The notes beneath the pieces are model-generated. The model was given only the letters and a program-made list of their open reading frames with translations, had not been told where the DNA came from and did no database searches. From UHGV virus genome UHGV-0066004: a stretch of DNA of 64,000 bases; one strand, written 5' to 3'. The DNA comes from a virus. Positions within the stretch are counted from its first letter, which is position 1; every line of letters starts with the position of its first letter. Position numbers and translations under genes: made by a program. Below, in pieces: positions 1 to 64,000 of the stretch.

Positions 1-252
1 GTAGTTAGTCTCAACTACATTAAAATGAGACTTACCTTTTTAAAAGGTCTTTAAAGAGGGTCTTTTAATAAGGCGGGGTGCGGCTCGGTCTGGTTGTGTG
101 ATGTTCGGCTTGGTTAGGTAATGTATGGAAGGATGGCAGTAGCCTTATAAAAAATCTGCCAAATAAGCTATAAAATCTGTTGACAAGTCAGGTGTTATAG
201 CTTATTTTTATACTCAATGTAATACAAAATTTAATATAACTTTGAGGTCATT

Positions 253-636
253 ATGAAAAAGGTTTTATTAGCTGCTGCAATGGTTATGGCAATGAATTTA
301 CCAGTTAATGCAACAGAACTTCCAAATGTGGACTTATCAGGTGTTCCAGAAGACACTTGCCAGATTGTTAAAGGTGTTGCTCTAGCTAATGGTGAGCTAC
401 TTAAACCAATCTCTGAAGAGTCTTTGACAGAGATGACTGATAAAGTAACTGACTATCAGTATCGTGTTCTTGCAGAGTATTTCCTGCAATCTGCAAACAT
501 TAAAGAGAAGCACCATGAAGATATTGATGTACAGGCTATGCTAAATCATCGTATCCAGTTTAAAGAAGATTTGATGCAAAAAGCTATGTATGGTGTTGAG
601 TATTTCTTAGAAAACAGAAGCTGCACAGGTATTTGA
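253..636 (+). CDS. hypothetical secreted protein (signal-peptide-like N-terminus)
   Basis: 127-aa ORF; hydrophobic N-terminus MKKVLLAAAMVMAMNLPVNA. Confidence 0.55.
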   Translation: MKKVLLAAAMVMAMNLPVNATELPNVDLSGVPEDTCQIVKGVALANGELLKPISEESLTEMTDKVTDYQYRVLAEYFLQSANIKEKHHEDIDVQAMLNHRIQFKEDLMQKAMYGVEYFLENRSCTGI

Positions 637-637
637 T

Positions 638-850
638 ATGGCTCTTAAAAAGTTACATCCCAGAAGCGGTTATGGTAAGATAGTCGATGATACAGACGGC
701 TTTACAGTATTTACAGTCATCTGTCAAGATGATTCACAGATTGAAAAGGCTCTTGATGATTATCTTAACGATGAACGTGAAAAGGTTAGGGCTACAAACA
801 TAGATTCATTAATTGACACTTCACGTAAACGGAAGAAGAAAGATGAATGA
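638..850 (+). CDS. hypothetical protein
   Basis: 70-aa ORF tightly packed after upstream gene. Confidence 0.45.
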   Translation: MALKKLHPRSGYGKIVDDTDGFTVFTVICQDDSQIEKALDDYLNDEREKVRATNIDSLIDTSRKRKKKDE

Positions 851-1142
851 AGTTTTTGACCCTTATGCTCCACAAGATGATTGGGAGGCTGACAGAGAGG
901 CTGAAATGGAGAGTTATGTTTGTCCAATGGATGTAGACGAAATGAGAGACTTCGTTGCACACCGTTTTAAGAAAGAGATTAAATCCAGAGGTCTTTCTCA
1001 AGAGCAAGTTGCTAAAATTTGTGGTATCTCTCAGGCTCGCGTATCCAACATAATCCACCTCACTGGTAATGTCTCCCTTGAGTATATGTTGGAAGTATGT
1101 GAAAAATTTGGTGTTAATTTCAATTTAAGGCTGGCAGATTAA
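843..1142 (+). CDS. putative helix-turn-helix DNA-binding protein
   Basis: HTH-like segment LSQEQVAKICGISQARVSNI; start taken at ATG 843 overlapping upstream stop (track ORF starts 813). Confidence 0.55.
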   Translation: MNEVFDPYAPQDDWEADREAEMESYVCPMDVDEMRDFVAHRFKKEIKSRGLSQEQVAKICGISQARVSNIIHLTGNVSLEYMLEVCEKFGVNFNLRLAD

Positions 1143-1143
1143 T

Positions 1144-1503
1144 ATGAAACGTGAAAACATTATCCACTCTGAAAACTTCGCATTAGGCTTTTATGGTGTA
1201 CCTACTCACCTTGAAAAGTATTATGGTGTGAAGATTCTCTCCAATCTCATTATGGCTTACAAAGATGGTAAGATTAAGCATACTGAGAAGAAACGTGTCA
1301 TGGGCTATATGGCTGTAGGTTCAGCAATCTCGAACATTAAGCTGGAAACAACTAGCAGTCAGATTGTGAAAGACCACTTCATCAAAGAGCTTTACCAGAA
1401 TCTTGATGGTGTAGATGTTCAGGCTGTTTGGCTGGATGTTGACGGTCATAACTACACGAGTTTTGTTTTCAAAAACGACGACATTAAGTGTCTGTTCCCA
1501 TAA
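1144..1503 (+). CDS. hypothetical protein
   Basis: 119-aa ORF, compact operon spacing. Confidence 0.5.
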   Translation: MKRENIIHSENFALGFYGVPTHLEKYYGVKILSNLIMAYKDGKIKHTEKKRVMGYMAVGSAISNIKLETTSSQIVKDHFIKELYQNLDGVDVQAVWLDVDGHNYTSFVFKNDDIKCLFP

Positions 1504-1516
1504 TAGGTGATTAACT

Positions 1517-2032
1517 ATGATTGATATCTACTTACAAGATGCTCATGCAGATTTCCTTAAAACGATGCTTAAAAAGTTTATGGCTTCACAGGGTGATAAT
1601 GAAGCATCTTTTAAAATAGTCACATGTGGCGACGAAGCTGGTTTTGTTGAGATTGAACATGAAGATACTGGAAAGACTGTTTGTAAGTTACCTGATAGCA
1701 TGTTCTCTAACACGTTCTTAACAAAGACTAGTATAAATGTTAAGCTTGTTCCTCAGATTGAAACATACTCTGGTACAGATTACCCTAAAGGTTTTAAGTC
1801 ATTGATGAAGTACTTCTTAGATGACTTTGTGGGTAATCTTCTGAGGGAGGTAAAAGAAAGTCGTACAGTGTTGACTGTAGAGAACATGGGAGGAACTATC
1901 AAGGTCACTTCTGACTGTTTTGTTATGAGCCTCTTCGACTTCGTTCCTAAGAACTTTGATGGTATTCTGGATGAAGAAGATGACTGTGTAGACTTTATAT
2001 TGGTTCTTGAACCAGTTTTTGAGGTTAAATAG
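1517..2032 (+). CDS. hypothetical protein
   Basis: 171-aa ORF. Confidence 0.5.
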   Translation: MIDIYLQDAHADFLKTMLKKFMASQGDNEASFKIVTCGDEAGFVEIEHEDTGKTVCKLPDSMFSNTFLTKTSINVKLVPQIETYSGTDYPKGFKSLMKYFLDDFVGNLLREVKESRTVLTVENMGGTIKVTSDCFVMSLFDFVPKNFDGILDEEDDCVDFILVLEPVFEVK

Positions 2033-2293
2033 ATGAAAATTGAACACTGCTATGAGTCTGATGGAACACCTCTCCGTTGTCCACATTGTGGGTGTACAGA
2101 CTTACAAGGTGAGGTAAGTGAAATAGTCAACGGTCATATTGCTGAAGAAAGTACCCGATGCACAGGGTGTAATGAAATTATCGCTTTCTGGGCTTATGGT
2201 TCATACCAACCATCTCCACATTTTATCTACCATCGTAGTAAAGTTGTGAAGAGTGTCATCAACTGGTTCATTAAGAAAGGGTTTACAAAATGA
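2033..2293 (+). CDS. hypothetical zinc-ribbon protein
   Basis: 86 aa with CPHCGC ... CTGC cysteine pairs. Confidence 0.5.
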   Translation: MKIEHCYESDGTPLRCPHCGCTDLQGEVSEIVNGHIAEESTRCTGCNEIIAFWAYGSYQPSPHFIYHRSKVVKSVINWFIKKGFTK

Positions 2294-2835
2294 TTAAACT
2301 AATATTTGCAAGTGGTGAAAACGGTGAATTTGGTACACCGACTGGTATGCCGTGGCCTCGACATAAGCAAGATATGCAAGAGTTTAAGAGACTCACTAAA
2401 AACAACTTAGTAGTGATGGGTAACGAGACTTTCAAGACTCTGGGGAGTAAACCTTTACCAGAACGTGCAAATCTCATCTTAACAAATTCTGTACCATACT
2501 TAGGCATAGACTTTGGCAAAGATGAGGTAATGTATGCTAAGGCCAGCAAAGAATCCTTTGGAGCATTTTTGAAGTATCTCGATAACTCTATTGATGAAGA
2601 TGTCTTTGTAATTGGTGGTGCAGGTGTCCTTGTCAATGCTTTACCATATGCTGGTGTAGTTTTCCATACAGTTTTCCATAAAGTTACTGAAGAGGCCACT
2701 GTGCATTTACCTTTTGAAAACTTCTTCGATAAACTGTATGATAACCGTGTATTTACAAAGGTACAGTCAAAACCATCAGAGGATGGTAAAGCAACCTTTG
2801 AAATTTATGTTCCACAAGTAAAAGGACACTTTTGA
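2290..2835 (+). CDS. frd: dihydrofolate reductase
   Basis: 181 aa; DHFR-like N-terminus (IFASGENGEFG, MPWP, VVMGNETF); directly upstream of thymidylate synthase as in T4-type phages. Confidence 0.8.
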   Translation: MIKLIFASGENGEFGTPTGMPWPRHKQDMQEFKRLTKNNLVVMGNETFKTLGSKPLPERANLILTNSVPYLGIDFGKDEVMYAKASKESFGAFLKYLDNSIDEDVFVIGGAGVLVNALPYAGVVFHTVFHKVTEEATVHLPFENFFDKLYDNRVFTKVQSKPSEDGKATFEIYVPQVKGHF

Positions 2836-2836
2836 T

Positions 2837-3736
2837 ATGTCACAAGCAGATACAAGTTACAAAAATATCCTGAACCATGTTTTATCCGTTGGTGAACTGC
2901 GTACTACAAGAACTGGAGATGTTATCTCTGCATTTGCTCCACCACAGTTTCGTTTTGATATGCGTACTGGTTTCCCACTCTTAACATCTAAACAGGTGTT
3001 TACAAGGCAAGTTATTGGGGAAGCTTTATGGTTCCTGAACGGTGAGAATAAGCTTGGTGAACTTCGTTACCGTACTTGGGGTGAAAATGATGGGGAACGC
3101 TGGACTATCTGGTCAGATGATTTTAAACGCTGGTTAAGCTCTAACTATTCTTCTGAACAAGATTGGTTAGAGGATGCAGGTGGGAGAATCTACGGGGTTC
3201 AGTGGAGAAACTTTGAAGGTCATAATGGTTGTGTTGTAGACCAGTTAGAGACCTTAGTAACGAAGATGAAAGGTGATATCACAGACCGTTACATGCTTGT
3301 TAATGCTTGGAATGCAGCAGATATTGCAGCTAACTCAATGGCTTTAGCACCTTGTCATGTTCTGTTTCAGATTTATATCACTAACGAAGGTGAAGTTGAC
3401 TTACAATGGTATCAACGTTCTGTAGACACCTTTTTAGGACTTCCGTTTAACATTGCATCTTATGGTTTTATTCTGGAAGTTCTTTGCAAGATGACTGGAT
3501 ACACTCCACGATACTTGATAGGTGTCTTTGGAGATACTCAGATTTATCATAACCATATGAAGCAGGTCTATGAACTGATGAACAATGAAGAGTTTCATGC
3601 ACCTACTTTTGAGATTGGTGTACAGCTTAACACTTTAAGTGACTTAAAACATCTTACTGCAAGTGACTTTATTGGTGGAATTAACAACTACCAACATGCA
3701 GGGAAGATTGAAGCACCTCTGTCAGTAGGTAAGTAA
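2837..3736 (+). CDS. thyA: thymidylate synthase
   Basis: 299 aa; ThyA motifs ALAPCH (active-site Cys) and LGLPFNIASY. Confidence 0.85.
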   Translation: MSQADTSYKNILNHVLSVGELRTTRTGDVISAFAPPQFRFDMRTGFPLLTSKQVFTRQVIGEALWFLNGENKLGELRYRTWGENDGERWTIWSDDFKRWLSSNYSSEQDWLEDAGGRIYGVQWRNFEGHNGCVVDQLETLVTKMKGDITDRYMLVNAWNAADIAANSMALAPCHVLFQIYITNEGEVDLQWYQRSVDTFLGLPFNIASYGFILEVLCKMTGYTPRYLIGVFGDTQIYHNHMKQVYELMNNEEFHAPTFEIGVQLNTLSDLKHLTASDFIGGINNYQHAGKIEAPLSVGK

Positions 3737-3737
3737 A

Positions 3738-3780
3738 ACAAAAAAGGCTCCCGTAAAAAGGAGCCTTAAACTTTATTTTT
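3738..3780. terminator. bidirectional rho-independent terminator hairpin
   Basis: aaggctcc-N8-ggagcctt stem with A-run on one side and T-run on the other, between convergent genes. Confidence 0.6.
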
Positions 3781-4144
3781 CAGTATTCTTTGTGTTCTTC
3801 TCAGTAATAGCTTGCAAGGCTGATACTGATTGAGCCAGATTGTTCACACTGTCAGAGAATTTATCAAGAGTTTTGGTAAGTTTTGCGTTTTCACCCTTAA
3901 CGTTCTCTAACTGAACTTTCTGGTTCTCCATCCCTAGCTGAATCAGTCTCATGTCAGACTGTAAATCACGAATAGCTGAATAGTTACTTTTGGAATAATT
4001 ATCTAGCTGCTGTAACTTTGTTGTGACAGACACTTCTTGTTTACCACTTGAAACTTGCATCGTGGTATACATCCCAATAACACTAAAAATACCAACTACA
4101 ATTGCACCAATATTATTTTTAAAAGCTTCCTCTAGCCACTTCAT
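3773..4144 (-). CDS. hypothetical membrane-anchored coiled-coil protein
   Basis: 123 aa; N-terminal hydrophobic segment IGAIVVGIFSVIGMYTTM then coiled-coil-like sequence. Confidence 0.5.
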   Translation of the reverse strand: MKWLEEAFKNNIGAIVVGIFSVIGMYTTMQVSSGKQEVSVTTKLQQLDNYSKSNYSAIRDLQSDMRLIQLGMENQKVQLENVKGENAKLTKTLDKFSDSVNNLAQSVSALQAITEKNTKNTEK

Positions 4145-4339
4145 TTATTTCTCCCCCTTAAAAGCTTTTTCTAAGTTATCTACGAACTCATCATCAATAG
4201 GCGTGTCTGTTTTACTCGCAAGGTATCTTGCAAGCTTAAAGAACACTTTCTCAATCATGTATTCACTTAGAAGGGATAAAATGAGTTTCCAGAAGAAGCT
4301 ACCTAGATTTTTTAGAAGAATTGCTAGGATTGTAGGCAT
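4145..4339 (-). CDS. hypothetical small membrane protein
   Basis: 64 aa, hydrophobic N-terminus. Confidence 0.4.
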   Translation of the reverse strand: MPTILAILLKNLGSFFWKLILSLLSEYMIEKVFFKLARYLASKTDTPIDDEFVDNLEKAFKGEK

Positions 4340-4418
4340 TTAATCACCTCATCAGCCAAGATGGTGAGAATACCCATAAAGAATATTAACACCATCTTAA
4401 CAATCAGTCAATAAGGGA

Positions 4419-6812
4419 TTAAGCAGTTCTTACCCAAGCCATTAACTTGTAGAACTGGTTAGTAACACTAAATGCTGAACCAGAACCTGTACCACCAGTG
4501 TTACCACTAACTGTATGGGTGTGAGCACCAATACCTACAGAGTGGGTGTGAGCACCAGTGTTACTTGTAGTACCAGACCATGTGTGTGTATGGTTACCAG
4601 TCGTGTTAGTGTTAGGGAACTTGTTATCAGTTCTGTCAAGCCAGTCAAGAGTTCTCGTCTTGTTATTGCTAACAGTTGTATAACCGTACTGAGCATCACC
4701 ACCATTAACCAATAGCAGACCTAAGTGGTGAGCGTGGTTACCAGCAGCACTTGTTGTACCACTTACAGAGTGAGTATGACCACCAGTGCTATTAGTGCTC
4801 TTCGTACCATAATCAAAAGATGAAGTGGTAGCAGAGAAACTATGGGTGTGTGATGGTAAGTTACCAACAGCTAACGTCACAGAATCTGAACCACCTGTTG
4901 TAGCAACATCTGAACCGTTTGCTGCTGCAATTCTGATAGTTCTACCAACACCATTATTCAGGTACGTCCAAGTTAACCCAGGAAGTGCTGTATTGGGGTC
5001 AACATTACTGTTAAACCACGTTACAATACCTACTGGATAGATTTTATTCAGGTCTGTAGAGTCACTAATTGCTTCTGCAATCTTCTGGTCAGTTTCAGCT
5101 TTAGTGTATGCACCAATTTCTGAAGGGGTTGGTTTATCTTGGTCTGTATAGATTTTAGACCATGCCTTCTCAAAACCATACCCATCTCGTGCAGTCCTGT
5201 AAAAAACACCACCATTCCTGTAGATAAACTTAAACTGTGCAGATGGTGTTGAGCCACCACCAATAAACATCTGATAAACTAGTTGTGATGCACCCCCAGT
5301 TTTCATTGTAACATTATACAGACCAGTTCTAGCATTCCAAGCAATACCATCCCCATCACCAACCTCTGTACCATTGCCAGTAGAGATAGCATACATGTAC
5401 CTATAGTCTGCGGTAGATTGCGTGTAATATCTAGCATCTAAGTTAGAGAAATCAGAAGGTTGAACTTGACCAGTAATGGCTAAATTCTTATTCGCAACAA
5501 TTGCTGATGGTTCAAGGGCAATTTGAGTACCAGAGTAACTATTGTTTAAGGTTACCACATTAGAGTTTGGGCCACCTACACCTAACCACCACCTCGATAC
5601 GTTCGCGGTATCCACACCACGGATATATAGTGGTTGACCTTGTGTTAAGTTTTTTAATACTAAGCCTTCATTATTTGATACAATAGTCTGCACATTCACG
5701 AAAGTGTTAGACACATTAATCTTAGCAAGATTATTCAAAGTAGCTGCTGGAATGTATCTAGAGTCAATGTTAGTCCAATCAGATGGTTGAATTTGACCAG
5801 TGATTTTTACACTCTTGTTAAATGTAGCACCAGACGAGTTTAAGACAATTGAGGTATTGCCCTTGTAATCGTAAAATGTGATATTGTCATTTGCATCACC
5901 TTTACCGATATACCACAGATTATTGTTTTCAACATCTTTTGCTAGGATGAACAAAGACTCATTAACAGCTTTATTTTTTAGCATGATAGCAGCAGCATTA
6001 GAGCTAACACTAACATAGTTGCTGAAGGTGTTTAAACCACTAAAAGTGTTATTCGCAGTTAACTGTGCAAACCTATGATTAGCAACTGTCTGAGTGAAGT
6101 ATCTAGCATCTAAGTTAGAGAAGTCAGAAGGCTGAACTTGACCCATGACTCTTAGTGTCTTGTTAAATGACGCTGTTGCGTTAAGGATTAACATTGAGCC
6201 AGTGGCACGATTGTACAGATAAACATTAGTGTTGTTTGCATTTCTCTGTCCAACATACCACGTTTGCTGGTTATTAGCATCTCTACCCTGAATATATGAA
6301 GCTCCTGCATTAGTTGCTTTCTTAAGAGTTAACTGCTCACCATCAACGACAATTGCTTGCCTAATGTTGAAGTTATTTGTTACAGCCAACCTTGCATATC
6401 TTGCATCATTCTCTTTATTAGTTCTCATCCCAAGTTCATTAGGACTTGGTTTATTCAGAGTATGATAAACAGTTGCTGACCTTGAAGCATCTGCAATAGT
6501 TAGCCTAAGACCATTTGCGTTAATTTTAAAAGTCTTTAAAACATCCCCAATATTAATCTCAGAAGAGCCTGTTGGGTCAAATACTGCCTTACCACCATAA
6601 AGTAACTTAACAATCCCTAAGTCACCCGTCATAGTGCTACCAGCAATCTGAACAAATCTTTCAAGTTTAAAAGATGCTAAGAAGTCTTGATAGGTCATTC
6701 GACGGTCTTCATCACCCAGCATTTCAGGTCTCTTTTTAACTCTGACATGAAGAAGGTCATCTGAACGGATTGTATCGATTGAGTTTAACTCACTCAACTT
6801 GTAATCTGCCAT
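4419..6812 (-). CDS. tail fiber protein (large)
   Basis: 797 aa; three internal repeats of G-Q-[VI]-Q-P-S-D-[FW]-[ST]-N-[LI]-D-[AS]-R-Y; His-x-His-rich C-terminus; distal to baseplate genes. Confidence 0.8.
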
Positions 6813-6827
6813 TATAAATTTTCCTCT

Positions 6828-6850
6828 TAAAAGGGGCTATAAAGCCCCTG
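6828..6850 (-). terminator. stem-loop terminator candidate
   Basis: ggggct-ataa-agcccc hairpin with short U-run on minus strand after fiber gene stop. Confidence 0.45.
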
Positions 6851-6858
6851 TAAAGAAA

Positions 6859-8046
6859 TTAAGCTGTTCTCTGCCATACATACAGTACGAATGATGGCTG
6901 CTCAATGTTGAAAGCTTGTCCACCACCAACACTGTTAGTGTTTCCGCTATGTGTATGCTCAGAAGAAGAAACTGTCACAGTACCGTTGTGTGTATGTGAA
7001 CCAATACCAACTGTATGGCTATGAGCACCAATACCCACTGTGTGATTGTGGTTACCAGTTGTGTTAGTGGTAACGCTAAAAGAGTGGGTGTGCGAACCAG
7101 CGACTTCGCAGACAGCATCTGCTGAGTACCACGATTGGTCATTCCTTGTAGACCAAACCATTGCAGGTCTTTCCGATAAACCACCACCTGATTCATAGGT
7201 CAATCTGTGGTTATGAGCACCAGCAGAACTTGTTGACCCACTACCAACATGGTTATGGTTACCAGTTGTGTTAGTGGTCTTAGTTCCATAGTCAAAAGAG
7301 TTGGTAGTCTTAGTTCCATAGTCAAAAGCTGAAATTGACATAGTTGCATTATGAGCATGACCACCACCACTAAGAGACACAGAGTGTGAGTGTTGTGGCA
7401 TATTATTAACTGACAAAGTGACAGTTGAAGCACCAAATACAGAGCCTGCTGGTCTTGTATCAGAGTCATAACCAACCAATGCTCTACCTTTTGAAACTAA
7501 CTCCCAAGTTCCTCCACAAATTAAATACGTAGAAGGGTTTGCAGAGTTCATGGAAAGATGGATAGTACCTACTGGATAAGAAGCCTGAACAGCCTTGTAC
7601 AAGTTATTTACTGCTCTTGCTGTAGCATATTTATCTGCATCTTCGTTATAAAGGTTCGATGTTGTCCAGTTCTGGACATTGCGCAACCCTACCTGTGCCT
7701 TAGTTGTATTGTGTGGGTTGCTCTTGTCCTGAATATGCTGTTGAACAAGATTATTAACCTCTTCTGAAGACATAATCTGTAGATTTGCTCTTGCCTGAGC
7801 TACATTAGTAACGTCTGATAAGTTATTTGCAGCAACTAACTGAAGAGCATTAATAACATTATCTAAACCAATTTGTGTTTTAGTAACACCATGAGGGTTA
7901 TTTCTTAGGCTTGAGTGTGGAGCAAGTAATTGCTCAAGAGTACACCTCTTATCCTCAATACCCTGCTTAAGATGGAAGATATCACTAAGGTCAATTGGTA
8001 AGGCTGCTTGAGGCAAGGCACTAATTTGAATTTCACCTACTGCCAT
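6859..8046 (-). CDS. tail fiber protein (second)
   Basis: 395 aa; C-terminal HxH motifs similar to the 797-aa fiber; duplicated SFDYGTKTTN segment. Confidence 0.75.
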   Translation of the reverse strand: MAVGEIQISALPQAALPIDLSDIFHLKQGIEDKRCTLEQLLAPHSSLRNNPHGVTKTQIGLDNVINALQLVAANNLSDVTNVAQARANLQIMSSEEVNNLVQQHIQDKSNPHNTTKAQVGLRNVQNWTTSNLYNEDADKYATARAVNNLYKAVQASYPVGTIHLSMNSANPSTYLICGGTWELVSKGRALVGYDSDTRPAGSVFGASTVTLSVNNMPQHSHSVSLSGGGHAHNATMSISAFDYGTKTTNSFDYGTKTTNTTGNHNHVGSGSTSSAGAHNHRLTYESGGGLSERPAMVWSTRNDQSWYSADAVCEVAGSHTHSFSVTTNTTGNHNHTVGIGAHSHTVGIGSHTHNGTVTVSSSEHTHSGNTNSVGGGQAFNIEQPSFVLYVWQRTA

Positions 8047-8048
8047 TA

Positions 8049-16067
<8,019 letters not shown>

Positions 16068-16068
<1 letters not shown>

Positions 16069-16307
16069 TACATTTTTCCTGCTCTTCTAAGTTCGTTGTA
16101 AGCAATTTCCTCTTTATACGACCTCTGAATTTCAAGAAATTGTCTCAATGATAATAAATCAGAGAATGTCATAGCAAAGAGTTGGTCAAGTGTTTCTTTA
16201 CACCCTTCCATACCATAAATAGCAAGCACAAATTTCATCTCGTCTGCTTCTTCATAGGTTGCCTCTACAGCAGCATCAGTTAGTGGTGTCTGTAGAGTGT
16301 TACCCAT
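16068..16307 (-). CDS. tail assembly chaperone, downstream -1 frame segment
   Basis: 79-aa ORF lying in the -1 frame relative to the upstream chaperone ORF. Confidence 0.6.
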
Positions 16308-16309
16308 GT

Positions 16310-16708
16310 TTACTGAGAAGTTAGGCTTTTGAAAATGCTTGCTTCGAAAAAACTTCCGAAGTTTGCCTCCAGCGCAAATGCTAAGTAATCAATAAATTCA
16401 CCATAGTTTGCTTGGAAGTATGTATCAATATTAAGTGGGAAGTCATCAACAGTTGCCCCTTGAAATAATAAGGTAGCCATCTCTTCAAGGTTAATTTCTT
16501 CAATTCTGTCAAAACAAGCTTCAACAAGCTCTTTAAATGGAACCATTGGAGCTTCCTTCTTACCCTTGTCAGTCAGACTTGATAGCATCTGTGCAAAGGT
16601 TGGAACAACAATTTTACCCAACTTCATAGACATCTTAATACCATCTCTTGCCCCAAGCAGAACGATATTTACTTTCTTACCATTAATTACTCTAGATTCT
16701 GTTTTCAT
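16310..16708 (-). CDS. tail assembly chaperone
   Basis: 132 aa between tail tube and tape measure; slippery heptamer near 3' end. Confidence 0.65.
   Translation of the reverse strand: MKTESRVINGKKVNIVLLGARDGIKMSMKLGKIVVPTFAQMLSSLTDKGKKEAPMVPFKELVEACFDRIEEINLEEMATLLFQGATVDDFPLNIDTYFQANYGEFIDYLAFALEANFGSFFEASIFKSLTSQ
16346..16352 (-). promoter_or_regulatory. candidate -1 programmed ribosomal frameshift site (T_TTT_TTC)
   Basis: minus-strand codons AGT TTT TTC give a slippery heptamer in the zero frame; -1 frame is open from here into the 79-aa ORF. Confidence 0.6.
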
Positions 16709-16732
16709 TGTGATTCCTTAATACTTTTAAAA

Positions 16733-16770
16733 GAAACAAAAAAGGGGAAGACCTTTTAAAGTCTCCCCCT
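16733..16770 (-). terminator. rho-independent terminator
   Basis: GC-rich hairpin (ggggaagac / gtctcccc) followed by U-run on minus strand, after tail tube gene. Confidence 0.6.
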
Positions 16771-16781
16771 TATAGGATTTA

Positions 16782-17228
16782 TTAAACACTTGACGCTGGA
16801 ATTGTAGAAGTGTAGTCTAGCTTCTCACAACCAAAAATCCAAGTTTTAGAGTTCTGGTCACGACCAAGTTCAATCTGCGGTAATTCCTGCAACCAAGCAT
16901 TAATACCAGTTGCCAGAACAGAGCCTGATGGGTCGTAGATTACGAAGTTAGAAGAGATATCTTCTTCAAGTTCCATATTGTCTTGTTTAGCTTGAATTGC
17001 AGAAAGCATCTGGTTAGAGAGAGAAGTCTGCATTAACTCAATCTCAATAGTACCTGTCTTGTCTGCATTTCTTGTCAGAGCAACCTGACCACCTGCACCA
17101 ACAACTGGTGTCACAAGTGGTGATGTTCTCTGTAGACGCAAGAATGAGTCTGGAGCAAAGCCTTCAATAGCAATGCCGTTCCAGCTACATACAACGTCTT
17201 TAGGGGAATATTGCTGATACATAGCCAT
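16782..17228 (-). CDS. tail tube protein
   Basis: 148 aa directly downstream of sheath-size gene. Confidence 0.65.
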   Translation of the reverse strand: MAMYQQYSPKDVVCSWNGIAIEGFAPDSFLRLQRTSPLVTPVVGAGGQVALTRNADKTGTIEIELMQTSLSNQMLSAIQAKQDNMELEEDISSNFVIYDPSGSVLATGINAWLQELPQIELGRDQNSKTWIFGCEKLDYTSTIPASSV

Positions 17229-17243
17229 TCCAATTTACCTCTA

Positions 17244-18596
17244 TTATTCGTAAGCCACTGTACCTTTCAAGTCAACATCCAAGATAGCCCCTGCTAAGAT
17301 ACCTGCGAAGGTAACATCTTTCAGGATACGAGCTTTCTTGTCTGCTAAAGCAACTTGAGAGGCTTTAGGAACATTAACTGTGTAAGATGACAGGAAGTTT
17401 CTGTTGACTGCTCTTTGCAGAGAGGTTTCAATGACTTGACGAATACGGGTAATACCAGTATCATCATAAGTAATCTTACCACCCTTCTGGTTAATTAGCA
17501 AGTCTCTCAGAGAAGTTTTCAGGTCTGATTCTAACCAGTCAACACCACGGACGATATCAATCCATTCCCCACCAGAAGTAATCCCTCTACGAACCACTGG
17601 AACACCACCATCAAGGTCAATAAAGTTACAGTGACGTACATCTAAAGCAGACTTCTGAATACTTGTCAGAGGTCTCTGATTAGATGGTTGTAGAGAAGCT
17701 GCTACACCAGTTAGCTGAGCATTACCCCAAGCAATTGAACCTGCATCATATGGAGCACCATAAGCAATGTATGCCATCTCTGGATAGTCTTCTGCTGCTG
17801 CGTGATGCCACAAGCAAACTGTACGAGTGTACATATTCTTAGCAAGCTGTGCTGGAACATCATTTGCACTGGCTAATTCTGTACCTTGCAGGGCTGTTAC
17901 ATCGGAGTTAGCTGTAAAGAAGATTTTCTTGCGAGCCTGAATCTCAGAAGCCATTGCTAAGACAAACTGTTGAGTTCTGTCTTCTGCTGCAATGAAATAC
18001 CAGTCAGTAGAATAAGCTTCGATAGCTGCCAGAGCAGTTGATGCTGTATCGGCAGTTGTACTTGCAATGTATACAGTCTGTGCTGTGGTTGTTACTTTCA
18101 CAAAGTCATTATCACCAGCTTTGGTAATAATCATTGTGGCAGAGCCATTGCTACCAGTTACATTCACAGAAACCTTATCTTTGATTGTTGGGTCAGCTTC
18201 AATCTGTGTTTTAAACTGTTGCAACACTACCTCAGCAGTGTCTGAGTCTTGTGCTGTGTACTGGTATGGTTGAGAAATTCCACCGCCAGCAGCTACAGTA
18301 ATTGAGTAGTCTGTACTTTCGGTAACGGCATCAGGAATTGATACAGTGTACTGCATAGCACGTCTACCAATATAAAGCTGAGTTACTTTAGGAGTCTGAC
18401 TCCAAAGTTGTTTAGCAGCCTTATATGCAGCAGAGTTTTCATCGAAATCTTCAGCAACTTCAGTTAAGGAAGTGTAACCACGGACTCTTTCTTCAAAGTT
18501 ATCTGTTGAAGCTAAGAATAGTGGCAAACCAAAACCTTCTCTTGTAGTTCCTGCGGTGTTCAATGTAATATCTACATTAACAATTGGATTCCACAT
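17244..18596 (-). CDS. tail sheath protein
   Basis: 450 aa upstream of tube and chaperones; size typical of contractile sheath. Confidence 0.7.
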   Translation of the reverse strand: MWNPIVNVDITLNTAGTTREGFGLPLFLASTDNFEERVRGYTSLTEVAEDFDENSAAYKAAKQLWSQTPKVTQLYIGRRAMQYTVSIPDAVTESTDYSITVAAGGGISQPYQYTAQDSDTAEVVLQQFKTQIEADPTIKDKVSVNVTGSNGSATMIITKAGDNDFVKVTTTAQTVYIASTTADTASTALAAIEAYSTDWYFIAAEDRTQQFVLAMASEIQARKKIFFTANSDVTALQGTELASANDVPAQLAKNMYTRTVCLWHHAAAEDYPEMAYIAYGAPYDAGSIAWGNAQLTGVAASLQPSNQRPLTSIQKSALDVRHCNFIDLDGGVPVVRRGITSGGEWIDIVRGVDWLESDLKTSLRDLLINQKGGKITYDDTGITRIRQVIETSLQRAVNRNFLSSYTVNVPKASQVALADKKARILKDVTFAGILAGAILDVDLKGTVAYE

Positions 18597-19196
18597 TTAT
18601 TTTACCCCTTTGGAGTCTACATCTAGATGGATAGTATATTCTGGTGGCTCTTGTCCTTCTTCATAAACTAACTCACCATCAACAATGACACGCTCAATAA
18701 TACTTCCACGTTCATCTTTCAGGACTGAGTTTTTTACAAGAGTTACAACAAGAGGTGCAGAATTTTCGAAATCTGTATTGAGATAAGTGTAATCATTTGG
18801 GATTGCTCCAGTGTCCAGTACTGTAGCTCCTGTTTCTTCAAGGATTAAATCTCTGACTGAACTCATCTCTAATCGTTGTTTAAGCTCAAGCATAATACTG
18901 TGAGCACCTTTACCATTTACCGTAATTAATACAGGAATCTGAAAAGCAATTCTGTAACAAACTACATCATCTTCAACAAACTTATCAAGAACCCAACCAT
19001 AAGGTGTTGCAGCATCTTGACAATATACGGTGATAAATGGCTGGTCAGGTTTTAAACCTTTGTCATTTGAGTTATCAGAAGGGTAAGCTCTAATTACGTT
19101 TGGTCTATTATTTTTATCACGAGCTAATCTGTGACCAATAACATCCACTAAGGTTCTAACTAGACCTTTTTCAAGTTCTGCTGTTTCTAACTGCAT
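18597..19196 (-). CDS. putative tail completion / neck protein
   Basis: 199 aa between head and tail modules. Confidence 0.5.
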   Translation of the reverse strand: MQLETAELEKGLVRTLVDVIGHRLARDKNNRPNVIRAYPSDNSNDKGLKPDQPFITVYCQDAATPYGWVLDKFVEDDVVCYRIAFQIPVLITVNGKGAHSIMLELKQRLEMSSVRDLILEETGATVLDTGAIPNDYTYLNTDFENSAPLVVTLVKNSVLKDERGSIIERVIVDGELVYEEGQEPPEYTIHLDVDSKGVK

Positions 19197-19572
19197 TCAG
19201 TTTATCCCTTCTAATAATGATATATTCATAATGGGACGTATGGGCTAATTGCTGTGACCAATCCATAGTCATAAATACTTCATACTCATGACCATCAATC
19301 ATAACAATATCAGACTCATTCCACTCTACATCATCTGAAGTTCTAAGTTTATATGTGGTATACAGGATTCTTGTATCGGTAAGCCTAATACCTTCCGGTA
19401 AAGCAATCTGTGTACCATTCTTTACAGAACCTTTGATATATGGCTGGATATTACCTTTACAGTTAACCTCTACAACATCTTGTGAAGCTACCCAATCACC
19501 ATCATCATTATAATAACCGTCTTCAGAGACTTTACGCTTTACTACAAAGCTGTGTCTGTTTAAGAGTCTCAT
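19171..19572 (-). CDS. putative head-tail joining protein
   Basis: 133 aa, overlapping starts/stops typical of neck genes. Confidence 0.5.
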   Translation of the reverse strand: MRLLNRHSFVVKRKVSEDGYYNDDGDWVASQDVVEVNCKGNIQPYIKGSVKNGTQIALPEGIRLTDTRILYTTYKLRTSDDVEWNESDIVMIDGHEYEVFMTMDWSQQLAHTSHYEYIIIRRDKLNAVRNSRT

Positions 19573-20051
19573 TTCTTAATACCCTTCTTAGTAGAAATTT
19601 TATAAGCAAGGTTATCCCTTAAGTCACCTGTCTCAACAAGAGGTGCATTAAAGCCTTTTTTCTTGACTGTGGAAGGTGCGTTAGGAGGGAGGATAGCAGA
19701 ATTACCAAAACCTCTTTTAATTACCTTTTGAGCATTCTTTGCAAATGCTTCTAAGGTATTTGAAGGGTCTGTGTTGAGACTGCTAAGTTGCTTATATAGA
19801 TTCTTCTTAGTCTGCTCTAACAAGGTCTGTCTGTTTAGCATCATAGTGATTTCAAACAACCTACGATATACTTTACCAGAAGCTGAAGGGATTCCAATAA
19901 CTTCTTGTAAATACATTAAAGCAGGATAAGAAAAACCAGAGCTATGTTGACCTTGTTCTTGAAAATACCCAACTTGAGCATTAGCCGTTTGCAAGTTCTT
20001 CATAGCCCCGACTAATTTTGCTCTAGCGGGGTGAATAACCCTTTTAACCAT
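19569..20051 (-). CDS. putative head-tail connector protein
   Basis: 160 aa. Confidence 0.5.
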   Translation of the reverse strand: MVKRVIHPARAKLVGAMKNLQTANAQVGYFQEQGQHSSGFSYPALMYLQEVIGIPSASGKVYRRLFEITMMLNRQTLLEQTKKNLYKQLSSLNTDPSNTLEAFAKNAQKVIKRGFGNSAILPPNAPSTVKKKGFNAPLVETGDLRDNLAYKISTKKGIKK

Positions 20052-20500
20052 TATTCATCTCGCTCGATAATAAATACGCCATTAACACGGTTGCAGTAAT
20101 CTCTGCCTTCGTATCTGGCAGCATCACCATATTCTGTGTATTTCTTGACAGAGCAAGGATTCTGACGACGCATGTCAATATCACACTGATTAATACCACC
20201 TGCATAGGGTAGTCCTGAAACAGAGCTTTTAACAAGGTCGTCATAAACAGCTTTCAGAGACTTGAATCTGGAAGAGTTACGTAAATAAACACCACCAACC
20301 TTCTCATCTCCCATCTTGGCTACTTGAAAGAGTAAATATTTAAGAGCTTTGATGGCTGCTTTCTTTTCATCCTTTCCAGATTCTAGGTAGAACCACTCTA
20401 GCACAGACTGTTCAATAAGAATTTCGTCATTATTGGTGTCTGTGCAGAGGATTCTTACTCTATCAAGAGGGTTATTGGCTGGGTCGCCTGTATAACACAT
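20051..20500 (-). CDS. putative head completion protein
   Basis: 149 aa directly after major capsid gene. Confidence 0.5.
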   Translation of the reverse strand: MCYTGDPANNPLDRVRILCTDTNNDEILIEQSVLEWFYLESGKDEKKAAIKALKYLLFQVAKMGDEKVGGVYLRNSSRFKSLKAVYDDLVKSSVSGLPYAGGINQCDIDMRRQNPCSVKKYTEYGDAARYEGRDYCNRVNGVFIIERDE

Positions 20501-20521
20501 TCATAACCCTCCTTAAGAATA

Positions 20522-21631
20522 TTAGTCTTTAGCGTCAGAACGAACATCTACCAGCAACTGAGGACGAGTACAGTATGGCAGCATGTAAGAGTGAGCTTCA
20601 AAGTCGATACCTTCGTCACGGTCTTTTTCGTATTCGAATACGTATAGTTCCTGACCAAGTGTATTCGCATAACCCATCTTAGGACATGGGCCATATGCCA
20701 CTTCGAAGATGTTGTTTGCTTCACCCAGCATAGAAACGTTAGGGAAAGCATGTCCTACACCTACAGTTCCATCCTGAGTAACACCATCAATGCTAACCAG
20801 AGTGTGAACTTTACCACGCTTGTCTTTGAACTTACCGTTGTACTGGACAAACTTAACACCACCGTAGTAGAAGGTGTTCATATGAGCCTGAACGCCGTCA
20901 GTACCACCAGTTCTCAGAGAACCAGTAATCTGTTGCCAAGCCAGTGGAGTCTGCTGTGCAAGATAAGCGTCACGAATCTTAGGATGCTTAACCAGTTTGC
21001 TGAAGAATACACGGTCAACAACTACGTGAATTTCTTCACCGTTGATTACAGTGCCAGTCTTAGCTTCGTCTTCCATGTGCATACGCAGTTCTTCAATAGA
21101 AGCGTCAATGTCAGCATTAGGGTTGTCAAGGTCGAAGTAAACAGTCTTCTTCTCAACGTCGAACTGCTTGTACAGGTCAGCATACAGAGTACCACGAGCA
21201 TCAACAACTTTACCCTTCAGAGCTTGCATAAACAAGAACTCACGAGTAATATCGAACTTGGTACGAATCTTCATCAGCTTCTTAGCACGTACTACAGCTT
21301 CAGTAGTCAGTTCGTTTGCAGTGCCTGGCTGACGTACACCCTGAATCTCATCAGGAGTAATGCTTTCAACTTCTTTGAAGTACATCATTGGGAAGCTGAT
21401 TTGACGAACACGCTCAGGTGCGCTAGTCTCTGCTTTACGGCTATCACGGTCTACCGCATCAAGCAAGCTAACATCCCAATCAGTCAAGTCCATAAGGAAA
21501 GTAGTTTGGGTGATTGGTGCTGAACGGAACAGACCTAAGTTGGAAATATACCCATAAGTATTTGGGATAGACTGGACTTCACCAGTCAGGTCAGCAAGGA
21601 AAAATCTGCTTTTTTCAGAATTAGTCAACAT
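20522..21631 (-). CDS. major capsid protein
   Basis: 369 aa; follows protease-scaffold and decoration genes in lambda-like order. Confidence 0.75.
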   Translation of the reverse strand: MLTNSEKSRFFLADLTGEVQSIPNTYGYISNLGLFRSAPITQTTFLMDLTDWDVSLLDAVDRDSRKAETSAPERVRQISFPMMYFKEVESITPDEIQGVRQPGTANELTTEAVVRAKKLMKIRTKFDITREFLFMQALKGKVVDARGTLYADLYKQFDVEKKTVYFDLDNPNADIDASIEELRMHMEDEAKTGTVINGEEIHVVVDRVFFSKLVKHPKIRDAYLAQQTPLAWQQITGSLRTGGTDGVQAHMNTFYYGGVKFVQYNGKFKDKRGKVHTLVSIDGVTQDGTVGVGHAFPNVSMLGEANNIFEVAYGPCPKMGYANTLGQELYVFEYEKDRDEGIDFEAHSYMLPYCTRPQLLVDVRSDAKD

Positions 21632-21664
21632 TGTAAAATTCTCCAGAATGTCTTATTATTGTTA

Positions 21665-22042
21665 TTACAGGCCAGTTGGTACGAAATCAATACCTTTAGC
21701 AGCCAGAGCTTTCTTGACTTCAGTAGCATCAACGCTTGATTCAAGAGTTAGCAGGTCTTTCAGTTCTGCATCACGGTGGATGCCTACTACTTTCAACTGA
21801 CCATGATAAGACAGTTGCAGGTCTGCGTAGAAATTAACGATACATACAGAGTCTGCTTGGGCTTCTTCTCCAGCTTGTACCTTAGTACCATCTGCTTTCA
21901 GAACTTCACCTACACGATACTCTGTAGATGCCTGTGGGGTGTACTCTTTACGAGAGTGGCCTGTTGGGGTAATCTGTTCCCAAAGAATGATATCATTCAG
22001 AGGTTCTCTGTTACCTAACTTAGTAAAACCTTGATATGCCAT
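21665..22042 (-). CDS. putative head decoration protein
   Basis: 125 aa between protease/scaffold and major capsid (lambda gpD position). Confidence 0.55.
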   Translation of the reverse strand: MAYQGFTKLGNREPLNDIILWEQITPTGHSRKEYTPQASTEYRVGEVLKADGTKVQAGEEAQADSVCIVNFYADLQLSYHGQLKVVGIHRDAELKDLLTLESSVDATEVKKALAAKGIDFVPTGL

Positions 22043-22053
22043 TATTGTGTTCC

Positions 22054-23400
22054 TTATTTGATAAGAGATTTTAGAGCATTCTGGAGAGCCAGTTTGCGTT
22101 GTTCAGCGGTGTCTTCGGAAGCATTCTTAGCTGGTTCTTTTTCTTCTTCAACCAAATCAGCTTCGCCGTCATTACCCATTTCTTCCATAGCATTAGAATG
22201 TTCAAGAACAGCACCAGCAGTTTCTTTCAGCTTGGTAATTTCTGATTCTTTTTCTTCCATTGCAGAAGCATGGGACGCGATAGTTTCATTAAGTTTCTGG
22301 TTAGCACCTTCCATAGCATTCATAAACAGAACGCTCAGAGGGTTATCAAGACCAGCACCTAAAATAGTCGTTGCAGCTTCTTTTGCATCAAACCCAAAAG
22401 CTTCAGCAGAAGTAGAAATCTTATTAGTCAAATCTGACAAAGCAGCTTCCTGTTCTTTAGCTTTCATTTGAGCAACCTGAAGACGCAAAGCTTCTAGTTC
22501 TTGCTTTTCTTGTTCAGTCATTTCTTCACCTGAATTGTTAACGTTTAAACTTACAGGAGCCTCTTCAGAACCTTGTAAGTAATTTAAGAAATCATCTTGA
22601 GACATGATTGAGTTAATTAAACCAAGTTCAAGAGCTTCCTGAGCAGAATAAACATTCGCCTCAGTATTCTTTACAGCTTCTTCAGAGAGATTACGAGATT
22701 CGGCTACAAAACCTGTAAAGGTTGCGTAGGTATCATTAATTCTCTTTTGAAGTCTTTCTTTGCTTTCTTCTGAGAGTGCTTGGAATGGTGAACCCATACC
22801 TTTAAACTCACCAGCTTTGATGACGTTAATTGTTACGCCATTCTTTTCAAATGCCTTAGTTAATTCCTGATGAACCATAATTACACCAATAGAACCAACA
22901 TCTGCATCTGGTGATGCAATAATTTCTTCAGCAGAAGATGCAAGAGCGTATGCAGCGGAACAAGCGAACTCATCTACATAAGCAATAATTTTCTTTTGGC
23001 CTCTTGAAGCCATAATGTGACGTGCTAATTCAAAGCAACCTGAAGCTTCACCACCACCGGAATCAATATGCAGAACGATAGTCTTAATTGACTCATCTGC
23101 TAAAGCTTCGTCAAAGCCTCTACGCAAACCTTCATAAGAGCTTAATCCACCTGTACACATTGCATCAATGAATGTCATACGATGGGTTAAACCACCCATA
23201 ATAGGGATAATAGCAATGTCATCTTTCACTTTTAAAAGACTTCTTGCTTCACCTTTGGGTTTATCAAAGTTTACTGCTGCTTGGACATCACCCAGCAATC
23301 TGTTATTCACATAAGTTGCTGCTGAGTGAGCTAATGATTCAGTGGCTAGTAAAGGTTGGTTGAATAATCTATCAGCAAGTCTGAAGATATTCGAACTCAT
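22054..23400 (-). CDS. head maturation protease with C-terminal scaffold-like domain
   Basis: 448 aa; N-terminal serine peptidase-like region (IVLHIDSGGGEASG, FACSAAYALA); C-terminal acidic helical tail. Confidence 0.75.
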   Translation of the reverse strand: MSSNIFRLADRLFNQPLLATESLAHSAATYVNNRLLGDVQAAVNFDKPKGEARSLLKVKDDIAIIPIMGGLTHRMTFIDAMCTGGLSSYEGLRRGFDEALADESIKTIVLHIDSGGGEASGCFELARHIMASRGQKKIIAYVDEFACSAAYALASSAEEIIASPDADVGSIGVIMVHQELTKAFEKNGVTINVIKAGEFKGMGSPFQALSEESKERLQKRINDTYATFTGFVAESRNLSEEAVKNTEANVYSAQEALELGLINSIMSQDDFLNYLQGSEEAPVSLNVNNSGEEMTEQEKQELEALRLQVAQMKAKEQEAALSDLTNKISTSAEAFGFDAKEAATTILGAGLDNPLSVLFMNAMEGANQKLNETIASHASAMEEKESEITKLKETAGAVLEHSNAMEEMGNDGEADLVEEEKEPAKNASEDTAEQRKLALQNALKSLIK

Positions 23401-23411
23401 TTTTACTCACC

Positions 23412-23744
23412 CTATTTGTTTAAATCTACAGAGACTGAAGAGATAACATAGATACCTTCTTCAGCAAAGAATTGAGGTTTGCTAAGAGCACCAGTTGCCA
23501 CGCATTTATCGTTAGCATCCCACAAGCTATAGTGTGAGACCGTTGCAGAAGCTGGAACAGTAATGCTAACTGTGTCTTCTGAGGCAATCAAGCCATTATC
23601 CGGTTCAGAAAAATAAATAGCCACTGGCTGAGTAACCTTATTTGCTGTAGGGTCTGCCGTTGGGTCTACATTGTGTAAAATAATAGTCGTTGGGGTTAGC
23701 GTGGCGAGGATTTTATTCTTACCATCAATAGTTAATGTTCCCAT
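23412..23744 (-). CDS. hypothetical head-module protein
   Basis: 110 aa. Confidence 0.5.
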   Translation of the reverse strand: MGTLTIDGKNKILATLTPTTIILHNVDPTADPTANKVTQPVAIYFSEPDNGLIASEDTVSITVPASATVSHYSLWDANDKCVATGALSKPQFFAEEGIYVISSVSVDLNK

Positions 23745-24244
23745 TAATTAAACCTTACTTTTTGTTTAAGGACTGTTGAATGGTTACCAGATTCATCTAC
23801 CACATTTACAATCATATCATATACTTTACCTTTGACAAGTACTTTGTAATCATTTTGTGAAAAAATGTATTCAAGTCTGTTTGTTTCTTTATTAACTGTC
23901 ATTGGAGATTGAAATGCAGTATCGAGGGTAATGAAAGCGGCTTCAATGCTATTAACATTGATACGTTTATTCTCGCAGTTATATAACTTTACACCCAAAA
24001 GGCATGAACTGTCAAATGGAATTTTAACAATTTCACTACAATTTCCTGAAATAAACGGTTTTCCACTCATTGGTGCATCAAGTAACCTGCAAATAGTGAA
24101 AACGTCAGAGACTCCACCATCACTAACATAACCTGAAAGGCTGACCCTTGAGCCAGCCTCTACAGATAACTTGTCAGTAATGATAAGGACACCCCTATAC
24201 GAATGCACTCGTGTAGCATTTGAAATAGAGATAACTTCAGCCAT
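23744..24244 (-). CDS. hypothetical head-module protein
   Basis: 166 aa, start/stop-coupled to portal. Confidence 0.5.
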   Translation of the reverse strand: MAEVISISNATRVHSYRGVLIITDKLSVEAGSRVSLSGYVSDGGVSDVFTICRLLDAPMSGKPFISGNCSEIVKIPFDSSCLLGVKLYNCENKRINVNSIEAAFITLDTAFQSPMTVNKETNRLEYIFSQNDYKVLVKGKVYDMIVNVVDESGNHSTVLKQKVRFN

Positions 24245-25719
24245 TATTTATTTGCCTTATTTGCTGTGCTTGGGTCTTTCGCTGAAGGTGTCTTTGCAGT
24301 ACCTTCTCCAGCGGTCTTATAACCATCTCCTGAGCGGCTTTGGCTATTTGGAGAAAGCTTTTCAGATACTGGCTGAGACTCATCAGCAGGAGGGAGACCA
24401 ATATGCTCTCTAAGTTTGTTAGATAGCTCTTTGTCAACTTCCAAAGCACCTACTGCAACAGTCTTCTGAATATAAGAACCAATTGCTTCAAGGTCTGGAG
24501 TTTCGATATCATCATAAGTGATTTGTACATGTTCTTCATCGTCCCACATATTAAGAGCATAAGTCTGTGCAACTAAATCACGGTTAATTACATTCTTAAT
24601 TTGCTTCAGTAGGATATCTACCGACATTGCTAGTAAGCTTGTCTTAGAATCTGCAAGAGAGAATGAACCATATTTTGACTGACCCATAGCAAGAACATCC
24701 GACATAAATGCCATCATGATTTGCTTGGAATATCTGTCAATGATAGAACCTGTATCATATGCTTTAGCACCCTGTCTAGAAACTAATGAGAACTCAAAGA
24801 TATCCTCTTTAGTATCTGGGTCGATATATCTAGGCCAGATTAAACCTGCTCTATCGTTAGCAATCATATCGTTAACAACAGTTTTGCAGTATTGTACGAA
24901 AGCTTTCTTTTCAGGTTCTGCATTTTCATCCAGATAATCTGGTGGTAAACCAATCTTTGGCATACCTACCAAGTCTCTTGAAACGCCAACAGCTTCGTAC
25001 TCTTCAATCTGAACTTTATACTTCCACGGTACATAAGCATTAAGTAATGGTGAACGACCTTCTGGGTTTCCATATTCATCGTCATACTTAAACAGCATGA
25101 ATTTAGCTCGTGGAAGTTTTCTTGTTAGCGGTCTTTCTCCAAGATTAATTGCTCCAGCAATATGTGAAACATTTCTCAGATTCTGTCTAACACCAGTAAC
25201 TTTTCTAAAGTCTTCGTCAAAATACCACTTATCAAGTGTTGATTGGTTTCTGATTGGTAATTTAGCCCATCCAATTAGACCATCATCAAATTTTGACTGG
25301 TACTTTCCTTTTTTACCCTGTCGCTTCTTATAAACTTTCTCGTTAACACAGAACCCATAAGTGCAGAATGACATTACAGAGTTAATAAAATCTGCCCAAT
25401 CATGCTCCATGTCATCCATTAAAGAATTAAAGAAGTCTGCTCTCTCAAGCATTTTAGGGTCTTGCTCTTTTCCCTTTGGAGGTACGAATCTCCAGTTGAC
25501 TTTTCTGACAAACATCTTAATAATATTTACAGATGCTGCTACAGCAGGGTCACGCATCATTAATTGGAAAGTTTTAATACTTTCAGGGAACCTTAGTGCC
25601 TGACGAGGTTCTTCATAGATTCTTCCATTCTTAACCTTCAGACCCAAAGAACCTACTTCACCCATTCTAAATGGTGGTAAGCTTTCTTGTGTTTCTGTAA
25701 TATCTGCCATTCTTCTCAC
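24244..25719 (-). CDS. portal protein
   Basis: 491 aa immediately downstream of large terminase. Confidence 0.75.
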   Translation of the reverse strand: MRRMADITETQESLPPFRMGEVGSLGLKVKNGRIYEEPRQALRFPESIKTFQLMMRDPAVAASVNIIKMFVRKVNWRFVPPKGKEQDPKMLERADFFNSLMDDMEHDWADFINSVMSFCTYGFCVNEKVYKKRQGKKGKYQSKFDDGLIGWAKLPIRNQSTLDKWYFDEDFRKVTGVRQNLRNVSHIAGAINLGERPLTRKLPRAKFMLFKYDDEYGNPEGRSPLLNAYVPWKYKVQIEEYEAVGVSRDLVGMPKIGLPPDYLDENAEPEKKAFVQYCKTVVNDMIANDRAGLIWPRYIDPDTKEDIFEFSLVSRQGAKAYDTGSIIDRYSKQIMMAFMSDVLAMGQSKYGSFSLADSKTSLLAMSVDILLKQIKNVINRDLVAQTYALNMWDDEEHVQITYDDIETPDLEAIGSYIQKTVAVGALEVDKELSNKLREHIGLPPADESQPVSEKLSPNSQSRSGDGYKTAGEGTAKTPSAKDPSTANKANK

Positions 25720-25726
25720 CTAGCTA

Positions 25727-27343
25727 TCAACGTCTAAGCCCCTCATACGGGTTTCCTCTCACTAAATCTGTGTGAGCACCCATTGATGGTGGCTTGAATA
25801 ATTTAACTTCGTTAAGACTGTTGAAAGCATCACTGGTAGCATCCACTTGGTCATCTTTAGTTTTGCCGTCACCACAAAAACCTTCAAGTTCTTGAAAGTA
25901 AGCTTCATTCCAACTACCTCTCAAGACTTTTACAAGTCCAGCTTCAGAAGCAGCAGAAAATCCCGCAAAGCGGGTAACTTTATCTTTATTTGTTGGTTTG
26001 GCTCTTGCTCGATAACCTTTCTCGGCAAGTTTCCTGATGAGGGATGTTGCGTAGGATTTACCAGCAGCGCCTGGGTCTTGAGGGATAAAAATACCAGTTC
26101 GCTTACCGTCACTTTCAGCAGTCAAATTAATTTGTGTTTCGACTCCAGAGGGTCTATCTCTAAATCTTACTACATCAATGATATAATAGCAACCGTCTTT
26201 TTTAGATTTACCCATCTTAACACCTGCTGTCCAGTCTGGATTAGGGTTAATCTCAGATGGTAAAGTTGCTGCTAAGTCCCATGCTCTAACATCAAATACA
26301 TCTTCTGGGAGTGAATCAACAACCTCACACCATTGCCTTTGCCAATAGTTTGAACCTTCTGCACGAGCCTTCCAGTTACCGAAACGAAGTCTTGCAACGT
26401 TTACAGGGGTGTTGTTTTCCAACTTACCACGGTACTTAGGTTCTAAGAAGTCAAGGATTGGGTTATCATCAATCGTACCAGAGATAAAGGTGTATGTTTG
26501 AGGAATCTCAAGAGGGAACATTTCAAGAATCTTGTCTCTCTCCCAATCAGAAACCATCACACCATCGTTCATTACATACCAACGAATACGACCACATTTT
26601 TCAGGGTCTGGATAGCCTTCTTCATCTAAGAATGGCTCTACCCAATCGTAAATAAAGTGGTCTCTGTCTGGGTTCATGGAAATCTTCATGTATGAATCAC
26701 CTTCAGCACCAGAACGTAGACGGGTTTGTAGGTATGAAATCTGTGAAGCAGAGAAGTGTGTACCTTCGTCAAAGTAAATAGCTGAGTATTCAATACCCTG
26801 ATGACCTTCAGCGTGCTTTTCAAGTTCTAGATAGGTAAACTTGATAGTTGCCCCAGAAGGGAATGTGATAGTCATCTTCTGCTCGTGAGGAACCCCACCA
26901 AACTTACCAAATAGTTTCTTTGCAGCAGGCCACAAACCACCTTGTAACTGTGTTGTATTTCGACGGAAATATACAGCGTTATAATTAGGGTCGTCAATAA
27001 ACCTTAAAGAGTCCATTAACAATGCAGCAGTCTTACCAGCACCCGCAGCACCACCATAGAGAACCAAGTCAGCATTAGTATTTAAAAAGACCTCTTGAGA
27101 ACCCGGCTGAGGGGCTACATAGTTCTTATCAGTCATCAATTTGAAGATAAGTCTAACTTGGTCTGGTGTGTATCTTAATAAAGTCAGAATTTGAGTTGGA
27201 AGGAATTTAGAGGGGTCTTTACCGAATGATTTGATAATTTCTTTTACTTCATCAGAAAGCCCCAACTCTCCAGCTAGGACTTTCCTAACATCTTCCACTC
27301 GCTTCTGCTTAACAGCATTTAAGTCCATTAAGCACCTCCGCAA
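25727..27343 (-). CDS. terminase large subunit
   Basis: 538 aa; Walker A-like LYGGAAGAGKT; followed by portal. Confidence 0.85.
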   Translation of the reverse strand: MRRCLMDLNAVKQKRVEDVRKVLAGELGLSDEVKEIIKSFGKDPSKFLPTQILTLLRYTPDQVRLIFKLMTDKNYVAPQPGSQEVFLNTNADLVLYGGAAGAGKTAALLMDSLRFIDDPNYNAVYFRRNTTQLQGGLWPAAKKLFGKFGGVPHEQKMTITFPSGATIKFTYLELEKHAEGHQGIEYSAIYFDEGTHFSASQISYLQTRLRSGAEGDSYMKISMNPDRDHFIYDWVEPFLDEEGYPDPEKCGRIRWYVMNDGVMVSDWERDKILEMFPLEIPQTYTFISGTIDDNPILDFLEPKYRGKLENNTPVNVARLRFGNWKARAEGSNYWQRQWCEVVDSLPEDVFDVRAWDLAATLPSEINPNPDWTAGVKMGKSKKDGCYYIIDVVRFRDRPSGVETQINLTAESDGKRTGIFIPQDPGAAGKSYATSLIRKLAEKGYRARAKPTNKDKVTRFAGFSAASEAGLVKVLRGSWNEAYFQELEGFCGDGKTKDDQVDATSDAFNSLNEVKLFKPPSMGAHTDLVRGNPYEGLRR

Positions 27344-27349
27344 ATAGAA

Positions 27350-27550
27350 TTATTCAGAGTCTGTAGCAGTCTCTTCTTTCTTAACTTCGAACTTTGCATC
27401 AACAGCATCAAGAAGTGCATCCATAGATGCTTCTTTAATATCAATGCCTGTTGCTACAGATAATCTGTCTGCAATTGCCATGATAGTATTCTGCATAAAT
27501 TCTAGCTTCTTGTTAGCTTCATAAAGTTCTTTATAAACGGTCTCGCTCAT
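27350..27550 (-). CDS. hypothetical small protein upstream of terminase
   Basis: 66 aa; too small to call small terminase with confidence. Confidence 0.4.
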   Translation of the reverse strand: MSETVYKELYEANKKLEFMQNTIMAIADRLSVATGIDIKEASMDALLDAVDAKFEVKKEETATDSE

Positions 27551-27775
27551 TATGTTTTCTCCAAATAATTAACCATGTTTCCCCTTAAAAAAGACGGCAC
27601 AGAGACCGTCAAGGAGAAACCACAATGTACGTCAGAGACATACTGTATAAGGCTTCCTATAAAGTATAACTCTGTAAAAAAGCCCTGTCTAAAAATACTC
27701 TTCGGTAGCGAAAGGAAGAATACTTATAGCAGGGCATTATTATTATTATTTTAATTGAGAGAGAGTAAAATAAAT

Positions 27776-27851
27776 TGGAGAATCCGAAGGGACTCGAACC
27801 CTTATAAACCTGTTTTGCAGACAGGCACATAGCCATTTCTGTCACGGATTC
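27776..27851 (-). tRNA. tRNA-Cys (GCA)
   Basis: manual cloverleaf; acceptor GAATCCG/CGGATTC, anticodon loop CTGCAAA, CCA encoded. Confidence 0.75.
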
Positions 27852-27855
27852 AAAT

Positions 27856-27948
27856 TGGAGGAAGATACCAGACTTGAACTGGTACACCGATTTCTCAGCT
27901 ACTGGCAGTTTAGCAAACTGCTCCCTTACCTTTTAGGGTTAATCTTCC
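27856..27948 (-). tRNA. tRNA-Ser (GCT), type II
   Basis: 93 nt with long variable arm; anticodon loop TTGCTAA. Confidence 0.7.
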
Positions 27949-27950
27949 AT

Positions 27951-28685
27951 TTATTTCTGTAATGCGTTCTTCATTTCTGGTGTTGCAATAGTGTCAATTA
28001 CACCAGTTTTACAAGCATCATCAAACCAGTCTGGTAAGATACCTGCTAAGAACCCATTGATATTCGTTTTAAGGTACTCTGCAATAAGGGCAGCTTCTTC
28101 TTCAATCATCTGCACAACTTCATCTGCATAAGCTGTAATCTTTGAGATACCTTCATTAATCTTACTGACAGCTTGGTTAGCTAAATCAGAAACAGTATCA
28201 AGACCCTTGTCAATAGCGTCTTGTAAGTCACTTAATACATCGTTAACACTCTCTAGTGTACTGTTAATCGTATCAATAGCTTTTTGACCATATTCTGTAG
28301 CAACACCCATAATACCACTGAACGGTGTACAACCAACTTGTTCTCCTGCTGCACCCATAACATTGGAATATCCCTTTGCTACCTGCATACGTGATGAAAA
28401 CTCATCAATAGATTTTTGACCGTAGTCTGTCAGGGTCTTAGTAGTTGCTGTAGTGCTTGTAAGGCTTGTTGTAAAGCTGTTTAGAAGGACTGTTGTAAGT
28501 CCAGCAGCAACAAGCTTATCCTTTACTGTAGGGTCTGATACAGAGCTAATAGAGCTTACAAGTGATGTAGAGGCAGCTACGGTTCCACCGAGAACTGCTG
28601 CACCAGTAATAAGGGGGTTAGAAAACCCTTTACCGGTTTTTAAGAGATTGAAAATCTCCTTACCTTGTTCTGTCATCTCTTTCAT
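27951..28685 (-). CDS. hypothetical protein inside tRNA array
   Basis: track ORF 27951..28748 trimmed to internal Met (MKEMTEQ) because its 5' end overlaps a tRNA. Confidence 0.5.
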   Translation of the reverse strand: MKEMTEQGKEIFNLLKTGKGFSNPLITGAAVLGGTVAASTSLVSSISSVSDPTVKDKLVAAGLTTVLLNSFTTSLTSTTATTKTLTDYGQKSIDEFSSRMQVAKGYSNVMGAAGEQVGCTPFSGIMGVATEYGQKAIDTINSTLESVNDVLSDLQDAIDKGLDTVSDLANQAVSKINEGISKITAYADEVVQMIEEEAALIAEYLKTNINGFLAGILPDWFDDACKTGVIDTIATPEMKNALQK

Positions 28686-28703
28686 TAAGCACCTTTGAAA
28701 TTG

Positions 28704-28778
28704 GTAGTCCAGTGGGATTTGAACCCTCTTCTCATGTTTTTCAGACACGCGCTTTAACCATATAAGCTACTTGGACTA
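28704..28778 (-). tRNA. tRNA-Phe (GAA)
   Basis: acceptor TAGTCCA/TGGACTA perfect; anticodon loop CTGAAAA. Confidence 0.7.
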
Positions 28779-28783
28779 TAAAT

Positions 28784-28859
28784 TGGGGTGACCTACGGGA
28801 TTTGAACCCGTATAGACCATGTTCACAGCATGGGTCATTACCGTTTATGATAAGGCCAC
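28784..28859 (-). tRNA. tRNA-His (GTG)
   Basis: anticodon stem CCATG/CATGG, loop CTGTGAA. Confidence 0.7.
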
Positions 28860-28890
28860 ATTTAAGGACTCTCGTAAGAATCCTTAGAAG

Positions 28891-28966
28891 TGGCAGCGGC
28901 ATAAGGATTTGAACCTTAATAAGACAGCTTCAGAGACTGCTGCATTGCCAGTTATGCTATGCCGCT
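28891..28966 (-). tRNA. tRNA-Gln (CTG), tentative
   Basis: acceptor AGCGGCA/TGCCGCT; anticodon loop CTCTGAA with G-U closed stem. Confidence 0.6.
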
Positions 28967-28971
28967 AAATT

Positions 28972-29050
28972 TGGTACTCCATATCGGATTCGAACCGATA
29001 CATAACACAGATTTTAAGTCTGGCCTCTCTGCCAATTGGAGTAATGGAGC
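28972..29050 (-). tRNA. tRNA with Leu anticodon TAA, atypical short variable arm
   Basis: 79 nt; T-arm ATCGG-TTCGAAT-CCGAT; loop CTTAAAA; A73. Confidence 0.55.
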
Positions 29051-29052
29051 AT

Positions 29053-29128
29053 TGGCGGGGGATGTTGGAATTGAACCAACTTCTTCGATTTCAAAGACCG
29101 AGGTTTTAACCTTGTAAACTAATCCCCT
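29053..29128 (-). tRNA. tRNA-Gln (TTG)
   Basis: anticodon stem TCGGT/ATCGA, loop CTTTGAA. Confidence 0.65.
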
Positions 29129-29136
29129 TTAAATCT

Positions 29137-29694
29137 TTACTTTCTCAGTGGATGAATAAAGAATGCCAACATAACTCTTTCCCTTGAGAATGCTCTTTCT
29201 TCTGGGACAACACTTTTTAGTTTCCATCCAATATAAATTCTCCAGTAAAATTGTTTACCAAAGATTTTAATTGATGGGATAAAAGCGAATAATCCCCAAG
29301 CATTACTGTTCCACATTAGGAGATAACCTGTCTGATTATCTTCAGGGTCAGAACTTACGTTGATATTACCTTTCCACTTAGTAACATCTTTTACATCTCT
29401 TCCTAATACATGGTAAGAGAAGTTATAAGCTTTGTTTCTCCAGAGCCATCCGACTCTTTGCATGTAGACACCTAGTTTACCAATCCATCTGATATTAGCC
29501 CATCTTTTAACGTGACCTTCATCACCATCAATTGGGTTGTCATATGTCTCCATCCATCTGAACCCGAAAGGTAAGTGTCCTTTCTTCTCACTGTAGAATG
29601 GAACTACGAAAGGTGCTAAGATAACTGCTAGTATTGCTGCAAGTGGTTCTAGCAAAGCTAAGAAAATCCATGAAGCATATTTTAAGTATCTCAT
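29137..29694 (-). CDS. hypothetical membrane protein
   Basis: 185 aa; hydrophobic N-terminus, Trp-rich. Confidence 0.5.
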   Translation of the reverse strand: MRYLKYASWIFLALLEPLAAILAVILAPFVVPFYSEKKGHLPFGFRWMETYDNPIDGDEGHVKRWANIRWIGKLGVYMQRVGWLWRNKAYNFSYHVLGRDVKDVTKWKGNINVSSDPEDNQTGYLLMWNSNAWGLFAFIPSIKIFGKQFYWRIYIGWKLKSVVPEERAFSRERVMLAFFIHPLRK

Positions 29695-29933
29695 TGTCTA
29701 ACCCTCGTAAGGAGGTAAGCATTATTACTTGTTTCTGAGCTTTCTGGTAACATTGTCTCAAAATTGACACTTTTAAGTTGTCTTCCACCAAAGCAATGAC
29801 CAATAAATCTTTCTACTTTTATTGGGTCGCATTCCCATCCGACTTTTAAGAAAATGTGGGTATCTATAGTGGGAACCCTTACAAACTCAATACTATTGGG
29901 ATTTTCATGTTCAACGACGATTAATGTTTGCAT
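29691..29933 (-). CDS. hypothetical protein
   Basis: 80 aa, start-coupled to downstream ORF. Confidence 0.45.
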   Translation of the reverse strand: MQTLIVVEHENPNSIEFVRVPTIDTHIFLKVGWECDPIKVERFIGHCFGGRQLKSVNFETMLPESSETSNNAYLLTRVRQ

Positions 29934-29941
29934 AAATTCCT

Positions 29942-30017
29942 CTTGCTTATCTGGCGCAGGATAAGGGATTCGAACCCCTATTAACAGTTTCGTAGACTGT
30001 TGCTCTATCCATTTGAA
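29942..30017 (-). tRNA. tRNA-Arg (ACG)
   Basis: acceptor GCAGGAT/ATCCTGC; D-arm GTTC-AAATGGATA-GAGC; loop CTACGAA. Confidence 0.75.
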
Positions 30018-30022
30018 CTAAT

Positions 30023-30100
30023 CCTGCAAAATTGGTGTTCCAAGACGGATTCGAACCGTCACTAATACAAGGTTTGAGCTTGCATCCTCTGCCAATTGGG
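30023..30100 (-). tRNA. tRNA with Leu anticodon CAA, atypical short variable arm
   Basis: 78 nt; anticodon stem GCAAG/CTTGT, loop CTCAAAC; A73. Confidence 0.55.
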
Positions 30101-30101
30101 A

Positions 30102-30176
30102 TACTGGAACATGGTACTCACTAAAGGACTTGAACCTTTTTCTTCATCTTGTAAGGGTGGTGTTTTACCATATAAA
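30102..30176 (-). tRNA. tRNA-like, anticodon tentatively TAC (Val), weak anticodon stem
   Basis: good acceptor, D-arm and T-arm; anticodon stem only 3 of 5 pairs. Confidence 0.45.
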
Positions 30177-30276
30177 CTAAGCGAGTGTGAAAGAGGTCTG
30201 AAGTTGTGCCGCTAACTCAACTCCGTGGAATTTGTTACGGTCTTCAGTTGACACCAGCGGTCTTTCACTTGACCTC
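30176..30276 (-). ncRNA. structured RNA candidate (non-tRNA) within tRNA array
   Basis: terminal complementarity AGAGGTC...GACCTCT and internal CUGAAGACCG motifs related to the Y-RNA-like family. Confidence 0.3.
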
Positions 30277-30348
30277 TGAATTGGTGCTGCTCACAGGACT
30301 CGAACCCGCATTTCCATCCTTACAAGGGATGTGTAATAGCCAATTATA
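30272..30348 (-). tRNA. tRNA-Thr (TGT)
   Basis: anticodon stem CATCC/GGATG, loop CTTGTAA. Confidence 0.7.
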
Positions 30349-30355
30349 CGAAAGC

Positions 30356-30430
30356 AGCATTAATTTGGAGCATCCAGAGGGAATCGAACCCTCAACCTCA
30401 GTTTGGAAGACTGTAATTTTCCCGTTTAAA
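30356..30430 (-). tRNA. tRNA-Gly (TCC)
   Basis: acceptor GCATCCA/TGGATGC; loop CTTCCAA. Confidence 0.7.
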
Positions 30431-30436
30431 CTATGG

Positions 30437-30512
30437 ATGCACTAATTGGTGGAGAAGCAGGGAATTGAACCCTGTACTTAAGTTTGCAAAACTTATGTTT
30501 TAACCATGTAAA
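30437..30512 (-). tRNA. tRNA-Ala (TGC)
   Basis: anticodon stem TAAGT/ACTTA, loop TTTGCAA; T-arm CAGGG-TTCAATT-CCCTG. Confidence 0.7.
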
Positions 30513-30518
30513 CTACAT

Positions 30519-30594
30519 CCCCAATGTATGGTACAGGTGGAGGGAATTGAACCCATCGTCTTACTGATTAAGAGTCAGCCGCATAACCATTTTG
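30519..30594 (-). tRNA. tRNA-Lys (CTT), tentative
   Basis: anticodon stem GCTGA/TCAGT, loop CTCTTAA; weak T-stem. Confidence 0.55.
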
Positions 30595-30601
30595 CTACAC
30601 C

Positions 30602-30679
30602 TGCATTAATTTGGTAGGAGACAAGGGATTCGAACCCTCAAACACCAACTTCTAAGGATGGTAGGTTTACCAATTACCG
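30602..30679 (-). tRNA. tRNA with Leu anticodon TAG, atypical short variable arm
   Basis: 78 nt; T-arm GAGGG-TTCGAAT-CCCTT; loop CTTAGAA; A73. Confidence 0.5.
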
Positions 30680-30756
30680 TCAATCTCCCATTAAATCTTT
30701 TTAGAGAACTTCTAAGAACCTAAGCAACAAGGTTCCACAACAAGCTGTAATAACCT

Positions 30757-30783
30757 TAGAAGCCCTCTAAAAAGACCTAAAAA
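30757..30783 (-). terminator. stem-loop terminator candidate inside tRNA array
   Basis: aaagacc-loop-ggtcttt palindrome with U-run on minus-strand reading. Confidence 0.4.
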
Positions 30784-30937
30784 GGTCTTTGCATAGTCTT
30801 GTTTAATCCGGTGACTAGAACCTTTGGAGAGCTTGATATTATCTCTTCTCCGTGACACATACTAGGTGCTTTACTGTGCTTGTACGACAATACACGAGGG
30901 ATACCAAAGCAACATCCGAATGAAGCTTGGCTTTAAA

Positions 30938-31025
30938 CCTTATTAGGCGGTAAGTAAAGGAGTCGAACCCTCACCGTATCTCTACAGTGGCAACTGTTTT
31001 CAAGACAGTTTGGCTACCATTAGCC
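30938..31025 (-). tRNA. tRNA-Ser (TGA), type II
   Basis: 88 nt, long variable arm; anticodon stem ACTGT/ACAGT, loop CTTGAAA. Confidence 0.7.
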
Positions 31026-31038
31026 GCTACCTACCCCT

Positions 31039-31121
31039 AATAAGACTTTGGCATGGGACGGAGGAGTTGAACCCCTTTGAAACGGTTTTGGAGGCCGTTG
31101 CTCATGCCTTAGAGTCTTAAC
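31039..31121 (-). tRNA. tRNA-like, anticodon tentatively CCA (Trp), extended D region
   Basis: perfect acceptor ATGGGAC/GTCCCAT; loop CTCCAAA; about 7 extra nt in D region. Confidence 0.45.
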
Positions 31122-31263
31122 ATCGTCCCATATTATAATTCGAAGCTTACCGTATTATCTCAACACTGTAAAGCCCCTTCTCAGATTATTTACATGTTCT
31201 GGAAAACATGAGATACAGACCACCTCCCTACAGGAAGACCCGCTTAGGTCGTCTAAGTAATCT

Positions 31264-31340
31264 GCTAACTAATTGGCACACCCTACAGGATTCGAACCTG
31301 TAACTAACGATTTAGAAGACCGTTGCTCTATCCAATTGAA
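31264..31340 (-). tRNA. tRNA-Arg (TCT)
   Basis: D-arm GTTC-AATTGGATA-GAGC; loop CTTCTAA. Confidence 0.75.
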
Positions 31341-31587
31341 CTAAGGGTGCATTAATCTTTAAAGACTCTCTTAGAAAGCCCTTAAAGATGCCCACCTTAT
31401 TAATCATACCGTGGGCTAGTACGCCAAATTCTTTGATGAGGGATTGGAAGACCTCACTGGTGTTTAGCCTATCAAGCTACTGCCAGAAAAACATTGTCGT
31501 TTGCATTTATTTTAAATTTGCAAAATAGACGCTACGCAACGAAAACTAAGGTTACTATAAAGTAGTCACATCTCAATGTCAACAACT

Positions 31588-31663
31588 TTATTGAAATTGG
31601 TACTGGTAGGTGGAATCGAACCACCGATGTTCCCTTATCAGGGGAGTGTTATAACCTTCTTAA
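31588..31663 (-). tRNA. tRNA-Ile (GAT)
   Basis: T-arm GGTGG-TTCGATT-CCACC; loop CTGATAA. Confidence 0.7.
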
Positions 31664-31664
31664 C

Positions 31665-31741
31665 TATACCAGCTTGGAGGTTCAGATGGGAATCGAACCC
31701 ACATTCATAGGGCTTATGAGACCCTTGCATTACCTTATCTG
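31665..31741 (-). tRNA. tRNA-Met (CAT)
   Basis: perfect acceptor GGTTCAG/CTGAACC; loop CTCATAA. Confidence 0.7.
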
Positions 31742-31745
31742 CGAC

Positions 31746-31821
31746 TGAACCATATTGGTAGAAGTGGAGGGATTCGAACCCATCGCCTGTCAGATTAAAA
31801 GTCTGCTGCATCACCATTCTG
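31746..31821 (-). tRNA. tRNA-Lys (TTT)
   Basis: T-arm GGGTTCGAATCCC; loop CTTTTAA. Confidence 0.7.
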
Positions 31822-31825
31822 CTAC

Positions 31826-31969
31826 ACTTCCATTAAATTATCTTTGTAGATAAGCTACCCAGACTTGCTTAAGGTCTGTAGCGATGTGCCTTGTTGGGTT
31901 TAAATCTAGAATTTACCCTTTCACCCTTTGTGGTCGCATACTCACAGGTAAGCTTAATAACTTATCTAC
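31826..31969 (-). ncRNA. structured RNA candidate closed by a 19-bp perfect inverted repeat
   Basis: aattatctttgtagataag at 31826-31844 is the exact reverse complement of 31951-31969; internal CCAGAC/GTCTGG hairpin; no convincing ORF. Confidence 0.4.
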
Positions 31970-31970
31970 A

Positions 31971-32102
31971 AAGATAATTACCAGACCGTTGTTTATCATC
32001 TTAAGTGCTACCATTACACCAACTCGACATCTGCCGAGTGAAGGAATCGAACCTTCGCCTTTTCTTTACCGGAGAAATAGATTGTTTAAGTTTTGCTGTA
32101 AA
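31971..32102 (-). ncRNA. Y RNA-like (YrlA-type) candidate: circularly permuted tRNA-like module closed by a bulged terminal helix
   Basis: minus strand reads 5' CAGAAGACCG ... T-arm GAAGG-TTCGATT-CCTTC, acceptor 3' strand ACTCGGC, AGAT loop, acceptor 5' strand GTCGAGT, TG, D-arm GTGT-AATGGTA-GCAC ... AACGGTCTGG 3'; ends pair with AAG bulge; no anticodon arm. Confidence 0.55.
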
Positions 32103-32115
32103 CGGTCTTCTGTAA

Positions 32116-32188
32116 ATTTGTTGAGCCAGACCAAGTTTAAATTTTCAAAATTAAATTGGCTTGAAATTTCATACGTTCTTGCTGTATT
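32116..32188 (-). ncRNA. Y RNA-like helix element (no tRNA-like module)
   Basis: same closing helix (CAGAAGACCAA ... TTGGTCTGG) around an AT-rich hairpin. Confidence 0.4.
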
Positions 32189-32249
32189 TGGTCTTCTGCT
32201 CCTTTAAAGGATACTCGTAAGGACCCTTTAAGGGAGGGGCTAAATAGCC

Positions 32250-32327
32250 CTCTCAAAATTGGCGGTTACGAAGGGATTTGAACCCTCATCATCTCCCGTG
32301 ACAGGGGAGTATTTTAACCAAATTAAA
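32250..32327 (-). tRNA. tRNA-Asp (GTC)
   Basis: perfect anticodon stem CTCCC/GGGAG, loop CTGTCAC. Confidence 0.75.
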
Positions 32328-32332
32328 CTACA

Positions 32333-32420
32333 TAACCTTTATTGGTGTGCCGTGTAGGAGTCGAACCTACCGAGTCTCAATGACAAGGGATTTACAGTCC
32401 CCACCGCTACCATCTACGGG
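32333..32420 (-). tRNA. tRNA-Tyr (GTA), type II
   Basis: 88 nt with long variable arm; loop CTGTAAA. Confidence 0.7.
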
Positions 32421-32429
32421 ATAACGACA

Positions 32430-32506
32430 CATTTAAATTTGGCGGTTAGTCAGGGATTCGAACCCTGTGCCATTCGCTTAACAGGCGACCGCACATACCT
32501 TATATG
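32430..32506 (-). tRNA. tRNA-Asn (GTT)
   Basis: T-arm CAGGG-TTCGAAT-CCCTG; loop CTGTTAA. Confidence 0.65.
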
Positions 32507-32517
32507 CTTCCTAACCT

Positions 32518-32577
32518 TAATACATTGCCAGACCGTGTTTTTTCTTTTATCCGCAAAAAGTATTTTGTTGCTGAATA
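32518..32577 (-). ncRNA. Y RNA-like helix element
   Basis: closing helix GCAGAAGACCGT ... ACGGTCTGGC with 3-nt bulge. Confidence 0.4.
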
Positions 32578-32583
32578 CGGTCT

Positions 32584-32660
32584 TCTGCAAAATTGGAGGC
32601 GGGTGCAGGAGTCGAACCTGCCGATACCATGCTAATGAGACATGTGAGACGCCCTTTCTC
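32584..32660 (-). tRNA. tRNA (CAT); Met/Ile2 type, 1-72 mismatch
   Basis: loop CTCATTA; acceptor TGCGGGT/ACCCGCC with T1-C72 mismatch. Confidence 0.55.
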
Positions 32661-32671
32661 TATACCCGCAA

Positions 32672-32743
32672 TTCTCAATGACCAGACCAAATATCTTCTT
32701 TGTCCGATTTCGTGTCAGATGAGTAGATTAAGTTTGCTGTAAT
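32672..32743 (-). ncRNA. Y RNA-like helix element
   Basis: closing helix CAGAAGACCAATT ... ATTTGGTCTGG. Confidence 0.4.
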
Positions 32744-32750
32744 TGGTCTT

Positions 32751-32828
32751 CTGTCAAAACTGGCGTTCCAGAAGGGATTTGAACCCTCAGATATCCACTT
32801 TGAAAGAGTGGTGACTTTACCATTTTGT
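32751..32828 (-). tRNA. tRNA-Glu (TTC)
   Basis: perfect acceptor GTTCCAG/CTGGAAC; anticodon stem CCACT/AGTGG, loop CTTTCAA. Confidence 0.75.
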
Positions 32829-32835
32829 CTACTGG

Positions 32836-32912
32836 AACATTAATTTGGTCTCTGTTGGAGGACTTGAACCTCCGGCCTTACCGCCCCAAACGGAACGCTC
32901 TACCAAGCTGAG
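32836..32912 (-). tRNA. tRNA-Pro (TGG)
   Basis: D-arm GCTC-AGCTTGGTA-GAGC; T-arm GGAGG-TTCAAGT-CCTCC; loop TTTGGGG. Confidence 0.7.
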
Positions 32913-33087
32913 CTAAACAGAGATAAACTTTTCAAACTCTATGTAACCACTTTAACATTATTTTTTAGTGGTTGTCAAGAACTTTTTTAAAATATTTTTC
33001 AGTATCTTAGAAAAGCTCTCGTTTCGTTTCTATGTAGAACATATTAAAGGGTATCAAACACATTGTCAATACCCTTTTTAAAACTTT

Positions 33088-34503
33088 TTACCAGATATAA
33101 CGGTCAATCATTACTGCTTTGAGCATTACACTGATTGGGTCAAACTTCTCACCACCAAGCAGAGCTTTTAAAGTAGCTGGAGAAAAACCAGATACCATTG
33201 CTACACCGTTATCCTTAACAGACACTTCGCAAGTACCATTACGGTTTGCTAAGTACCAGAATACCAGTTGAGGCATTTCGTATCCAGCTTTTTTGTACTT
33301 ACTCTGAATTGCTTCAAAGTTTGTACGACCGTTAGCTCCATCAACCTGATTGAACTCCATATCGGAGAAGATGATAAGCTTACTTGGCATATCTTTCTGA
33401 GTCAAGTTGTTTCTTTTACCTGTTTCAAGAATACGGTCAAAAGCTGCTTGTAAGTTAGTTGAGCCATATTCAACGTGTCGCATCACCTGACGATGACGGT
33501 TTCGTAAATCACCACTCAGTTCGATGAAGTGAGGGTTTGTTGAATAAACCATCAACTCATTCTTAAAGCAACCTGTATTACGTTCTGCTACATACAATGC
33601 AAGTGAAACACCAATATCAAGAGCAGTAATTGAACCAAAATTCACCCAAGACATTGAGCTTGAAACATCAGACATACACAAGATGTTTTCACCCTCTGCC
33701 ATCCAGTTTGGTAGTGCTTTCCACTGCTCATTAGCAACATCTGCATTACCATACTTAACAGATTTAATTACATCGTATGGGTAAACAGCACCAGCATTAA
33801 TCTTAGTCTCACCCTTTGATAAGGACTCGATGTAAGCTTTGTAGCGTTCTCCATCTTTGCGGTTAAACAGTTTTTGGTAACGTGCAGCAGCAAGTGAAGG
33901 AATCTTACTGTAGTCAATCTTACCAAACTCATTAGCAGAGATTTTTTGCTCAACTGTATCAGATAGTGCAGACAACAGTGTGCGGTACTCTTTCTCACTC
34001 AAGTTGGCAAACTTGCAGAAACGTTTTACAAACTGCTTATGACGTGGTTTGACTCGTGGTAACCACTTAGCCGCCAAACCTGCTGTTGCAGGGTCTAGTA
34101 ATGCTGCTTCTAGATGTTTGAAGGCATCTGTCTCGAAACAAGTACCTACGAAGATTTTGAAGTCATCAAAACGACCAAGTTCTGCAATCTTATCCATAAT
34201 GCGAAGAACCTGCGTAGGCTCTAAAACTTTGTCTTCAATCGCTTGAAGTAAAACAGTTCTGAAGGCTTTACGCTCACCCATACCTTCTCGTACATCTCGC
34301 ATATGAAGCAAAATACGAACTGCAACATCAACATCCTCACGCAAAGCTTTGTAGAACAGGTCTGGTAAGATTTCTACGTTGCTACGGCTTGAACCAGCAG
34401 CTTTGTAAAAGTCTACAAGAGCAGACATTGATGAAGTATGGTTTACAGCACCATTTTCAGTTCGACCTGCATGAAGGTGCGCATGTTTAAATAATTCGCT
34501 CAT
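33088..34503 (-). CDS. vWA-domain protein, candidate Ro60 (TROVE)-like RNA-binding protein
   Basis: 471 aa; C-terminal vWA with complete MIDAS set (DVSSS, GST, FSD); N-terminal ~270 aa helical domain of TROVE-like size; adjacent to tRNA/Y-RNA-like array. Confidence 0.6.
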   Translation of the reverse strand: MSELFKHAHLHAGRTENGAVNHTSSMSALVDFYKAAGSSRSNVEILPDLFYKALREDVDVAVRILLHMRDVREGMGERKAFRTVLLQAIEDKVLEPTQVLRIMDKIAELGRFDDFKIFVGTCFETDAFKHLEAALLDPATAGLAAKWLPRVKPRHKQFVKRFCKFANLSEKEYRTLLSALSDTVEQKISANEFGKIDYSKIPSLAAARYQKLFNRKDGERYKAYIESLSKGETKINAGAVYPYDVIKSVKYGNADVANEQWKALPNWMAEGENILCMSDVSSSMSWVNFGSITALDIGVSLALYVAERNTGCFKNELMVYSTNPHFIELSGDLRNRHRQVMRHVEYGSTNLQAAFDRILETGKRNNLTQKDMPSKLIIFSDMEFNQVDGANGRTNFEAIQSKYKKAGYEMPQLVFWYLANRNGTCEVSVKDNGVAMVSGFSPATLKALLGGEKFDPISVMLKAVMIDRYIW

Positions 34504-34584
34504 ATTTTACTCTCTTCTCTCATTTGTTTGTTGATGTGACAGACTTTAAAGCAACTTTGTAGAGTCTGTCAACACCTTTTAAAA

Positions 34585-34956
34585 TTATTTTTTGAGAGTC
34601 GCTACAGCAGAGAACGTTGGTTTGTTATCTGTCTGAGACTGACCACCATTATCAGGGGTCTTCTTAGTGTCTGCTGCAATCGCTTTCATCTCACCTGCTG
34701 AGTGAGTCATGATGGTTTTACCAGCCTCCATCATCGACTTCAGGTTTACATCGTCAGTCGTCAAACCGAACTCTGCAAGCTTAGCAGCATCCCTTGTAAC
34801 AACCGCCTCAAACAACTTTGCAGCAAACTCAGCAGAATTATCAATGGTCAGTTGAGCTTTTACAAGTGAGCTTTTGTTACGAGAGCCTTTTGGTCTTCCA
34901 GATGGGTTTCCAGACTGGCCTTTTTTAAACTGGCCTTTGTTTGTTCTGTTTTTCAT
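34585..34956 (-). CDS. hypothetical basic protein with N-terminal GNPSGRPKG motif
   Basis: 123 aa; Lys/Arg-rich N-terminus. Confidence 0.5.
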   Translation of the reverse strand: MKNRTNKGQFKKGQSGNPSGRPKGSRNKSSLVKAQLTIDNSAEFAAKLFEAVVTRDAAKLAEFGLTTDDVNLKSMMEAGKTIMTHSAGEMKAIAADTKKTPDNGGQSQTDNKPTFSAVATLKK

Positions 34957-35184
34957 TGGTATGCCTCTTATAAGACCTCTTAAAAGGCTTTTAAGATAAA
35001 AGATAGATATCCAGAAAGATATCTGTTTAAATAGCCTTTTTAGAGGAACCTTTTAAGTTATCTTCTAAGTATTTATAAGCCTACACCTTGTCAAGTACTT
35101 TGTCAACAACTTTTTTAACTTGCAATAGTTCTTGACTTGTTGTATGGATTACTGTACCATCTTACTTAAAGCTGTAGGTCTGCC

Positions 35185-35367
35185 TTGTTCTACAAAGGAG
35201 ACTTAATGAGAAAATCAAATAAACCGAAGAAAGGTAAGAATACCAATCACTGTAAGGAATCAAAAAGGGTAGAATTAATCTACTATTCATCCTCTGAAAT
35301 TGGTCTGTACCTGTTCTTTCAAAATTACAGAAGACAAGAGGATTATCTATGTGTAGTTCCCAATTAG
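35185..35367 (+). CDS. hypothetical small protein
   Basis: 60-aa ORF at start of plus-strand block. Confidence 0.3.
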   Translation: MFYKGDLMRKSNKPKKGKNTNHCKESKRVELIYYSSSEIGLYLFFQNYRRQEDYLCVVPN

Positions 35368-35582
35368 AAATCGCAGATATTATAGATTTATATCAAACTG
35401 CAAAGAGTCATGGCTATATAACCTCAATTGGAAAGAATAGTCACTATGATGCTTTGACTGGAATGTATTTCAGGGCAATGGCTCAATCTAGTGAACAACA
35501 CTTAGTGGTTTCTTCCAGTGAGTTTACTTCGTTTCTCTATTGCAGCAAAATTATAAATCGCAGGAGAACTGAAAAATGTTAA
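35349..35582 (+). CDS. hypothetical small protein
   Basis: 77-aa ORF. Confidence 0.35.
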   Translation: MCSSQLEIADIIDLYQTAKSHGYITSIGKNSHYDALTGMYFRAMAQSSEQHLVVSSSEFTSFLYCSKIINRRRTEKC

Positions 35583-36166
35583 CAGTAAGTTTTAATTACA
35601 ATAGTGATGGCTCTGTATCAATTAACTCACCATATGCAAATGACCTACTTAAAGAGCTAGTCAATCAGTGTGAGAGGGGTCTTCACTATGTTCAAAATTC
35701 TTTTAAACAGAAGACTATTGCTAATAACTTGATGCGTGTAACAGTGACGGCATCGAATCCAAATTATGACTTTGATAGTGAAAGTCCGTACTCATTAGTT
35801 GCGCTTGGAGAGAGCAGCCAATTCAAACTTGTTTGCCACGACTCAGAAACATTCCTTAAGGTATTTTCCAACCTTGTCCATAATAATAAGTGCAGCTACG
35901 TTGATGGTAGTGTAAACTTCTACCCAGCAAACTATACATGTTTGTTAATTGATAATATGAGAAAAAGTAAGCAAGAACCTACAGAAATTTCATTTGATGT
36001 GAACTCTAGTCCAGACGCAGAAACAAGTAAGAACTTTGATATGAGTTACGCATTGTCACTCAGTAAGAAATCCGAGTTCATTGATTATGTCAATGGATTT
36101 GGTTTTAAGTTTGATGAGAGTATGAATCTTAAAAAACTTAAGAACCTACTTAAGACCAAAGCTTAA
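35576..36166 (+). CDS. hypothetical protein
   Basis: 196-aa ORF. Confidence 0.5.
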   Translation: MLTVSFNYNSDGSVSINSPYANDLLKELVNQCERGLHYVQNSFKQKTIANNLMRVTVTASNPNYDFDSESPYSLVALGESSQFKLVCHDSETFLKVFSNLVHNNKCSYVDGSVNFYPANYTCLLIDNMRKSKQEPTEISFDVNSSPDAETSKNFDMSYALSLSKKSEFIDYVNGFGFKFDESMNLKKLKNLLKTKA

Positions 36167-36213
36167 GTGTGAATAGGGGCTGATGCCCCTTTAACTATTT
36201 ATAAGGATATTTA

Positions 36214-36585
36214 ATGAAGGCTAAGAGTGCAAAAGACTTTTATTGCTTCCTACAATCCTATATCAATTCCGTGAAAAATGGTGAAAGATACAATCTTAAT
36301 GATGTTATCCCAACACCTTTGACATGGAGACTCAGTAAATGGCCTGAAGAAGATATTACACCAACAAGAGAACAACGCACCTACAAACCTGAAATCAACA
36401 TTCCAGATTCTGAGAATCTATTATATCCAATGTTCCATATTGTTGGTCTTGGAAGATTCCTTATGGATATCCAGTATGTAATTGGTAAAGGTTATAAGGT
36501 TAAAGGCATTGTTGTTGGTGATGTATCTCCGCATCACAAAGGTTATTTTAGACTAAACGCACATTTAGAGGCTAAAAAGAAATGA
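36214..36585 (+). CDS. hypothetical protein, paralog of N-terminal domain of the next gene
   Basis: 123 aa; shares KRY...WPE...DI...YKP...LLY...FLMD[IL]QY pattern with residues 1-120 of the downstream ORF. Confidence 0.55.
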   Translation: MKAKSAKDFYCFLQSYINSVKNGERYNLNDVIPTPLTWRLSKWPEEDITPTREQRTYKPEINIPDSENLLYPMFHIVGLGRFLMDIQYVIGKGYKVKGIVVGDVSPHHKGYFRLNAHLEAKKK

Positions 36586-37715
36586 TTAAAGCAAAGACTT
36601 ACCCAGACTTCAAAGAGTTTGTGAAGGGCTTCATTGCAAATGTAAAGGCTGGTAAGAGATATGATTTTAGAACATATCAAGAGGCTATTTTACCACTCAC
36701 CTATAGTTCATATTGGCCTGAAGCTGATATTGCAGAAGTTGAGAAGTTTGACTACAAACCAGACTACAAAGTTCCATTTAGTGATGAGTTGCTTTACAGC
36801 GTTGGTGCTCAAATGAGAACGTCTGACTTCTTCATGGACTTACAATATGCAATTATCAATGGTAAAGACGTTGATACAGTTTATTGTGAATGGCTGGCAA
36901 GAGTTAAACCGTTCTCAATGTTGAATGCTAAGTTGAAGGATGCTATCAAGCCACCATCAATCACTCAGCAACCAACCAATCAAACAGTAAATGAAGGGGG
37001 TACACTTACCCTAATCGTTATTGCAACTAATGCCACTGGATATCAATGGAAAAAGGATGGTGAGGACATCCCTAGTGCCAATTCTGCAACTTACACAAAA
37101 CAGTCAGTAGCACCTTCTGACGCTGGTTCATACACTTGTGTTGTATCTGGAGAGGGTGGAACAAGTGTTACCTCAGATGCAGCAACAGTGACTGTGAACG
37201 CACTACCTGTGATTACACAACAACCTTCTAGCCAGACCATCAATGAGGGTGGAAACATCAGCTTGGAAGTGACTGCAACGGGTGCAACGGGTTACCAGTG
37301 GAAGAAAGATGGCTCTGACATTCCTTCAGCGACAAATGCTACCTATAGCAAGTCTGGTGCTCTGCCAGCAGATGCAGGTTCATACACTTGCGTTGTAACA
37401 GGTGCAGGTGGTTCTGTTACTTCTAGCCCTGCAACAGTTACTGTGAATGCACTTCCGGTAATCACTCAGCAACCAACCAATCAAGAAATCACTGAAGGTG
37501 AGACCTTAACACTGAATGTTGTGGCAACAGGTGCGACAGGTTATCAGTGGAAGAAAGGGGAGGAAGACATCCTCGATGCAACTACTGCAACTTACACCAA
37601 AGAAGGTGCAACCACTGCTGATGCAGGAAGCTACACCTGTGTAGTGACTGGCGCAGGTGGCTCTGTAACATCTAATGCGGCAACAGTTACAGTTAACCCA
37701 GCAGGGGAGGCATAA
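36582..37715 (+). CDS. Ig-like repeat protein (three tandem domains)
   Basis: 377 aa; three ~85-aa repeats each with TGYQWKKDG ... ATY ... DAGSYTCVV ... TVTVN. Confidence 0.7.
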   Translation: MIKAKTYPDFKEFVKGFIANVKAGKRYDFRTYQEAILPLTYSSYWPEADIAEVEKFDYKPDYKVPFSDELLYSVGAQMRTSDFFMDLQYAIINGKDVDTVYCEWLARVKPFSMLNAKLKDAIKPPSITQQPTNQTVNEGGTLTLIVIATNATGYQWKKDGEDIPSANSATYTKQSVAPSDAGSYTCVVSGEGGTSVTSDAATVTVNALPVITQQPSSQTINEGGNISLEVTATGATGYQWKKDGSDIPSATNATYSKSGALPADAGSYTCVVTGAGGSVTSSPATVTVNALPVITQQPTNQEITEGETLTLNVVATGATGYQWKKGEEDILDATTATYTKEGATTADAGSYTCVVTGAGGSVTSNAATVTVNPAGEA

Positions 37716-38179
37716 TGCAACTCTCAAGAAAAGGTTTAGAAGCTATTAAGTTCTTTGAAGGTCTTAAGCTGGAGGCTTACGAAGATTCTGCTGGAATCCC
37801 TACAATTGGGTATGGGACAATCCGTATTGCTGGTAAACCTGTTAAGATGGGTATGAGAATCACGGCTGAACAAGCTGAACAGTATCTTCTCGCAGATGTT
37901 GAAAAGTTCGTTGCAGCAGTGAACAAAGCCATCAAGGTTCCAACTTCTCAGAACGAGTTTGATGCACTTGTAAGTGAAACATACAACATTGGCATCACAG
38001 CTATGCAGGACTCTACATTTATCAAGCGCCACAACGATGGTAATAAGGTCGGTTGTGCAGAAGCTATGCAATGGTGGAACAAGGTTACAGTCAAAGGTAA
38101 GAAGGTCACTTCAAACGGCCTGAAAAACAGACGTAGAATGGAAGCTGACATTTATCTTGACAGTGTATATCCAAAGTAA
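37715..38179 (+). CDS. endolysin (T4-type lysozyme)
   Basis: 154 aa; N-terminal motif EGLKLEAYEDSAGIPTIGYGT. Confidence 0.8.
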   Translation: MQLSRKGLEAIKFFEGLKLEAYEDSAGIPTIGYGTIRIAGKPVKMGMRITAEQAEQYLLADVEKFVAAVNKAIKVPTSQNEFDALVSETYNIGITAMQDSTFIKRHNDGNKVGCAEAMQWWNKVTVKGKKVTSNGLKNRRRMEADIYLDSVYPK

Positions 38180-38188
38180 TATCTTCAT

Positions 38189-38217
38189 AGGCTCCTTCGG
38201 GAGCCTTTTTATTTTCT
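38189..38217 (+). terminator. rho-independent terminator
   Basis: aggctcc-ttcg-ggagcct hairpin followed by T-run, after endolysin stop. Confidence 0.7.
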
Positions 38218-38229
38218 AAGGAGAAAACT

Positions 38230-38628
38230 ATGAAACTTTGGGCTGATGATGTTGGAACTTTTAAGTACACTCGCAATGGCTCAATGGTGAGAATCATTGG
38301 GAGTAACATTGTTACAATTGGTGATAGGGTGAACACAATGTTCACTGTTGAGTTGGCTGAACTCTCACCTATTGAATCCGCTAACAACGGCCTGTTCAAG
38401 TTTGAAACTTACCATGTAAATGAACACGGGCAGTTTAACACTTTAGGTGAAAGTGGCCTTGATATTATTTCAGAACACCCCTTGACAAGAGGGCAGCTTG
38501 CAAGTTACTATAAAACAGTTCTTGAAAGGGCTTTGGCAACACATGAGAATGAGGCCAGATATCACATAGAACGCTGTGAAGTTTTAAGAGAAAAAATCGA
38601 ACAAGCAGAGAGAGGTTTTTATGAATAA
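38230..38628 (+). CDS. hypothetical protein
   Basis: 132-aa ORF. Confidence 0.5.
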   Translation: MKLWADDVGTFKYTRNGSMVRIIGSNIVTIGDRVNTMFTVELAELSPIESANNGLFKFETYHVNEHGQFNTLGESGLDIISEHPLTRGQLASYYKTVLERALATHENEARYHIERCEVLREKIEQAERGFYE

Positions 38629-39010
38629 AGAGATTCAAGTAAAAGTTGACACTTTTGGCCATGATGGTCGAGAAGATGCTGGACTTGCCGACGCAGTGAT
38701 TTTTGAGTGTAATGGTAATATCAGTCTTCGCTTTACAGGCTCAGGTAGCACCCTTCGCAGAATGCGAGATGATGCAGATGGTTGCCCTGTATTTGGTTGG
38801 TATGACATGGAGTTCCCACTTTATGCAATCCATTATCCAGATGGTGGGGAAGATTGGACAACTCAATCAATCCGTGATGAGCTTAACGGTATTCCAGTTG
38901 AGCAAGAAGAGCAAGAACCTGTTGAACTTACCTTCACTTTTATCAAAGAAGAGAAAGTAGGTGACTTATCAGTAACTGAAGCAATTCAAGTCTCACAGGT
39001 CATTCGCTAA
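38621..39010 (+). CDS. hypothetical protein
   Basis: 129-aa ORF overlapping upstream stop. Confidence 0.5.
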   Translation: MNKEIQVKVDTFGHDGREDAGLADAVIFECNGNISLRFTGSGSTLRRMRDDADGCPVFGWYDMEFPLYAIHYPDGGEDWTTQSIRDELNGIPVEQEEQEPVELTFTFIKEEKVGDLSVTEAIQVSQVIR

Positions 39011-39303
39011 TGAGTAAAGTACAGGTCGTTTTCCCCATTTGTGACTTCTCACTAGAGCGTGAACTTGACCTGTACGAAGAAATTACTGACGAAATTATCT
39101 GGTCTGTTGTAGAAGAGGCTATCAAGAAACTATACGGTGGCCTCTTAAACCCATCAAGTAAAAAGCTCAATACTAAACAAGTAGCTGATACATATACTTC
39201 TTATGATGCCTACAACAAACCTTTTGAGAATACCTGCTTTGACCTTATGGTAGGCAATAACAAAGTCAACTATTTCTTCGTCAGAGAGTTTAACGATGAG
39301 TAA
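39010..39303 (+). CDS. hypothetical protein
   Basis: 97-aa ORF. Confidence 0.45.
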   Translation: MSKVQVVFPICDFSLERELDLYEEITDEIIWSVVEEAIKKLYGGLLNPSSKKLNTKQVADTYTSYDAYNKPFENTCFDLMVGNNKVNYFFVREFNDE

Positions 39304-39490
39304 GCTCCATGTCACAGTATACAAAAACTTCTCAGATATCAAAGAGTCTTTAACAAATAAGCTTGACTTACAACGTAAAAGGCTCTTTTTAATGTATGAC
39401 ATAGACAACTACAACCATCCTAAAGAGTTCAACTACAAAGATGGTACAAAGGTTGTCGAATTTGAAGATTCTGTGACGGTGTATGTCTAA
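39296..39490 (+). CDS. hypothetical protein
   Basis: 64-aa ORF. Confidence 0.4.
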   Translation: MSKLHVTVYKNFSDIKESLTNKLDLQRKRLFLMYDIDNYNHPKEFNYKDGTKVVEFEDSVTVYV

Positions 39491-39639
39491 TATGACTTAC
39501 CAGCAAAGTACATAGGTATGTTAGAGTACTACATATTCAAACATACAGGTATGCGTGGTGAATCTGTCAAGATATCTTCTGTAGAAGTTTTTGAGAAACC
39601 TAACACACAACTTAAAAAGTATTTAATGAGGAAACTGTA

Positions 39640-40221
39640 ATGTCCGAAGAGCAACAGGATATCATTCCACAAGTAACACTTGTACAACACTTTGGAAATA
39701 TTGAAGGGTGTGTTGCACTTTTTCAACCAAACATCAATTCTCCTGTAAAAGTTTGCAAGTTGACTATGAACGTTAACAATATCAGTGTTTGCCTTGTTGA
39801 AGAAGTTCAATATTTCAAGTTCAATGACAGAGAGGTTGATGCTGCACTATTGAAGTATCGAGCAAACCTCGAAAAAGATATTGACCACAAAGAACTTGTA
39901 ACACTATTTGGTGACCTTCACAAGCTTCTTGAAAAGGTTATTAAGCGTACATACTATATGAACAATGGTTCAATCATCACCACTTTGATTTCACCATGTA
40001 TTTCAGAGCCAATTTTAACTGATGACGGTGGATACTACGTGGTAGCATCAGCAGATTCTGATTGGTGGATGAAGAACACAGCACTTAAAACAGTGATTGA
40101 GGCTATCCGCGAACATATCCCTTCATTCAGCCCGTGGAAAGGTAAAAGTGATGATTTTATCGCACTATTGAGTGAAGAGAGCAACAAGCGCAGTGCATTA
40201 CTGCCTAAAAAATACTCTTGA
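39640..40221 (+). CDS. hypothetical protein
   Basis: 193-aa ORF. Confidence 0.5.
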   Translation: MSEEQQDIIPQVTLVQHFGNIEGCVALFQPNINSPVKVCKLTMNVNNISVCLVEEVQYFKFNDREVDAALLKYRANLEKDIDHKELVTLFGDLHKLLEKVIKRTYYMNNGSIITTLISPCISEPILTDDGGYYVVASADSDWWMKNTALKTVIEAIREHIPSFSPWKGKSDDFIALLSEESNKRSALLPKKYS

Positions 40222-40293
40222 CCGAGTATACAAAACTGATTATGATGGGAGCTATCGAGAGGTAGTTCCCTTTTTAGTTTCTGGAGAGTAGAT

Positions 40294-40839
40294 ATGGCTA
40301 AAGTGAAAGAGCACGATAAAATTATTTTGTATGTTAAACAGAACCCTTCAAAGAGTGTTGAGGCTGTTGTAACACACATCTCACACAATGGTACAGTTTA
40401 TTTCCGACCACTAAAGAACTTAGACTTTGACATAACACCAAACCACACATTTAGTACTTCTGCAAGACTGTGTGCCGGGACTGTATACTCAACTGCTGAG
40501 ATTGAGTCCTTATCTTTCACAGGTGCTTACAAAAACTTTATAGGTATTGCTCTAAAGGACTCTGAAGAATCTTTTAAATTTTTCATGGAGACTAATAAAG
40601 GTTGCTACGCACATGTTATGCCAATCTATAAGAAAGTTGACACAGAACTTACCAGTAAGTGTGAAGAGATTAGTAGTGACCTGAAGGAGCGTAAAACAGC
40701 TATTCAGAATGCCATTTACATCATTGAGAAGAGCCACTTAGAAGTTCTTTTCAGAGATATGCTAAAAGCAGGGTTTACTCCAAACGAAATTACAAGAGAA
40801 ACACAACGCCAGTTCAGAAATGCTATGGTGAAAGAATGA
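40294..40839 (+). CDS. hypothetical protein
   Basis: 181-aa ORF. Confidence 0.5.
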   Translation: MAKVKEHDKIILYVKQNPSKSVEAVVTHISHNGTVYFRPLKNLDFDITPNHTFSTSARLCAGTVYSTAEIESLSFTGAYKNFIGIALKDSEESFKFFMETNKGCYAHVMPIYKKVDTELTSKCEEISSDLKERKTAIQNAIYIIEKSHLEVLFRDMLKAGFTPNEITRETQRQFRNAMVKE

Positions 40840-41054
40840 AAAAGTTAACTACAGTTGAAGATTACTACAAACTTTCCCTGTTAGAACAGTATCGCAGAAG
40901 CCAGAATATCAGAAAATGCTATGGTAAGCACGCTGAAGGTGACTTTTACCACTGCTATGATGCAGATTTAAAAGGCGTAACGCCTAGAGGGAAAGTTCTG
41001 CAAAGATTTGTTGACCTTGAGTGGAACAAACGATTGAGAGGGGTTGGGAAATGA
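40836..41054 (+). CDS. hypothetical protein
   Basis: 72-aa ORF. Confidence 0.4.
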   Translation: MKKLTTVEDYYKLSLLEQYRRSQNIRKCYGKHAEGDFYHCYDADLKGVTPRGKVLQRFVDLEWNKRLRGVGK

Positions 41055-41554
41055 TTTACGAAGAAAGATACAAAATAGATTACCAGAAGACTGGTCATCA
41101 TACTTCTTTAAAAGTAACCAAACCAAATGGAGATACCGGTATCATAGCACATTTTGGTGGTGATTATTGGTACGGTACAGGTTGCTTTGAGGGCTACAGT
41201 CAAGAATACTTGAAAGCTTTCTACAGAGACTTTACAAACGACTACAACAGGGTTGTTGACGAAAAGAACAAGTGTATTAAGCATGAACACCATGCAAGAG
41301 GCTGCCTAAGTATTGTTATGGTACTGGCGTTCTTCTTAGCAATGTTACTGGCAGTATCAGCAATTAGCTGCATAGCTCAAGATTTGACAATTACACAGAT
41401 TACTACAAAGATACACGATATCTGGTACTTGTATGCTGTTCCTTTAGCTGGTATTATCATCTCACTAGTAAGATTCAGAGTTCATAAGAAACGACTTAAG
41501 GACTCTGAGGTTAAACTTGAAGAGGTAAGTAAAGAATGCAACCTACAATTATAG
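41051..41554 (+). CDS. hypothetical membrane protein
   Basis: track ORF 41021..41554 with start moved to ATG 41051 (ATGA overlap); two C-terminal hydrophobic segments. Confidence 0.5.
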   Translation: MIYEERYKIDYQKTGHHTSLKVTKPNGDTGIIAHFGGDYWYGTGCFEGYSQEYLKAFYRDFTNDYNRVVDEKNKCIKHEHHARGCLSIVMVLAFFLAMLLAVSAISCIAQDLTITQITTKIHDIWYLYAVPLAGIIISLVRFRVHKKRLKDSEVKLEEVSKECNLQL

Positions 41555-41630
41555 CTGTATGCGTTCGTTTTGCAATCGCTGAAATGATTAACAAGGCAAT
41601 CTTAAAAGATGCCTATGGAGAGACTAAGTA

Positions 41631-41867
41631 ATGATTAAGACACCTGTACCAATTTTTGGATTTCCTTCTATAGAAGAATTTAAAGTTTATCTTGACAAAA
41701 ACTTCTACAATGAGCAGCCTGTTACTCTGCTGAAGAGTGACTTATCAGAACTTCTTGATATGGTTATCAAGGCAACTCCTGAAAAGGAACCTGAAAAGGA
41801 ACCTGAACAGAAAGCTGAGAAGAAGACTAGTAAGAAATCCGATAAGAAGACTGAAAAGTCTGAGTAA
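41631..41867 (+). CDS. hypothetical protein with PEKE repeats
   Basis: 78 aa; C-terminus PEKEPEKEPEQKAEKK. Confidence 0.45.
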   Translation: MIKTPVPIFGFPSIEEFKVYLDKNFYNEQPVTLLKSDLSELLDMVIKATPEKEPEKEPEQKAEKKTSKKSDKKTEKSE

Positions 41868-41919
41868 TAGCTTAGGGGTTACTTGATAGCCCCTTTGTAG
41901 AAACTTAGAAGGTAGCGAA

Positions 41920-42384
41920 ATGAAAATTAAAGAAGTCGTTCAAAAAGCAATGCTTGGCAACTCAACTAAAGATGAAATGTACAAAGAGATTTGTGATAAG
42001 TTGAATTGTTCAAGACATGCTGCTAAGGCTCTTGTACATTGTTTTATCTGGGAATGCTCAGAGGCTTATATGCAATATGTAGCTTTTGAAAGTTCTCACT
42101 TGCTAGGTGATGTAGAAGCTGGTGATAAGCTAAAAGAGCCTGAGATGAAAACAGTCCCTAGAGTCGGTAACACATACCCTCTTAAAGATTTCAAGACTGG
42201 AAAGATTGTTGCAAAAGGTGTAGTAGAATCTGTCTATCATGATGGTAAATACTTACTTAAAATATTTGAGTATGACAGCCACTATACGCACTTATGTGGG
42301 ATTACATTCTTAGTAACAGAAGAAGACCTTATTAAGAACAACAGCAACAAGTTTGCAGTACCAGCCTACCAAGTTTTACGATAA
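41920..42384 (+). CDS. hypothetical protein
   Basis: 154-aa ORF. Confidence 0.5.
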   Translation: MKIKEVVQKAMLGNSTKDEMYKEICDKLNCSRHAAKALVHCFIWECSEAYMQYVAFESSHLLGDVEAGDKLKEPEMKTVPRVGNTYPLKDFKTGKIVAKGVVESVYHDGKYLLKIFEYDSHYTHLCGITFLVTEEDLIKNNSNKFAVPAYQVLR

Positions 42385-42946
42385 TGGTGTGATAGCTATG
42401 GAAAAAGATAACTTAAAAGAAGTTGAAGGTAACTACCTAGTGCTTGACTGGAGTGATATCCGAGAAGCACTCTCCGAAGAAAATCTTGACTGGTTCGAAC
42501 AAATTATCTTTGCAGTACGGCATAACAGAGAAGTTGAAAATGGTAAAGAGCCATTAGAAGGAATCTTTGTAGAGAGGTCTTATCCGTTCTATGAAGACAC
42601 TTTACAAAAAGTTAAAATGTACTTTAAACAGAAGAACCGTAAAGTGGTCACTATGGTATCTCTTGGTGGACAGAGTATGTCTGTGATGGAAGATATCAAC
42701 CCTAAGAGACCGAGTAAAGGTGTTTGTATAAAAATCACAGGACATGAAGAGTATATCTCAGTGGCTGACTTTAGTGCATTCTGTAGTGGTTCTTGTGTCT
42801 TTAATGGTTTTCACTATGATATCCGAGTGTACCCAATCAAGGGAGATGATATCATGATGCAGATATTCGATAACAACAATGGATTCACTCATTTTTATCA
42901 GACAACTAAGCCATCCCTAAAAACAGTTCTGGAAACACTGATTTAA
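42353..42946 (+). CDS. hypothetical protein
   Basis: 197-aa ORF; true start may be the internal Met (MEKDNLKEV). Confidence 0.5.
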   Translation: MQYQPTKFYDNGVIAMEKDNLKEVEGNYLVLDWSDIREALSEENLDWFEQIIFAVRHNREVENGKEPLEGIFVERSYPFYEDTLQKVKMYFKQKNRKVVTMVSLGGQSMSVMEDINPKRPSKGVCIKITGHEEYISVADFSAFCSGSCVFNGFHYDIRVYPIKGDDIMMQIFDNNNGFTHFYQTTKPSLKTVLETLI

Positions 42947-42957
42947 AATATCTTAAG

Positions 42958-42990
42958 AGCCTCCTTAATTGGGGGCTTTTTAATTTTTAT
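42958..42990 (+). terminator. rho-independent terminator ending the plus-strand block
   Basis: gcctcc-ttaatt-gggggc hairpin followed by tttttaatttttat. Confidence 0.6.
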
Positions 42991-43080
42991 AAAATTTTAT
43001 CGGTTGTCCCAACCTCTGGGTCACCATCATATGTGAATAAAATATCTACCCTTCTTAACAACCTTCTTAATCTTACTCTC

Positions 43081-43112
43081 TATATAGTTATATAGTACTA
43101 TATAGTATCTTA
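43081..43112. repeat. tandem tatatagt repeats
   Basis: tatatagt x3 in direct tandem. Confidence 0.6.
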
Positions 43113-43539
43113 GTAACTATCTAGTGGTCTTAATAGCCCTCTGTATAGCCCTTCTAAATAGCCATCTAAACACTCTTCTAACAAACCTTCTTAACAATCT
43201 ATACAATCACCTTAACCATCTCTCTACATCCTCTTAGAAGCTCCTATACACCTCTTAATCTCTATGTTAGCTATGTTACTCTCTATAGGTGTTCACTAGG
43301 AAATACTAAGCCTCTATATAGACTGTTTTAACAAACTTAACAGGAATATCTTTACAGGCCTTATCTCACAAGGTCTAACACGGTACTAACAAGGTATCTT
43401 ATAAGCCTGTTTCTACCTGTATTTTTAAAAGACTGTATAGGTAATTATTCAGAATTTTAAAATTTTTATAAAATAGGACTATCAAGTCATTTTTTAGGGT
43501 CTTTGAAGGAACTGAAAAATATCTGTAGAAGATGTATAT

Positions 43540-44090
43540 CTGCTTGGTAGCCCTTAACAGCTCCCTTACAAGTACTTTGCAAAATTTTAAAATATCCTTA
43601 ACAATCTCTTAACAGCTCTCACATCTTCTTAACAACTCTTCAAAGGTCTTAACAGACTCTTAACAGAACTAACAAGGGTGTAACAGTTTCTTAACAGTTG
43701 ATACATAGGCTTAACAGAATCTTAACAGATGACTAACAAGAGCTAACAAGTTAATTTTAAAGAGTTATTTTGTTAAGATAATTAACAAGTTTCTAACAAG
43801 TGTTTAATCTTTTTAACAAGCTATTAACACGGTCACTATCTCTGGTCTTATCGTTCCCTTCTCCTCTTAGTGATTCTTTAAACATACCTCTTAAAAGCTC
43901 TCTATAGCTCTTTATAGGCTCTTTTAAGCATCTTCCTAGTATTTACCCCTCAACTGTATGGATAGCTCTTTATAAGGCTTTACAGGAGCTTTTAAGGCTA
44001 TGCCAAAGATTCTTACAAGGCTTTTACGTGGTCTTAACAGAGATTTAACAAGGGGCTAACAAGTTGCTAACAAGTGCCTTAAAAGCATAA
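43540..44090. repeat. iteron array: about 20 direct copies of CTTAACAG / CTAACAAG-type motif
   Basis: visible by eye; no ORF over 60 aa in 42950-44560. Confidence 0.7.
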
Positions 44091-44101
44091 CTATGTAGGG
44101 T

Positions 44102-44152
44102 TTGTTAAGAAATTGTTAAGAAATTGTTAAGAAAATGTTAAGAAAATGTTAA
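44102..44152. repeat. five tandem copies of TTGTTAAGAAA (inverse of the upstream iteron)
   Basis: ttgttaagaaa x5 head-to-tail, facing the direct array. Confidence 0.75.
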
Positions 44153-44580
44153 GGGGGCTAGCATTTACGTAACTTTATAGCCTCTTTTACGTAACTTTTA
44201 AGCTACTTTTAAGCCCCTATAACATACTTTTAAGACAATAACAAGCCCTTTATAGTAGTTCACAAGAATACTAACGAGATGATAAAGCTTACACCCTTAT
44301 AAGATTCTTTTAAGGCTCTGGGAAGCTCTAGGAAGGGCTTTTTAGAGTGGGTTAATATGATTGCTTAAGTTAGGTTGATAAGGCTGTTATAGAGCTTTAT
44401 AGAGCGTTTTAGTGGTTGCCCTTCCCTTTCGGGTTATGGGCTTACATTTAAGGGAAAGATTAAGTTGATTTGATAAAAGGCTATAGAGTAGACTATAGAG
44501 TTATTGCTTTTTAAGGTCTGGTAAAGTTCTGACTTGTTAGGTGGGTTTTAAGATTCTGGAAAGGAATTTGATAGACGTAA

Positions 44581-44635
44581 AAAAGCCCCATTTAAGGGGC
44601 TGTAAAGGTATCTGGGGCTATTTAGCCCCGTTGCG
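44581..44635 (-). terminator. tandem terminator hairpins ending the minus-strand early block
   Basis: agcccc-attta-aggggct and ctggggc-tattta-gccccg hairpins; minus-strand reading gives U-run after the first. Confidence 0.55.
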
Positions 44636-44639
44636 GCGT

Positions 44640-44888
44640 TTAGTTAGTGCCTTCTTTGTCGTAGTACAGGGAGACGATTTTTTCTCCCCAATAGTGATAA
44701 GTGTGACCATGCGTAAGAACTTCCTGTTTTGTTTCCTCCCAGAATTCATCAGAGGGGTTGTAGTCACTGATGGTCTGACTGATAAGGCCTTTCACCATTT
44801 CAAAGGCGTTATCAGTACCTACAAGGTCAAATTTAACGTCCAGAGAGTAGAAGCCAAATTCGTTAACAGTTGCGCGGATAGTAGCCAT
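44640..44888 (-). CDS. hypothetical early protein
   Basis: 82 aa; preceded by conserved upstream cassette. Confidence 0.55.
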   Translation of the reverse strand: MATIRATVNEFGFYSLDVKFDLVGTDNAFEMVKGLISQTISDYNPSDEFWEETKQEVLTHGHTYHYWGEKIVSLYYDKEGTN

Positions 44889-44975
44889 TTTAGAATCTCC
44901 AGTTTAGGAAGTTGATTAAGGGTTTTATTTAGTGGGGAAGGTCATTCCCTCCCCGTTGATTGACAATTTACAGAC
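44889..44975 (-). repeat. conserved upstream cassette, family 1 (hairpin GGGGAAGG-TCATT-CCCTCCCC + RBS)
   Basis: near-identical ~80-bp sequence recurs before six minus-strand genes. Confidence 0.7.
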
Positions 44976-45498
44976 TTTTGATTGTTTCGTCAATATCTTT
45001 TTCAATATCTTTTAAAGTTTTTTCTAAGTTCTTGATATTGAAAGATAATCCTTCTCCCAGTGTCTTAGAGTAACCGCTAGGACGTGAGTCATATAGTTCA
45101 ATTTCTTCTACTTCGAAGAGGCTAACCAACTCACCGCTTACACTGTAAGCCATTGAAACAGTATTTACAGGGGCTTTATAGAACTTGTTCAAGGACTTGA
45201 TAGAACGTTCATAAGCCATTTTATAACCGTTTAAAAGGTTTTTAACGTGGTTACGAACGTTTTTACACTCATCTAGATAAATCTCTAAGAATAACGGTAA
45301 TAACTCCGCTACAGCTTGCATAAAGTGAGAGACTACAACGGTTGCAACATTACGACGATGTACATAATAAGCCCCGTTTTCTGATTTGGTGATGGTTGCA
45401 AAGTGTACCCCATTACAACGGAACTCATATGTGTCTTTAACAGGCTTAGACATTACAGCATTTGAACGAATGTAGTTGATAGCTTTAAACTTGTTCAT
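44968..45498 (-). CDS. hypothetical early protein
   Basis: 176-aa ORF. Confidence 0.55.
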   Translation of the reverse strand: MNKFKAINYIRSNAVMSKPVKDTYEFRCNGVHFATITKSENGAYYVHRRNVATVVVSHFMQAVAELLPLFLEIYLDECKNVRNHVKNLLNGYKMAYERSIKSLNKFYKAPVNTVSMAYSVSGELVSLFEVEEIELYDSRPSGYSKTLGEGLSFNIKNLEKTLKDIEKDIDETIKSL

Positions 45499-45570
45499 TT
45501 TGACTCTCCTAGTTTAAGGATTTTATTTAGTGGGGAGGGATGACCTCCCGTTGATTAGTAATTTACTTGT
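45499..45570 (-). repeat. conserved upstream cassette, family 1 variant
   Basis: ggggagggatgacctcccg hairpin variant plus shared RBS. Confidence 0.6.
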
Positions 45571-45717
45571 TTTGATAGCTGATTGCAAGCAATTTTTTAA
45601 GCTTATCTATAAAGAATCTTTTAAGTGAATCCCTTTTAGATAAACCCCCTCGAACAAAGTTACCAATGTCAAGGGGTATTGTCAACACTTTTTTAAAAGT
45701 TTTTTATAAGTTATTGA

Positions 45718-46059
45718 TTAACTGATGAATATTTTTTCAGGTTTTACATAGCTGATACGCTGACTTTTTAGCAGGTCATCCCAGATTAGAGCGGCAATAT
45801 GAGGATAACCGGATTCACGTAAGAGCTTCATTGTTTTACTTCTCGTTTCAAAACGGCTTGCGTAGTACTCACTATTCAGAGTTGTTTTCTTCCCTTCGTT
45901 GTCTACATGGATAATCTGCATCACTTGAAAGGGGCTTGTGTCCTCGCCTTTGTTCCACTGTTCAAAGTATTTTAGGCACTGCATAGGCGACATCTTATCA
46001 CTAACCTGAGTTGACCAAGATGCGCCAGCTTTATCGGTAATTACGGTTACATAAGACAT
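45718..46059 (-). CDS. hypothetical early protein
   Basis: 113-aa ORF. Confidence 0.55.
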   Translation of the reverse strand: MSYVTVITDKAGASWSTQVSDKMSPMQCLKYFEQWNKGEDTSPFQVMQIIHVDNEGKKTTLNSEYYASRFETRSKTMKLLRESGYPHIAALIWDDLLKSQRISYVKPEKIFIS

Positions 46060-46140
46060 TTTTGAATCTCCTAGTTTAAGGACTTTACTTAGTGGGGAAG
46101 GTCATTCCCTCCCCGTTGATTGACAATTTACAGACTTTTA
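46060..46140 (-). repeat. conserved upstream cassette, family 1
   Basis: same sequence as copy at 44889. Confidence 0.7.
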
Positions 46141-46150
46141 TCAGGCTTGT

Positions 46151-46384
46151 CTAGTCTTTTTCAATGATAATTTCATATTGACCGTCAACGCTGTCAAAAT
46201 AGATGCCGTCTTCATCTTCTGTCTTAAAGTAGCATTGTATATCATCACTTGCGGGATAGTCTTGCCGTGCTATCTGGCAAGCTTGAATAGCGTTTTCTTT
46301 ACTTCCTGTGAACTCCTCAAGCCCTTTAAAATCACATGAATGGCCATTACAAATTGAGAGGATGAGATAAATGGTTGTAAGCAT
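46151..46384 (-). CDS. hypothetical small secreted protein
   Basis: 77 aa; hydrophobic N-terminus. Confidence 0.5.
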   Translation of the reverse strand: MLTTIYLILSICNGHSCDFKGLEEFTGSKENAIQACQIARQDYPASDDIQCYFKTEDEDGIYFDSVDGQYEIIIEKD

Positions 46385-46447
46385 GATTTAAGCCCTCTAA
46401 ATGGCCCTGTATGGGCCTTAAGTTGGAAATTAGTGTCTTTGTACTGC

Positions 46448-47014
46448 TTAGTCTAAAAAGTCGCTTAGATTGCGCTCTGTGAGATTCTCGGTAATTTTAT
46501 CCAGCAGGTCACAAAACAAAGAAGAAGTATCCCCGCTATTCTGTACAATTTTTGCAATACTCAACAAATCATCGTCAATATAGCCCAAATTGCGGTTAGT
46601 TGTATCAGGTACAAAGAATGGCGCATACATTGCACTAAATTTCGTCGAGTGAATACCGATAATCCAATCTTTATCAAAGTAACCGGTAAAGCTGGCGATT
46701 TCGCTCATGTTGTCACAAGAATAATCGTCCTCAAGTTCTTCCTCTGGGATATCCATCTCAATTACAATCACTTCCTGCGTTTCCATTTGGAAAGCTGCCG
46801 TAATAAGCCCCGACTCTAAAGCGTTTTGAATGCAGCGTTCACGGATGTAAGAGGCTTCTTCATCTTCCAGGCATTCCGTCTTGATAATCTTATCCATCGG
46901 GTAAACGTAAAAACAATCATCCATGTAAGAGCAGTTCCAGATACCTTCCGGCTTGTCGCCACCTTTAAGCAGGTTTACAAAGTTTTTCAGAGTAGTGCCG
47001 TGATAGCATTTCAT
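46448..47014 (-). CDS. hypothetical early protein
   Basis: 188 aa, acidic. Confidence 0.55.
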   Translation of the reverse strand: MKCYHGTTLKNFVNLLKGGDKPEGIWNCSYMDDCFYVYPMDKIIKTECLEDEEASYIRERCIQNALESGLITAAFQMETQEVIVIEMDIPEEELEDDYSCDNMSEIASFTGYFDKDWIIGIHSTKFSAMYAPFFVPDTTNRNLGYIDDDLLSIAKIVQNSGDTSSLFCDLLDKITENLTERNLSDFLD

Positions 47015-47100
47015 TTTTGAATCTCCTAGTTTAAGGATTTAGTGGTAAAGCTCTTTATCTGGGGCTTACTTTATCGAACTATAAGCCCCTTGTAAAGTAC
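47015..47100 (-). repeat. conserved upstream cassette, family 2 (hairpin GGGGCTTA-N13-TAAGCCCC + RBS)
   Basis: near-identical sequence recurs before five minus-strand genes. Confidence 0.7.
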
Positions 47101-47101
47101 T

Positions 47102-47305
47102 TTATTTGTTATTTTTGACAACTTTTAAAACTGCAAGATAACCTAAGCAATAAGAATCACCGAAGAGAGTCCTACCCATGAAAGAATCCTCTGCAATATC
47201 TTTCGCCGTGACGGTTTTTTCTACGCCGTGAAAGAGAACTACATCACCAACTTTAATATCTTTGATGTGTGTAGTTTCAATGGTTAAGCCGTTAATAATA
47301 GCCAT
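47102..47305 (-). CDS. hypothetical small protein
   Basis: 67-aa ORF. Confidence 0.45.
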   Translation of the reverse strand: MAIINGLTIETTHIKDIKVGDVVLFHGVEKTVTAKDIAEDSFMGRTLFGDSYCLGYLAVLKVVKNNK

Positions 47306-47400
47306 TTTGAATCTCCTAGTTTAAGGACTTTACTTAGTGGGGAAGGTCATTCCCTCCCCGTTGATGTGTAATTTAATCTATCTAAAAACCAGTGTCAACA
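47306..47400 (-). repeat. conserved upstream cassette, family 1
   Basis: sequence repeat. Confidence 0.7.
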
Positions 47401-47405
47401 GTTTT

Positions 47406-47810
47406 TTAGAGTTCTGCATAAATTGCGTCACAGATATCACGGAAGTCGTGATTTGATAGGTTACGTTGTAACCAAGTGGCGAAAAAGTCAGCGATTGCAT
47501 AATTGGCATCGTAGTCAACTGATAGCCACACTTTTACGGCGAATCTGAACATTTTTAAATCAAGCTCTTTATTCATTACCTTAGATTTGCCCAACATGTC
47601 GACCATTTCATATTGTGCGCCGTCTAGCGTGATACCTGCTGCAACGTCAGCCAATGAGCTTTTTACGTTTTCAATGTCTAAGATAACACTTTGAATCTTT
47701 CCGATAATGTTGTGCAATGTCTCATCAGGTGCTGATGACGTGATAACATTAATCCGGTTAACGGTCAAACGTGCTTTTAAGATTGATAACTCACGGTTGT
47801 TAATAGCCAT
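47406..47810 (-). CDS. hypothetical early protein
   Basis: 134-aa ORF. Confidence 0.55.
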   Translation of the reverse strand: MAINNRELSILKARLTVNRINVITSSAPDETLHNIIGKIQSVILDIENVKSSLADVAAGITLDGAQYEMVDMLGKSKVMNKELDLKMFRFAVKVWLSVDYDANYAIADFFATWLQRNLSNHDFRDICDAIYAEL

Positions 47811-47895
47811 TTTAGAATCTCCAATTTAGGATTTAGTGGTAAAGCTCTTTATCTGGGGCTTACTTTATCGAACTATAAGCCCCCTGTAAAGTACT
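47811..47895 (-). repeat. conserved upstream cassette, family 2
   Basis: sequence repeat. Confidence 0.7.
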
Positions 47896-47896
47896 T

Positions 47897-48169
47897 TTAC
47901 ACTAAATGCAGCTTTTTACCTTTTACCATGATGTAACTCGATGCGCTATTGCTACAAACATCTTGATAAATTCTGCGCAAACGTCCTTCGTAGTGTACTT
48001 TCCAACTAGTTGGAATCTTTTTACCATATCCGGTAGCAGTTTTTTGGAGTCCTGCTACTTGCCAATCTAAGATATGTTGCTCAGCTTGTAAATCCTCAAA
48101 GCACATTACACCATCTACATAGTGACGTAAAGTTACATTTAAAGTGCGACCGTTGTTAGTAGTATACAT
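47897..48169 (-). CDS. hypothetical early protein
   Basis: 90-aa ORF. Confidence 0.5.
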   Translation of the reverse strand: MYTTNNGRTLNVTLRHYVDGVMCFEDLQAEQHILDWQVAGLQKTATGYGKKIPTSWKVHYEGRLRRIYQDVCSNSASSYIMVKGKKLHLV

Positions 48170-48258
48170 TTTTGAATCACCTAGTTTAAGGACTTTATTT
48201 AGTGGGGAAGGTCATTCCCTCCCCGTTGATGTGTAATTTAATCTATCTAAAAACCAGT
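48170..48258 (-). repeat. conserved upstream cassette, family 1
   Basis: sequence repeat. Confidence 0.7.
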
Positions 48259-48259
48259 G

Positions 48260-48592
48260 TCAAGAATTTTGTTTTCGTTTGCTCAATTCTTGAACAATTA
48301 CAGCGTAGTAGTCTTTTAAGTCAATGATATTTAAAGCATTTATCAGAGAATTATAATCATCAACTAACTGGAAATCATCTTTGAAGATGTCACTTATCTG
48401 ATAGGTTTTCGCTTTATATCTGAAGCTCATCTCTAGCCGCTTTATTTGCTCATCACTGAGACGCCCTAGAAAGCTTTCTACAAGGTTATTGCTAACCTGC
48501 TGTGTGATTGCCTTATTTGCTAGATTATAGGCTTTATATGCCTTATAGAGCGCGAGAATGGCAATGATTGCAGTGATGCCAGTCATTAACAT
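48260..48592 (-). CDS. hypothetical membrane protein
   Basis: 110 aa; N-terminal hydrophobic segment. Confidence 0.5.
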   Translation of the reverse strand: MLMTGITAIIAILALYKAYKAYNLANKAITQQVSNNLVESFLGRLSDEQIKRLEMSFRYKAKTYQISDIFKDDFQLVDDYNSLINALNIIDLKDYYAVIVQELSKRKQNS

Positions 48593-48882
48593 GGTGTTTC
48601 CTCTTTACGTGATACTTTGCCATTTACAGATATCTCATAAGAATCTAGCAAATCACTTTTAGACTTTACTGGACTTTTAAAAGTATCATCATAAATATTT
48701 ACTTGCAATACAGGTTTTTTGTACTCCCTGCAGCTATTCCATAAGCAAATCACTACGCGACGGCCTTTGATTTTTCCGTGTAACCATTCCATAACATCGT
48801 GGCTATTTCTTGATGTCTCGATAAAATCAATTTTGTTGAGTAACTTGCTTAGATTTTCACGGACTTTATTTGACAATTTCAT
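48586..48882 (-). CDS. hypothetical early protein
   Basis: 98-aa ORF. Confidence 0.5.
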   Translation of the reverse strand: MKLSNKVRENLSKLLNKIDFIETSRNSHDVMEWLHGKIKGRRVVICLWNSCREYKKPVLQVNIYDDTFKSPVKSKSDLLDSYEISVNGKVSRKEETPC

Positions 48883-48965
48883 TTTTGAATCTCCAGTTTA
48901 GGATTTAGTGGTAAAGCTCTTTATCTGGGGCTTAAGATATCAACTTTTAAGCCCCCTGTAAAGTA
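48883..48965 (-). repeat. conserved upstream cassette, family 2 (variant loop)
   Basis: sequence repeat. Confidence 0.65.
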
Positions 48966-48970
48966 CTTTA

Positions 48971-49276
48971 TCAGTTAATTTTCAGTTTTGCATAGCCTCT
49001 GATTGTTCGAATGGGGGAGGTTAAGGCCACGCGTTTGATATATGATTTTTTAGTGTATACGTTTGTTTTACCGAGTGTTTCCACACCTTTAAAAAGGTTA
49101 TTTGAACTGCGTTTCAAGGTTAAATGTTTATCAACCTTTACGCCCCATCTTACAGCAGACTGTTTTCCGTTGTCAACCACTTTCCCGCATAACTTTTTAG
49201 CCATGATACGAGCGTCATCACGAGTCTTTGCGGTAATTACAACGTTTTTGATAATAGCCATTTTTAAGTTCTCCAA
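48971..49276 (-). CDS. hypothetical early protein
   Basis: 101-aa basic ORF. Confidence 0.5.
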   Translation of the reverse strand: MENLKMAIIKNVVITAKTRDDARIMAKKLCGKVVDNGKQSAVRWGVKVDKHLTLKRSSNNLFKGVETLGKTNVYTKKSYIKRVALTSPIRTIRGYAKLKIN

Positions 49277-49347
49277 TTTAGGATTTAGTGGTAAAGCTCT
49301 TTATCTGGGGCTTACTTTATCGAACTATAAGCCCCTTGTAAAGTACT
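49262..49347 (-). repeat. conserved upstream cassette, family 2
   Basis: sequence repeat. Confidence 0.7.
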
Positions 49348-49731
49348 TTATTTGTTAATTTTGAAGATAGTTACATAACCATCGCTGCCGATGATTTGTG
49401 ATGCTCCAGCTTTTTCTACTTGATAGCCCATATTTTCAAGATGGTAAACAGCATCATCATAACCATATGCGCCGCCCTGATAACGTCTCTTATCACATCT
49501 TACTAATACCTTTCCACGTCCTGCCAGTGCATTTAGTACGGCTTTTTCACTTGAAAGTGTACCATCTAACATGGTTGCCGTGTAATGGTTGATTCTATTC
49601 CCGTTTACATCATACTTAAAATTGAATGCGTGAACAACGATAATGTTACCTTTAAAATTTTCATCAAGTGACTTCTCCAGTGCGTTGCGAAAGTTGTCTT
49701 TGTTGATGAATTTAGGTGCACGATATGCCAT
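49348..49731 (-). CDS. hypothetical early protein
   Basis: 127-aa ORF. Confidence 0.55.
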   Translation of the reverse strand: MAYRAPKFINKDNFRNALEKSLDENFKGNIIVVHAFNFKYDVNGNRINHYTATMLDGTLSSEKAVLNALAGRGKVLVRCDKRRYQGGAYGYDDAVYHLENMGYQVEKAGASQIIGSDGYVTIFKINK

Positions 49732-49820
49732 TTTTGAATCTCCTAGTTTAAGGGTTAATTTGGTAAAGCTCTTTATCTGGGGCTTACTTTATCGAACTAT
49801 AAGCCCCTTGTAAAGTACTT
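49732..49820 (-). repeat. conserved upstream cassette, family 2
   Basis: sequence repeat. Confidence 0.7.
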
Positions 49821-49821
49821 T

Positions 49822-50043
49822 TTATTTATCGTAGTAGTAAATTGCTGTCTGTCTCGTAAATTTTTTAGTATTTCTTGTAAGGTAGCAATTAGAGTTTATA
49901 GCTGTTTCTACATAGTTGCAATAGTCAGCTTCTGATATTCTGGACCATACGCCACAGATTTGCATGTAAAAACGTTTTGCCTTTGTGTTAACGTTAGTTG
50001 TAACCATCAATTCGCGACTGTAAAGCATTATTTCGCGCTCCAT
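49822..50043 (-). CDS. hypothetical small protein
   Basis: 73-aa ORF. Confidence 0.45.
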   Translation of the reverse strand: MEREIMLYSRELMVTTNVNTKAKRFYMQICGVWSRISEADYCNYVETAINSNCYLTRNTKKFTRQTAIYYYDK

Positions 50044-50216
50044 TTCTCAAAGAGTTCAGCAGGGAAACGTTCGCTATACCCTTTTAAGGAAAAAGTATTA
50101 TCTTTGTGGATAGCTTCCACCTGATAAACCTTATAAGAGCGTATAGTTAGCATTTTGTAAGAGTATTCGTGCTTAATGTTAACCTCATCGCCAACTTTAA
50201 TTTTTCTTGATGCCAT
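50028..50216 (-). CDS. hypothetical small protein
   Basis: 62-aa ORF. Confidence 0.45.
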   Translation of the reverse strand: MASRKIKVGDEVNIKHEYSYKMLTIRSYKVYQVEAIHKDNTFSLKGYSERFPAELFEKWSAK

Positions 50217-50285
50217 TTTTGAATCTCCAGTTTAGGATTTTATTTAGTGGGGAAGGTCATTCCCTCCCCGTTGATGTAAATATTA
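50217..50285 (-). repeat. conserved upstream cassette, family 1
   Basis: sequence repeat. Confidence 0.7.
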
Positions 50286-50469
50286 GATAACCACGTTCAA
50301 AGAGTCAATAAAAATTTTAAAAATATTTTTGGCAAAACTGTAATGAAACGGGTGCGCACGACTACCACAAAACAGAACGCAAATCAAGAATTATTTTTCA
50401 ATCCGCTACAAATTTTTCTCTTGACTTTTGGGGAGAGGAAGAGGGGGAGAGGGGTTGGGCTGGCTGTCT

Positions 50470-50665
50470 ATAAAAACCTACCTGCACAATTCTAAAATGA
50501 TTTTTCTTGCCCGACCTGAGCGGGGTCTGCACGTTTTGAAAATGAAAAAGCTCTTTGGAGATTACCTGCACAGTTTGAAAATGAATTTTCTCTTTGGAGT
50601 TCAAAATTCTCTCTACAGATTTCTCTACAGAACTCTACCTGCACAATTCTAAAATGAAAAAGCCC
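50470..50665. repeat. four direct repeats of CCTGCACA(A/G)TT(C/T)(T/G)AAAATGA in a non-coding gap
   Basis: copies near 50476, 50526, 50562 and 50636; no credible ORF. Confidence 0.6.
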
Positions 50666-50730
50666 TCCTTACCTGAAAAATTTACCAGATAAGAAAGGCT
50701 TAGGCTATTGTGAATATACTACAGAGTTTC

Positions 50731-51516
50731 TTAGTTCTTTGCGTCTAAGAAGGTAACTTCTGGTGAAGAGAAGATTGCCTCGATATCCTCATCAGTTCTT
50801 GCATAGATATAAGCTTCTGCATCACTACCAAATGTTACAGCAATTCTGTGATTGCTCTTTGACAGGTGGGTAACTAGAGCGTTACTTAGAGACATCTTTT
50901 CAACCGGAGGGTTACTTTGATGTATCTTACCTTTTCTTCGTCTGAAGAGGGTAACTGCGTTATCTGTGAACACTGCTACACCTGCAAAGTATTCTGGTTC
51001 ACAGTAGTTCTTCCAACCTGAGCGTAACTTGTGGTACATCTCGCCTTCATAGACATACAGATAAACATCTACACTCTTCATCACCTGATTGATGATAACT
51101 GTGATGGCTTGAGGGTCAAGTCCACCGATACCTGCACCAATCATAGGTAAACCAACTTTCTTCAACTGATTAACTTCACAGTATCTGTTAAGCTGTTTCA
51201 AAGATGACTCTAAAGCACTGTATCGGGCATCTTTACCAGTCTTAAGCTGAGTGTAAAGGTTAGCTATACGACCTTGTTTTAAGCGTGCTACAGAGAAATT
51301 ACCTAGTAAATTCTCACAGGGTTTGTGACCTATACCACCTGCATAGAGATAAACTTCTGTATCGGTCTCATATGCTTTTGGGTAAAGTTTAGAAATCTTG
51401 TCAGCGATACCTGCGCCCATTAGGTTCATGCAGTTACAACCATGACCAATGATGTCAAACTTACCTTTATCAAATGCAGCAAAGATATCACCATTGATGA
51501 TTTTTACAATACCCAT
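50731..51516 (-). CDS. macrodomain protein (TARG1/DarG-like ADP-ribose hydrolase fold) with C-terminal extension
   Basis: 261 aa; GDIF ... GHGCNCMNLMGAGIA and VGLPMIGAGIGG match the TARG1/DarG macrodomain pattern. Confidence 0.7.
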   Translation of the reverse strand: MGIVKIINGDIFAAFDKGKFDIIGHGCNCMNLMGAGIADKISKLYPKAYETDTEVYLYAGGIGHKPCENLLGNFSVARLKQGRIANLYTQLKTGKDARYSALESSLKQLNRYCEVNQLKKVGLPMIGAGIGGLDPQAITVIINQVMKSVDVYLYVYEGEMYHKLRSGWKNYCEPEYFAGVAVFTDNAVTLFRRRKGKIHQSNPPVEKMSLSNALVTHLSKSNHRIAVTFGSDAEAYIYARTDEDIEAIFSSPEVTFLDAKN

Positions 51517-51717
51517 TTAGCATCTCTCCCAAGATTCTTTATCTTCTGAAGGTTTTACACGTTGCCCCTCATGGTCTACCCAGATGCACCCACAACCTTC
51601 ACAGATTACTGGCATTGCATAACCAGCTTTAAAATCATCTTCAGTGATAAGACCTTTTAAGTCACCTGTATCACGTCCGAACATTTCGATAGAACAGTCT
51701 TTACAGAAGTCAGCCAT
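51517..51717 (-). CDS. hypothetical Cys-rich small protein
   Basis: track ORF 51517..51795 trimmed to internal Met (MADFCKDCS) giving ATGA overlap; CxxC ... CEGCGC. Confidence 0.45.
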   Translation of the reverse strand: MADFCKDCSIEMFGRDTGDLKGLITEDDFKAGYAMPVICEGCGCIWVDHEGQRVKPSEDKESWERC

Positions 51718-51937
51718 GAATAATTGCCTCTTGAATGATGATACCTTTACCACAACGACTTTTAAAGTCTTCCAATGGTTCAGAGATGAAGCCACGTAAG
51801 CAGTCAGTGAATACTAAGTTCTTCCTGTAAGCTATCACATCATTTGCTGTAAATGGGATGACCTCATTTCGTCCAATGAATACTGCTGACCTTATAAGTT
51901 TTCGTGTCTTTTTATCTCTGGCTAGTATTACTTTCAT
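51710..51937 (-). CDS. hypothetical protein
   Basis: 75-aa ORF. Confidence 0.45.
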   Translation of the reverse strand: MKVILARDKKTRKLIRSAVFIGRNEVIPFTANDVIAYRKNLVFTDCLRGFISEPLEDFKSRCGKGIIIQEAIIHG

Positions 51938-52238
51938 AGTTTACCTTCTCAGTTAGTTCATATAAATCAACATGCTCAATACTGTCAATGTTGATATCAA
52001 TCTTTTTGAAACGCTCCATCACTTCGTTATCAGTCATCCATATCAGACACCAATGATTCTGGATGGATTCTTCAAGAAGGTCAACACAATCTTTAAAGGT
52101 TTTTGTATCACTTCTTGTTCCTACTACTGCGATTGTTCCATATAGCCACTTACCATTGCCATAAGATACTTGTGCTACGCCAACTTCTTTACCTTTCTCA
52201 TAGTAAACGGCTACAAAGTCTCTTCCATTAATCTGCAT
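51912..52238 (-). CDS. hypothetical protein
   Basis: 108-aa ORF. Confidence 0.5.
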   Translation of the reverse strand: MQINGRDFVAVYYEKGKEVGVAQVSYGNGKWLYGTIAVVGTRSDTKTFKDCVDLLEESIQNHWCLIWMTDNEVMERFKKIDINIDSIEHVDLYELTEKVNYESNTSQR

Positions 52239-52240
52239 AG

Positions 52241-52510
52241 TTACTTCCTCGTTTTAAGAACTGCTAAGATTTCTTTAGAATCTGGTAAGAACCATGTGTA
52301 GTGATTCTCTTTGATTTCTGGATGAGTGTCAACCTTTATTTTGCACTCTTTACCAACATGTTTAAGCTGTGCTGTGACACCTTGCATAAAGATATGGCAC
52401 ATCACATTATCCATAATGGTTGGTGAGAAATCAATTCGCATATAAGTCTCTTTTGGTCGTGGTAACAGTAAGTATCCTTCTACGTAAAAAGTATCTTGAT
52501 TCTCTGTCAT
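52241..52510 (-). CDS. hypothetical protein
   Basis: 89-aa ORF. Confidence 0.5.
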   Translation of the reverse strand: MTENQDTFYVEGYLLLPRPKETYMRIDFSPTIMDNVMCHIFMQGVTAQLKHVGKECKIKVDTHPEIKENHYTWFLPDSKEILAVLKTRK

Positions 52511-52776
52511 TGCTGCTTATTCCCTAATAAAATCATGTCAATAAGGTTGTTAGCTTTGATTGTGCACTGGTAAAAGCCGTCACGATAGAACTCAAGGGCT
52601 GCTGCTACATCGCTGCCTGTGTTGCCTTTGATGATATACCGTGATTCTTCTTGGGTGTACTTATCACCCTCACTTACTTGGGAGTTTTTGAATGTACTGC
52701 TCACTTTGTTCGTTGAACACCCTGACATAGTTATCAGTAACACAAACATTATAAAACTCTGGCTTAGTTTTTTCAT
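52507..52776 (-). CDS. putative lipoprotein (o-spanin-like candidate)
   Basis: 89 aa; signal peptide with lipobox-like MSGC; overlaps 3' end of upstream ORF out of frame. Confidence 0.4.
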   Translation of the reverse strand: MKKLSQSFIMFVLLITMSGCSTNKVSSTFKNSQVSEGDKYTQEESRYIIKGNTGSDVAAALEFYRDGFYQCTIKANNLIDMILLGNKQQ

Positions 52777-53017
52777 ATGTTAGTACCTCTTTTGTATGCT
52801 TATTCTTAGCAAGCACATCTTTCAAATCATTTTTGTAATTGGTGCTGAGTGTGGCTAAACCTTCCTGATAAGCATCTTTAGCAACACTTATTAGTTTCTC
52901 ATTATTTAGCTCAGTTTCAGCAACTTGATAGTCTCTGTAAGAGTATCCTCCCCAGACACCTGCACCAACTAAGAAAACAATTATGAAAGTAGCTTGACAG
53001 AACTCTTTAAATGTCAT
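52670..53017 (-). CDS. putative membrane-anchored coiled-coil protein (i-spanin-like candidate)
   Basis: 115 aa; N-terminal TM segment then helical region; overlapped by lipoprotein ORF. Confidence 0.4.
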   Translation of the reverse strand: MTFKEFCQATFIIVFLVGAGVWGGYSYRDYQVAETELNNEKLISVAKDAYQEGLATLSTNYKNDLKDVLAKNKHTKEVLTYEKTKPEFYNVCVTDNYVRVFNEQSEQYIQKLPSK

Positions 53018-53029
53018 TTAACAATCTCC

Positions 53030-53060
53030 TAAAATGAAAAAGGCTCCCGAAGGAGCCTGT
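53030..53060 (-). terminator. rho-independent terminator
   Basis: aggctcc-cgaa-ggagcct hairpin with U-run on minus strand. Confidence 0.6.
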
Positions 53061-53069
53061 ATCTTAACC

Positions 53070-53534
53070 TTAACCGAGGACTTTAGCAAGGATATTCGCA
53101 GCCATCGAAGAAGCTTTTGCAGCAGCAACTACGCCAGCTTTGACAGTGCTATCCTTAATAGCAGATACCGTTGCAGCATCAGTAAAGAGATAAGTGATTG
53201 TTTTAGAACCACTTGTAAAGGAAAGCATAAGAGTAGTTTCCAGATTGAAAGAGCGATACGGAGCACCTTCTTTAACGATACCTTCAGCACCTAACTCTGA
53301 AGCCTTGCCCATATCATAGATAGTCATCAGGTTTTCTTTGTGTGCTGTGGTTGAGCCAGAACCTTTTACGTGTTTCTTAACATTCAAAAGAGCACGATAC
53401 TCTCGGATGTTACCGTCTGCTTTTACGTTGACAGCACGGAAAATTTTACCCTCAAAGTTGCTCTTGATAATGTTACGAACTACTTCAGATTTGTTTGCCG
53501 TAACGTCCAGTGCTACCGTAATGATATTGTTCAT
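53070..53534 (-). CDS. hypothetical protein
   Basis: 154-aa ORF followed by terminator. Confidence 0.55.
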   Translation of the reverse strand: MNNIITVALDVTANKSEVVRNIIKSNFEGKIFRAVNVKADGNIREYRALLNVKKHVKGSGSTTAHKENLMTIYDMGKASELGAEGIVKEGAPYRSFNLETTLMLSFTSGSKTITYLFTDAATVSAIKDSTVKAGVVAAAKASSMAANILAKVLG

Positions 53535-53544
53535 AAGTTTTCTC

Positions 53545-54240
53545 TCAATGTTTAACTAACATGGTTTTGATGTGTGGAAGTATTCTGTTCACCTTCTGCA
53601 CATTCTTCTCTGTGTCTTCTATAAAACATACTATATTAAAGTAAGGCAGAATACAAGACTGAATCATCCTCACTTTCAAACTTTCTGCACTTATAGAGTT
53701 AGTCCCAAAACCACGCATAAAAAGCATGTAGTCATGCTCTGTGTTATGCCTTAAAAACATCTCAGTAGGTATTCTCTGAGATTCACCTCTCGCTGTCAAG
53801 AGTCCAATGGCAGCATGATTAGCAATTGCATCAATAATACTAAAGACATACGTTGGTTTTGCTCTTACAGAGTCAAGAAGATTAGTGTACTGTGAGAATG
53901 ACCCATCAGTCAATTCCGTTGAGCAATCTTCGTGATTAAAATTTGTAAGAACACCATCAATATCTGCTAAGATGAGGTTACCTTTTTCTACAAGGTCTTT
54001 ATTGACTATGACTAAGCTATCACGACTTACACCTATAGTTTGTCCAGTCTCTTTATCTACAACATTCACAATTGGCTCTGATGTGTGGAACTCTTCGAGT
54101 GAACATACAACTTCTCTTGCAGTGTCTTCAAAATCCCTACACTGTTCTGGAGTCCATACACAGGAATCAAGACCTAACTCATGAGGATGTAAGTCGTAAG
54201 CATGACACAGTACTTCATCAGACTTTTTTAATTTTTTCAT
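53545..54240 (-). CDS. putative HAD-family hydrolase/phosphatase
   Basis: 231 aa; LILADIDGVLTNF matches HAD motif I (DxDG). Confidence 0.5.
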   Translation of the reverse strand: MKKLKKSDEVLCHAYDLHPHELGLDSCVWTPEQCRDFEDTAREVVCSLEEFHTSEPIVNVVDKETGQTIGVSRDSLVIVNKDLVEKGNLILADIDGVLTNFNHEDCSTELTDGSFSQYTNLLDSVRAKPTYVFSIIDAIANHAAIGLLTARGESQRIPTEMFLRHNTEHDYMLFMRGFGTNSISAESLKVRMIQSCILPYFNIVCFIEDTEKNVQKVNRILPHIKTMLVKH

Positions 54241-54766
54241 GGTTTACCTTAGAAATGTTTATTGCAAATTCACATTGAGCAATGACTTTCATGTTGTTAT
54301 AGACATCTTGAGAATATTTCTTAGCTTTAGGGATTTTGTACGAATACCCAGCATTATATGATGCTAAAACTTTTTGTAAAGTCTTCTTTGACTTTGGCTG
54401 ACCATGCACCTTTGTCCAAAACTCAAGCTCTTTGTGAGTTTCCTTCGCAGCATAGTCAAAGTCTTTTAAGAGTTTCTTTTTAGCCACATTAGGACTAATT
54501 TTGTTACGCTTTACAACAGTCTTCAAGTGATTCTGGAAGATACCATAATCATGTGTCTTTTTATTCTCTACCTTCAGACCTAACTCTGACTCTTGTAAGG
54601 CTATAGCAGCTAGAGTGATACCCCAACCTTTACCCATGTTATTCTCACCATACTGGTAAGCTTTTAACATGTTTACTTTTTGGCTAATTGATAGCTCTGG
54701 GCAGTCAACTGCATAAGATAAGTGTGCTGTAAACATTAAGCACAAACCTAGAATCAATTTCTTCAT
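54218..54766 (-). CDS. putative secreted lytic transglycosylase-like protein
   Basis: 182 aa; signal peptide; ALQESELG ... DYGIFQ resembles SLT catalytic motif. Confidence 0.5.
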   Translation of the reverse strand: MKKLILGLCLMFTAHLSYAVDCPELSISQKVNMLKAYQYGENNMGKGWGITLAAIALQESELGLKVENKKTHDYGIFQNHLKTVVKRNKISPNVAKKKLLKDFDYAAKETHKELEFWTKVHGQPKSKKTLQKVLASYNAGYSYKIPKAKKYSQDVYNNMKVIAQCEFAINISKVNHEKIKKV

Positions 54767-54866
54767 TGGTTCTCCTGTTTAGTTTATCGTGACAACAATT
54801 ATACAGCACTCTGCACAAAATACAAATAAAAAAGGCCGCCGAAGCAGCCTTTTAAGAAATTACTTA

Positions 54867-55976
54867 TTAGATTTCACGTTTACGTTGGGAGATTAGTTCA
54901 CCAGCAGTGCCAACGATGACATGCAAAGCTTCAGTCTTGCCATCCCATTCTTTCAGCACTTTACGTTGATTATCAACGATTGCTGCAACTTCATAACGAG
55001 ACGAACGCATCTTCATATCGTTGTAATCAGTTGGAACAGATACAACATCTCGTGGATGGACACGAACCTTCAGGATTGTATCACCTGAGAAGCAACGAAC
55101 ATAATCCCAAGCACCAACGTGAAGACCCTGAGAGCAAGTCACGTTACGGTTATTATCAACCATCCAACGTGGCATTTCTACAATGTTACCCAAATCATTA
55201 GGTACTCTGTAGGTGTGGGAGTCAACCAGCTTGCCTTCATGAGTAGAGACTTTCTTCCAACCAATGATGTAGCCTTCTTCATCAATTTCAACATCAAGGT
55301 GAGATACGAATCCCCAAAGTTGTTCTACAGAGTCTTTAGATGGGTTTTCCATCAGTTTTTCGAAGAACATCACAAGGCGTTCAAAACCCTTATCTCCAGT
55401 CTTCATCATGTGAAGAATACGGTCAACCAGAGTAGAACGCATCTCAACAGCACCGTAGAATAACTTGTCACCTTTGATGGTGATAGCACCCTGAGTGAAG
55501 TTTTCGATAGACTTACGAATGTTCATCAGTTCGAAAGCTTTCTTATACTCACCGGATACAACAGCCATCACGATTTCTTTGTAGTTCGGATGGGTAGATT
55601 CAACGATTTCAGAATCTGCACCGAAAGTCATGATAACAGAGTCGCCAGTAATCATGTACTCAATCTGGTTGCCATTCTGCATAGCTTCATGCAGTTTATT
55701 TACCGGAGCTTTCTGTACAGGCTCTTTAACAACCTTTTCAACTGGTTTGTCAGCTTTCTTTTTAACTGATTTAGCAACTTGCTTCAAAGTCTTCGTAGCT
55801 GGTTTAGAAGCTACCTTTTTCTTACCTTTTAAGGTTGCTTCATGACGCTCTACAGCACGACCAACTGAACGGGTTGAAGTATTGAACTTCTGTGCAATAG
55901 CTGTTTTAGTCAGCTTACCTTCTTTAACCAGTTCGTAAATTTCTGCGTCAATCTGTGCTTTAGTTTTAGTAGTCAT
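54867..55976 (-). CDS. rIIB: rIIB-like protein
   Basis: 369 aa directly downstream of rIIA-like gene, same strand (T4-type synteny). Confidence 0.55.
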   Translation of the reverse strand: MTTKTKAQIDAEIYELVKEGKLTKTAIAQKFNTSTRSVGRAVERHEATLKGKKKVASKPATKTLKQVAKSVKKKADKPVEKVVKEPVQKAPVNKLHEAMQNGNQIEYMITGDSVIMTFGADSEIVESTHPNYKEIVMAVVSGEYKKAFELMNIRKSIENFTQGAITIKGDKLFYGAVEMRSTLVDRILHMMKTGDKGFERLVMFFEKLMENPSKDSVEQLWGFVSHLDVEIDEEGYIIGWKKVSTHEGKLVDSHTYRVPNDLGNIVEMPRWMVDNNRNVTCSQGLHVGAWDYVRCFSGDTILKVRVHPRDVVSVPTDYNDMKMRSSRYEVAAIVDNQRKVLKEWDGKTEALHVIVGTAGELISQRKREI

Positions 55977-56055
55977 CTTATTACTCTCTCTTGTTAGTTA
56001 ATAAATCATTTTGTAAGGCTATTCTAAGGGGCTTCGAAGCCCCTTGTCAAACACT

Positions 56056-58422
56056 TTAATCGTAAATTGTAGTTCCTTCTGGAACACACTTCACATCAAA
56101 ACCTAAGAACTTACTCACTTCGATGGGTGACACTTTATTCCAATCTAAATGAGAAAGCAAGAAGTTTTCTTGTTTTCTTTTTGAAAGATAGTTTGTCAGT
56201 TTGATAACCATGCGGTCACCCGCTTTCTTAATCTTTTTGTACAGTTTTGTATCATTGTCAAGGCATGACTTCAAATCCTGAAGAACACTGATAGTGTAAG
56301 TGTATGCAAACGGTGCAGCCACATACTGAATCTTACCAAACATTGCCTCAACAGCATTCTCATTACCTTCTAAGAAGATGGTTTTGTTTGTATCTCGTGA
56401 ATAGCAATACCCGCGAGAAGTCTTCTTGTTATTAAACGTAAAGTTTCTGGCAATAATCCAACTACTTGTAAGGTCAAGGACACCATTCATATAGATACGT
56501 GTCATATACCTGTTATGATTAATCCAGTGAACATCAGTTAAGCTGTCATTCAATAGCTTCTCATCTACTTCAATCCAGTCTTCTGGTATCTTTTTCCAAT
56601 TTGCTTTTCGGAAAACATAGACTGTTTTTCCTATAACATTAGCAATTGTTTTAGCTACATCTTCTGGGGATGAGCAAAAACATTCACCATCAACTGTGTC
56701 GCCTACTGCCTTGATATAAAGCTGGGGTTCTTCAATTGTATCTAGGTCTTCTGACACCTCTGTGTATGAAGCTTTAGTTTCTGATGGAACAGCTTTCCAG
56801 AGTTTTACAACACCCCTCACAGCTTCTTTACGCTGATAATGGTGTTCCTTATCAGACATCTTCACAATCTTTAACAAACTTTTATCAAGCTTGTGTAGAT
56901 TGATTAAATCATCTAACTCTTTTTCAGTCGAGAATACAAACACAATACCATTGTATCTGTGGAACAGGCTTGACTCGTTAGCGTAGTCTCGACATGCACC
57001 ACGCAGAATCTGATTGCGGCCTACAGTCTTCTCAGTGCCATTTTTATTACGACGGTCATTAATCACGAACAAAAACTGTTCAATTTGGCTTTTACGCATT
57101 GCACCAAAGATATTGAACATACTTGCCTCTTGAGTGTAGGAAAGTGCTGTTGCACGAATCTTACTCTCTAAAGAGTTGAACTTGACATAAGCAACTGGAT
57201 TATAAAGATAATCCAGTTTAGGGATATTGTTCCCGTTCCTATCAACCTTGATATTACCTTTACCGTCACGTTCATAAATGACTGAGCCGTCTTCTGCGTA
57301 GATAATCCCACGACGAATGTTTAGTAATTCTTCTTCCAGAGAATCAAGCTTAATGCCTCCCCACTCTAGCTTTGGACACACAGCATTAAACATCTCTCGT
57401 GAGTTCAAACGTAACTCAGCATAAGCCTGTGCAGCATCCATGAGTGTAGGTTGGTTGTTAACTTTCTTGATAACATCCTTTGTAATGGCTTCAGTTATCT
57501 TTTTAGTAGCCTCAATGATAACATTTTTTGTCGTGTCATTCATCTGCAATGCTTCACGAGAAGCTGCAATAGCCACTGAACCAATAGGCATGTAGATGTT
57601 TACAAGGTCTACGCTCCTACGGAAAAACTCTGGCAAGACTTTGAAGAAATCATCACCAAGTAATGCTTCCATGTTCACTGGGTAGGCAATATTACCCATC
57701 ACCACATTAAACTCTGTCCTGTTGCCACTAGAACGCCAGCTTTGCTTATGAATCATAGCATCATAAACACCCTCTTCACGGGCAATGACATTCATATCTG
57801 CTAATACATCATCATATACAATGTTACTTTCTGGTTTTACAGCAAAGTATGAGTATACGTGACCAGCCTCTTCAAAGAACTTTGAAATACGATGGTCAGC
57901 AACTGCCACACGTACAGCTAAACCATTGGGTTCATTTGTTGGGTTGGTAGTAAGCTTAGTTACTTGAGGGATACCATTCTCAAGGTAAACAGAGTACTTA
58001 TTAACAACACCATCAACATAGCTAGATACTGTGAATGACTGAGCAATTGCAAATGGGGATTTTGAGCCGATACCCATTGCACCAATGTAATCATTGGAGT
58101 CATTCTTCGTAGAAGCCCCATAGTTCAGATACAAACTCATTACTTTGTCATGGGTTAAACCAGTTCCAAAGTCACGGACTTCAAAGTAAGGCTCAAATCG
58201 AGTAGGTAAATGCACATGGAATGGGATGTTCTCTTTTCCAGCTTCTTTTTGAGCATCTACTGCGTTACATGACAGTTCACGAATCACTGCCCTTTCTTTG
58301 AATGTGTATACACCTGAACTCAAAAGGCTGAACATTTCAGGTGTCATTGTAATCTGTGCTTGAGATGTTTCCAAAGAAGTTGAACTCTTAATCACTTCTG
58401 CGTGGTCGTTTACCATGCGCAT
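56056..58422 (-). CDS. rIIA: rIIA-like protein
   Basis: 788 aa; N-terminus matches remembered T4 rIIA ATPase-like region (RAVIRELSCNAVDA, NDYIGAMGIGSKSPF). Confidence 0.75.
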   Translation of the reverse strand: MRMVNDHAEVIKSSTSLETSQAQITMTPEMFSLLSSGVYTFKERAVIRELSCNAVDAQKEAGKENIPFHVHLPTRFEPYFEVRDFGTGLTHDKVMSLYLNYGASTKNDSNDYIGAMGIGSKSPFAIAQSFTVSSYVDGVVNKYSVYLENGIPQVTKLTTNPTNEPNGLAVRVAVADHRISKFFEEAGHVYSYFAVKPESNIVYDDVLADMNVIAREEGVYDAMIHKQSWRSSGNRTEFNVVMGNIAYPVNMEALLGDDFFKVLPEFFRRSVDLVNIYMPIGSVAIAASREALQMNDTTKNVIIEATKKITEAITKDVIKKVNNQPTLMDAAQAYAELRLNSREMFNAVCPKLEWGGIKLDSLEEELLNIRRGIIYAEDGSVIYERDGKGNIKVDRNGNNIPKLDYLYNPVAYVKFNSLESKIRATALSYTQEASMFNIFGAMRKSQIEQFLFVINDRRNKNGTEKTVGRNQILRGACRDYANESSLFHRYNGIVFVFSTEKELDDLINLHKLDKSLLKIVKMSDKEHHYQRKEAVRGVVKLWKAVPSETKASYTEVSEDLDTIEEPQLYIKAVGDTVDGECFCSSPEDVAKTIANVIGKTVYVFRKANWKKIPEDWIEVDEKLLNDSLTDVHWINHNRYMTRIYMNGVLDLTSSWIIARNFTFNNKKTSRGYCYSRDTNKTIFLEGNENAVEAMFGKIQYVAAPFAYTYTISVLQDLKSCLDNDTKLYKKIKKAGDRMVIKLTNYLSKRKQENFLLSHLDWNKVSPIEVSKFLGFDVKCVPEGTTIYD

Positions 58423-58608
58423 AATACTTTCCTCTTAGTTTACTGTTAAATTACTTATTAAACATTTTACCAGAACCACCACAAATAGGGCAACAACCTG
58501 CTCTTGTGTACCCTTCCCCGTTGCAGTAATCACACTTCTTGTGCTCTGCATAGTACTTGCAAAGAAGGTAAACAAATACTGCTACACTACCAAGTGACAG
58601 TAAAATTT

Positions 58609-58944
58609 CTATCCAATATGCTTGCATGACTCACCTCTCATATTCTTGTAAAGGATAAAGCTTCTGTCATGGACGATACTTGTAGACACTGCAAAGTTAC
58701 TTTCAAGCATCTGTTTGTTTGGATTGTAGAAGCTTTCTTTAAACTCGTCAAGTGCAAATTGGTGATGTTGTGGAAGACCTTTTACACAGATTTTTATTGT
58801 GATTGCTGCTGCAACCTTACCCGTCAGTTCTTCTTTAGCTGCTACTAAAATTTTGTTAAGGAATTTATGACCATTTTCAGGTTTCTTAATGTTTTCCCAA
58901 CGTTCTTCCAAGACAACGTTGATGTTCATCTCTTTGATTTTCAT
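58609..58944 (-). CDS. hypothetical protein
   Basis: 111-aa ORF. Confidence 0.5.
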   Translation of the reverse strand: MKIKEMNINVVLEERWENIKKPENGHKFLNKILVAAKEELTGKVAAAITIKICVKGLPQHHQFALDEFKESFYNPNKQMLESNFAVSTSIVHDRSFILYKNMRGESCKHIG

Positions 58945-58957
58945 AGTTTTCTCCAGA

Positions 58958-58985
58958 AATTAAAAAGGCTCCCGTAGGAGCCTCT
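58958..58985 (-). terminator. rho-independent terminator
   Basis: aggctcc-cgta-ggagcct hairpin with U-run on minus strand, after NadV-like gene. Confidence 0.6.
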
Positions 58986-58997
58986 TATCATATACTT

Positions 58998-60779
58998 TTA
59001 AAGCTGCTTGTCAATATTATTTCGAATATCACCAAGAGTTGTGTAACCGAACTGCTCAGAGTCACTAAAGACTAAACGTAAAGCACAGGCTGGGTGGTCA
59101 AGTACATCTGCAAAACTCTGGAATCCATATCCATCTACAGCTTTCAGCTTATCACCGTCCCACATAGGTGCTACACCACCAAAGGCAGACTTCTTAACAC
59201 CACTATCTGTTTTAGGGTCTTTTGCAAGCATAATCTCTTTACCACCAATGCTTGCAAGAGTTGCTTTGACAGCAAATGCAAAGGTGTCACGAGTCATGTA
59301 CTGGTAAGTGTAGGAGCCTACACCAAACACTACGTTAGAGCTTGCAAAACCCATTCCATACAGACGCTTCAGGATTTCGTTTGCACGTTCCAGCGTGATA
59401 GAATCACCATAGATAAGGCCGATATGCTCATCCAGTACCTTAAACCCTTTAGAGTTAATAGTTCCCCCAAAGATGTTGTACAGTGTCTTAATAGCTCCAT
59501 CAATCTCAGCTACAGGACGTGTTACAACGTTTGCAGAACCAACCATATAAGCATCCTTTAACATCACCGTATCAGCAGCTTCAAAGTCTTCTCTGTCAAC
59601 AACCATTTCGTAGCCTTCTGACAGTAGCCATCCAGCAATACCATAGCTGATGTTTTCAAGCTTCATGTTCAGAATAGCATTCAACATTGTGTCACTGGCT
59701 TCCAGCTTGCTTAGGTGCTTATAATAAGCCTTCTTAGCACACTCTAAGTGGATTGCTTTATAACCTGTGACAATATGTACAGGGTCTCCAGAGTCAGGAC
59801 GAATTACCAGTTTGCCATCACGTTCCATAATTTCTTTACGGAGTGCTGGTAAGATTTCTGACACAGTTCTCCAGAAGTTATAAGTATCTGAAACAATACT
59901 TGCAATACCAGTTGGGTAAGTTTCTGTTAAGAAACGACGGAAGGTTTGTAACTCACCTTTAAAGCGTCTTTCTTCTTCAATCAATTCATTACCACCTTCC
60001 CAAGCAATGTTTGCACACATTACAGAGTGCTCAGTGGCTGGTACAGAACTACCAATATCAGAGATTGGGTAAGACTGACCATAGATTCGTTTAGCCGTGT
60101 ATACAGCAGGGAAGCTATCAGTTCCTTTAAAGCTGGTTAAGTGACCTACAGCGTTAAATGCGTCATCAGTAAAGCCGGACATACCACGCATAGCAAAGTC
60201 ATGGCACTGATAAGGCAAATGTAAGTCGTTGTCACAAGTAAGGTCAGACCACTTCTTACAGATACGTTTGTAGTGCAATGCAATAGTCGCAATGGTACAA
60301 GCCTTCCAAATTTCAGCAGAGAAAGCATCTTCCAGATAACCTGCTACCCAATGGAAACCTGAAACAGTGTTCTGGAAGACAATCATTGGGACACGCATAG
60401 GAACAACTGTACCTTCTTCTACAGCGTATACTTCAACTGGTAGATAACCTAAGTCGTGAAGTGATTCCCAATGCTCTCGACCGATAGCATCTTTACCCAG
60501 AACACCATTCATGACTTCTAAGATTTCGTCAACTGCTTCTTTTTTATCACGTTCAAAGAAAGTGGCGTTCCAGTGGTCTATCAGGTAATCTTTAACGAAA
60601 CGTTGAATACCAAAAGCTACTACACCATCAATTGCTAAGGGGCTGTTAAACCATTTGTCACTACGTGGTGTCAGGTTGAACATCAAGTATTCTGTTGCAC
60701 TAGGGTACTGGTAAACATGACCAGATTTGTAAGCATCTGCGTTTAAACCTGCTGGTACTGCGTAAAGCGATTTAGTCAT
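58998..60779 (-). CDS. nadV: nicotinamide phosphoribosyltransferase-like enzyme (NadV/Nampt family)
   Basis: 593 aa; NadV-like N-terminus; adjacent to Prs-like gene. Confidence 0.75.
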   Translation of the reverse strand: MTKSLYAVPAGLNADAYKSGHVYQYPSATEYLMFNLTPRSDKWFNSPLAIDGVVAFGIQRFVKDYLIDHWNATFFERDKKEAVDEILEVMNGVLGKDAIGREHWESLHDLGYLPVEVYAVEEGTVVPMRVPMIVFQNTVSGFHWVAGYLEDAFSAEIWKACTIATIALHYKRICKKWSDLTCDNDLHLPYQCHDFAMRGMSGFTDDAFNAVGHLTSFKGTDSFPAVYTAKRIYGQSYPISDIGSSVPATEHSVMCANIAWEGGNELIEEERRFKGELQTFRRFLTETYPTGIASIVSDTYNFWRTVSEILPALRKEIMERDGKLVIRPDSGDPVHIVTGYKAIHLECAKKAYYKHLSKLEASDTMLNAILNMKLENISYGIAGWLLSEGYEMVVDREDFEAADTVMLKDAYMVGSANVVTRPVAEIDGAIKTLYNIFGGTINSKGFKVLDEHIGLIYGDSITLERANEILKRLYGMGFASSNVVFGVGSYTYQYMTRDTFAFAVKATLASIGGKEIMLAKDPKTDSGVKKSAFGGVAPMWDGDKLKAVDGYGFQSFADVLDHPACALRLVFSDSEQFGYTTLGDIRNNIDKQL

Positions 60780-60824
60780 CTTTTAATCTCTCTCAAAATG
60801 GGGCTTTCAAGCCCCTATAAAGTT

Positions 60825-61721
60825 TCAATCAATGGTTGCTACAGTAACTTGGGCGTAATGTGTTAAGCCACGGTCTTTAGCTTCACCTAAAGTGTTTGTA
60901 GTGTAGATATGGTCAATACCGTTGTCAAGTAAGTTTTCAACACCTTTAGAGAAAATACCATGAGTTACATAGAGTTCCACACGTTTTGCACCTGCTTCAC
61001 GTAGGTGTTTAGCTGCCTCTACGAAGGTTCGACCACCATCACAGATATCATCAAGAATCATGACAGTTTTATCGGTCAAATCAACATCGTCAAGGATTCG
61101 CATACCAGTGATTTCTCCAGTCTTAAGATTGCGCACCTTAGACATTGTGATATACGGTTTATCCACCTCTTTAGCGGTATCTTCAGTCTTCTTAGCTGCA
61201 CCTGCATCTGGGGCTACCAAGAAATCAATGCGTGGGTCACTTGCAAAGTGTACTGCCACATCTTTTTGCTTCATGCTTTGAAAGCACTTAAATAAGTTTT
61301 CTGCAACATTACTGTGAGGGTCAAGAGCACATACTGCATCAAAACCCATTGCATTAACTAGGTTGGCAAAGACTTTCAGTGCTGCTGCATCACCTTTGAA
61401 CATGTGGCGGTCATATCGAGCATTTGGTAAGAACCCGAAAACAACGGTTTTCATCGCTGATTTCTGGGGAACAAGACTGTCAACGGCATCCTTAGCCAAA
61501 GCTAATGCAAACAGTGTATCTTTGTCATATCCCTGCACAGTAAGTATAACATTGTCAATCTTACCAGCATTACGCTCAGTAAACTTAACAAAATCTTCAG
61601 AGAAGTTTCCACCAATTTCTCCAGATGGGAATTGAATGATATTAAATTTTTCTGTGTGGAAGAATTTCTCTTGTGCGGTGACGACGGCTTCAATAACAGT
61701 TTTCATAGTTTTCTCTCTCAA
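60825..61721 (-). CDS. prs: ribose-phosphate pyrophosphokinase-like enzyme (Prs family)
   Basis: 298 aa; PRPP-binding motif VMILDDICDGGRTF. Confidence 0.75.
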   Translation of the reverse strand: MREKTMKTVIEAVVTAQEKFFHTEKFNIIQFPSGEIGGNFSEDFVKFTERNAGKIDNVILTVQGYDKDTLFALALAKDAVDSLVPQKSAMKTVVFGFLPNARYDRHMFKGDAAALKVFANLVNAMGFDAVCALDPHSNVAENLFKCFQSMKQKDVAVHFASDPRIDFLVAPDAGAAKKTEDTAKEVDKPYITMSKVRNLKTGEITGMRILDDVDLTDKTVMILDDICDGGRTFVEAAKHLREAGAKRVELYVTHGIFSKGVENLLDNGIDHIYTTNTLGEAKDRGLTHYAQVTVATID

Positions 61722-61996
61722 TCAAAAGTTACGTTTGTTACTGCCATTGCAGATTTGCATTTTGCAGGGTCTACAACGTGATAAAGTACACTACAGTTAC
61801 CTGTGCTGTCTGGTACAGGCTTTACCCATTGCTGCTTTATAGTTGGCTCTCCTAAGTCTTTGTAAGAACCATCTGTAAAGTTGTTTACCATCTCAAGTGC
61901 AATTGGTTCTGGAACATGACCACGTATCATGTACATTTCACAACCATTACCGCCTTCACTGACTAATGGTAAAATCTCCCACTTCTCTTTAGCCAT
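61718..61996 (-). CDS. hypothetical protein
   Basis: 92-aa ORF start-coupled to Prs-like gene. Confidence 0.5.
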   Translation of the reverse strand: MAKEKWEILPLVSEGGNGCEMYMIRGHVPEPIALEMVNNFTDGSYKDLGEPTIKQQWVKPVPDSTGNCSVLYHVVDPAKCKSAMAVTNVTFD

Positions 61997-62504
61997 TGTA
62001 AGTTGCCCTATAAACTGTCTCGAACTTCAACAGGAGAGATATTGCCAAATCTGTATAGTTGTTGTCAAGCACATCTGGCATATTATTTTTGATATATTTC
62101 TCTTGCTCTTCATAGGTCATCTTAGGTGTGCTTAGAAGATTACCCCCTTGCTTCTGGTTATCAAGTTTAGTTTGGATAAACCAGTTTGCACAGTGATGCT
62201 CACCACCCTTTGTAACAGGCTTGTGGTGGCCTAATGTAAATGTTTGCTTACCTGTATACCTGCAAAGATTGTTCAGTGTTGCAATAGTGTTCTTCACAAC
62301 ACACCATTCATACAGGTTATCTATTGTGTAGTGTGGGTAATAACGGACAAGTGCTCTTTCACGGAAGTTATCACGATTCCAAAGAACCATGTGATTCGAG
62401 TTAGAAGGGTCGTATTGGTGGGAGTCAATGAACTCTTGACGTTCCTCAAAGCTGAGTCTTAGAACTGACATTGCAGCCGAACGTTTCAGGTTTGACAGAT
62501 ACAT
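61989..62504 (-). CDS. HNH endonuclease
   Basis: 171 aa; LGHHKPVTKGGEHHCANW His/Asn-rich nuclease motif. Confidence 0.65.
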   Translation of the reverse strand: MYLSNLKRSAAMSVLRLSFEERQEFIDSHQYDPSNSNHMVLWNRDNFRERALVRYYPHYTIDNLYEWCVVKNTIATLNNLCRYTGKQTFTLGHHKPVTKGGEHHCANWFIQTKLDNQKQGGNLLSTPKMTYEEQEKYIKNNMPDVLDNNYTDLAISLLLKFETVYRATYNG

Positions 62505-62555
62505 TTTATCTCCAAAATAAAAAGGGAACCTTTACAGTCCCCTTATAGTATCTGT

Positions 62556-62876
62556 TTACTGAGCTACTTTCAAGATGCTTGTGAATGAGATTTCACTCTC
62601 ATCCATAAACTCTTTTGCTTCTCCAGTAACTTTCACAAAGTTATCTAGGCAGATAATCTTCTTATCTTTCTTACTGTAGGTTAGCTTAACCTTTTCAATA
62701 TCTTTCTTAGAGCTTTCCTCTTCATTGAAGAGTTTTACAGCCTCTTTGAATGGGAGGTATGAGCCATCATCATCACTAATAAAACCTGTACCACAATAGT
62801 AGAAGTTATATTCTTTAGCCATAAACTGGCACAGTACGAAAATCTGTAATTTGCGAGTGTTATAAACTTTGCTCAT
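62556..62876 (-). CDS. hypothetical protein
   Basis: 106-aa ORF. Confidence 0.5.
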   Translation of the reverse strand: MSKVYNTRKLQIFVLCQFMAKEYNFYYCGTGFISDDDGSYLPFKEAVKLFNEEESSKKDIEKVKLTYSKKDKKIICLDNFVKVTGEAKEFMDESEISFTSILKVAQ

Positions 62877-62878
62877 GA

Positions 62879-63136
62879 TTATTTAGCCTTCTTATTACGT
62901 TTACGGTTACGAGCTTTCTTAGCTGCTCGTTTAATAGCTGCTGCACCAGACGGACGGTGGGCTTGTTTCTTACCACCTTTGCCACGGCCTACATAGATAC
63001 TTTTCATAATCTCATTAGCCAGCTTCTCATCCATCTTGAAGTTCTGCATAAGATGAGTCACATCAACTCCAGTGAGCATACCTAATGAAGTTAGTGCTGC
63101 TTTTACTTTTGATTTAAAACTATTCCAGATTCCCAT
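62879..63136 (-). CDS. hypothetical basic protein
   Basis: 85 aa; C-terminus RAAKKARNRKRNKKAK. Confidence 0.5.
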   Translation of the reverse strand: MGIWNSFKSKVKAALTSLGMLTGVDVTHLMQNFKMDEKLANEIMKSIYVGRGKGGKKQAHRPSGAAAIKRAAKKARNRKRNKKAK

Positions 63137-63260
63137 TTCGTATCTCTCTCAATCTTTTCACAAAATGCTTTAAGTTCTTCTTCAGTGACGCCAACTGTTA
63201 AGTTTGTTCTGTAGAAGATTGTAAAGTGGCCTTTACCGATAACCTACTTTACGACGAGGC

Positions 63261-63746
63261 TTACTCGGCTCTCCACTGGCAATCACCTTGCCACCCATAC
63301 TCTTTTCTCCAGAGGTTTTGGTTATCAGAACCACGATACGGTTTAACTGTTGGTTTAGATGAATCATACTTACCATCAATCACCACGTCAACATATTTCA
63401 TCACATCTAGGTGAATTTTTTCGTGTAGTTGAAAACCTGTCCAGAGCCATATAGACTTCTCTGGATAAACAGTTTTAATACGTTTGCATATGTTGGTAAC
63501 CTCTTGAATATTTCTATCATCCAAAGGTTCTCCACCAAGTATTGACAAACCACTGACAGCATTATCACCCATTAACTTAATGATGCCGTAAAGGTTTGCA
63601 TAAGTAAACTCTTTACCAGCATTAAACTTCCAAGACTCCCTGTTAAAGCAGCCTTCACAGTGATGCTTACAACCAGCTACGAAGAGGCTTACACGAACCC
63701 CTTCACCATTAGCTGTGTCAAATGGTCTAATCTCCATGTAATTCAT
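63261..63746 (-). CDS. nrdG: anaerobic ribonucleotide reductase activating protein
   Basis: 161 aa; radical-SAM cluster motif GCKHHCEGC; strong resemblance to remembered T4 NrdG. Confidence 0.85.
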   Translation of the reverse strand: MNYMEIRPFDTANGEGVRVSLFVAGCKHHCEGCFNRESWKFNAGKEFTYANLYGIIKLMGDNAVSGLSILGGEPLDDRNIQEVTNICKRIKTVYPEKSIWLWTGFQLHEKIHLDVMKYVDVVIDGKYDSSKPTVKPYRGSDNQNLWRKEYGWQGDCQWRAE

Positions 63747-63805
63747 CTAGTTACCTCACCAATAAATATAAATGTTCTTTAAACCTTTTCTTCGAATTGT
63801 TTTAC

Positions 63806-64000
63806 TCATTCAAACACCACCTGACAAGGAACCTGTTTAGTAATAAATTCTTCACAGTGCTCTTTAATGAAGTTTTGTAATGGTACACAATCTTGTGCGC
63901 AAGTCATTAGCATAACGTACTCTGGGTTCATGATGTTTTCAAGGGTGTAGAAGACAACATCATCAGACAGTTCGTGACCATCTTCCTCAGACCAAGTTCC
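63806..64000 (-). CDS. partial CDS (C-terminal end; 5' end beyond window), Cys-rich
   Basis: minus frame open from window edge to TGA at 63806-63808; not in supplied track; lacks glycyl-radical motif so probably not NrdD. Confidence 0.35.
   Translation of the reverse strand, partial: GTWSEEDGHELSDDVVFYTLENIMNPEYVMLMTCAQDCVPLQNFIKEHCEEFITKQVPCQVVFE

Follow-up and report, generated by a model that had tools for sequence, protein, structure and literature searches.

What does a macrodomain protein do for a phage, and from which molecule would it remove ADP-ribose? This question is raised by a single gene in the virus genome UHGV-0066004, from which a window of 64,000 nucleotides (the whole stretch of DNA that was analysed) was investigated. 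A preliminary description, made from the letters alone, had placed a TARG1/DarG-like macrodomain in the N-terminal ~155 aa of an open reading frame (ORF) at positions 50731-51516, considered it a plausible counter-defence factor against DarT toxins, and left the C-terminal part unassigned. The window shares 99.7% nucleotide identity with LF82P2 and 99.5% with ekra, both Felixounavirus genomes, and its source is an E. coli Felixounavirus. The gene, its two domains and its flanking signals are as follows.

50731..51516, minus strand: macrodomain protein gene, a complete ATG-to-stop ORF of 261 aa plus stop, encoding two domains
51049..51516, minus strand: macrodomain, residues 1-156, ALC1/TARG1/DarG-like and Gln-type (Pfam, PADLOC, NCBIfam, PDB, fold and BLASTP)
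50734..51048, minus strand: C-terminal domain, residues 157-261, consisting of a helix, 6-7 beta strands and a terminal helix; lineage-specific and fast-evolving
51524..51530, minus strand: Shine-Dalgarno-like GGGAGAG, 7 nt upstream of the ATG, read directly from the sequence
50660..50701, minus strand: terminator-like hairpin and trailing T-run, 30 nt past the stop codon (consensus scan, a pattern match only)

The ORF is real, and the motifs that had been quoted for it are present, namely GDIF within INGDIF (containing D10), IIGHGCNCMNLMGAGIA (residues 23-38) and KVGLPMIGAGIGGLD (residues 120-134). It is the orthologue of ekra_14, which is annotated as 'putative phosphatase', and matches phrog_335 at 5.5e-113. 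The GGGAGAG element falls within the upstream ORF at its 3' end, and the TAA of that ORF abuts the ATG (TAAATG). A functional tie to this upstream Cys-rich ORF was dropped; the abutting gene differs among relatives. The macrodomain gene itself is conserved across the genus and was found in at least 257 phage records, and its early-region placement beside rIIA/rIIB is kept in distant relatives. Small phage ORFs, spanins, Pnk and rIIA/B surround it, with no adjoining darT toxin gene, and the six flanking ORFs searched against Pfam gave no matches. Within the 64-kb window the 261-aa ORF is the sole macrodomain, with no further macrodomain or Tk.4-like match.

The N-terminal domain was assigned by several independent profiles. 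Pfam Macro (PF01661) matched residues 25-138 with an E value of 3.9e-7 (30.5 bits against a gathering score of 22 bits), and the PADLOC DarG profile matched at 9.8e-13. NCBIfam antitoxin_DarG matched at 2.4e-12, covering the macro part only and scoring 46.8 bits against a cut-off of 250 bits. Among solved structures, phmmer searches of the PDB retrieved TARG1 (1.4e-5) and DarG (1e-3), and a profile of the family retrieved TARG1 at 4e-11 and M. tuberculosis DarG at 3.6e-9. An AlphaFold2 model of the protein (pLDDT 85, pTM 0.85) was compared using Foldseek, and the best matches were TARG1 (4j5q) and T. aquaticus DarG (5m3e), with E values of about 2e-8 and target-normalised TM scores of about 0.8; 5m3i was also in the top set, and many macrodomains were matched with a probability of 1.0. 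By the PDB sequence ranking and the top Foldseek matches, the class neighbours are TARG1, DarG, SCO6735 and Poa1p, not the MacroD or PARG types. Such a set of matches to macrodomains lies far outside what chance would give. Sequence and predicted fold thus agree with the TARG1/DarG-like class that had been proposed, and the structure prediction suggested earlier as a check returned these same two proteins on top.

Conservation of the active site was evaluated in a family alignment of 18 members with identities down to 33%. The ADP-ribose-binding elements H25/N28, MGAGIA, NLYTQ and PxIGAGIGGLD are invariant in all members, and D10 is nearly so. Three segments of the macrodomain carry these residues.

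51403..51444, minus strand: HGCNCMNLMGAGIA, residues 25-38, containing N28 and the first phosphate-binding loop MGAGIA
51247..51261, minus strand: NLYTQ, residues 86-90, with Q90 at the catalytic-Lys position (HMMER, MAFFT and BLASTP alignments)
51115..51147, minus strand: PMIGAGIGGLD, residues 124-134, the second phosphate-binding loop, with G131 at the position of TARG1 D125

In the first segment, which aligned with NTVNCVGVMGAGVA of DarG2, the residues H25, G26, N28, C29, N31 and M33-G36 are invariant, and N28 aligns with N22 of T. aquaticus DarG. In the second loop, P124, G127-I130 and G132-D134 are invariant. The predicted ADP-ribose pocket, comprising the adenine Asp (D10) and the Gly-rich loops MGAGIA (33-38) and GAGIGG (127-132), thereby appears intact. 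The invariant Q90 stands where K84 of TARG1 and the Lys of the NFPTK motif in DarG and PhiKZ AdfM stand; NLYTQ lies opposite NFPTK of the DarT-adjacent DarG2, and MAFFT aligned Q90 with the Gln of BT1257 and the Lys of TARG1/DarG. Q90 is followed by K92 and K95, and a 5-6-residue insertion relative to TARG1/DarG is absent from the alignment.

The alignment of catalytic residues gave a divided answer: the Asn is kept (N28), but K84/D125 of TARG1 and K80 of DarG are replaced by Q90 and G131. As Lys84/Asp125 became Gln90/Gly131, the covalent lysyl-intermediate mechanism of TARG1 cannot apply. The preliminary description had regarded absent catalytic residues as a refutation, and that rule misfires here, since a Gln at this position is shared with T4 Tk.4 and is essential in SCO6735. 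In the latter enzyme, Gln85 occupies the catalytic-Lys position; the enzyme cleaves thymidine-ADP-ribose on DNA and rescues DarT toxicity, and its Q85A variant is inactive (PMC9411070). Hydrolase activity is therefore compatible with the missing Lys. The analogy between SCO6735 and Q90 is drawn through intermediate alignments and the Gln85/Lys equivalence given in that paper, and the direct similarity between the two sequences is weak (E 0.65 to SCO6735 5e3b, and 0.035-0.04 to BT1257). By this analogy, catalysis may follow a Gln-dependent, water-mediated route of the SCO6735 type and not the Lys route of TARG1/DarG, and the invariant N28 and Q90 would position the distal ribose.

The closest characterised relative is Tk.4 of phage T4 (BLASTP, 34% identity over 163 columns, E 5e-25). 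Both proteins contain HGCNC, an identical NLYTQ, a PxIGxGIxGG loop and Gln at the Lys position, and both are stand-alone phage macrodomains encoded in an early or non-essential region. Tk.4 is a single domain of 159 aa with vs/tk as its neighbourhood, whereas the Felixounavirus gene lies in an rII-lysis-Pnk neighbourhood and adds a structured C-terminal domain of 105 aa. Deletion of Tk.4 sensitises T4 to DarTG2, and the protein was consequently named AdfM, anti-DarT factor macrodomain, in a 2025 preprint (bioRxiv 10.1101/2025.11.20.689424), where the enzymatic activity of T4 AdfM is only inferred. Among the Tk.4-type proteins compared, the DarTG2 phenotype belongs to T4 Tk.4 only. AdfM of the PhiKZ type strips DarT2-derived ADP-ribose off DNA in vitro (PMC13309987). 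The PhiKZ protein (gp104, from a chimallivirus) is likewise of the DarG-like class with the same proposed role, and is related to the 261-aa protein at 22% identity (E 2e-4); the Asn of its active-site pair Asn23/Lys78 (FPTK) is kept as N28, but the Lys is lost to Q90. Unlike the Felixounavirus protein, it has no comparable C-terminal domain, and it is imported into the phage nucleus.

Cellular relatives frame the same class. The macrodomain of the DarT-linked DarG2 from a K. pneumoniae plasmid is 28% identical (BLASTP, E 5e-12), and it matches FelixO1-type proteins directly in tblastn. The DarG2 proteins of T. aquaticus, M. tuberculosis and K. pneumoniae have the same fold (TM about 0.8) and ADP-ribose loops, but they hold the catalytic Lys in NFPTK (K80 in T. 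aquaticus) instead of a Gln, and they possess an adjacent darT and a DarT-binding C-terminal domain, neither of which accompanies the 261-aa protein. SCO6735 of Streptomyces coelicolor and BT1257 of Bacteroides share the Gln and the orphan status, with no linked toxin, whereas they are cellular and single-domain, and the Lys-bearing mobile loop that follows their Gln is 5-6 residues longer. Human TARG1 (OARD1/C6orf130) has the same MGAGIA loop and is the best solved match by both sequence and fold, but its dyad is Lys84/Asp125.

These comparisons point to a counter-defence enzyme, as had been proposed earlier, and the precedents of T4 Tk.4 and PhiKZ-type AdfM make this role plausible and not surprising. 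As a whole, the best explanation, which we consider moderately probable, is that an early Felixounavirus macrodomain reverses DNA ADP-ribosylation of the DarT2 type. The N-terminal macrodomain would bind ADP-ribose and hydrolyse it off a nucleic-acid base. The substrate would most likely be the thymidine-linked ADP-ribose that DarT2-type toxins put on single-stranded phage DNA, and its removal would allow replication to go on in hosts with a DarTG2-like defence. The 261-aa protein would then be the Felixounavirus counterpart of T4 Tk.4/AdfM, with the C-terminal, beta-rich domain of ~105 aa as a lineage-specific add-on. Our literature search on Felixounavirus together with DarTG2 returned no reports.

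The macrodomain may alternatively be a de-ADP-ribosylase for another macromolecule, either ADP-ribosylated RNA (uracil-linked ADP-ribose, or the product of another RNA-targeting host ADP-ribosyltransferase) or phage or host proteins, and we assign this reading a minor but appreciable probability. Uracil-linked ADP-ribosylation on RNA is reversed by TARG1-like enzymes, the Gln-type SCO6735 among them (PMC13036486), and SCO6735 hydrolyses protein ADP-ribose as well (PMC9411070); yet SCO6735 is inactive on 2'-OH RNA ADP-ribose and reportedly on 5'-phosphate-linked ADP-ribose. DarTG2 loci also look rare in E. coli, as a DNA-level search recovered relatives of one DarTG2 locus in 11 of 5,426 complete genomes (a lower bound). 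Such rarity, set against the conservation of the gene across the genus, suggests that its usual selective target could be another ADP-ribosyltransferase. RNA-targeting anti-phage ADP-ribosyltransferases are known, CmdTAC being one example. However, T4 is strongly restricted by CmdTAC despite Tk.4, and this system is thus evidently not neutralised by a macrodomain of the Tk.4 type; the phenotype of Tk.4, the closest functionally tested relative, was specific to DarTG2.

A small ADP-ribose derivative is a more doubtful substrate, and a role on ADP-ribose-1''-phosphate, O-acetyl-ADP-ribose or the Thoeris gcADPR/His-ADPR signal, perhaps together with Pnk or with NAD+ salvage by NadV/Prs, appears improbable. 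This reading draws on phrog_335 and many GenBank records, which are labelled phosphatase or OAADPr deacetylase, but these labels are transferred annotations. HGCNC resembles HSCNC of yeast Poa1p; the Poa1p match of the family profile is confined to residues 1-60 (E 6.9e-5), and is thereby partial and weaker than those of TARG1 and DarG. A Pnk-like gene lies 2 kb upstream and is syntenic in distant relatives, but ADP-ribose-1''-phosphate arises from Tpt1-type 2'-phosphotransfer and is not generated by T4-type Pnk repair. The anti-Thoeris proteins known so far are sponges of other folds. The genes for NAD+ salvage are located as follows.

58998-60779: NadV, confirmed by Pfam
60825-61721: Prs-like gene, confirmed by Pfam

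The distance of 7.5 kb to this pair was correctly noted in the preliminary description, whereas the suggestion that the phage targets ADP-ribose/NAD+ biology at two levels amounts to proximity: the macrodomain gene is separated from NadV/Prs by rIIA, rIIB, lysis genes and Pnk, and no operon-level link exists because rIIA/rIIB and the lysis genes intervene.

Searches with Pfam, PADLOC, NCBIfam, PDB profiles and Foldseek placed the C-terminal ~105 aa in no known family or fold, in agreement with their earlier description as unassigned. Pfam searches of the C-terminal domain in 13 family members yielded nothing but a faint PH-domain match (E 0.19), and PADLOC and NCBIfam yielded no match to it. 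A word-indexed homologue search with the C-terminal profile returned one fragment only, and an exhaustive HMM search, run over 1.84 billion representatives, returned the same two-domain family and long repeat proteins, whose multiple short matches were judged spurious. The best PDB profile match, ribosomal S17 (E 0.45), was not significant, and Foldseek against BFVD recovered only the domain's own family. An apparent stand-alone copy of the domain (P0033) proved to be a truncated ORF of the minor allele, not a free domain. A DNA-binding role is disfavoured by charge (pI 4.6-8.8 in the family). Descent from the toxin-binding domain of DarG was rejected because hhalign between the two C-terminal domains, with DarG2 as the partner, gave a probability of 0.5%.

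Mean pairwise identity is 30% in the C-terminal domain versus 58% in the macrodomain, and the C-terminal part evolves faster. Two discrete Felixounavirus alleles occur, which share 41% identity within flanks that are ~95% identical; the window carries the major one, and the minor one is of the BPS17L1/finno type. The allele split and the fast C-terminal divergence together resemble the signature of an arms race, and, given the rapid divergence, the domain most likely sets specificity by interacting with a protein or a substrate. A bolder proposal, which we offer tentatively and consider unlikely, is that the domain is a new-fold specificity module that binds either the modified nucleic acid or a host toxin with ADP-ribosyltransferase activity, be it DarT2 or another, with the alleles matched to host toxin variants, resulting in an 'erase and bind' protein under diversifying selection. 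Such a module could be analogous to the toxin-binding domain of DarG while being evolutionarily unrelated to it. We regard it as very improbable that the protein only reads or sequesters ADP-ribose without catalysis, or that it inhibits a host ADP-ribosyltransferase by binding alone with the C-terminal domain as module. In favour of such a role, the protein has neither the canonical Lys nor the canonical Asp of catalysis, catalytically dead SCO6735, DarG and TARG1 still inhibit DarT through interaction (PMC9411070), and a fast-evolving C-terminal domain fits a protein-protein interface. Against it, N28 and Q90, at the positions required for catalysis in DarG and SCO6735 respectively, are invariant down to 33% identity, which is unexpected for a pure binder, and the C-terminal domain does not resemble the toxin-binding domain of DarG.

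If the DarT2-directed reading is true, anti-DarT macrodomains of the AdfM type would extend from T-even and jumbo nucleus-forming phages to Felixounavirus/Ounavirinae, phages that are much used in biocontrol and therapy cocktails for Salmonella and E. coli. This reading would explain a gene that has long been mislabelled 'phosphatase', and it would provide the second viral case, after T4 Tk.4, of Gln-type DNA de-ADP-ribosylation, which has so far been characterised only in SCO6735. The fused and diverging C-terminal domain, with its two alleles, would offer a handle on how such enzymes gain specificity, and this domain and its two-allele polymorphism could serve as predictors of host range among clinical strains that carry DarTG.

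The macro gene is an uninterrupted minus-strand ORF, and its translation, with the coordinates checked again, contains INGDIF, IIGHGCNCMNLMGAGIA and KVGLPMIGAGIGGLD, thereby confirming the ORF and the three motifs quoted in the preliminary description. The gene belongs to a minus-strand block with the transcription order rIIA, rIIB, lysin, polynucleotide kinase, spanins, small hypothetical ORFs and macro gene. Over the surrounding 2.5 kb, identity to Felixounavirus LF82P2 is 99.7%, and identity to Escherichia phage ekra is 99.5%. The features concerned are as follows:

50731..51516, minus strand: macro gene, 261 aa
7 nt upstream of the macro-gene ATG, minus strand: Shine-Dalgarno-like GGGAGAG (sequence reading)
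30 nt past the macro-gene stop, minus strand: terminator-like hairpin (pattern scan)
51517-51717, minus strand: Cys-rich ORF, 66 aa, CxxC ... CxxCxC, zinc-ribbon-like; its TAA abuts the macro-gene ATG (TAAATG)
53545-54240, minus strand: 'polynucleotide kinase' ORF, 231 aa, named from phage ekra
58998-60779, minus strand: NadV-type nicotinamide phosphoribosyltransferase (Pfam NAPRTase + NAMPT_N)
60825-61721, minus strand: Prs-like phosphoribosyl-pyrophosphate synthetase homologue (Pfam)

The 66-aa Cys-rich ORF had no Pfam match. A different 63-aa CxxC...CxxC ORF adjoins the macro gene in a relative of 33% identity (L004:7810-8001), and the ORF of an unrelated 103-aa protein does so in a further comparison sequence (L005), so that a small zinc-ribbon partner recurs without being universal. 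Just downstream of the macro gene, an intergenic region of ~500 nt holds four direct copies of CCTGCACARTTYKAAAATGA (50467-50672, plus strand; spacing 39-73 nt; chance expectation 0.01), which is absent from the rest of the window and may form tandem early promoters or a regulatory array. A promoter and a terminator are annotated in this region in related records.

Residues 1-156 are a macrodomain of the TARG1/DarG (ALC1-like) class, as the preliminary description had proposed, and profile, sequence and fold comparisons all support this assignment. Pfam Macro matched the product with 30.5 bits (gathering threshold, 22 bits), and the DarG models of PADLOC (9.8e-13) and NCBIfam (antitoxin_DarG, 2.4e-12) covered the macro portion and nothing else. 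Among solved structures ranked by sequence, TARG1 came first (1.4e-5), followed by coronavirus Mac1, the DarG proteins of T. aquaticus and M. tuberculosis, and Poa1p; an 18-member family profile gave 4e-11 for TARG1, 3.6e-9 for M. tuberculosis DarG and 1.6e-7 for T. aquaticus DarG. The AlphaFold2 model, for which an alignment of 18 family members was the input (pLDDT 85, pTM 0.85), had TARG1 4j5q and T. aquaticus DarG 5m3e as top Foldseek matches in the PDB (E about 2e-8; target-normalised TM about 0.8 for both).

The catalytic residues were compared by aligning the product with a DarT-adjacent DarG2 from a K. pneumoniae plasmid, OMKO1 AdfM (PhiKZ-type), T4 Tk.4, TARG1, Bacteroides BT1257 and family members. 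The first-motif Asn is conserved (N28, equivalent to N22 in T. aquaticus DarG). The T-K of DarG2 (NFPTK), PhiKZ AdfM (FPTK) and TARG1 (ITK84) corresponds to T-Q in the product (NLYTQ, Q90), in Tk.4, in every two-domain relative and in BT1257, and this correspondence was recovered independently in HMMER and BLASTP alignments. G131 occupies the position of TARG1 Asp125. The Lys and Asp of TARG1/DarG, whose loss the preliminary description would have read against its proposal, are thus absent; this does not refute the proposal, because SCO6735, an orphan ALC1-like macrodomain of Streptomyces coelicolor, has Gln85 at the catalytic-Lys position and is active (PMC9411070). SCO6735 is efficient at cleaving the thymidine-ADP-ribose that DarT makes on DNA, it relieves the toxicity of DarT, and its Q85A/E mutants are inactive; the authors proposed that the mechanism is water-mediated and that Gln serves to position the distal ribose (PMC9411070). 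Direct similarity between the product and SCO6735 is weak (E 0.65), and the alignment did not reach the residues around the Gln. SCO6735 and BT1257 share the diagnostic Gln with the product but have an extended mobile loop that it lacks; TARG1 is defined by a Lys/Asp dyad that the product does not carry. Compared with DarG2, the product has neither the catalytic Lys nor the C-terminal DarT-binding domain, the gene has no darT neighbour, and the score falls below the equivalog cut-off.

T4 tk.4 matches residues 3-160 at 34% identity (tblastn; pairwise BLASTP E 5e-25), and HGCNC, NLYTQ and the loop motif PxIGxGIxGG are common to both proteins, although their architectures differ. The window contains no other Tk.4-like or DarG-like sequence. 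In T4, tk.4 alone among the genes proved conditionally necessary on a host with DarTG2, and a clean knockout bore this out; the authors called this gene adfM and inferred, rather than demonstrated, enzymatic ADP-ribose removal (preprint, November 2025, 10.1101/2025.11.20.689424). PhiKZ gp104-type AdfM strips DarT2-made ADP-ribose off DNA using N23 and K78 as active-site residues, and growth on DarTG2 strains needs it (2026 Cell Reports, PMC13309987); Q90 stands in place of its Lys in our product. These precedents support the counter-defence role suggested earlier. The likeliest reading, somewhat more probable than not, is that the product is an early-expressed, Gln-type ALC1-like ADP-ribosylhydrolase acting on DarT2-type thymidine ADP-ribose, with the C-terminal domain as a specificity or interaction module. 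The macrodomain would take this modification off phage ssDNA.

No experimental link between Felixounavirus and DarTG was present in the literature searched. DNA-level relatives of one DarTG2 locus (K. pneumoniae plasmid) were found in 11 of 5,426 complete E. coli genomes, a lower bound on prevalence since such a search misses divergent subtypes, and this count weakens a DarTG2-specific reading. All 11 DarT2-DarG2 loci are chromosomal, and several of the strains are avian pathogenic. A less probable alternative is that the substrate is another macromolecule, for example U-ADPr RNA or protein ADPr, both of which are processed by TARG1-class enzymes, SCO6735 among them. A role in metabolising a small ADP-ribose derivative, which is less probable still, would agree with the label 'putative phosphatase' of the ekra orthologue (ekra_14); this label and the names 'O-acetyl-ADP-ribose deacetylase' and 'Poa1p-like macro domain protein' in other records are, however, transferred annotations rather than tests, and the Poa1p match is limited to the first 60 residues. 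The 231-aa 'polynucleotide kinase' ORF had no Pfam match at E 0.01 or better, and HAD_PNKP matches of its counterparts in distant relatives are weak or faint. The NadV and Prs-like genes, whose identities Pfam bears out, resemble published phage NAD+-reconstitution gene sets. Between them and the macro gene lie rIIA/rIIB, the lysis genes and Pnk, and both they and Pnk are tied to it only by proximity; the targeting of ADP-ribose/NAD+ biology at two levels envisaged earlier seems improbable. A non-catalytic binder is disfavoured because all 18 homologues compared, with identity down to 33%, keep both Q90 and N28, which argues for an enzyme.

The C-terminal domain (residues 157-261) is predicted by AlphaFold2 to comprise a helix, six to seven strands and a terminal helix (pLDDT 72-89 within the full model, 74 modelled alone). 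Nothing was found for it in Pfam, PADLOC or NCBIfam; when 1.84 billion representative proteins were searched exhaustively with an HMM, and when BFVD was searched, only its own two-domain family came back, apart from multiple short matches to long repeat proteins in the HMM search, which were regarded as spurious. A relationship to the DarT-binding domain of DarG2 was rejected (probability 0.5%), and the charge of the C-terminal domain gave no sign of a dedicated DNA-binding module. The domain is homologous family-wide (hhalign probability 96-97% between subgroups at 18-25% identity), and it evolves at about twice the macrodomain rate (pairwise identity averages 30%, compared with 58% in the macrodomain). 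In Erwinia phage phiEa104, gp016 (L009:2498-3280, 260 aa) has the two-domain layout and a 44% identical macrodomain, and its C-terminal ~105 aa show no detectable relation to the Felixounavirus domain (hhalign probability 0.07%), which could mean that the domain was replaced or that it has diverged extremely far.

At least 257 phage records contain two-domain homologues, and metagenomic contigs carry them at 33-41% protein identity with the rIIA-rIIB-lysin-Pnk-...-macro order kept. Within Felixounavirus, the gene exists as two discrete alleles with 41% aa identity and no intermediates: the window's type (≥90% identity) in about 200 genomes, and a minor allele (≥95% identity to its reference protein, P0009) in 13, including BPS17L1, Si3, finno and ECML-1. 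For the minor allele, mean pairwise identity is 19% in the C-terminal domain and 53% in the macrodomain. DNA similarity between a minor-allele contig (L006:6143-6780) and the window is lost over 51374..50731, sparing roughly the first 140 nt of the gene, whereas the flanks are ~95% identical and the upstream 66-aa protein is 100% identical. Such a pattern suggests that the segment was exchanged as a cassette, a single breakpoint lying about 140 nt into the gene, and it fits a locus of host-phage conflict. On one reading, which seems unlikely, the C-terminal domain would have a new fold and confer specificity by binding a toxin or a substrate, with the two alleles of the gene tracking host toxin variants; more broadly, it would be a fast-evolving module for specificity or interaction. 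In the product, a Tk.4-type phage macrodomain is joined to an orphan domain; the counter-defence reading is already covered for related phages by the 2025-2026 literature, and in Felixounavirus the product would be the counterpart of T4 AdfM.

Follow-up and report, generated by a model that had tools for sequence, protein, structure and literature searches.

An overlapping gene pair in a Felixounavirus genome very probably encodes the two-component spanin of Felix O1-like phages

Two overlapping open reading frames (ORFs) of 115 and 89 amino acids (aa) in the virus genome UHGV-0066004 very probably encode the two-component spanin of a Felix O1-like myophage. The ORFs lie on the minus strand of the 64,000-nucleotide (nt) stretch of DNA that was analysed as a whole and is called the window below. 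The 115-aa ORF (positions 52670..53017) encodes a predicted type II inner-membrane protein, the i-spanin, and the 89-aa ORF (52507..52776) encodes a predicted lipoprotein, the o-spanin. Membrane and lipoprotein signals are present in the respective proteins, the two genes share a dual-coding region and are inherited together, and both correspond to catalogued Felix O1 spanins. The pair is therefore already known, and it is ordinary for Felix O1-like phages.

The window belongs to the genus Felixounavirus and has 97-98% nucleotide identity to Escherichia phage ekra and to Felixounavirus LF82P isolates. Positions 52000-53600, which include the gene pair, have matches in 258 phage records. The hosts of the window's relatives are Escherichia, Salmonella, Shigella, and Citrobacter, which places the pair in phages of Gram-negative bacteria, as the definition of a two-component spanin (Summer et al. 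2007; Kongari et al. 2018) demands. At exactly the same position, i-spanin and o-spanin labels are found in phages ekra, VSe11, finno, allfine, and humlepung, as well as in many other records, and they are annotated at the corresponding position in phage Moogle. In the spanin catalogue of Kongari et al. 2018 (PMC6139136), protein p014 of Felix O1 is listed as a 115-aa i-spanin (supplement), and its partner is an 89-aa o-spanin of the class “ovl,” with an overlap of 107 nt that amounts to 0.307 of the i-spanin gene. The same family in that catalogue also covers phages wV8, Moogle, Mushroom, FSL SP-010, and UAB_Phi87. Of the 115 residues of the window's i-spanin, two depart from Felix O1 p014 (Q40E and V55A). 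Because of this near-identity to p014 and its 89-aa “ovl” partner, we equate the window pair with the catalogued Felix O1 spanin pair. The genes are the same, with equal lengths (115 and 89 aa), the same 107-nt overlap, the same genome neighbourhood, and a shared Shine-Dalgarno context (tttttcattt.AGGAGattgttaa). There is no difference of substance between the two pairs, and the window carries an allelic variant in another Felixounavirus isolate.

The i-spanin gene is preceded by a Shine-Dalgarno sequence, AGGAG (53026..53030, minus strand), located 8 nt before the ATG and listed for Felix O1 too (Kongari supplement). Its product has a sole hydrophobic segment at residues 6-24 (nt 52946-53002, minus strand), with a Kyte-Doolittle mean of 1.75 over 19 residues, which bears out the one N-terminal transmembrane segment that a sequence-only reading of this DNA had assigned to the 115-aa ORF. 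The protein is without a lipobox, and the approximately 90 aa after the transmembrane segment would constitute a periplasmic domain. The positive-inside rule is uninformative for this protein, which has K4 and E5 before the segment and R28 and D29 after it. The putative periplasmic domain contains a single cysteine, Cys92, within the conserved block EKTKPxFYNxC..D.Y...FNE. Invariant across the family are residues G24, L65, E82, K83, F88, N90, C92, Y97, F101, and N102. The i-spanin matches phrog_1152, labelled “Rz-like spanin,” at 8e-42. An AlphaFold2 model built from a shallow alignment, of low confidence (pLDDT 60.6), suggests that the ectodomain is mostly helical, and the periplasmic domain is predicted to be 66% helix in the published catalogue, where Pepcoil did not predict a coiled coil in the i-spanin of Felix O1 (Kongari et al. 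2018 and its supplement, PMC6139136). The helical periplasmic part put forward in the sequence-only reading thus keeps the standing of a prediction, its basis being a low-confidence model and published predictions. Among solved structures, a sequence search with the i-spanin returned nothing (best E = 0.82), and a search of NCBIfam gave one spurious sub-threshold match.

The o-spanin gene has a Shine-Dalgarno sequence of its own, AAGAGG (52786..52791, minus strand), which lies within the i-spanin coding sequence, its GAGG core ending 9 nt before the ATG. The N-terminus of the 89-aa protein reads MKKLSQSFIMFVLLITMSG followed by CSTNK, and it combines a basic n-region, a hydrophobic core, and a lipobox that fits the PROSITE-type rule; the lipoprotein-type signal of the earlier reading is upheld in this respect. 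The predicted signal peptide comprises residues 1-19 and ends in the lipobox TMSG-C, in which the cysteine is Cys20 (codon at 52717-52719, minus strand) and the residue at +2 is Ser21. The +2 sorting rule for lipoproteins is established, and, because this position is occupied by Ser and not by Asp, the o-spanin is predicted to be sorted to the outer membrane. The mature protein would have 70 aa and contains no proline. Its single Cys71 is situated in the conserved block ALEFYRDxFYxC...NxLID. The AlphaFold2 model of the o-spanin, also from a shallow alignment and of low confidence (pLDDT 52.6), suggests a disordered linker at residues 20-50 that is followed by a C-terminal helix; the published prediction for the periplasmic domain is 20% helix and 16% strand (Kongari et al. 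2018, PMC6139136). Among PHROGs, the protein matches phrog_4180 at 1e-49 and, weakly, phrog_456 “Rz-like spanin” at 0.002. Its NCBIfam matches are sub-threshold and pair the N-terminus with lipoprotein signal regions. Across Pfam, NCBIfam, and PADLOC, no meaningful family was obtained for either the i-spanin or the o-spanin. Given a protein with a transmembrane domain, a lipobox followed by Ser at +2, adjacency of the two genes, a Gram-negative host, and periplasmic cysteines, we assign the pair to the class of two-component spanins.

The region shared by the two genes is 107 nt long (52670..52776, minus strand) and encodes, one frame apart, the i-spanin motif YEKTKPEFYNVC and the o-spanin signal peptide MKKLSQSFIMFV. 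Counted from the i-spanin start, the o-spanin ORF begins at nt 242, which puts it in the +1 frame, and it reaches 163 nt beyond the i-spanin stop (stop at 52670; o-spanin end at 52507). The sequence-only reading had correctly placed the 89-aa ORF out of frame at the 3′ end of the 115-aa ORF, and had described the arrangement as that of embedded, Rz/Rz1-type spanins. The spanin part of this description holds (phrog_1152, GenBank annotations, and Kongari et al. 2018), but homology to Rz/Rz1 does not, and, because the o-spanin extends 163 nt past the i-spanin stop, the architecture is “overlapped” and not “embedded.”

To what extent both frames are under selection can be read from the close relatives, for which we used 29 IMG/VR loci representing 28 distinct nucleotide versions, with the window counted. 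The lengths of 115 and 89 aa, the 107-nt overlap, the [MI]SGC lipobox, and the cysteines i-C92 and o-C71 are kept in all 29. Purifying selection acts on both frames. In the part that encodes only the i-spanin, pN/pS is 0.15 (pS = 0.37), and the proportion of variable third positions is 0.74. In the part that encodes only the o-spanin, pN/pS is 0.11 (pS = 0.55), and the proportion of variable third positions is 0.85. Within the overlap, pS drops from these single-coding values of 0.37-0.55 to 0.09 in the i-spanin frame and 0.065 in the o-spanin frame (pN/pS of 0.51 and 0.82, respectively), and the proportion of variable third positions is 0.28. Because of the purifying selection on the private parts and the collapse of synonymous change in the overlap, these are two real overlapping genes.

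Beyond the close relatives, tblastn searches of phage genomes located the i-spanin in 403 records and the o-spanin in 336. The family extends to other Ounavirinae (Mooglevirus, Suspvirus, Hafnia phages, and Kolesnikvirus of Erwinia and Salmonella) and also to podoviral Gordonclarkvirinae, such as KBNP1711 and Bas93. A search of 5.8 billion proteins returned close relatives only, namely 23 o-spanins and 15 i-spanins. At five distant loci, where i-spanin identity is 26-38%, a 116-118-aa protein with an N-terminal transmembrane domain is overlapped in the +1 frame by an ORF of 86-98 aa, with 116-137 nt in common, and the lipobox of the latter (TSAC, MSSC, MSGC, or TASC) is followed by Ser in all five. 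Taken over all relatives examined, a lipobox of the form [MI]SGC, MSSC, TSAC, or TASC with Ser at +2 is present in 34 of 34. In each protein the family-invariant residues cluster in one block, which includes an invariant cysteine: EK..(K/Q)..F.N.C..(D/E).Y...FN at the C-terminus of the i-spanins and ALE(F/W)Y(R/Q)D..(Y/F)..C...N(G/N)L(I/L) in the o-spanins. The invariance of i-Cys92 and o-Cys71 across the family provides the periplasmic cysteines expected for a possible homotypic disulfide. All i-spanins of the family match phrog_1152 “Rz-like spanin,” and the o-spanins match phrog_4180 or phrog_2425, which PHROGs labels as “unknown function,” with weak matches to phrog_456 “Rz-like spanin.”

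The +1 register is the same in Felix-, Moogle-, Kolesnik-, and Gordonclark-type phages, with the o-spanin ATG straddling the (Y/H)-E codons that precede the EK of the i-spanin. As a result of this fixed register, the most conserved block of the i-spanin and the signal peptide of the o-spanin share the same bases. In a Hafnia phage, the +1 frame is kept, and the o-spanin starts 7 codons further upstream, at another N-E-K. Judging from the conserved frame register, the pair is inherited, or transferred, as a unit.

The way in which the two proteins would act can be proposed by analogy with the spanins of lambda and T4 (PMC6139136). The N-terminal transmembrane segment would anchor the i-spanin in the inner membrane, leaving its mostly helical domain of approximately 90 aa exposed to the periplasm. 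The o-spanin would be exported, lipidated at Cys20, and cleaved by signal peptidase II, after which the Lol system would be expected to move it to the inner leaflet of the outer membrane, given that the +2 residue is Ser and not Asp. The two proteins may then bind each other through their conserved C-terminal blocks, and the resulting complex would cross the periplasm by way of the peptidoglycan meshwork; it would probably owe stability to dimers linked by disulfides at i-Cys92, o-Cys71, or both. Once the endolysin destroys the wall, the spanin complexes would be free to move and to change shape, and the freed complexes would fuse the inner and outer membranes, thereby removing the last barrier to virion release. 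Complex formation, the disulfides, and membrane fusion are all carried over from the two model phages. Our literature search found no published experiment on the Felix O1-type spanin family; spanin experiments have been done essentially all on lambda Rz/Rz1, with T4 complementation added by Kongari et al. 2018 (PMC6139136).

Compared with the paradigm systems, the window pair appears by its sequence to be a functional analogue and not a homologue of Rz/Rz1-type spanins. Neither protein matches the Pfam Rz or Rz1 families at E values up to 0.1, and no such match was obtained for ten members of the o-spanin family at E values up to 10. As in lambda Rz/Rz1, a periplasmic protein anchored by a transmembrane domain is combined with a small outer-membrane lipoprotein in the +1 frame, the predicted job is the same, and periplasmic cysteines are available for intermolecular disulfides. 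Unlike in lambda, where Rz1 is wholly inside Rz (embedded) and the lysis cassette is contiguous, the window pair is overlapped. Mature lambda Rz1 has approximately 40 aa and is proline-rich and unstructured (PMC6139136, in part general knowledge), whereas the mature o-spanin of the window, at 70 aa, is free of proline and has a conserved C-terminal block that is, according to the model, probably helical.

In its architecture the window pair resembles LysB/LysC of phage P2, in which the i-spanin is likewise a type II membrane protein and the o-spanin an outer-membrane lipoprotein. The P2 pair sits inside the lysis cassette, in contrast to the distance of 14.3 kb from the lysozyme in the window. 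Both pairs are overlapped: the o-spanin gene opens within the 3′ part of the i-spanin gene, out of frame with it, and ends only after its stop (classes as in PMC6139136). No sequence relation between the P2 and window pairs was detected, although one distant family member weakly matches the LysC family PF23793 (E = 0.15).

T4 offers a parallel in genome layout: lysis genes are dispersed, and, as in the window, the spanin genes (PseT.3/PseT.2) occupy an early-type region at a distance of one gene from a polynucleotide kinase/phosphatase gene (pseT in T4). The T4 proteins have 117 and 99 aa, compared with 115 and 89 aa in the window, and the T4 o-spanin is likewise not proline-rich and has predicted structure. 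The T4 genes differ in their separated architecture, with a 4-nt junction. BLASTP between the window and T4 proteins revealed no similarity (E = 18 for the i-spanins; E = 0.042 for the o-spanins, confined to the signal peptides), and the PHROGs are different (739 and 812 in T4 versus 1152 and 4180 in the window). PseT.3 has no periplasmic cysteine and PseT.2 has two (PMC6139136), whereas the window pair has one per subunit.

The gene encoding the endolysin, a 154-aa protein of the Phage_lysozyme family (PF00959, E = 1.8e-40; “endolysin” in Moogle), is found at 37715..38179 on the plus strand. It is separated from the spanin pair by 14.3 kb and is on the opposite strand, in agreement with the approximately 15 kb of the sequence-only reading. 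That reading had also remarked on the lack of a clear holin beside the endolysin, which is a known trait of Felix O1-like phages: published genome notes describe lysis genes that are scattered away from the endolysin, no adjacent holin, and an unclear holin (PMC4319497, PMC6486253, PMC3185647). Spanins distant from the lysozyme are the normal layout in these phages, as in T4. We scanned all window ORFs for hydrophobic segments and compared plausible membrane proteins with PHROGs and phage annotations, and obtained no match to a holin family. A single record attaches the name holin to one homologue of a 185-aa window protein.

Immediately upstream of the pair, a terminator scan identified a hairpin, AGGCTCC-TTCG-GGAGCCT, followed by the T-tract TTTTTCATTTT (53031..53058, minus strand; fold of -15.2 kcal/mol, z = -2.0). 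The hairpin lies between an upstream 154-aa ORF and the ribosome-binding site of the i-spanin, and a “terminator” is annotated at its position in phages ASO1A and Barry. Because there is no room for a promoter between the hairpin and the i-spanin, the spanins are probably expressed at a reduced level, from transcripts that read through the hairpin. Such a place, behind a terminator in an early-type region, would suit an early-acting function as well as a spanin.

Further upstream, 1.2 kb from the i-spanin, is the gene of a 182-aa protein (54218..54766, minus strand) with a signal peptide and motifs of SLT-type lytic transglycosylases, which we read from the sequence as E59-S60, G75-I-F-Q78, and S136-Y-N-A-G140. 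Its match to Pfam SLT (E = 0.0012, 18.8 bits) is under the cutoff of 21.3 bits, and its relatives are annotated as “putative lysin” (ekra) and “lytic transglycosylase domain-containing protein” (Hafnia phage SarahDanielle). This SLT-like protein is a candidate second muralytic enzyme, much nearer to the pair than the lysozyme. Across Ounavirinae, the genes form a conserved block in the order rIIA, rIIB, SLT-like, PNK-like, variable ORF(s), i-spanin, and o-spanin.

The conservation of this block raises the question of whether the two proteins form a periplasm-spanning complex that is not a fusion device and has another role in the envelope, be it the timing or inhibition of lysis together with the rII genes or the anchoring or activation of the SLT-like enzyme. 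We consider such a role improbable, even though no holin is established for Felix O1-like phages. Every structural hallmark of the pair fits the definition of a spanin. Moreover, in Gordonclarkvirinae the pair is found among early/middle genes, adjoining a sigma factor gene, and has neither rII nor SLT-like neighbours; its linkage to these genes is therefore not obligatory. We also looked for a lysis cassette beside the homologous pair in Gordonclarkvirinae and found none. The three-step lysis model leads one to expect a spanin in a phage with a Gram-negative host, and in the window we recognised no spanin candidate other than this pair.

The same block admits a more radical proposal, to which we assign a slim chance: Felix O1-like phages might lyse their hosts without a classical holin, the exported SLT-like enzyme attacking the wall from the periplasm and the spanin pair then finishing the disruption of the envelope. 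Under this proposal, the lysis module proper would be the stretch from rIIA to the spanins, with an accessory part left to the distant soluble lysozyme.

Superinfection exclusion, which the sequence-only reading had offered in place of lysis, found no real support. Here the lipoprotein, with or without its membrane partner, would mask a receptor or keep a second phage from adsorbing or from delivering its DNA; T5 Llp, phi80 Cor, and TP-J34 Ltp act in this way. The position of the genes in an early-type block (rIIA, rIIB, and PNK-like), and not beside the endolysin, is compatible with such a function, but the T4 spanins are likewise located in an early region. The o-spanin profile also matches PDB 4eqq, a “putative host cell surface-exposed lipoprotein” that we take to be the Ltp exclusion protein of phage TP-J34, through the motif QVSxSDKYTQEE; the match is weak (E = 0.015, stretches of 10 and 9 bits). 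This motif falls in the linker and is not conserved in the Kolesnikvirus and Gordonclarkvirinae homologues, and none of ten o-spanin family members matches an Ltp-type Pfam family at E values up to 10, one of them instead weakly matching PF23793, the Rz1-like LysC. Given that the motif is not conserved in the family and lacks Pfam support, we judge the 4eqq match to be due to chance. PADLOC, too, gave no match. The known exclusion lipoproteins come from single genes, and none is known to be tied to an overlapping gene for a type II membrane protein as its obligatory partner, which counts against an exclusion system. Finally, the pair is co-inherited in a fixed register by myoviruses and podoviruses of different subfamilies, a distribution that a general lysis function fits better than the masking of one receptor. 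We regard exclusion as very improbable. As a lesser and novel variant, the Ltp-like motif in the linker might, with a slim chance, give the lipoprotein a second role in superinfection exclusion, besides its role as an o-spanin.

That the 89-aa ORF is a chance ORF in an alternative frame and only the 115-aa gene is real has practically no probability, as the selection analysis rejects it (purifying selection on the private part and suppressed synonymous change in the overlap) and the ORF has its own Shine-Dalgarno sequence and is intact with its lipobox in 29 of 29 close and 5 of 5 distant relatives, even if gene callers often miss or truncate it. The o-spanin is annotated with 73 aa in ekra, and a public cluster of 303 members starts at Met17.

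Beyond its correct annotation, the pair matters little, being already in the published spanin catalogue and in many GenBank records. In public gene calls the o-spanin is frequently shortened or absent, so that automatically annotated Felixounavirus genomes still carry errors at this gene, and these genomes are used in phage therapy and biocontrol. Felix O1 itself is a classic diagnostic phage. Phage vB_Si_DR094, for example, was reported with an i-spanin only, but tblastn locates the o-spanin in its genome too.

Upstream of the spanin genes, on the minus strand, lies a gene (54218-54766) whose 182-aa SLT-like product may be an exported muralytic enzyme, in addition to the lysozyme. The protein has a signal peptide of the Sec type (MKKLILGLCLMFTAHLSYA|VD), as well as all three lytic-transglycosylase motifs (E59-S60, G75-I-F-Q78, and S136-Y-N-A-G140), which follow one another in the canonical order and at the canonical spacing. 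Its match to the Pfam SLT family (E = 0.0012) falls slightly below the cutoff, and the PHROG family to which it belongs, phrog_600, is labelled as being of unknown function. The gene is flanked by rIIB and a polynucleotide kinase (PNK)-like gene, with the spanin pair 1.2 kb downstream, and it keeps the same position throughout the Ounavirinae.

The neighboring PNK-like gene (53545-54240, minus strand) is annotated as "polynucleotide kinase" and encodes 231 aa, in which the sequence DIDGV near residue 93 forms a phosphatase motif of the HAD type. Because no P-loop was visible when the sequence was inspected, the protein may be a phosphatase only. In T4 and the Ounavirinae alike, the spanin pair is found one gene away from a pseT-like gene, but the order of the pair and the pseT-like gene differs between them.

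A homologous overlapped spanin pair is present in two phiEco32-like podoviruses of the Gordonclarkvirinae (3944-4439 in loci L034 and L035). There, the pair does not adjoin lysis genes; it is surrounded by early or middle genes, with a phage sigma factor gene directly downstream. The o-spanins of these two loci have two periplasmic cysteines, in comparison to one in the o-spanin of the window, and they are either left without annotation or mis-called as short hypothetical open reading frames (ORFs).

Mis-calls are also widespread in the public records of homologues of the window's o-spanin (52507-52776). In ekra, a close relative, the protein is annotated as 73 aa with a start at Met17 and lacks its signal peptide. 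The same truncation is seen in the public protein cluster P0009 (303 members), other public versions begin at residue 22, and in several genomes the gene is not annotated at all. For phage vB_Si_DR094, one paper reported the o-spanin as absent; contrary to that report, the gene was found intact by tblastn.

Elsewhere in the window, a 123-aa protein (3773-4144, minus strand) resembles an i-spanin in topology, with an N-terminal transmembrane domain (TMD) followed by coiled-coil-like sequence. Its weak match (E = 0.009) to phrog_739, the family of T4 PseT.3, is probably compositional.

Two further membrane proteins bear on the question of a holin. The first (185 aa; 29137-29694, minus strand), encoded in the tRNA region, has a single strong N-terminal TMD (residues 9 to 27, Kyte-Doolittle hydropathy 2.44) and is shared, at 55 to 60% identity, with numerous T4-like phages that infect Klebsiella, Enterobacter, and Escherichia. 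Only one record, that of Yersinia phage P8, calls a homologue "holin." The Mushroom genome note mentions a class-III holin for a Felix O1-like phage, and the one-TMD topology is common to both proteins. The second (177 aa; 41021-41554, plus strand) has two C-terminal TMDs (residues 94 to 112 and 134 to 152) and is encoded 2.8 kb downstream of the endolysin gene on the same strand. It falls into phrog_4343 (unknown), is annotated in relatives only as "membrane protein," and is at most a tentative holin candidate.

Ending at the endolysin start codon, a 377-aa ORF (36582-37715, plus strand) carries three tandem copies of a repeat unit of roughly 90 aa (…QQPxNQxxxEGxxLxLxVxATGATGYQWKKxGxDIPxAxxATYxKxxxxxxDAGSYTCVVxGxGGSVTSxxATVTVN). 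The repeats look like Ig-like domains, and the ekra homologue is annotated as "putative tail protein."

Follow-up and report, generated by a model that had tools for sequence, protein, structure and literature searches.

Two adjacent genes of a Felix O1-like coliphage very probably form the NAD+ reconstitution pathway NARP1

We analysed a 64,000-nucleotide stretch of the virus genome UHGV-0066004 (hereafter, the window), in which two neighbouring minus-strand genes of a Felix O1-like coliphage very probably constitute NAD+ reconstitution pathway 1 (NARP1), a two-gene system. The phage belongs to Felixounavirus and is nearly identical to Bas63 (JohannRWettstein). Its Prs-like protein agrees with Bas63 gp79 (bas63_0079) at 290 of 293 residues (99%), and its Nampt-like protein with gp80 (bas63_0080) at 582 of 593 (98%). 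The operon is already known, as NARP1 was found through deletion of Bas63 gp79-80 (bioRxiv 10.1101/2024.02.11.579819). The two genes were read as follows:

58998..60779, minus strand: namat (nicotinamide ADP-ribose transferase, Nampt-like), 593 aa, ATG start
60825..61706, minus strand: adps (ADP-ribose pyrophosphate synthetase, Prs-like), 293 aa from ATG 61706
60825..61721, minus strand: alternative reading of the adps ORF from TTG 61721, 298 aa

Both genes run in the same direction with a 45-bp spacer between them, and the order, adps then namat, is the NARP1 arrangement of Bas63, SPbetaL1 and ICP1. The initial annotation had described a 593-aa and a 298-aa protein side by side; both reading frames are present, but 293 aa is the likelier length of the Prs-like protein. 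The start at ATG 61706 appears more likely than TTG 61721 because it is the start annotated in Bas63, sits 12 nt beyond the stop codon of the preceding ORF and has a Shine-Dalgarno-like run, GAGAGAG, in front of it. We found the operon conserved across 259 Felix O1-like genomes. Neither gene is disrupted, and comparison with Bas63 shows purifying selection on both: namat differs at 49 codons synonymously and at 11 non-synonymously, adps at 20 and 3, and none of the 14 substitutions in the pair falls on a catalytic or ligand-contacting residue.

This near-identity, together with conserved signatures in both proteins, suggests that the window's own proteins act as the Bas63 NARP1 enzymes do. In the proposed pathway, a host NADase defence (SIR2-HerA/Nezha, DSR1/2, type I Thoeris, SPARSA, Kongming or similar) would cleave NAD+ into ADP-ribose and nicotinamide. 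Adps would then move the beta-gamma pyrophosphate of ATP to the 1'' hydroxyl of the terminal ribose of ADP-ribose, yielding ADPR-pyrophosphate (ADPR-PP) and AMP, and Namat would swap the pyrophosphate of this product for nicotinamide, giving NAD+ directly without an NMN intermediate. The phage would thus retain NAD+ sufficient for replication.

The experimental basis for this scheme comes from Bas63 and from more distant homologues. NARP1 counters SIR2-HerA, DSR2 and Thoeris, and deletion of gp79-80 from Bas63 lowered plaque numbers on SIR2-HerA about 20-fold; NAD+ depletion was milder with the operon present, ADPR-PP (m/z 720.010) was seen only when wild-type phage met a defence system, and rescue from SIR2-HerA was independent of host pncC and nadR (bioRxiv 10.1101/2024.02.11.579819). 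The chemistry was reconstituted in vitro using the SpbetaL1, ICP1, DyoEdafos and Gary homologues, since the Bas63 protein 'did not purify well' (bioRxiv 10.1101/2024.02.11.579819), and the substrate specificity of the Felix O1-type enzymes is for that reason extrapolated from homologues that are 30–47% identical. The roles proposed in the initial annotation, a Prs-like ADP-ribose pyrophosphate synthetase and a NadV-like transferase, are borne out by the identity to gp79 and gp80. Its caveat that sequence could not separate this pair from PRPP/NMN salvage is now outdated, owing to the near-identity to a tested operon, the Namat clamp (PMC12774641) and the Adps structural signature (PMC13586617).

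Namat matches Pfam NAPRTase (7e-35) and NAMPT_N as well as PHROG 448 (2.7e-200). Its best sequence match in the PDB is SpbetaL1 Namat (9W5W/9W5X, 1e-128), and these two entries also head the Foldseek matches of its AF2 model (pLDDT 94; target-normalised TM 0.95), with HdNadV and human NAMPT ranking below them. Two elements that shape the adenine clamp were located in the protein:

59286..59318, minus strand: selectivity-clamp helix (SCH) motif GSYTYQYMTRD, residues 488-498
60642..60665, minus strand: selectivity-clamp loop (SCL) region RSDKWFNS, residues 39-46

The clamp is dispensable for the PRPP reaction and required for the ADPR-PP reaction, and the SCH consensus, GS-X-phi-X-phi-X-phi-TRD with aromatic X, is specific to Namat and absent from Nampt (PMC12774641). 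The window motif fits this consensus with aromatics at the adenine-stacking positions, and all 120 of the top 120 Namat homologues carry the motif. In the SCL, K42-W43 aligns to SpbetaL1 R40-V41, in a stretch where the window does not differ from Bas63; a Lys at the SCL position leaves stacking to the residue that follows it, 'e.g. Bas63 Namat' (PMC12774641), and W43 is thus likely to be the adenine-stacking residue. Of 20 residues that contact NAD+ in the SpbetaL1 crystal structure, 16 are identical, the differences being R40 to K42 (followed by W43), S190 to A196, A362 to S460 and F392 to Y490. The core residues Y17, F195, R198, D221, H251, R327 and D329, among them the nicotinamide-stacking Phe/Tyr, the catalytic His251 and Arg327 and the Arg/Asp of RPDSGD, correspond to SpbetaL1 Y15, F189, R192, D215, H245, R306 and D308.

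The Prs-like protein matches Pfam Pribosyltran and Pribosyl_synth and PHROG 619 (5e-99), and we weighed Adps against Prs by pairwise scores, NCBIfam cut-offs and signature residues. It scored 120 bits against ICP1 Adps, 95 bits against SpbetaL1 Adps and 67 bits against E. coli Prs, the one sequence (28% identical) that represented housekeeping Prs in the pairwise comparison. In the published tree, Bas63 Adps falls within the Adps clade, 97% of whose genes adjoin a Namat gene. The catalytic Lys190 of the beta-hairpin (codon 61137..61139) is conserved (ICP1 K185, SpbetaL1 K162, Gary K192), as are the acceptor residues R97, H131, D167, D219, D220 and D223 (ICP1 R87, H121, D161, D212, D213 and D216), the adenine-stacking F26 (ICP1 F18') and the lid residue F228 (ICP1 F221). 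ICP1 F92, which contacts the ADPR adenine, and F223, of the ATP lid, are replaced by M102 and E230 in the window; neither Phe is present in SpbetaL1 Adps, where a gap and a Lys take their places, which suggests that they may not be family-defining. The PRPP-binding motif reported in the initial annotation was recovered from the translation, in the PP loop:

61023..61064, minus strand: Adps PP-loop region VMILDDICDGGRTF, translation checked, aligning to ICP1 Adps D212-F221

The role of this loop in Adps is to bind the pyrophosphate donor that comes from ATP (PMC13586617). It reads C-D-G-G-R-T in the window, C-D-G-A-A-S in ICP1 (C215-S220) and S-S-F-G-G-T in SpbetaL1, and its contacts are mostly made by the backbone. 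In the alignment, the C-terminal filament and regulatory module of Prs (alpha11-alpha12) has no counterpart in the window protein (the structural signature is taken from PMC13586617), which stops about 22 residues short of the E. coli Prs C terminus, as do ICP1 and SpbetaL1 Adps.

The pair might instead serve canonical salvage, with the Prs-like protein making PRPP from ribose-5-phosphate, the NadV-like protein making NMN and host NadR/PncC finishing NAD+, a NARP2-like logic without a phage NMNAT; we consider this highly improbable. The Pfam families named above would suit it, GenBank relatives of the pair are all annotated as Prs and NadV, and two NCBIfam models pass their cut-offs, the 'nicotinate phosphoribosyltransferase' model PRK09198 for Namat (466 versus 405) and the broad subfamily TIGR01251, alone among the Prs models, for the Prs-like protein (138 versus 113 bits). 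Against this, every Prs equivalog cut-off is missed (PRK01259, 101 versus 297, with E. coli Prs at 533; the best narrow model, PRK00934, 113 versus 296 bits) and the regulatory C terminus of Prs is absent. SpbetaL1 Namat, if given no ADPR-PP, does convert PRPP to NMN in vitro (PMC12774641), and the window Namat may retain a secondary PRPP-dependent activity; yet Namat offered both donors made NAD+ only, and SpbetaL1 Adps, given ribose-5-phosphate or ADPR with ATP, was concluded not to be a Prs (bioRxiv 10.1101/2024.02.11.579819). The preference for ADPR-PP over PRPP is known for the SpbetaL1 homologue only (PMC12774641; bioRxiv 10.1101/2024.02.11.579819), and the adenine clamp that the ADPR-PP reaction needs is conserved in the window Namat. 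Furthermore, Bas63 rescue needed neither pncC nor nadR, ADPR-PP was detected in infected cells, and NMNAT, Nudix, NadR and PnuC genes are not annotated in the Bas63 genome.

The pair was also compared with known enzymes and pathways. E. coli Prs, human NAMPT and HdNadV (9KE8) share the folds and the chemistry, namely ATP pyrophosphoryl transfer and displacement of pyrophosphate by nicotinamide. However, E. coli Prs differs from the window protein in its alpha11-alpha12 module and in its scores with the equivalog models, and Nampt lacks the GS-aromatic-x-aromatic...TRD clamp, HdNadV having GAQTYQRNTRD instead. NARP2 (KVP40: Nampt and a bifunctional NMNAT/Nudix enzyme) serves the same purpose through PRPP and an NMN intermediate without Adps, and NARP3 (Bas30: a PnuC-like transporter and a NadR-like enzyme; PMC13464706) does so by importing nicotinamide riboside, whereas the window pair has Adps and the Namat clamp. 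NARP2 was considered and rejected, with Adps adjoining Namat and the flanking ORFs lacking NMNAT or Nudix domains (Pfam); the annotation of the full Bas63 genome likewise lists no NARP2 or NARP3 partner (NMNAT/Nudix, PnuC/NadR). The SPbetaL1 and ICP1 systems (PMC12774641, PMC13586617) share with the window the two-enzyme pathway, gene order, catalytic core, clamp and Adps catalytic Lys. They differ in sequence (47% identity for Namat and about 30% for Adps by multiple alignment), in the K42/W43 of the window in place of R40, in M102/E230 of Adps, and in two Namat insertions of about 88 and 15 residues found in the window relative to SpbetaL1.

Bas63 NARP1 is the nearer relative, with the same genus, gene order, spacer hairpin and terminator and a nucleotide identity of 96.8%. 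The flanks are shared as well, with rIIA and rIIB downstream and the phrog_4726 and phrog_3500 ORFs and nrdG upstream; in contrast to the window, Bas63 carries a 114-aa ORF (bas63_0081) after namat. Among deposited genomes compared over 24 kb of the window, none exceeded 82% coverage and 93% identity, and the lack of a single close match indicates that the window is a different, mosaic isolate.

The larger of the two Namat insertions forms a subdomain of its own:

59499..59762, minus strand: inserted alpha/beta subdomain of about 88 residues in Namat, residues 340-427

This subdomain, absent from SpbetaL1 Namat and from Nampt, is predicted to fold confidently and is conserved in the Namat of the Felix O1-like lineage. 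It begins about a dozen residues past the RPDSGD active-site strand, and a search for relatives of its fold detected none. The insertion site varies in length across Namat homologues, whose aligned stretch spans 22 to 102 residues there, and such a length-variable hotspot suggests tolerated insertions rather than a new active-site element. The subdomain might conceivably have a regulatory or partner-binding role specific to the Felix O1-like lineage.

That the Felix O1 lineage enzymes might use a different ADPR-derived substrate, or be regulated differently, from those of SpbetaL1 and ICP1 seems to us barely credible. The folded (predicted), lineage-conserved insertion near the RPDSGD strand, the replacement of two donor- or acceptor-contacting aromatics of ICP1 Adps (M102, E230) and the restriction of the in vitro data to homologues from other lineages lean that way; conversely, ADPR-PP formed and NAD+ was restored in vivo on infection with Bas63, which shows that the canonical intermediates arise, none of the clamp or catalytic residues has been lost, and the insertion sits in a hotspot of variable length. 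A nucleotide-supply module without a defence role, in which the Prs-like protein would raise PRPP for phage nucleotide synthesis alongside the ribonucleotide reductase genes, would fit the early-gene block that houses the operon near nrdG, nrdD and nrdAB, in a genome that encodes thymidylate synthase and dihydrofolate reductase at other loci, but is next to untenable given the Bas63 deletion and infection results (bioRxiv 10.1101/2024.02.11.579819), the appearance of ADPR-PP only when a defence system is present and the Namat neighbour of 97% of Adps-clade genes, which it does not explain.

Two hairpins bear on how the NARP1 operon may be transcribed:

60800..60815, minus strand: small GC hairpin GGGGCUUGAAAGCCCC followed by AUUUUG, in the 45-nt adps-namat spacer
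58963..58986, minus strand: intrinsic-terminator-like hairpin and T-run directly 3' of namat

The downstream hairpin has a 10-bp stem with 5 GC pairs followed by TTTTTAATTT, a fold of -16.6 kcal/mol (z = -3.3) and a sequence identical in Bas63, and it is likely to mark the 3' end of the transcription unit. The spacer folds at -12.6 kcal/mol (z = -2.6), and its hairpin, also identical in Bas63, fails the T-run criterion of the terminator scan; it could possibly act as a weak attenuator or an RNA-stabilising element. Judging from the hairpins, adps and namat would be co-transcribed, possibly with two small upstream ORFs. A promoter scan of the region returned 14 sites against 11.2 expected from the shuffled background, and as this is not above background we name no promoter.

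Finally, a candidate accessory gene was found outside the operon:

50731..51516, minus strand: Adpp-like Macro-domain protein, 261 aa, encoded by a candidate accessory gene of the pathway

In NARP1-AP, exemplified by Vibrio phage Gary, Adps and Namat are joined by Adpp, a Macro-domain ADPR-1''-P phosphatase (bioRxiv 10.64898/2026.01.28.702374). The six ORFs flanking the window operon contained no Macro/Adpp or RyR/RyDEP accessory genes by Pfam, and the only Macro gene found lies about 7.5 kb and about 14 ORFs downstream of namat. Its product comprises an N-terminal Macro domain homologous to Adpp (Pfam Macro PF01661, 30.5 bits, cut-off 22) and a C-terminal extension of about 100 aa; it is 27% identical to Gary Adpp over the whole Adpp length (E 2e-13) and 35% identical to the NARP1-linked Macro protein of phage PN09 (E 6e-18). 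His25 matches the essential H24 of Gary Adpp, the residue changed (H24A) to inactivate that enzyme (bioRxiv 10.64898/2026.01.28.702374). The window thus resembles NARP1-AP in encoding an Adpp-family Macro protein with the essential His, but differs in that the gene stands outside the operon and encodes the extra C-terminal region. It is conceivable, though rather unlikely, that Felix O1-like phages run a dispersed NARP1-AP with this protein as an unlinked Adpp, which would supply Adps with ADP-ribose made from ADPR-1''-phosphate, the compound that aRES-type RES NADases produce. The gene is syntenic across Ounavirinae, at about 7.5-9 kb from the operon; the occurrence of the family in 2850 phage records, T4-like phages included, weakens any specific tie to NARP1. 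A literature search on the Felix O1 or Bas63 Macro protein returned nothing relevant, and neither this unlinked gene nor the inserted Namat subdomain is described in the NARP1 literature covered.

Taken together, the window brings no new biology, being one of about 260 Felix O1-like genomes with essentially the Bas63 operon. The two side observations, the Namat subdomain and the Macro gene, are modest and could refine the picture of how aRES resistance is spread among therapeutic coliphages. A dispersed NARP1-AP, if real, would give Felix O1-like phages resistance to aRES, and would have been overlooked by the published survey, which spanned two genes either side of NARP1 and whose table lists no Escherichia phage (bioRxiv 10.64898/2026.01.28.702374). 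NARP1 itself is an important recent discovery, in which two previously unknown reactions rebuild NAD+ against a whole class of NAD+-depleting defences. The labels 'ribose-phosphate pyrophosphokinase' and 'nicotinamide/nicotinate phosphoribosyltransferase' still given to these genes by public records and by current Pfam and NCBIfam models are functionally misleading, and the practical value of the present analysis lies in the annotation of these genes.

The adjacent Prs-like and Nampt-like genes are the characterised, already known NARP1 (NAD+ reconstitution pathway 1) operon, carried by a close relative of its discovery phage. The initial annotation had proposed NAD+ reconstitution of this type, and near-identity to the Bas63 operon, the Namat clamp and the Adps signatures support that reading. 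Both open reading frames (ORFs) lie where it had placed them on the minus strand, at 58998..60779 (namat, 593 aa) and 60825..61721 (adps, 298 aa from a TTG), and its PRPP-binding motif VMILDDICDGGRTF was located at 61023..61064. The Prs-like ORF itself stands, but the ATG at 61706 (293 aa) is a likelier start than the proposed TTG, because this ATG is preceded by a GAGAGAG run, lies 12 nt past the stop of an upstream 92-aa ORF and is the annotated start in the closest curated genome. For the 593-aa protein, the Pfam matches were NAPRTase (7e-35) and NAMPT_N, and the PHROG match was 448 ('nicotinamide phosphoribosyl transferase', 2.7e-200); for the Prs-like protein they were Pribosyltran and Pribosyl_synth, with PHROG 619 ('ribose-phosphate pyrophosphokinase') at 5e-99.

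Features of the operon region and of the wider phage genome
27776..32922, minus strand: 26 clustered tRNA genes, as is typical for Felix O1-like phages
50731..51516, minus strand: Macro-domain protein, 261 aa (Pfam Macro 30.5 bits, cut-off 22), equivalent to bas63_0095 ('putative phosphatase')
58963..58986: terminator-like hairpin and T-run 3′ of namat (-16.6 kcal/mol, z = -3.3)
59286..59318: Namat helix motif GSYTYQYMTRD
59499..59762, minus strand: alpha/beta insert of ~88 residues in Namat (residues 340-427), confidently folded in the model
60800..60815, minus strand: small GC hairpin GGGGCUUGAAAGCCCC in the adps–namat spacer, with AUUUUG after it (spacer -12.6 kcal/mol, z = -2.6; hairpin identical in Bas63)
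61718..61996, minus strand: small ORF phrog_4726, 92 aa, equivalent to bas63_0078, directly upstream of adps and conserved in Bas63
61989..62504, minus strand: small ORF phrog_3500, 171 aa, weak HNH-endonuclease-like match, equivalent to bas63_0077 and conserved in Bas63
62522..62544: second terminator-like hairpin, upstream of the two small co-directional ORFs

Megablast of the two-gene region returned 259 phage records, nearly all from Felix O1-like phages (the genus Felixounavirus and related Ounavirinae) with Escherichia, Salmonella, Shigella or Citrobacter hosts; the top identity was 97.9%, and query coverage was at least 80% in 215 of them. Escherichia phage JohannRWettstein (BASEL phage Bas63) is among the near-identical relatives. 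The surroundings are Felix O1-like, with rIIA and rIIB downstream of the operon and nrdG upstream. Within the tRNA cluster, ARAGORN called tRNA-Ser(gct) at 27856..27948, and the 93-nt Bas63 counterpart (bas63_0160) is annotated as tRNA-Arg(AGA). Across the 24 kb at 40000..64000, no deposited phage genome exceeded 82% coverage at 93% identity, a ceiling that indicates a mosaic genome within the genus, not an isolate already described; single genes there reach 97–100% identity to differing Felixounavirus isolates.

The Adps and Namat proteins align without gaps to Bas63 gp79 (290/293 residues identical, 99%) and gp80 (582/593, 98%). Codon differences are mostly synonymous (20 synonymous and 3 non-synonymous in adps; 49 and 11 in namat), and together with the near-identity they mark the operon as the same as the founding example. 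None of the 11 Namat differences falls at the NAD+-contact, catalytic or clamp residues examined. Unlike the window (58945..58997), Bas63 carries a 114-aa ORF 3′ of namat (bas63_0081, 5603..5947 of the Bas63 comparison sequence L001), for which Pfam gave no match; in the window, a bas63_0082 homologue (58609..58944) lies directly beyond the namat terminator. The 45-nt gap between adps and namat holds a GAGAGAG ribosome-binding-like run and the spacer hairpin, which could set the Adps:Namat ratio by transcription attenuation or by stabilising the upstream mRNA. The two small ORFs between the hairpin at 62522..62544 and adps may share a transcript with NARP1. Promoter-like matches in the region did not exceed the shuffled background, so we can only infer the transcription boundaries.

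The discovery of NARP1 started from Bas63 genes 79–80: deletion of the operon gave ~20-fold fewer plaques on SIR2-HerA cells, NAD+ depletion was milder when the phage carried it, and rescue was independent of the NMN-using host enzymes PncC and NadR (bioRxiv 10.1101/2024.02.11.579819). A new metabolite, ADPR-pyrophosphate (ADPR-PP, m/z 720.010), appeared only with wild-type phage in defence-carrying cells (bioRxiv 10.1101/2024.02.11.579819). By orthology, the window proteins would perform both literature-established steps: Adps would move the ATP beta-gamma pyrophosphate onto the terminal ribose of ADP-ribose, yielding ADPR-PP and AMP, and Namat would use nicotinamide to displace the pyrophosphate of ADPR-PP, forming NAD+ directly. 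[quoted passage not shown] NARP1 was reported in 859 phage genomes (4.3%), with a Namat gene adjoining 97% of Adps-clade genes (bioRxiv 10.1101/2024.02.11.579819).

Crystal structures of SPbetaL1 Namat (9W5X, 9W5W) revealed a conserved core like that of Nampt, together with an adenine 'selectivity clamp' specific to Namat; the clamp comprises a helix motif, GS-X-phi-X-phi-X-phi-TRD (aromatic X), plus a variable loop providing a stacking residue (PMC12774641). When the window Namat was aligned with the protein from the fetched SPbetaL1 operon, 16 of 20 NAD+-contacting residues were identical, the other four being R40→K42 (then W43), S190→A196, A362→S460 and F392→Y490, and the catalytic H251 and R327 were kept. 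The lysine-then-aromatic clamp loop (K42/W43) has the arrangement described for Bas63 (PMC12774641). Entries 9W5W/9W5X were also the top PDB sequence match (1e-128) and the best Foldseek matches of the AlphaFold2 model (pLDDT 94, pTM 0.92; target-normalised TM 0.95), with HdNadV and mammalian NAMPT ranking lower. The insert at residues 340–427 occurs in Felix O1-like phages, and neither the crystallised SPbetaL1 Namat nor Nampt has it; searches of PDB and BFVD gave no fold relatives. Other Namat homologues carry insertions of widely differing length at this site, including an unrelated ~102-residue type in database matches P0092, P0098 and P0100. The clamp motif was present in all 120 top homologues from a large protein database, chromosomal enterobacterial proteins included. 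Multi-megabase chromosomal contigs of Klebsiella, Cronobacter, Phytobacter and Kosakonia encode proteins with the Namat motif (~496 aa) as well as Adps-like ones (~285 aa) (P0066, P0078, P0109, P0206, P0222 and related matches), one Klebsiella michiganensis cluster having 1229 members; by sequence, these matches are consistent with the reported bacterial NARP1.

Structures of ICP1 Adps showed a beta-hairpin bearing the catalytic Lys185, a set of conserved acceptor residues, a PP loop that is remodelled and binds the ATP donor, and loss of the alpha11–alpha12 module found at the C-terminus of Prs (PMC13586617). Alignment with ICP1 Adps, SPbetaL1 Adps and E. coli Prs showed that the window Adps has K190, R97, H131, D167, D219, D220, D223, F26 and F228 but not the C-terminal tail of Prs. 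Of the aromatic contacts in ICP1 Adps, two are changed (F92→M102, F223→E230); SPbetaL1 Adps likewise lacks both, so they may not define the family. BLASTP scores were 120 and 95 bits to the verified ICP1 and SPbetaL1 enzymes and 67 bits to E. coli Prs. Among NCBIfam models, the protein passed only the broad TIGR01251 and fell far under every Prs equivalog cut-off; on PRK01259, E. coli Prs reaches 533 bits.

A shift in specificity peculiar to the Felix O1-type enzymes keeps a small residual probability, as all enzymes assayed in vitro come from outside this type; against it, ADPR-PP and restored NAD+ were seen in Bas63 infections (bioRxiv 10.1101/2024.02.11.579819). A role in nucleotide supply is suggested by one observation, the proximity of nrd genes. 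The canonical route, in which Prs makes PRPP, NadV makes NMN and host enzymes complete NAD+, fits the database names but conflicts with the genetic and metabolomic results on Bas63 (bioRxiv 10.1101/2024.02.11.579819), the conserved adenine clamp, the Prs-equivalog failure and the Bas63 annotation, which lists no NMNAT, Nudix, NadR or PnuC gene.

We also considered an extension of NARP1. Adps cannot use ADPR-1''-phosphate, the product of NAD+ cleavage by the RES-domain defence proteins aRES, and ~15% of NARP1 operons include Adpp, a Macro phosphatase restoring ADP-ribose (NARP1-AP); inactivating any one of the three genes abolished anti-defence (bioRxiv 10.64898/2026.01.28.702374). The published survey covered two genes on each side of NARP1, and its table holds no Escherichia phage (bioRxiv 10.64898/2026.01.28.702374). 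A Pfam search of the ORFs flanking the operon found no Macro gene; the one at 50731..51516 lies ~7.5 kb away, beyond the survey range, and its product is 100% identical to the Felixounavirus LF82P5 protein. The alignment of its N-terminal 160 residues spans all of Gary Adpp, an enzyme with characterised biochemistry (27% identity, E 2e-13), and all of a Macro protein linked to NARP1 in phage PN09 (35%, E 6e-18), and His25 corresponds to Gary His24, the residue altered in the H24A mutant. The ~100-aa C-terminal region had no Pfam match and is seen at full length in Felix O1-like phages only. Pectobacterium phage Wc4-1, a distant member of the Ounavirinae, has the same order (adps, namat, rIIA, rIIB, then Macro ~9 kb off). 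The family occurs in 2850 phage records, T4-like phages included, which counts against a specific NARP1 link. Among solved structures, TARG1/OARD1 and coronavirus Mac1 matched best and Poa1p only weakly, and the nearest NCBIfam model, the DarG macrodomain, scored well under its cut-off. From these sequence comparisons, a functional dispersed NARP1-AP in this phage seems unlikely, and other roles, such as ADP-ribosylation reversal, are equally open.

Deposited relatives and Pfam/NCBIfam models (TIGR01251, NF006629) carry the names ribose-phosphate pyrophosphokinase and nicotinamide/nicotinate phosphoribosyltransferase, and none of the megablast records listed is annotated as Adps or Namat; the pass on TIGR01251 alone explains the former name on all deposited relatives. 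Misleading Prs- and NadV-type names thus propagate through public annotation. Beyond the known NARP1, the phage offers two modest, testable side leads, the Namat insert and the unlinked Macro gene.
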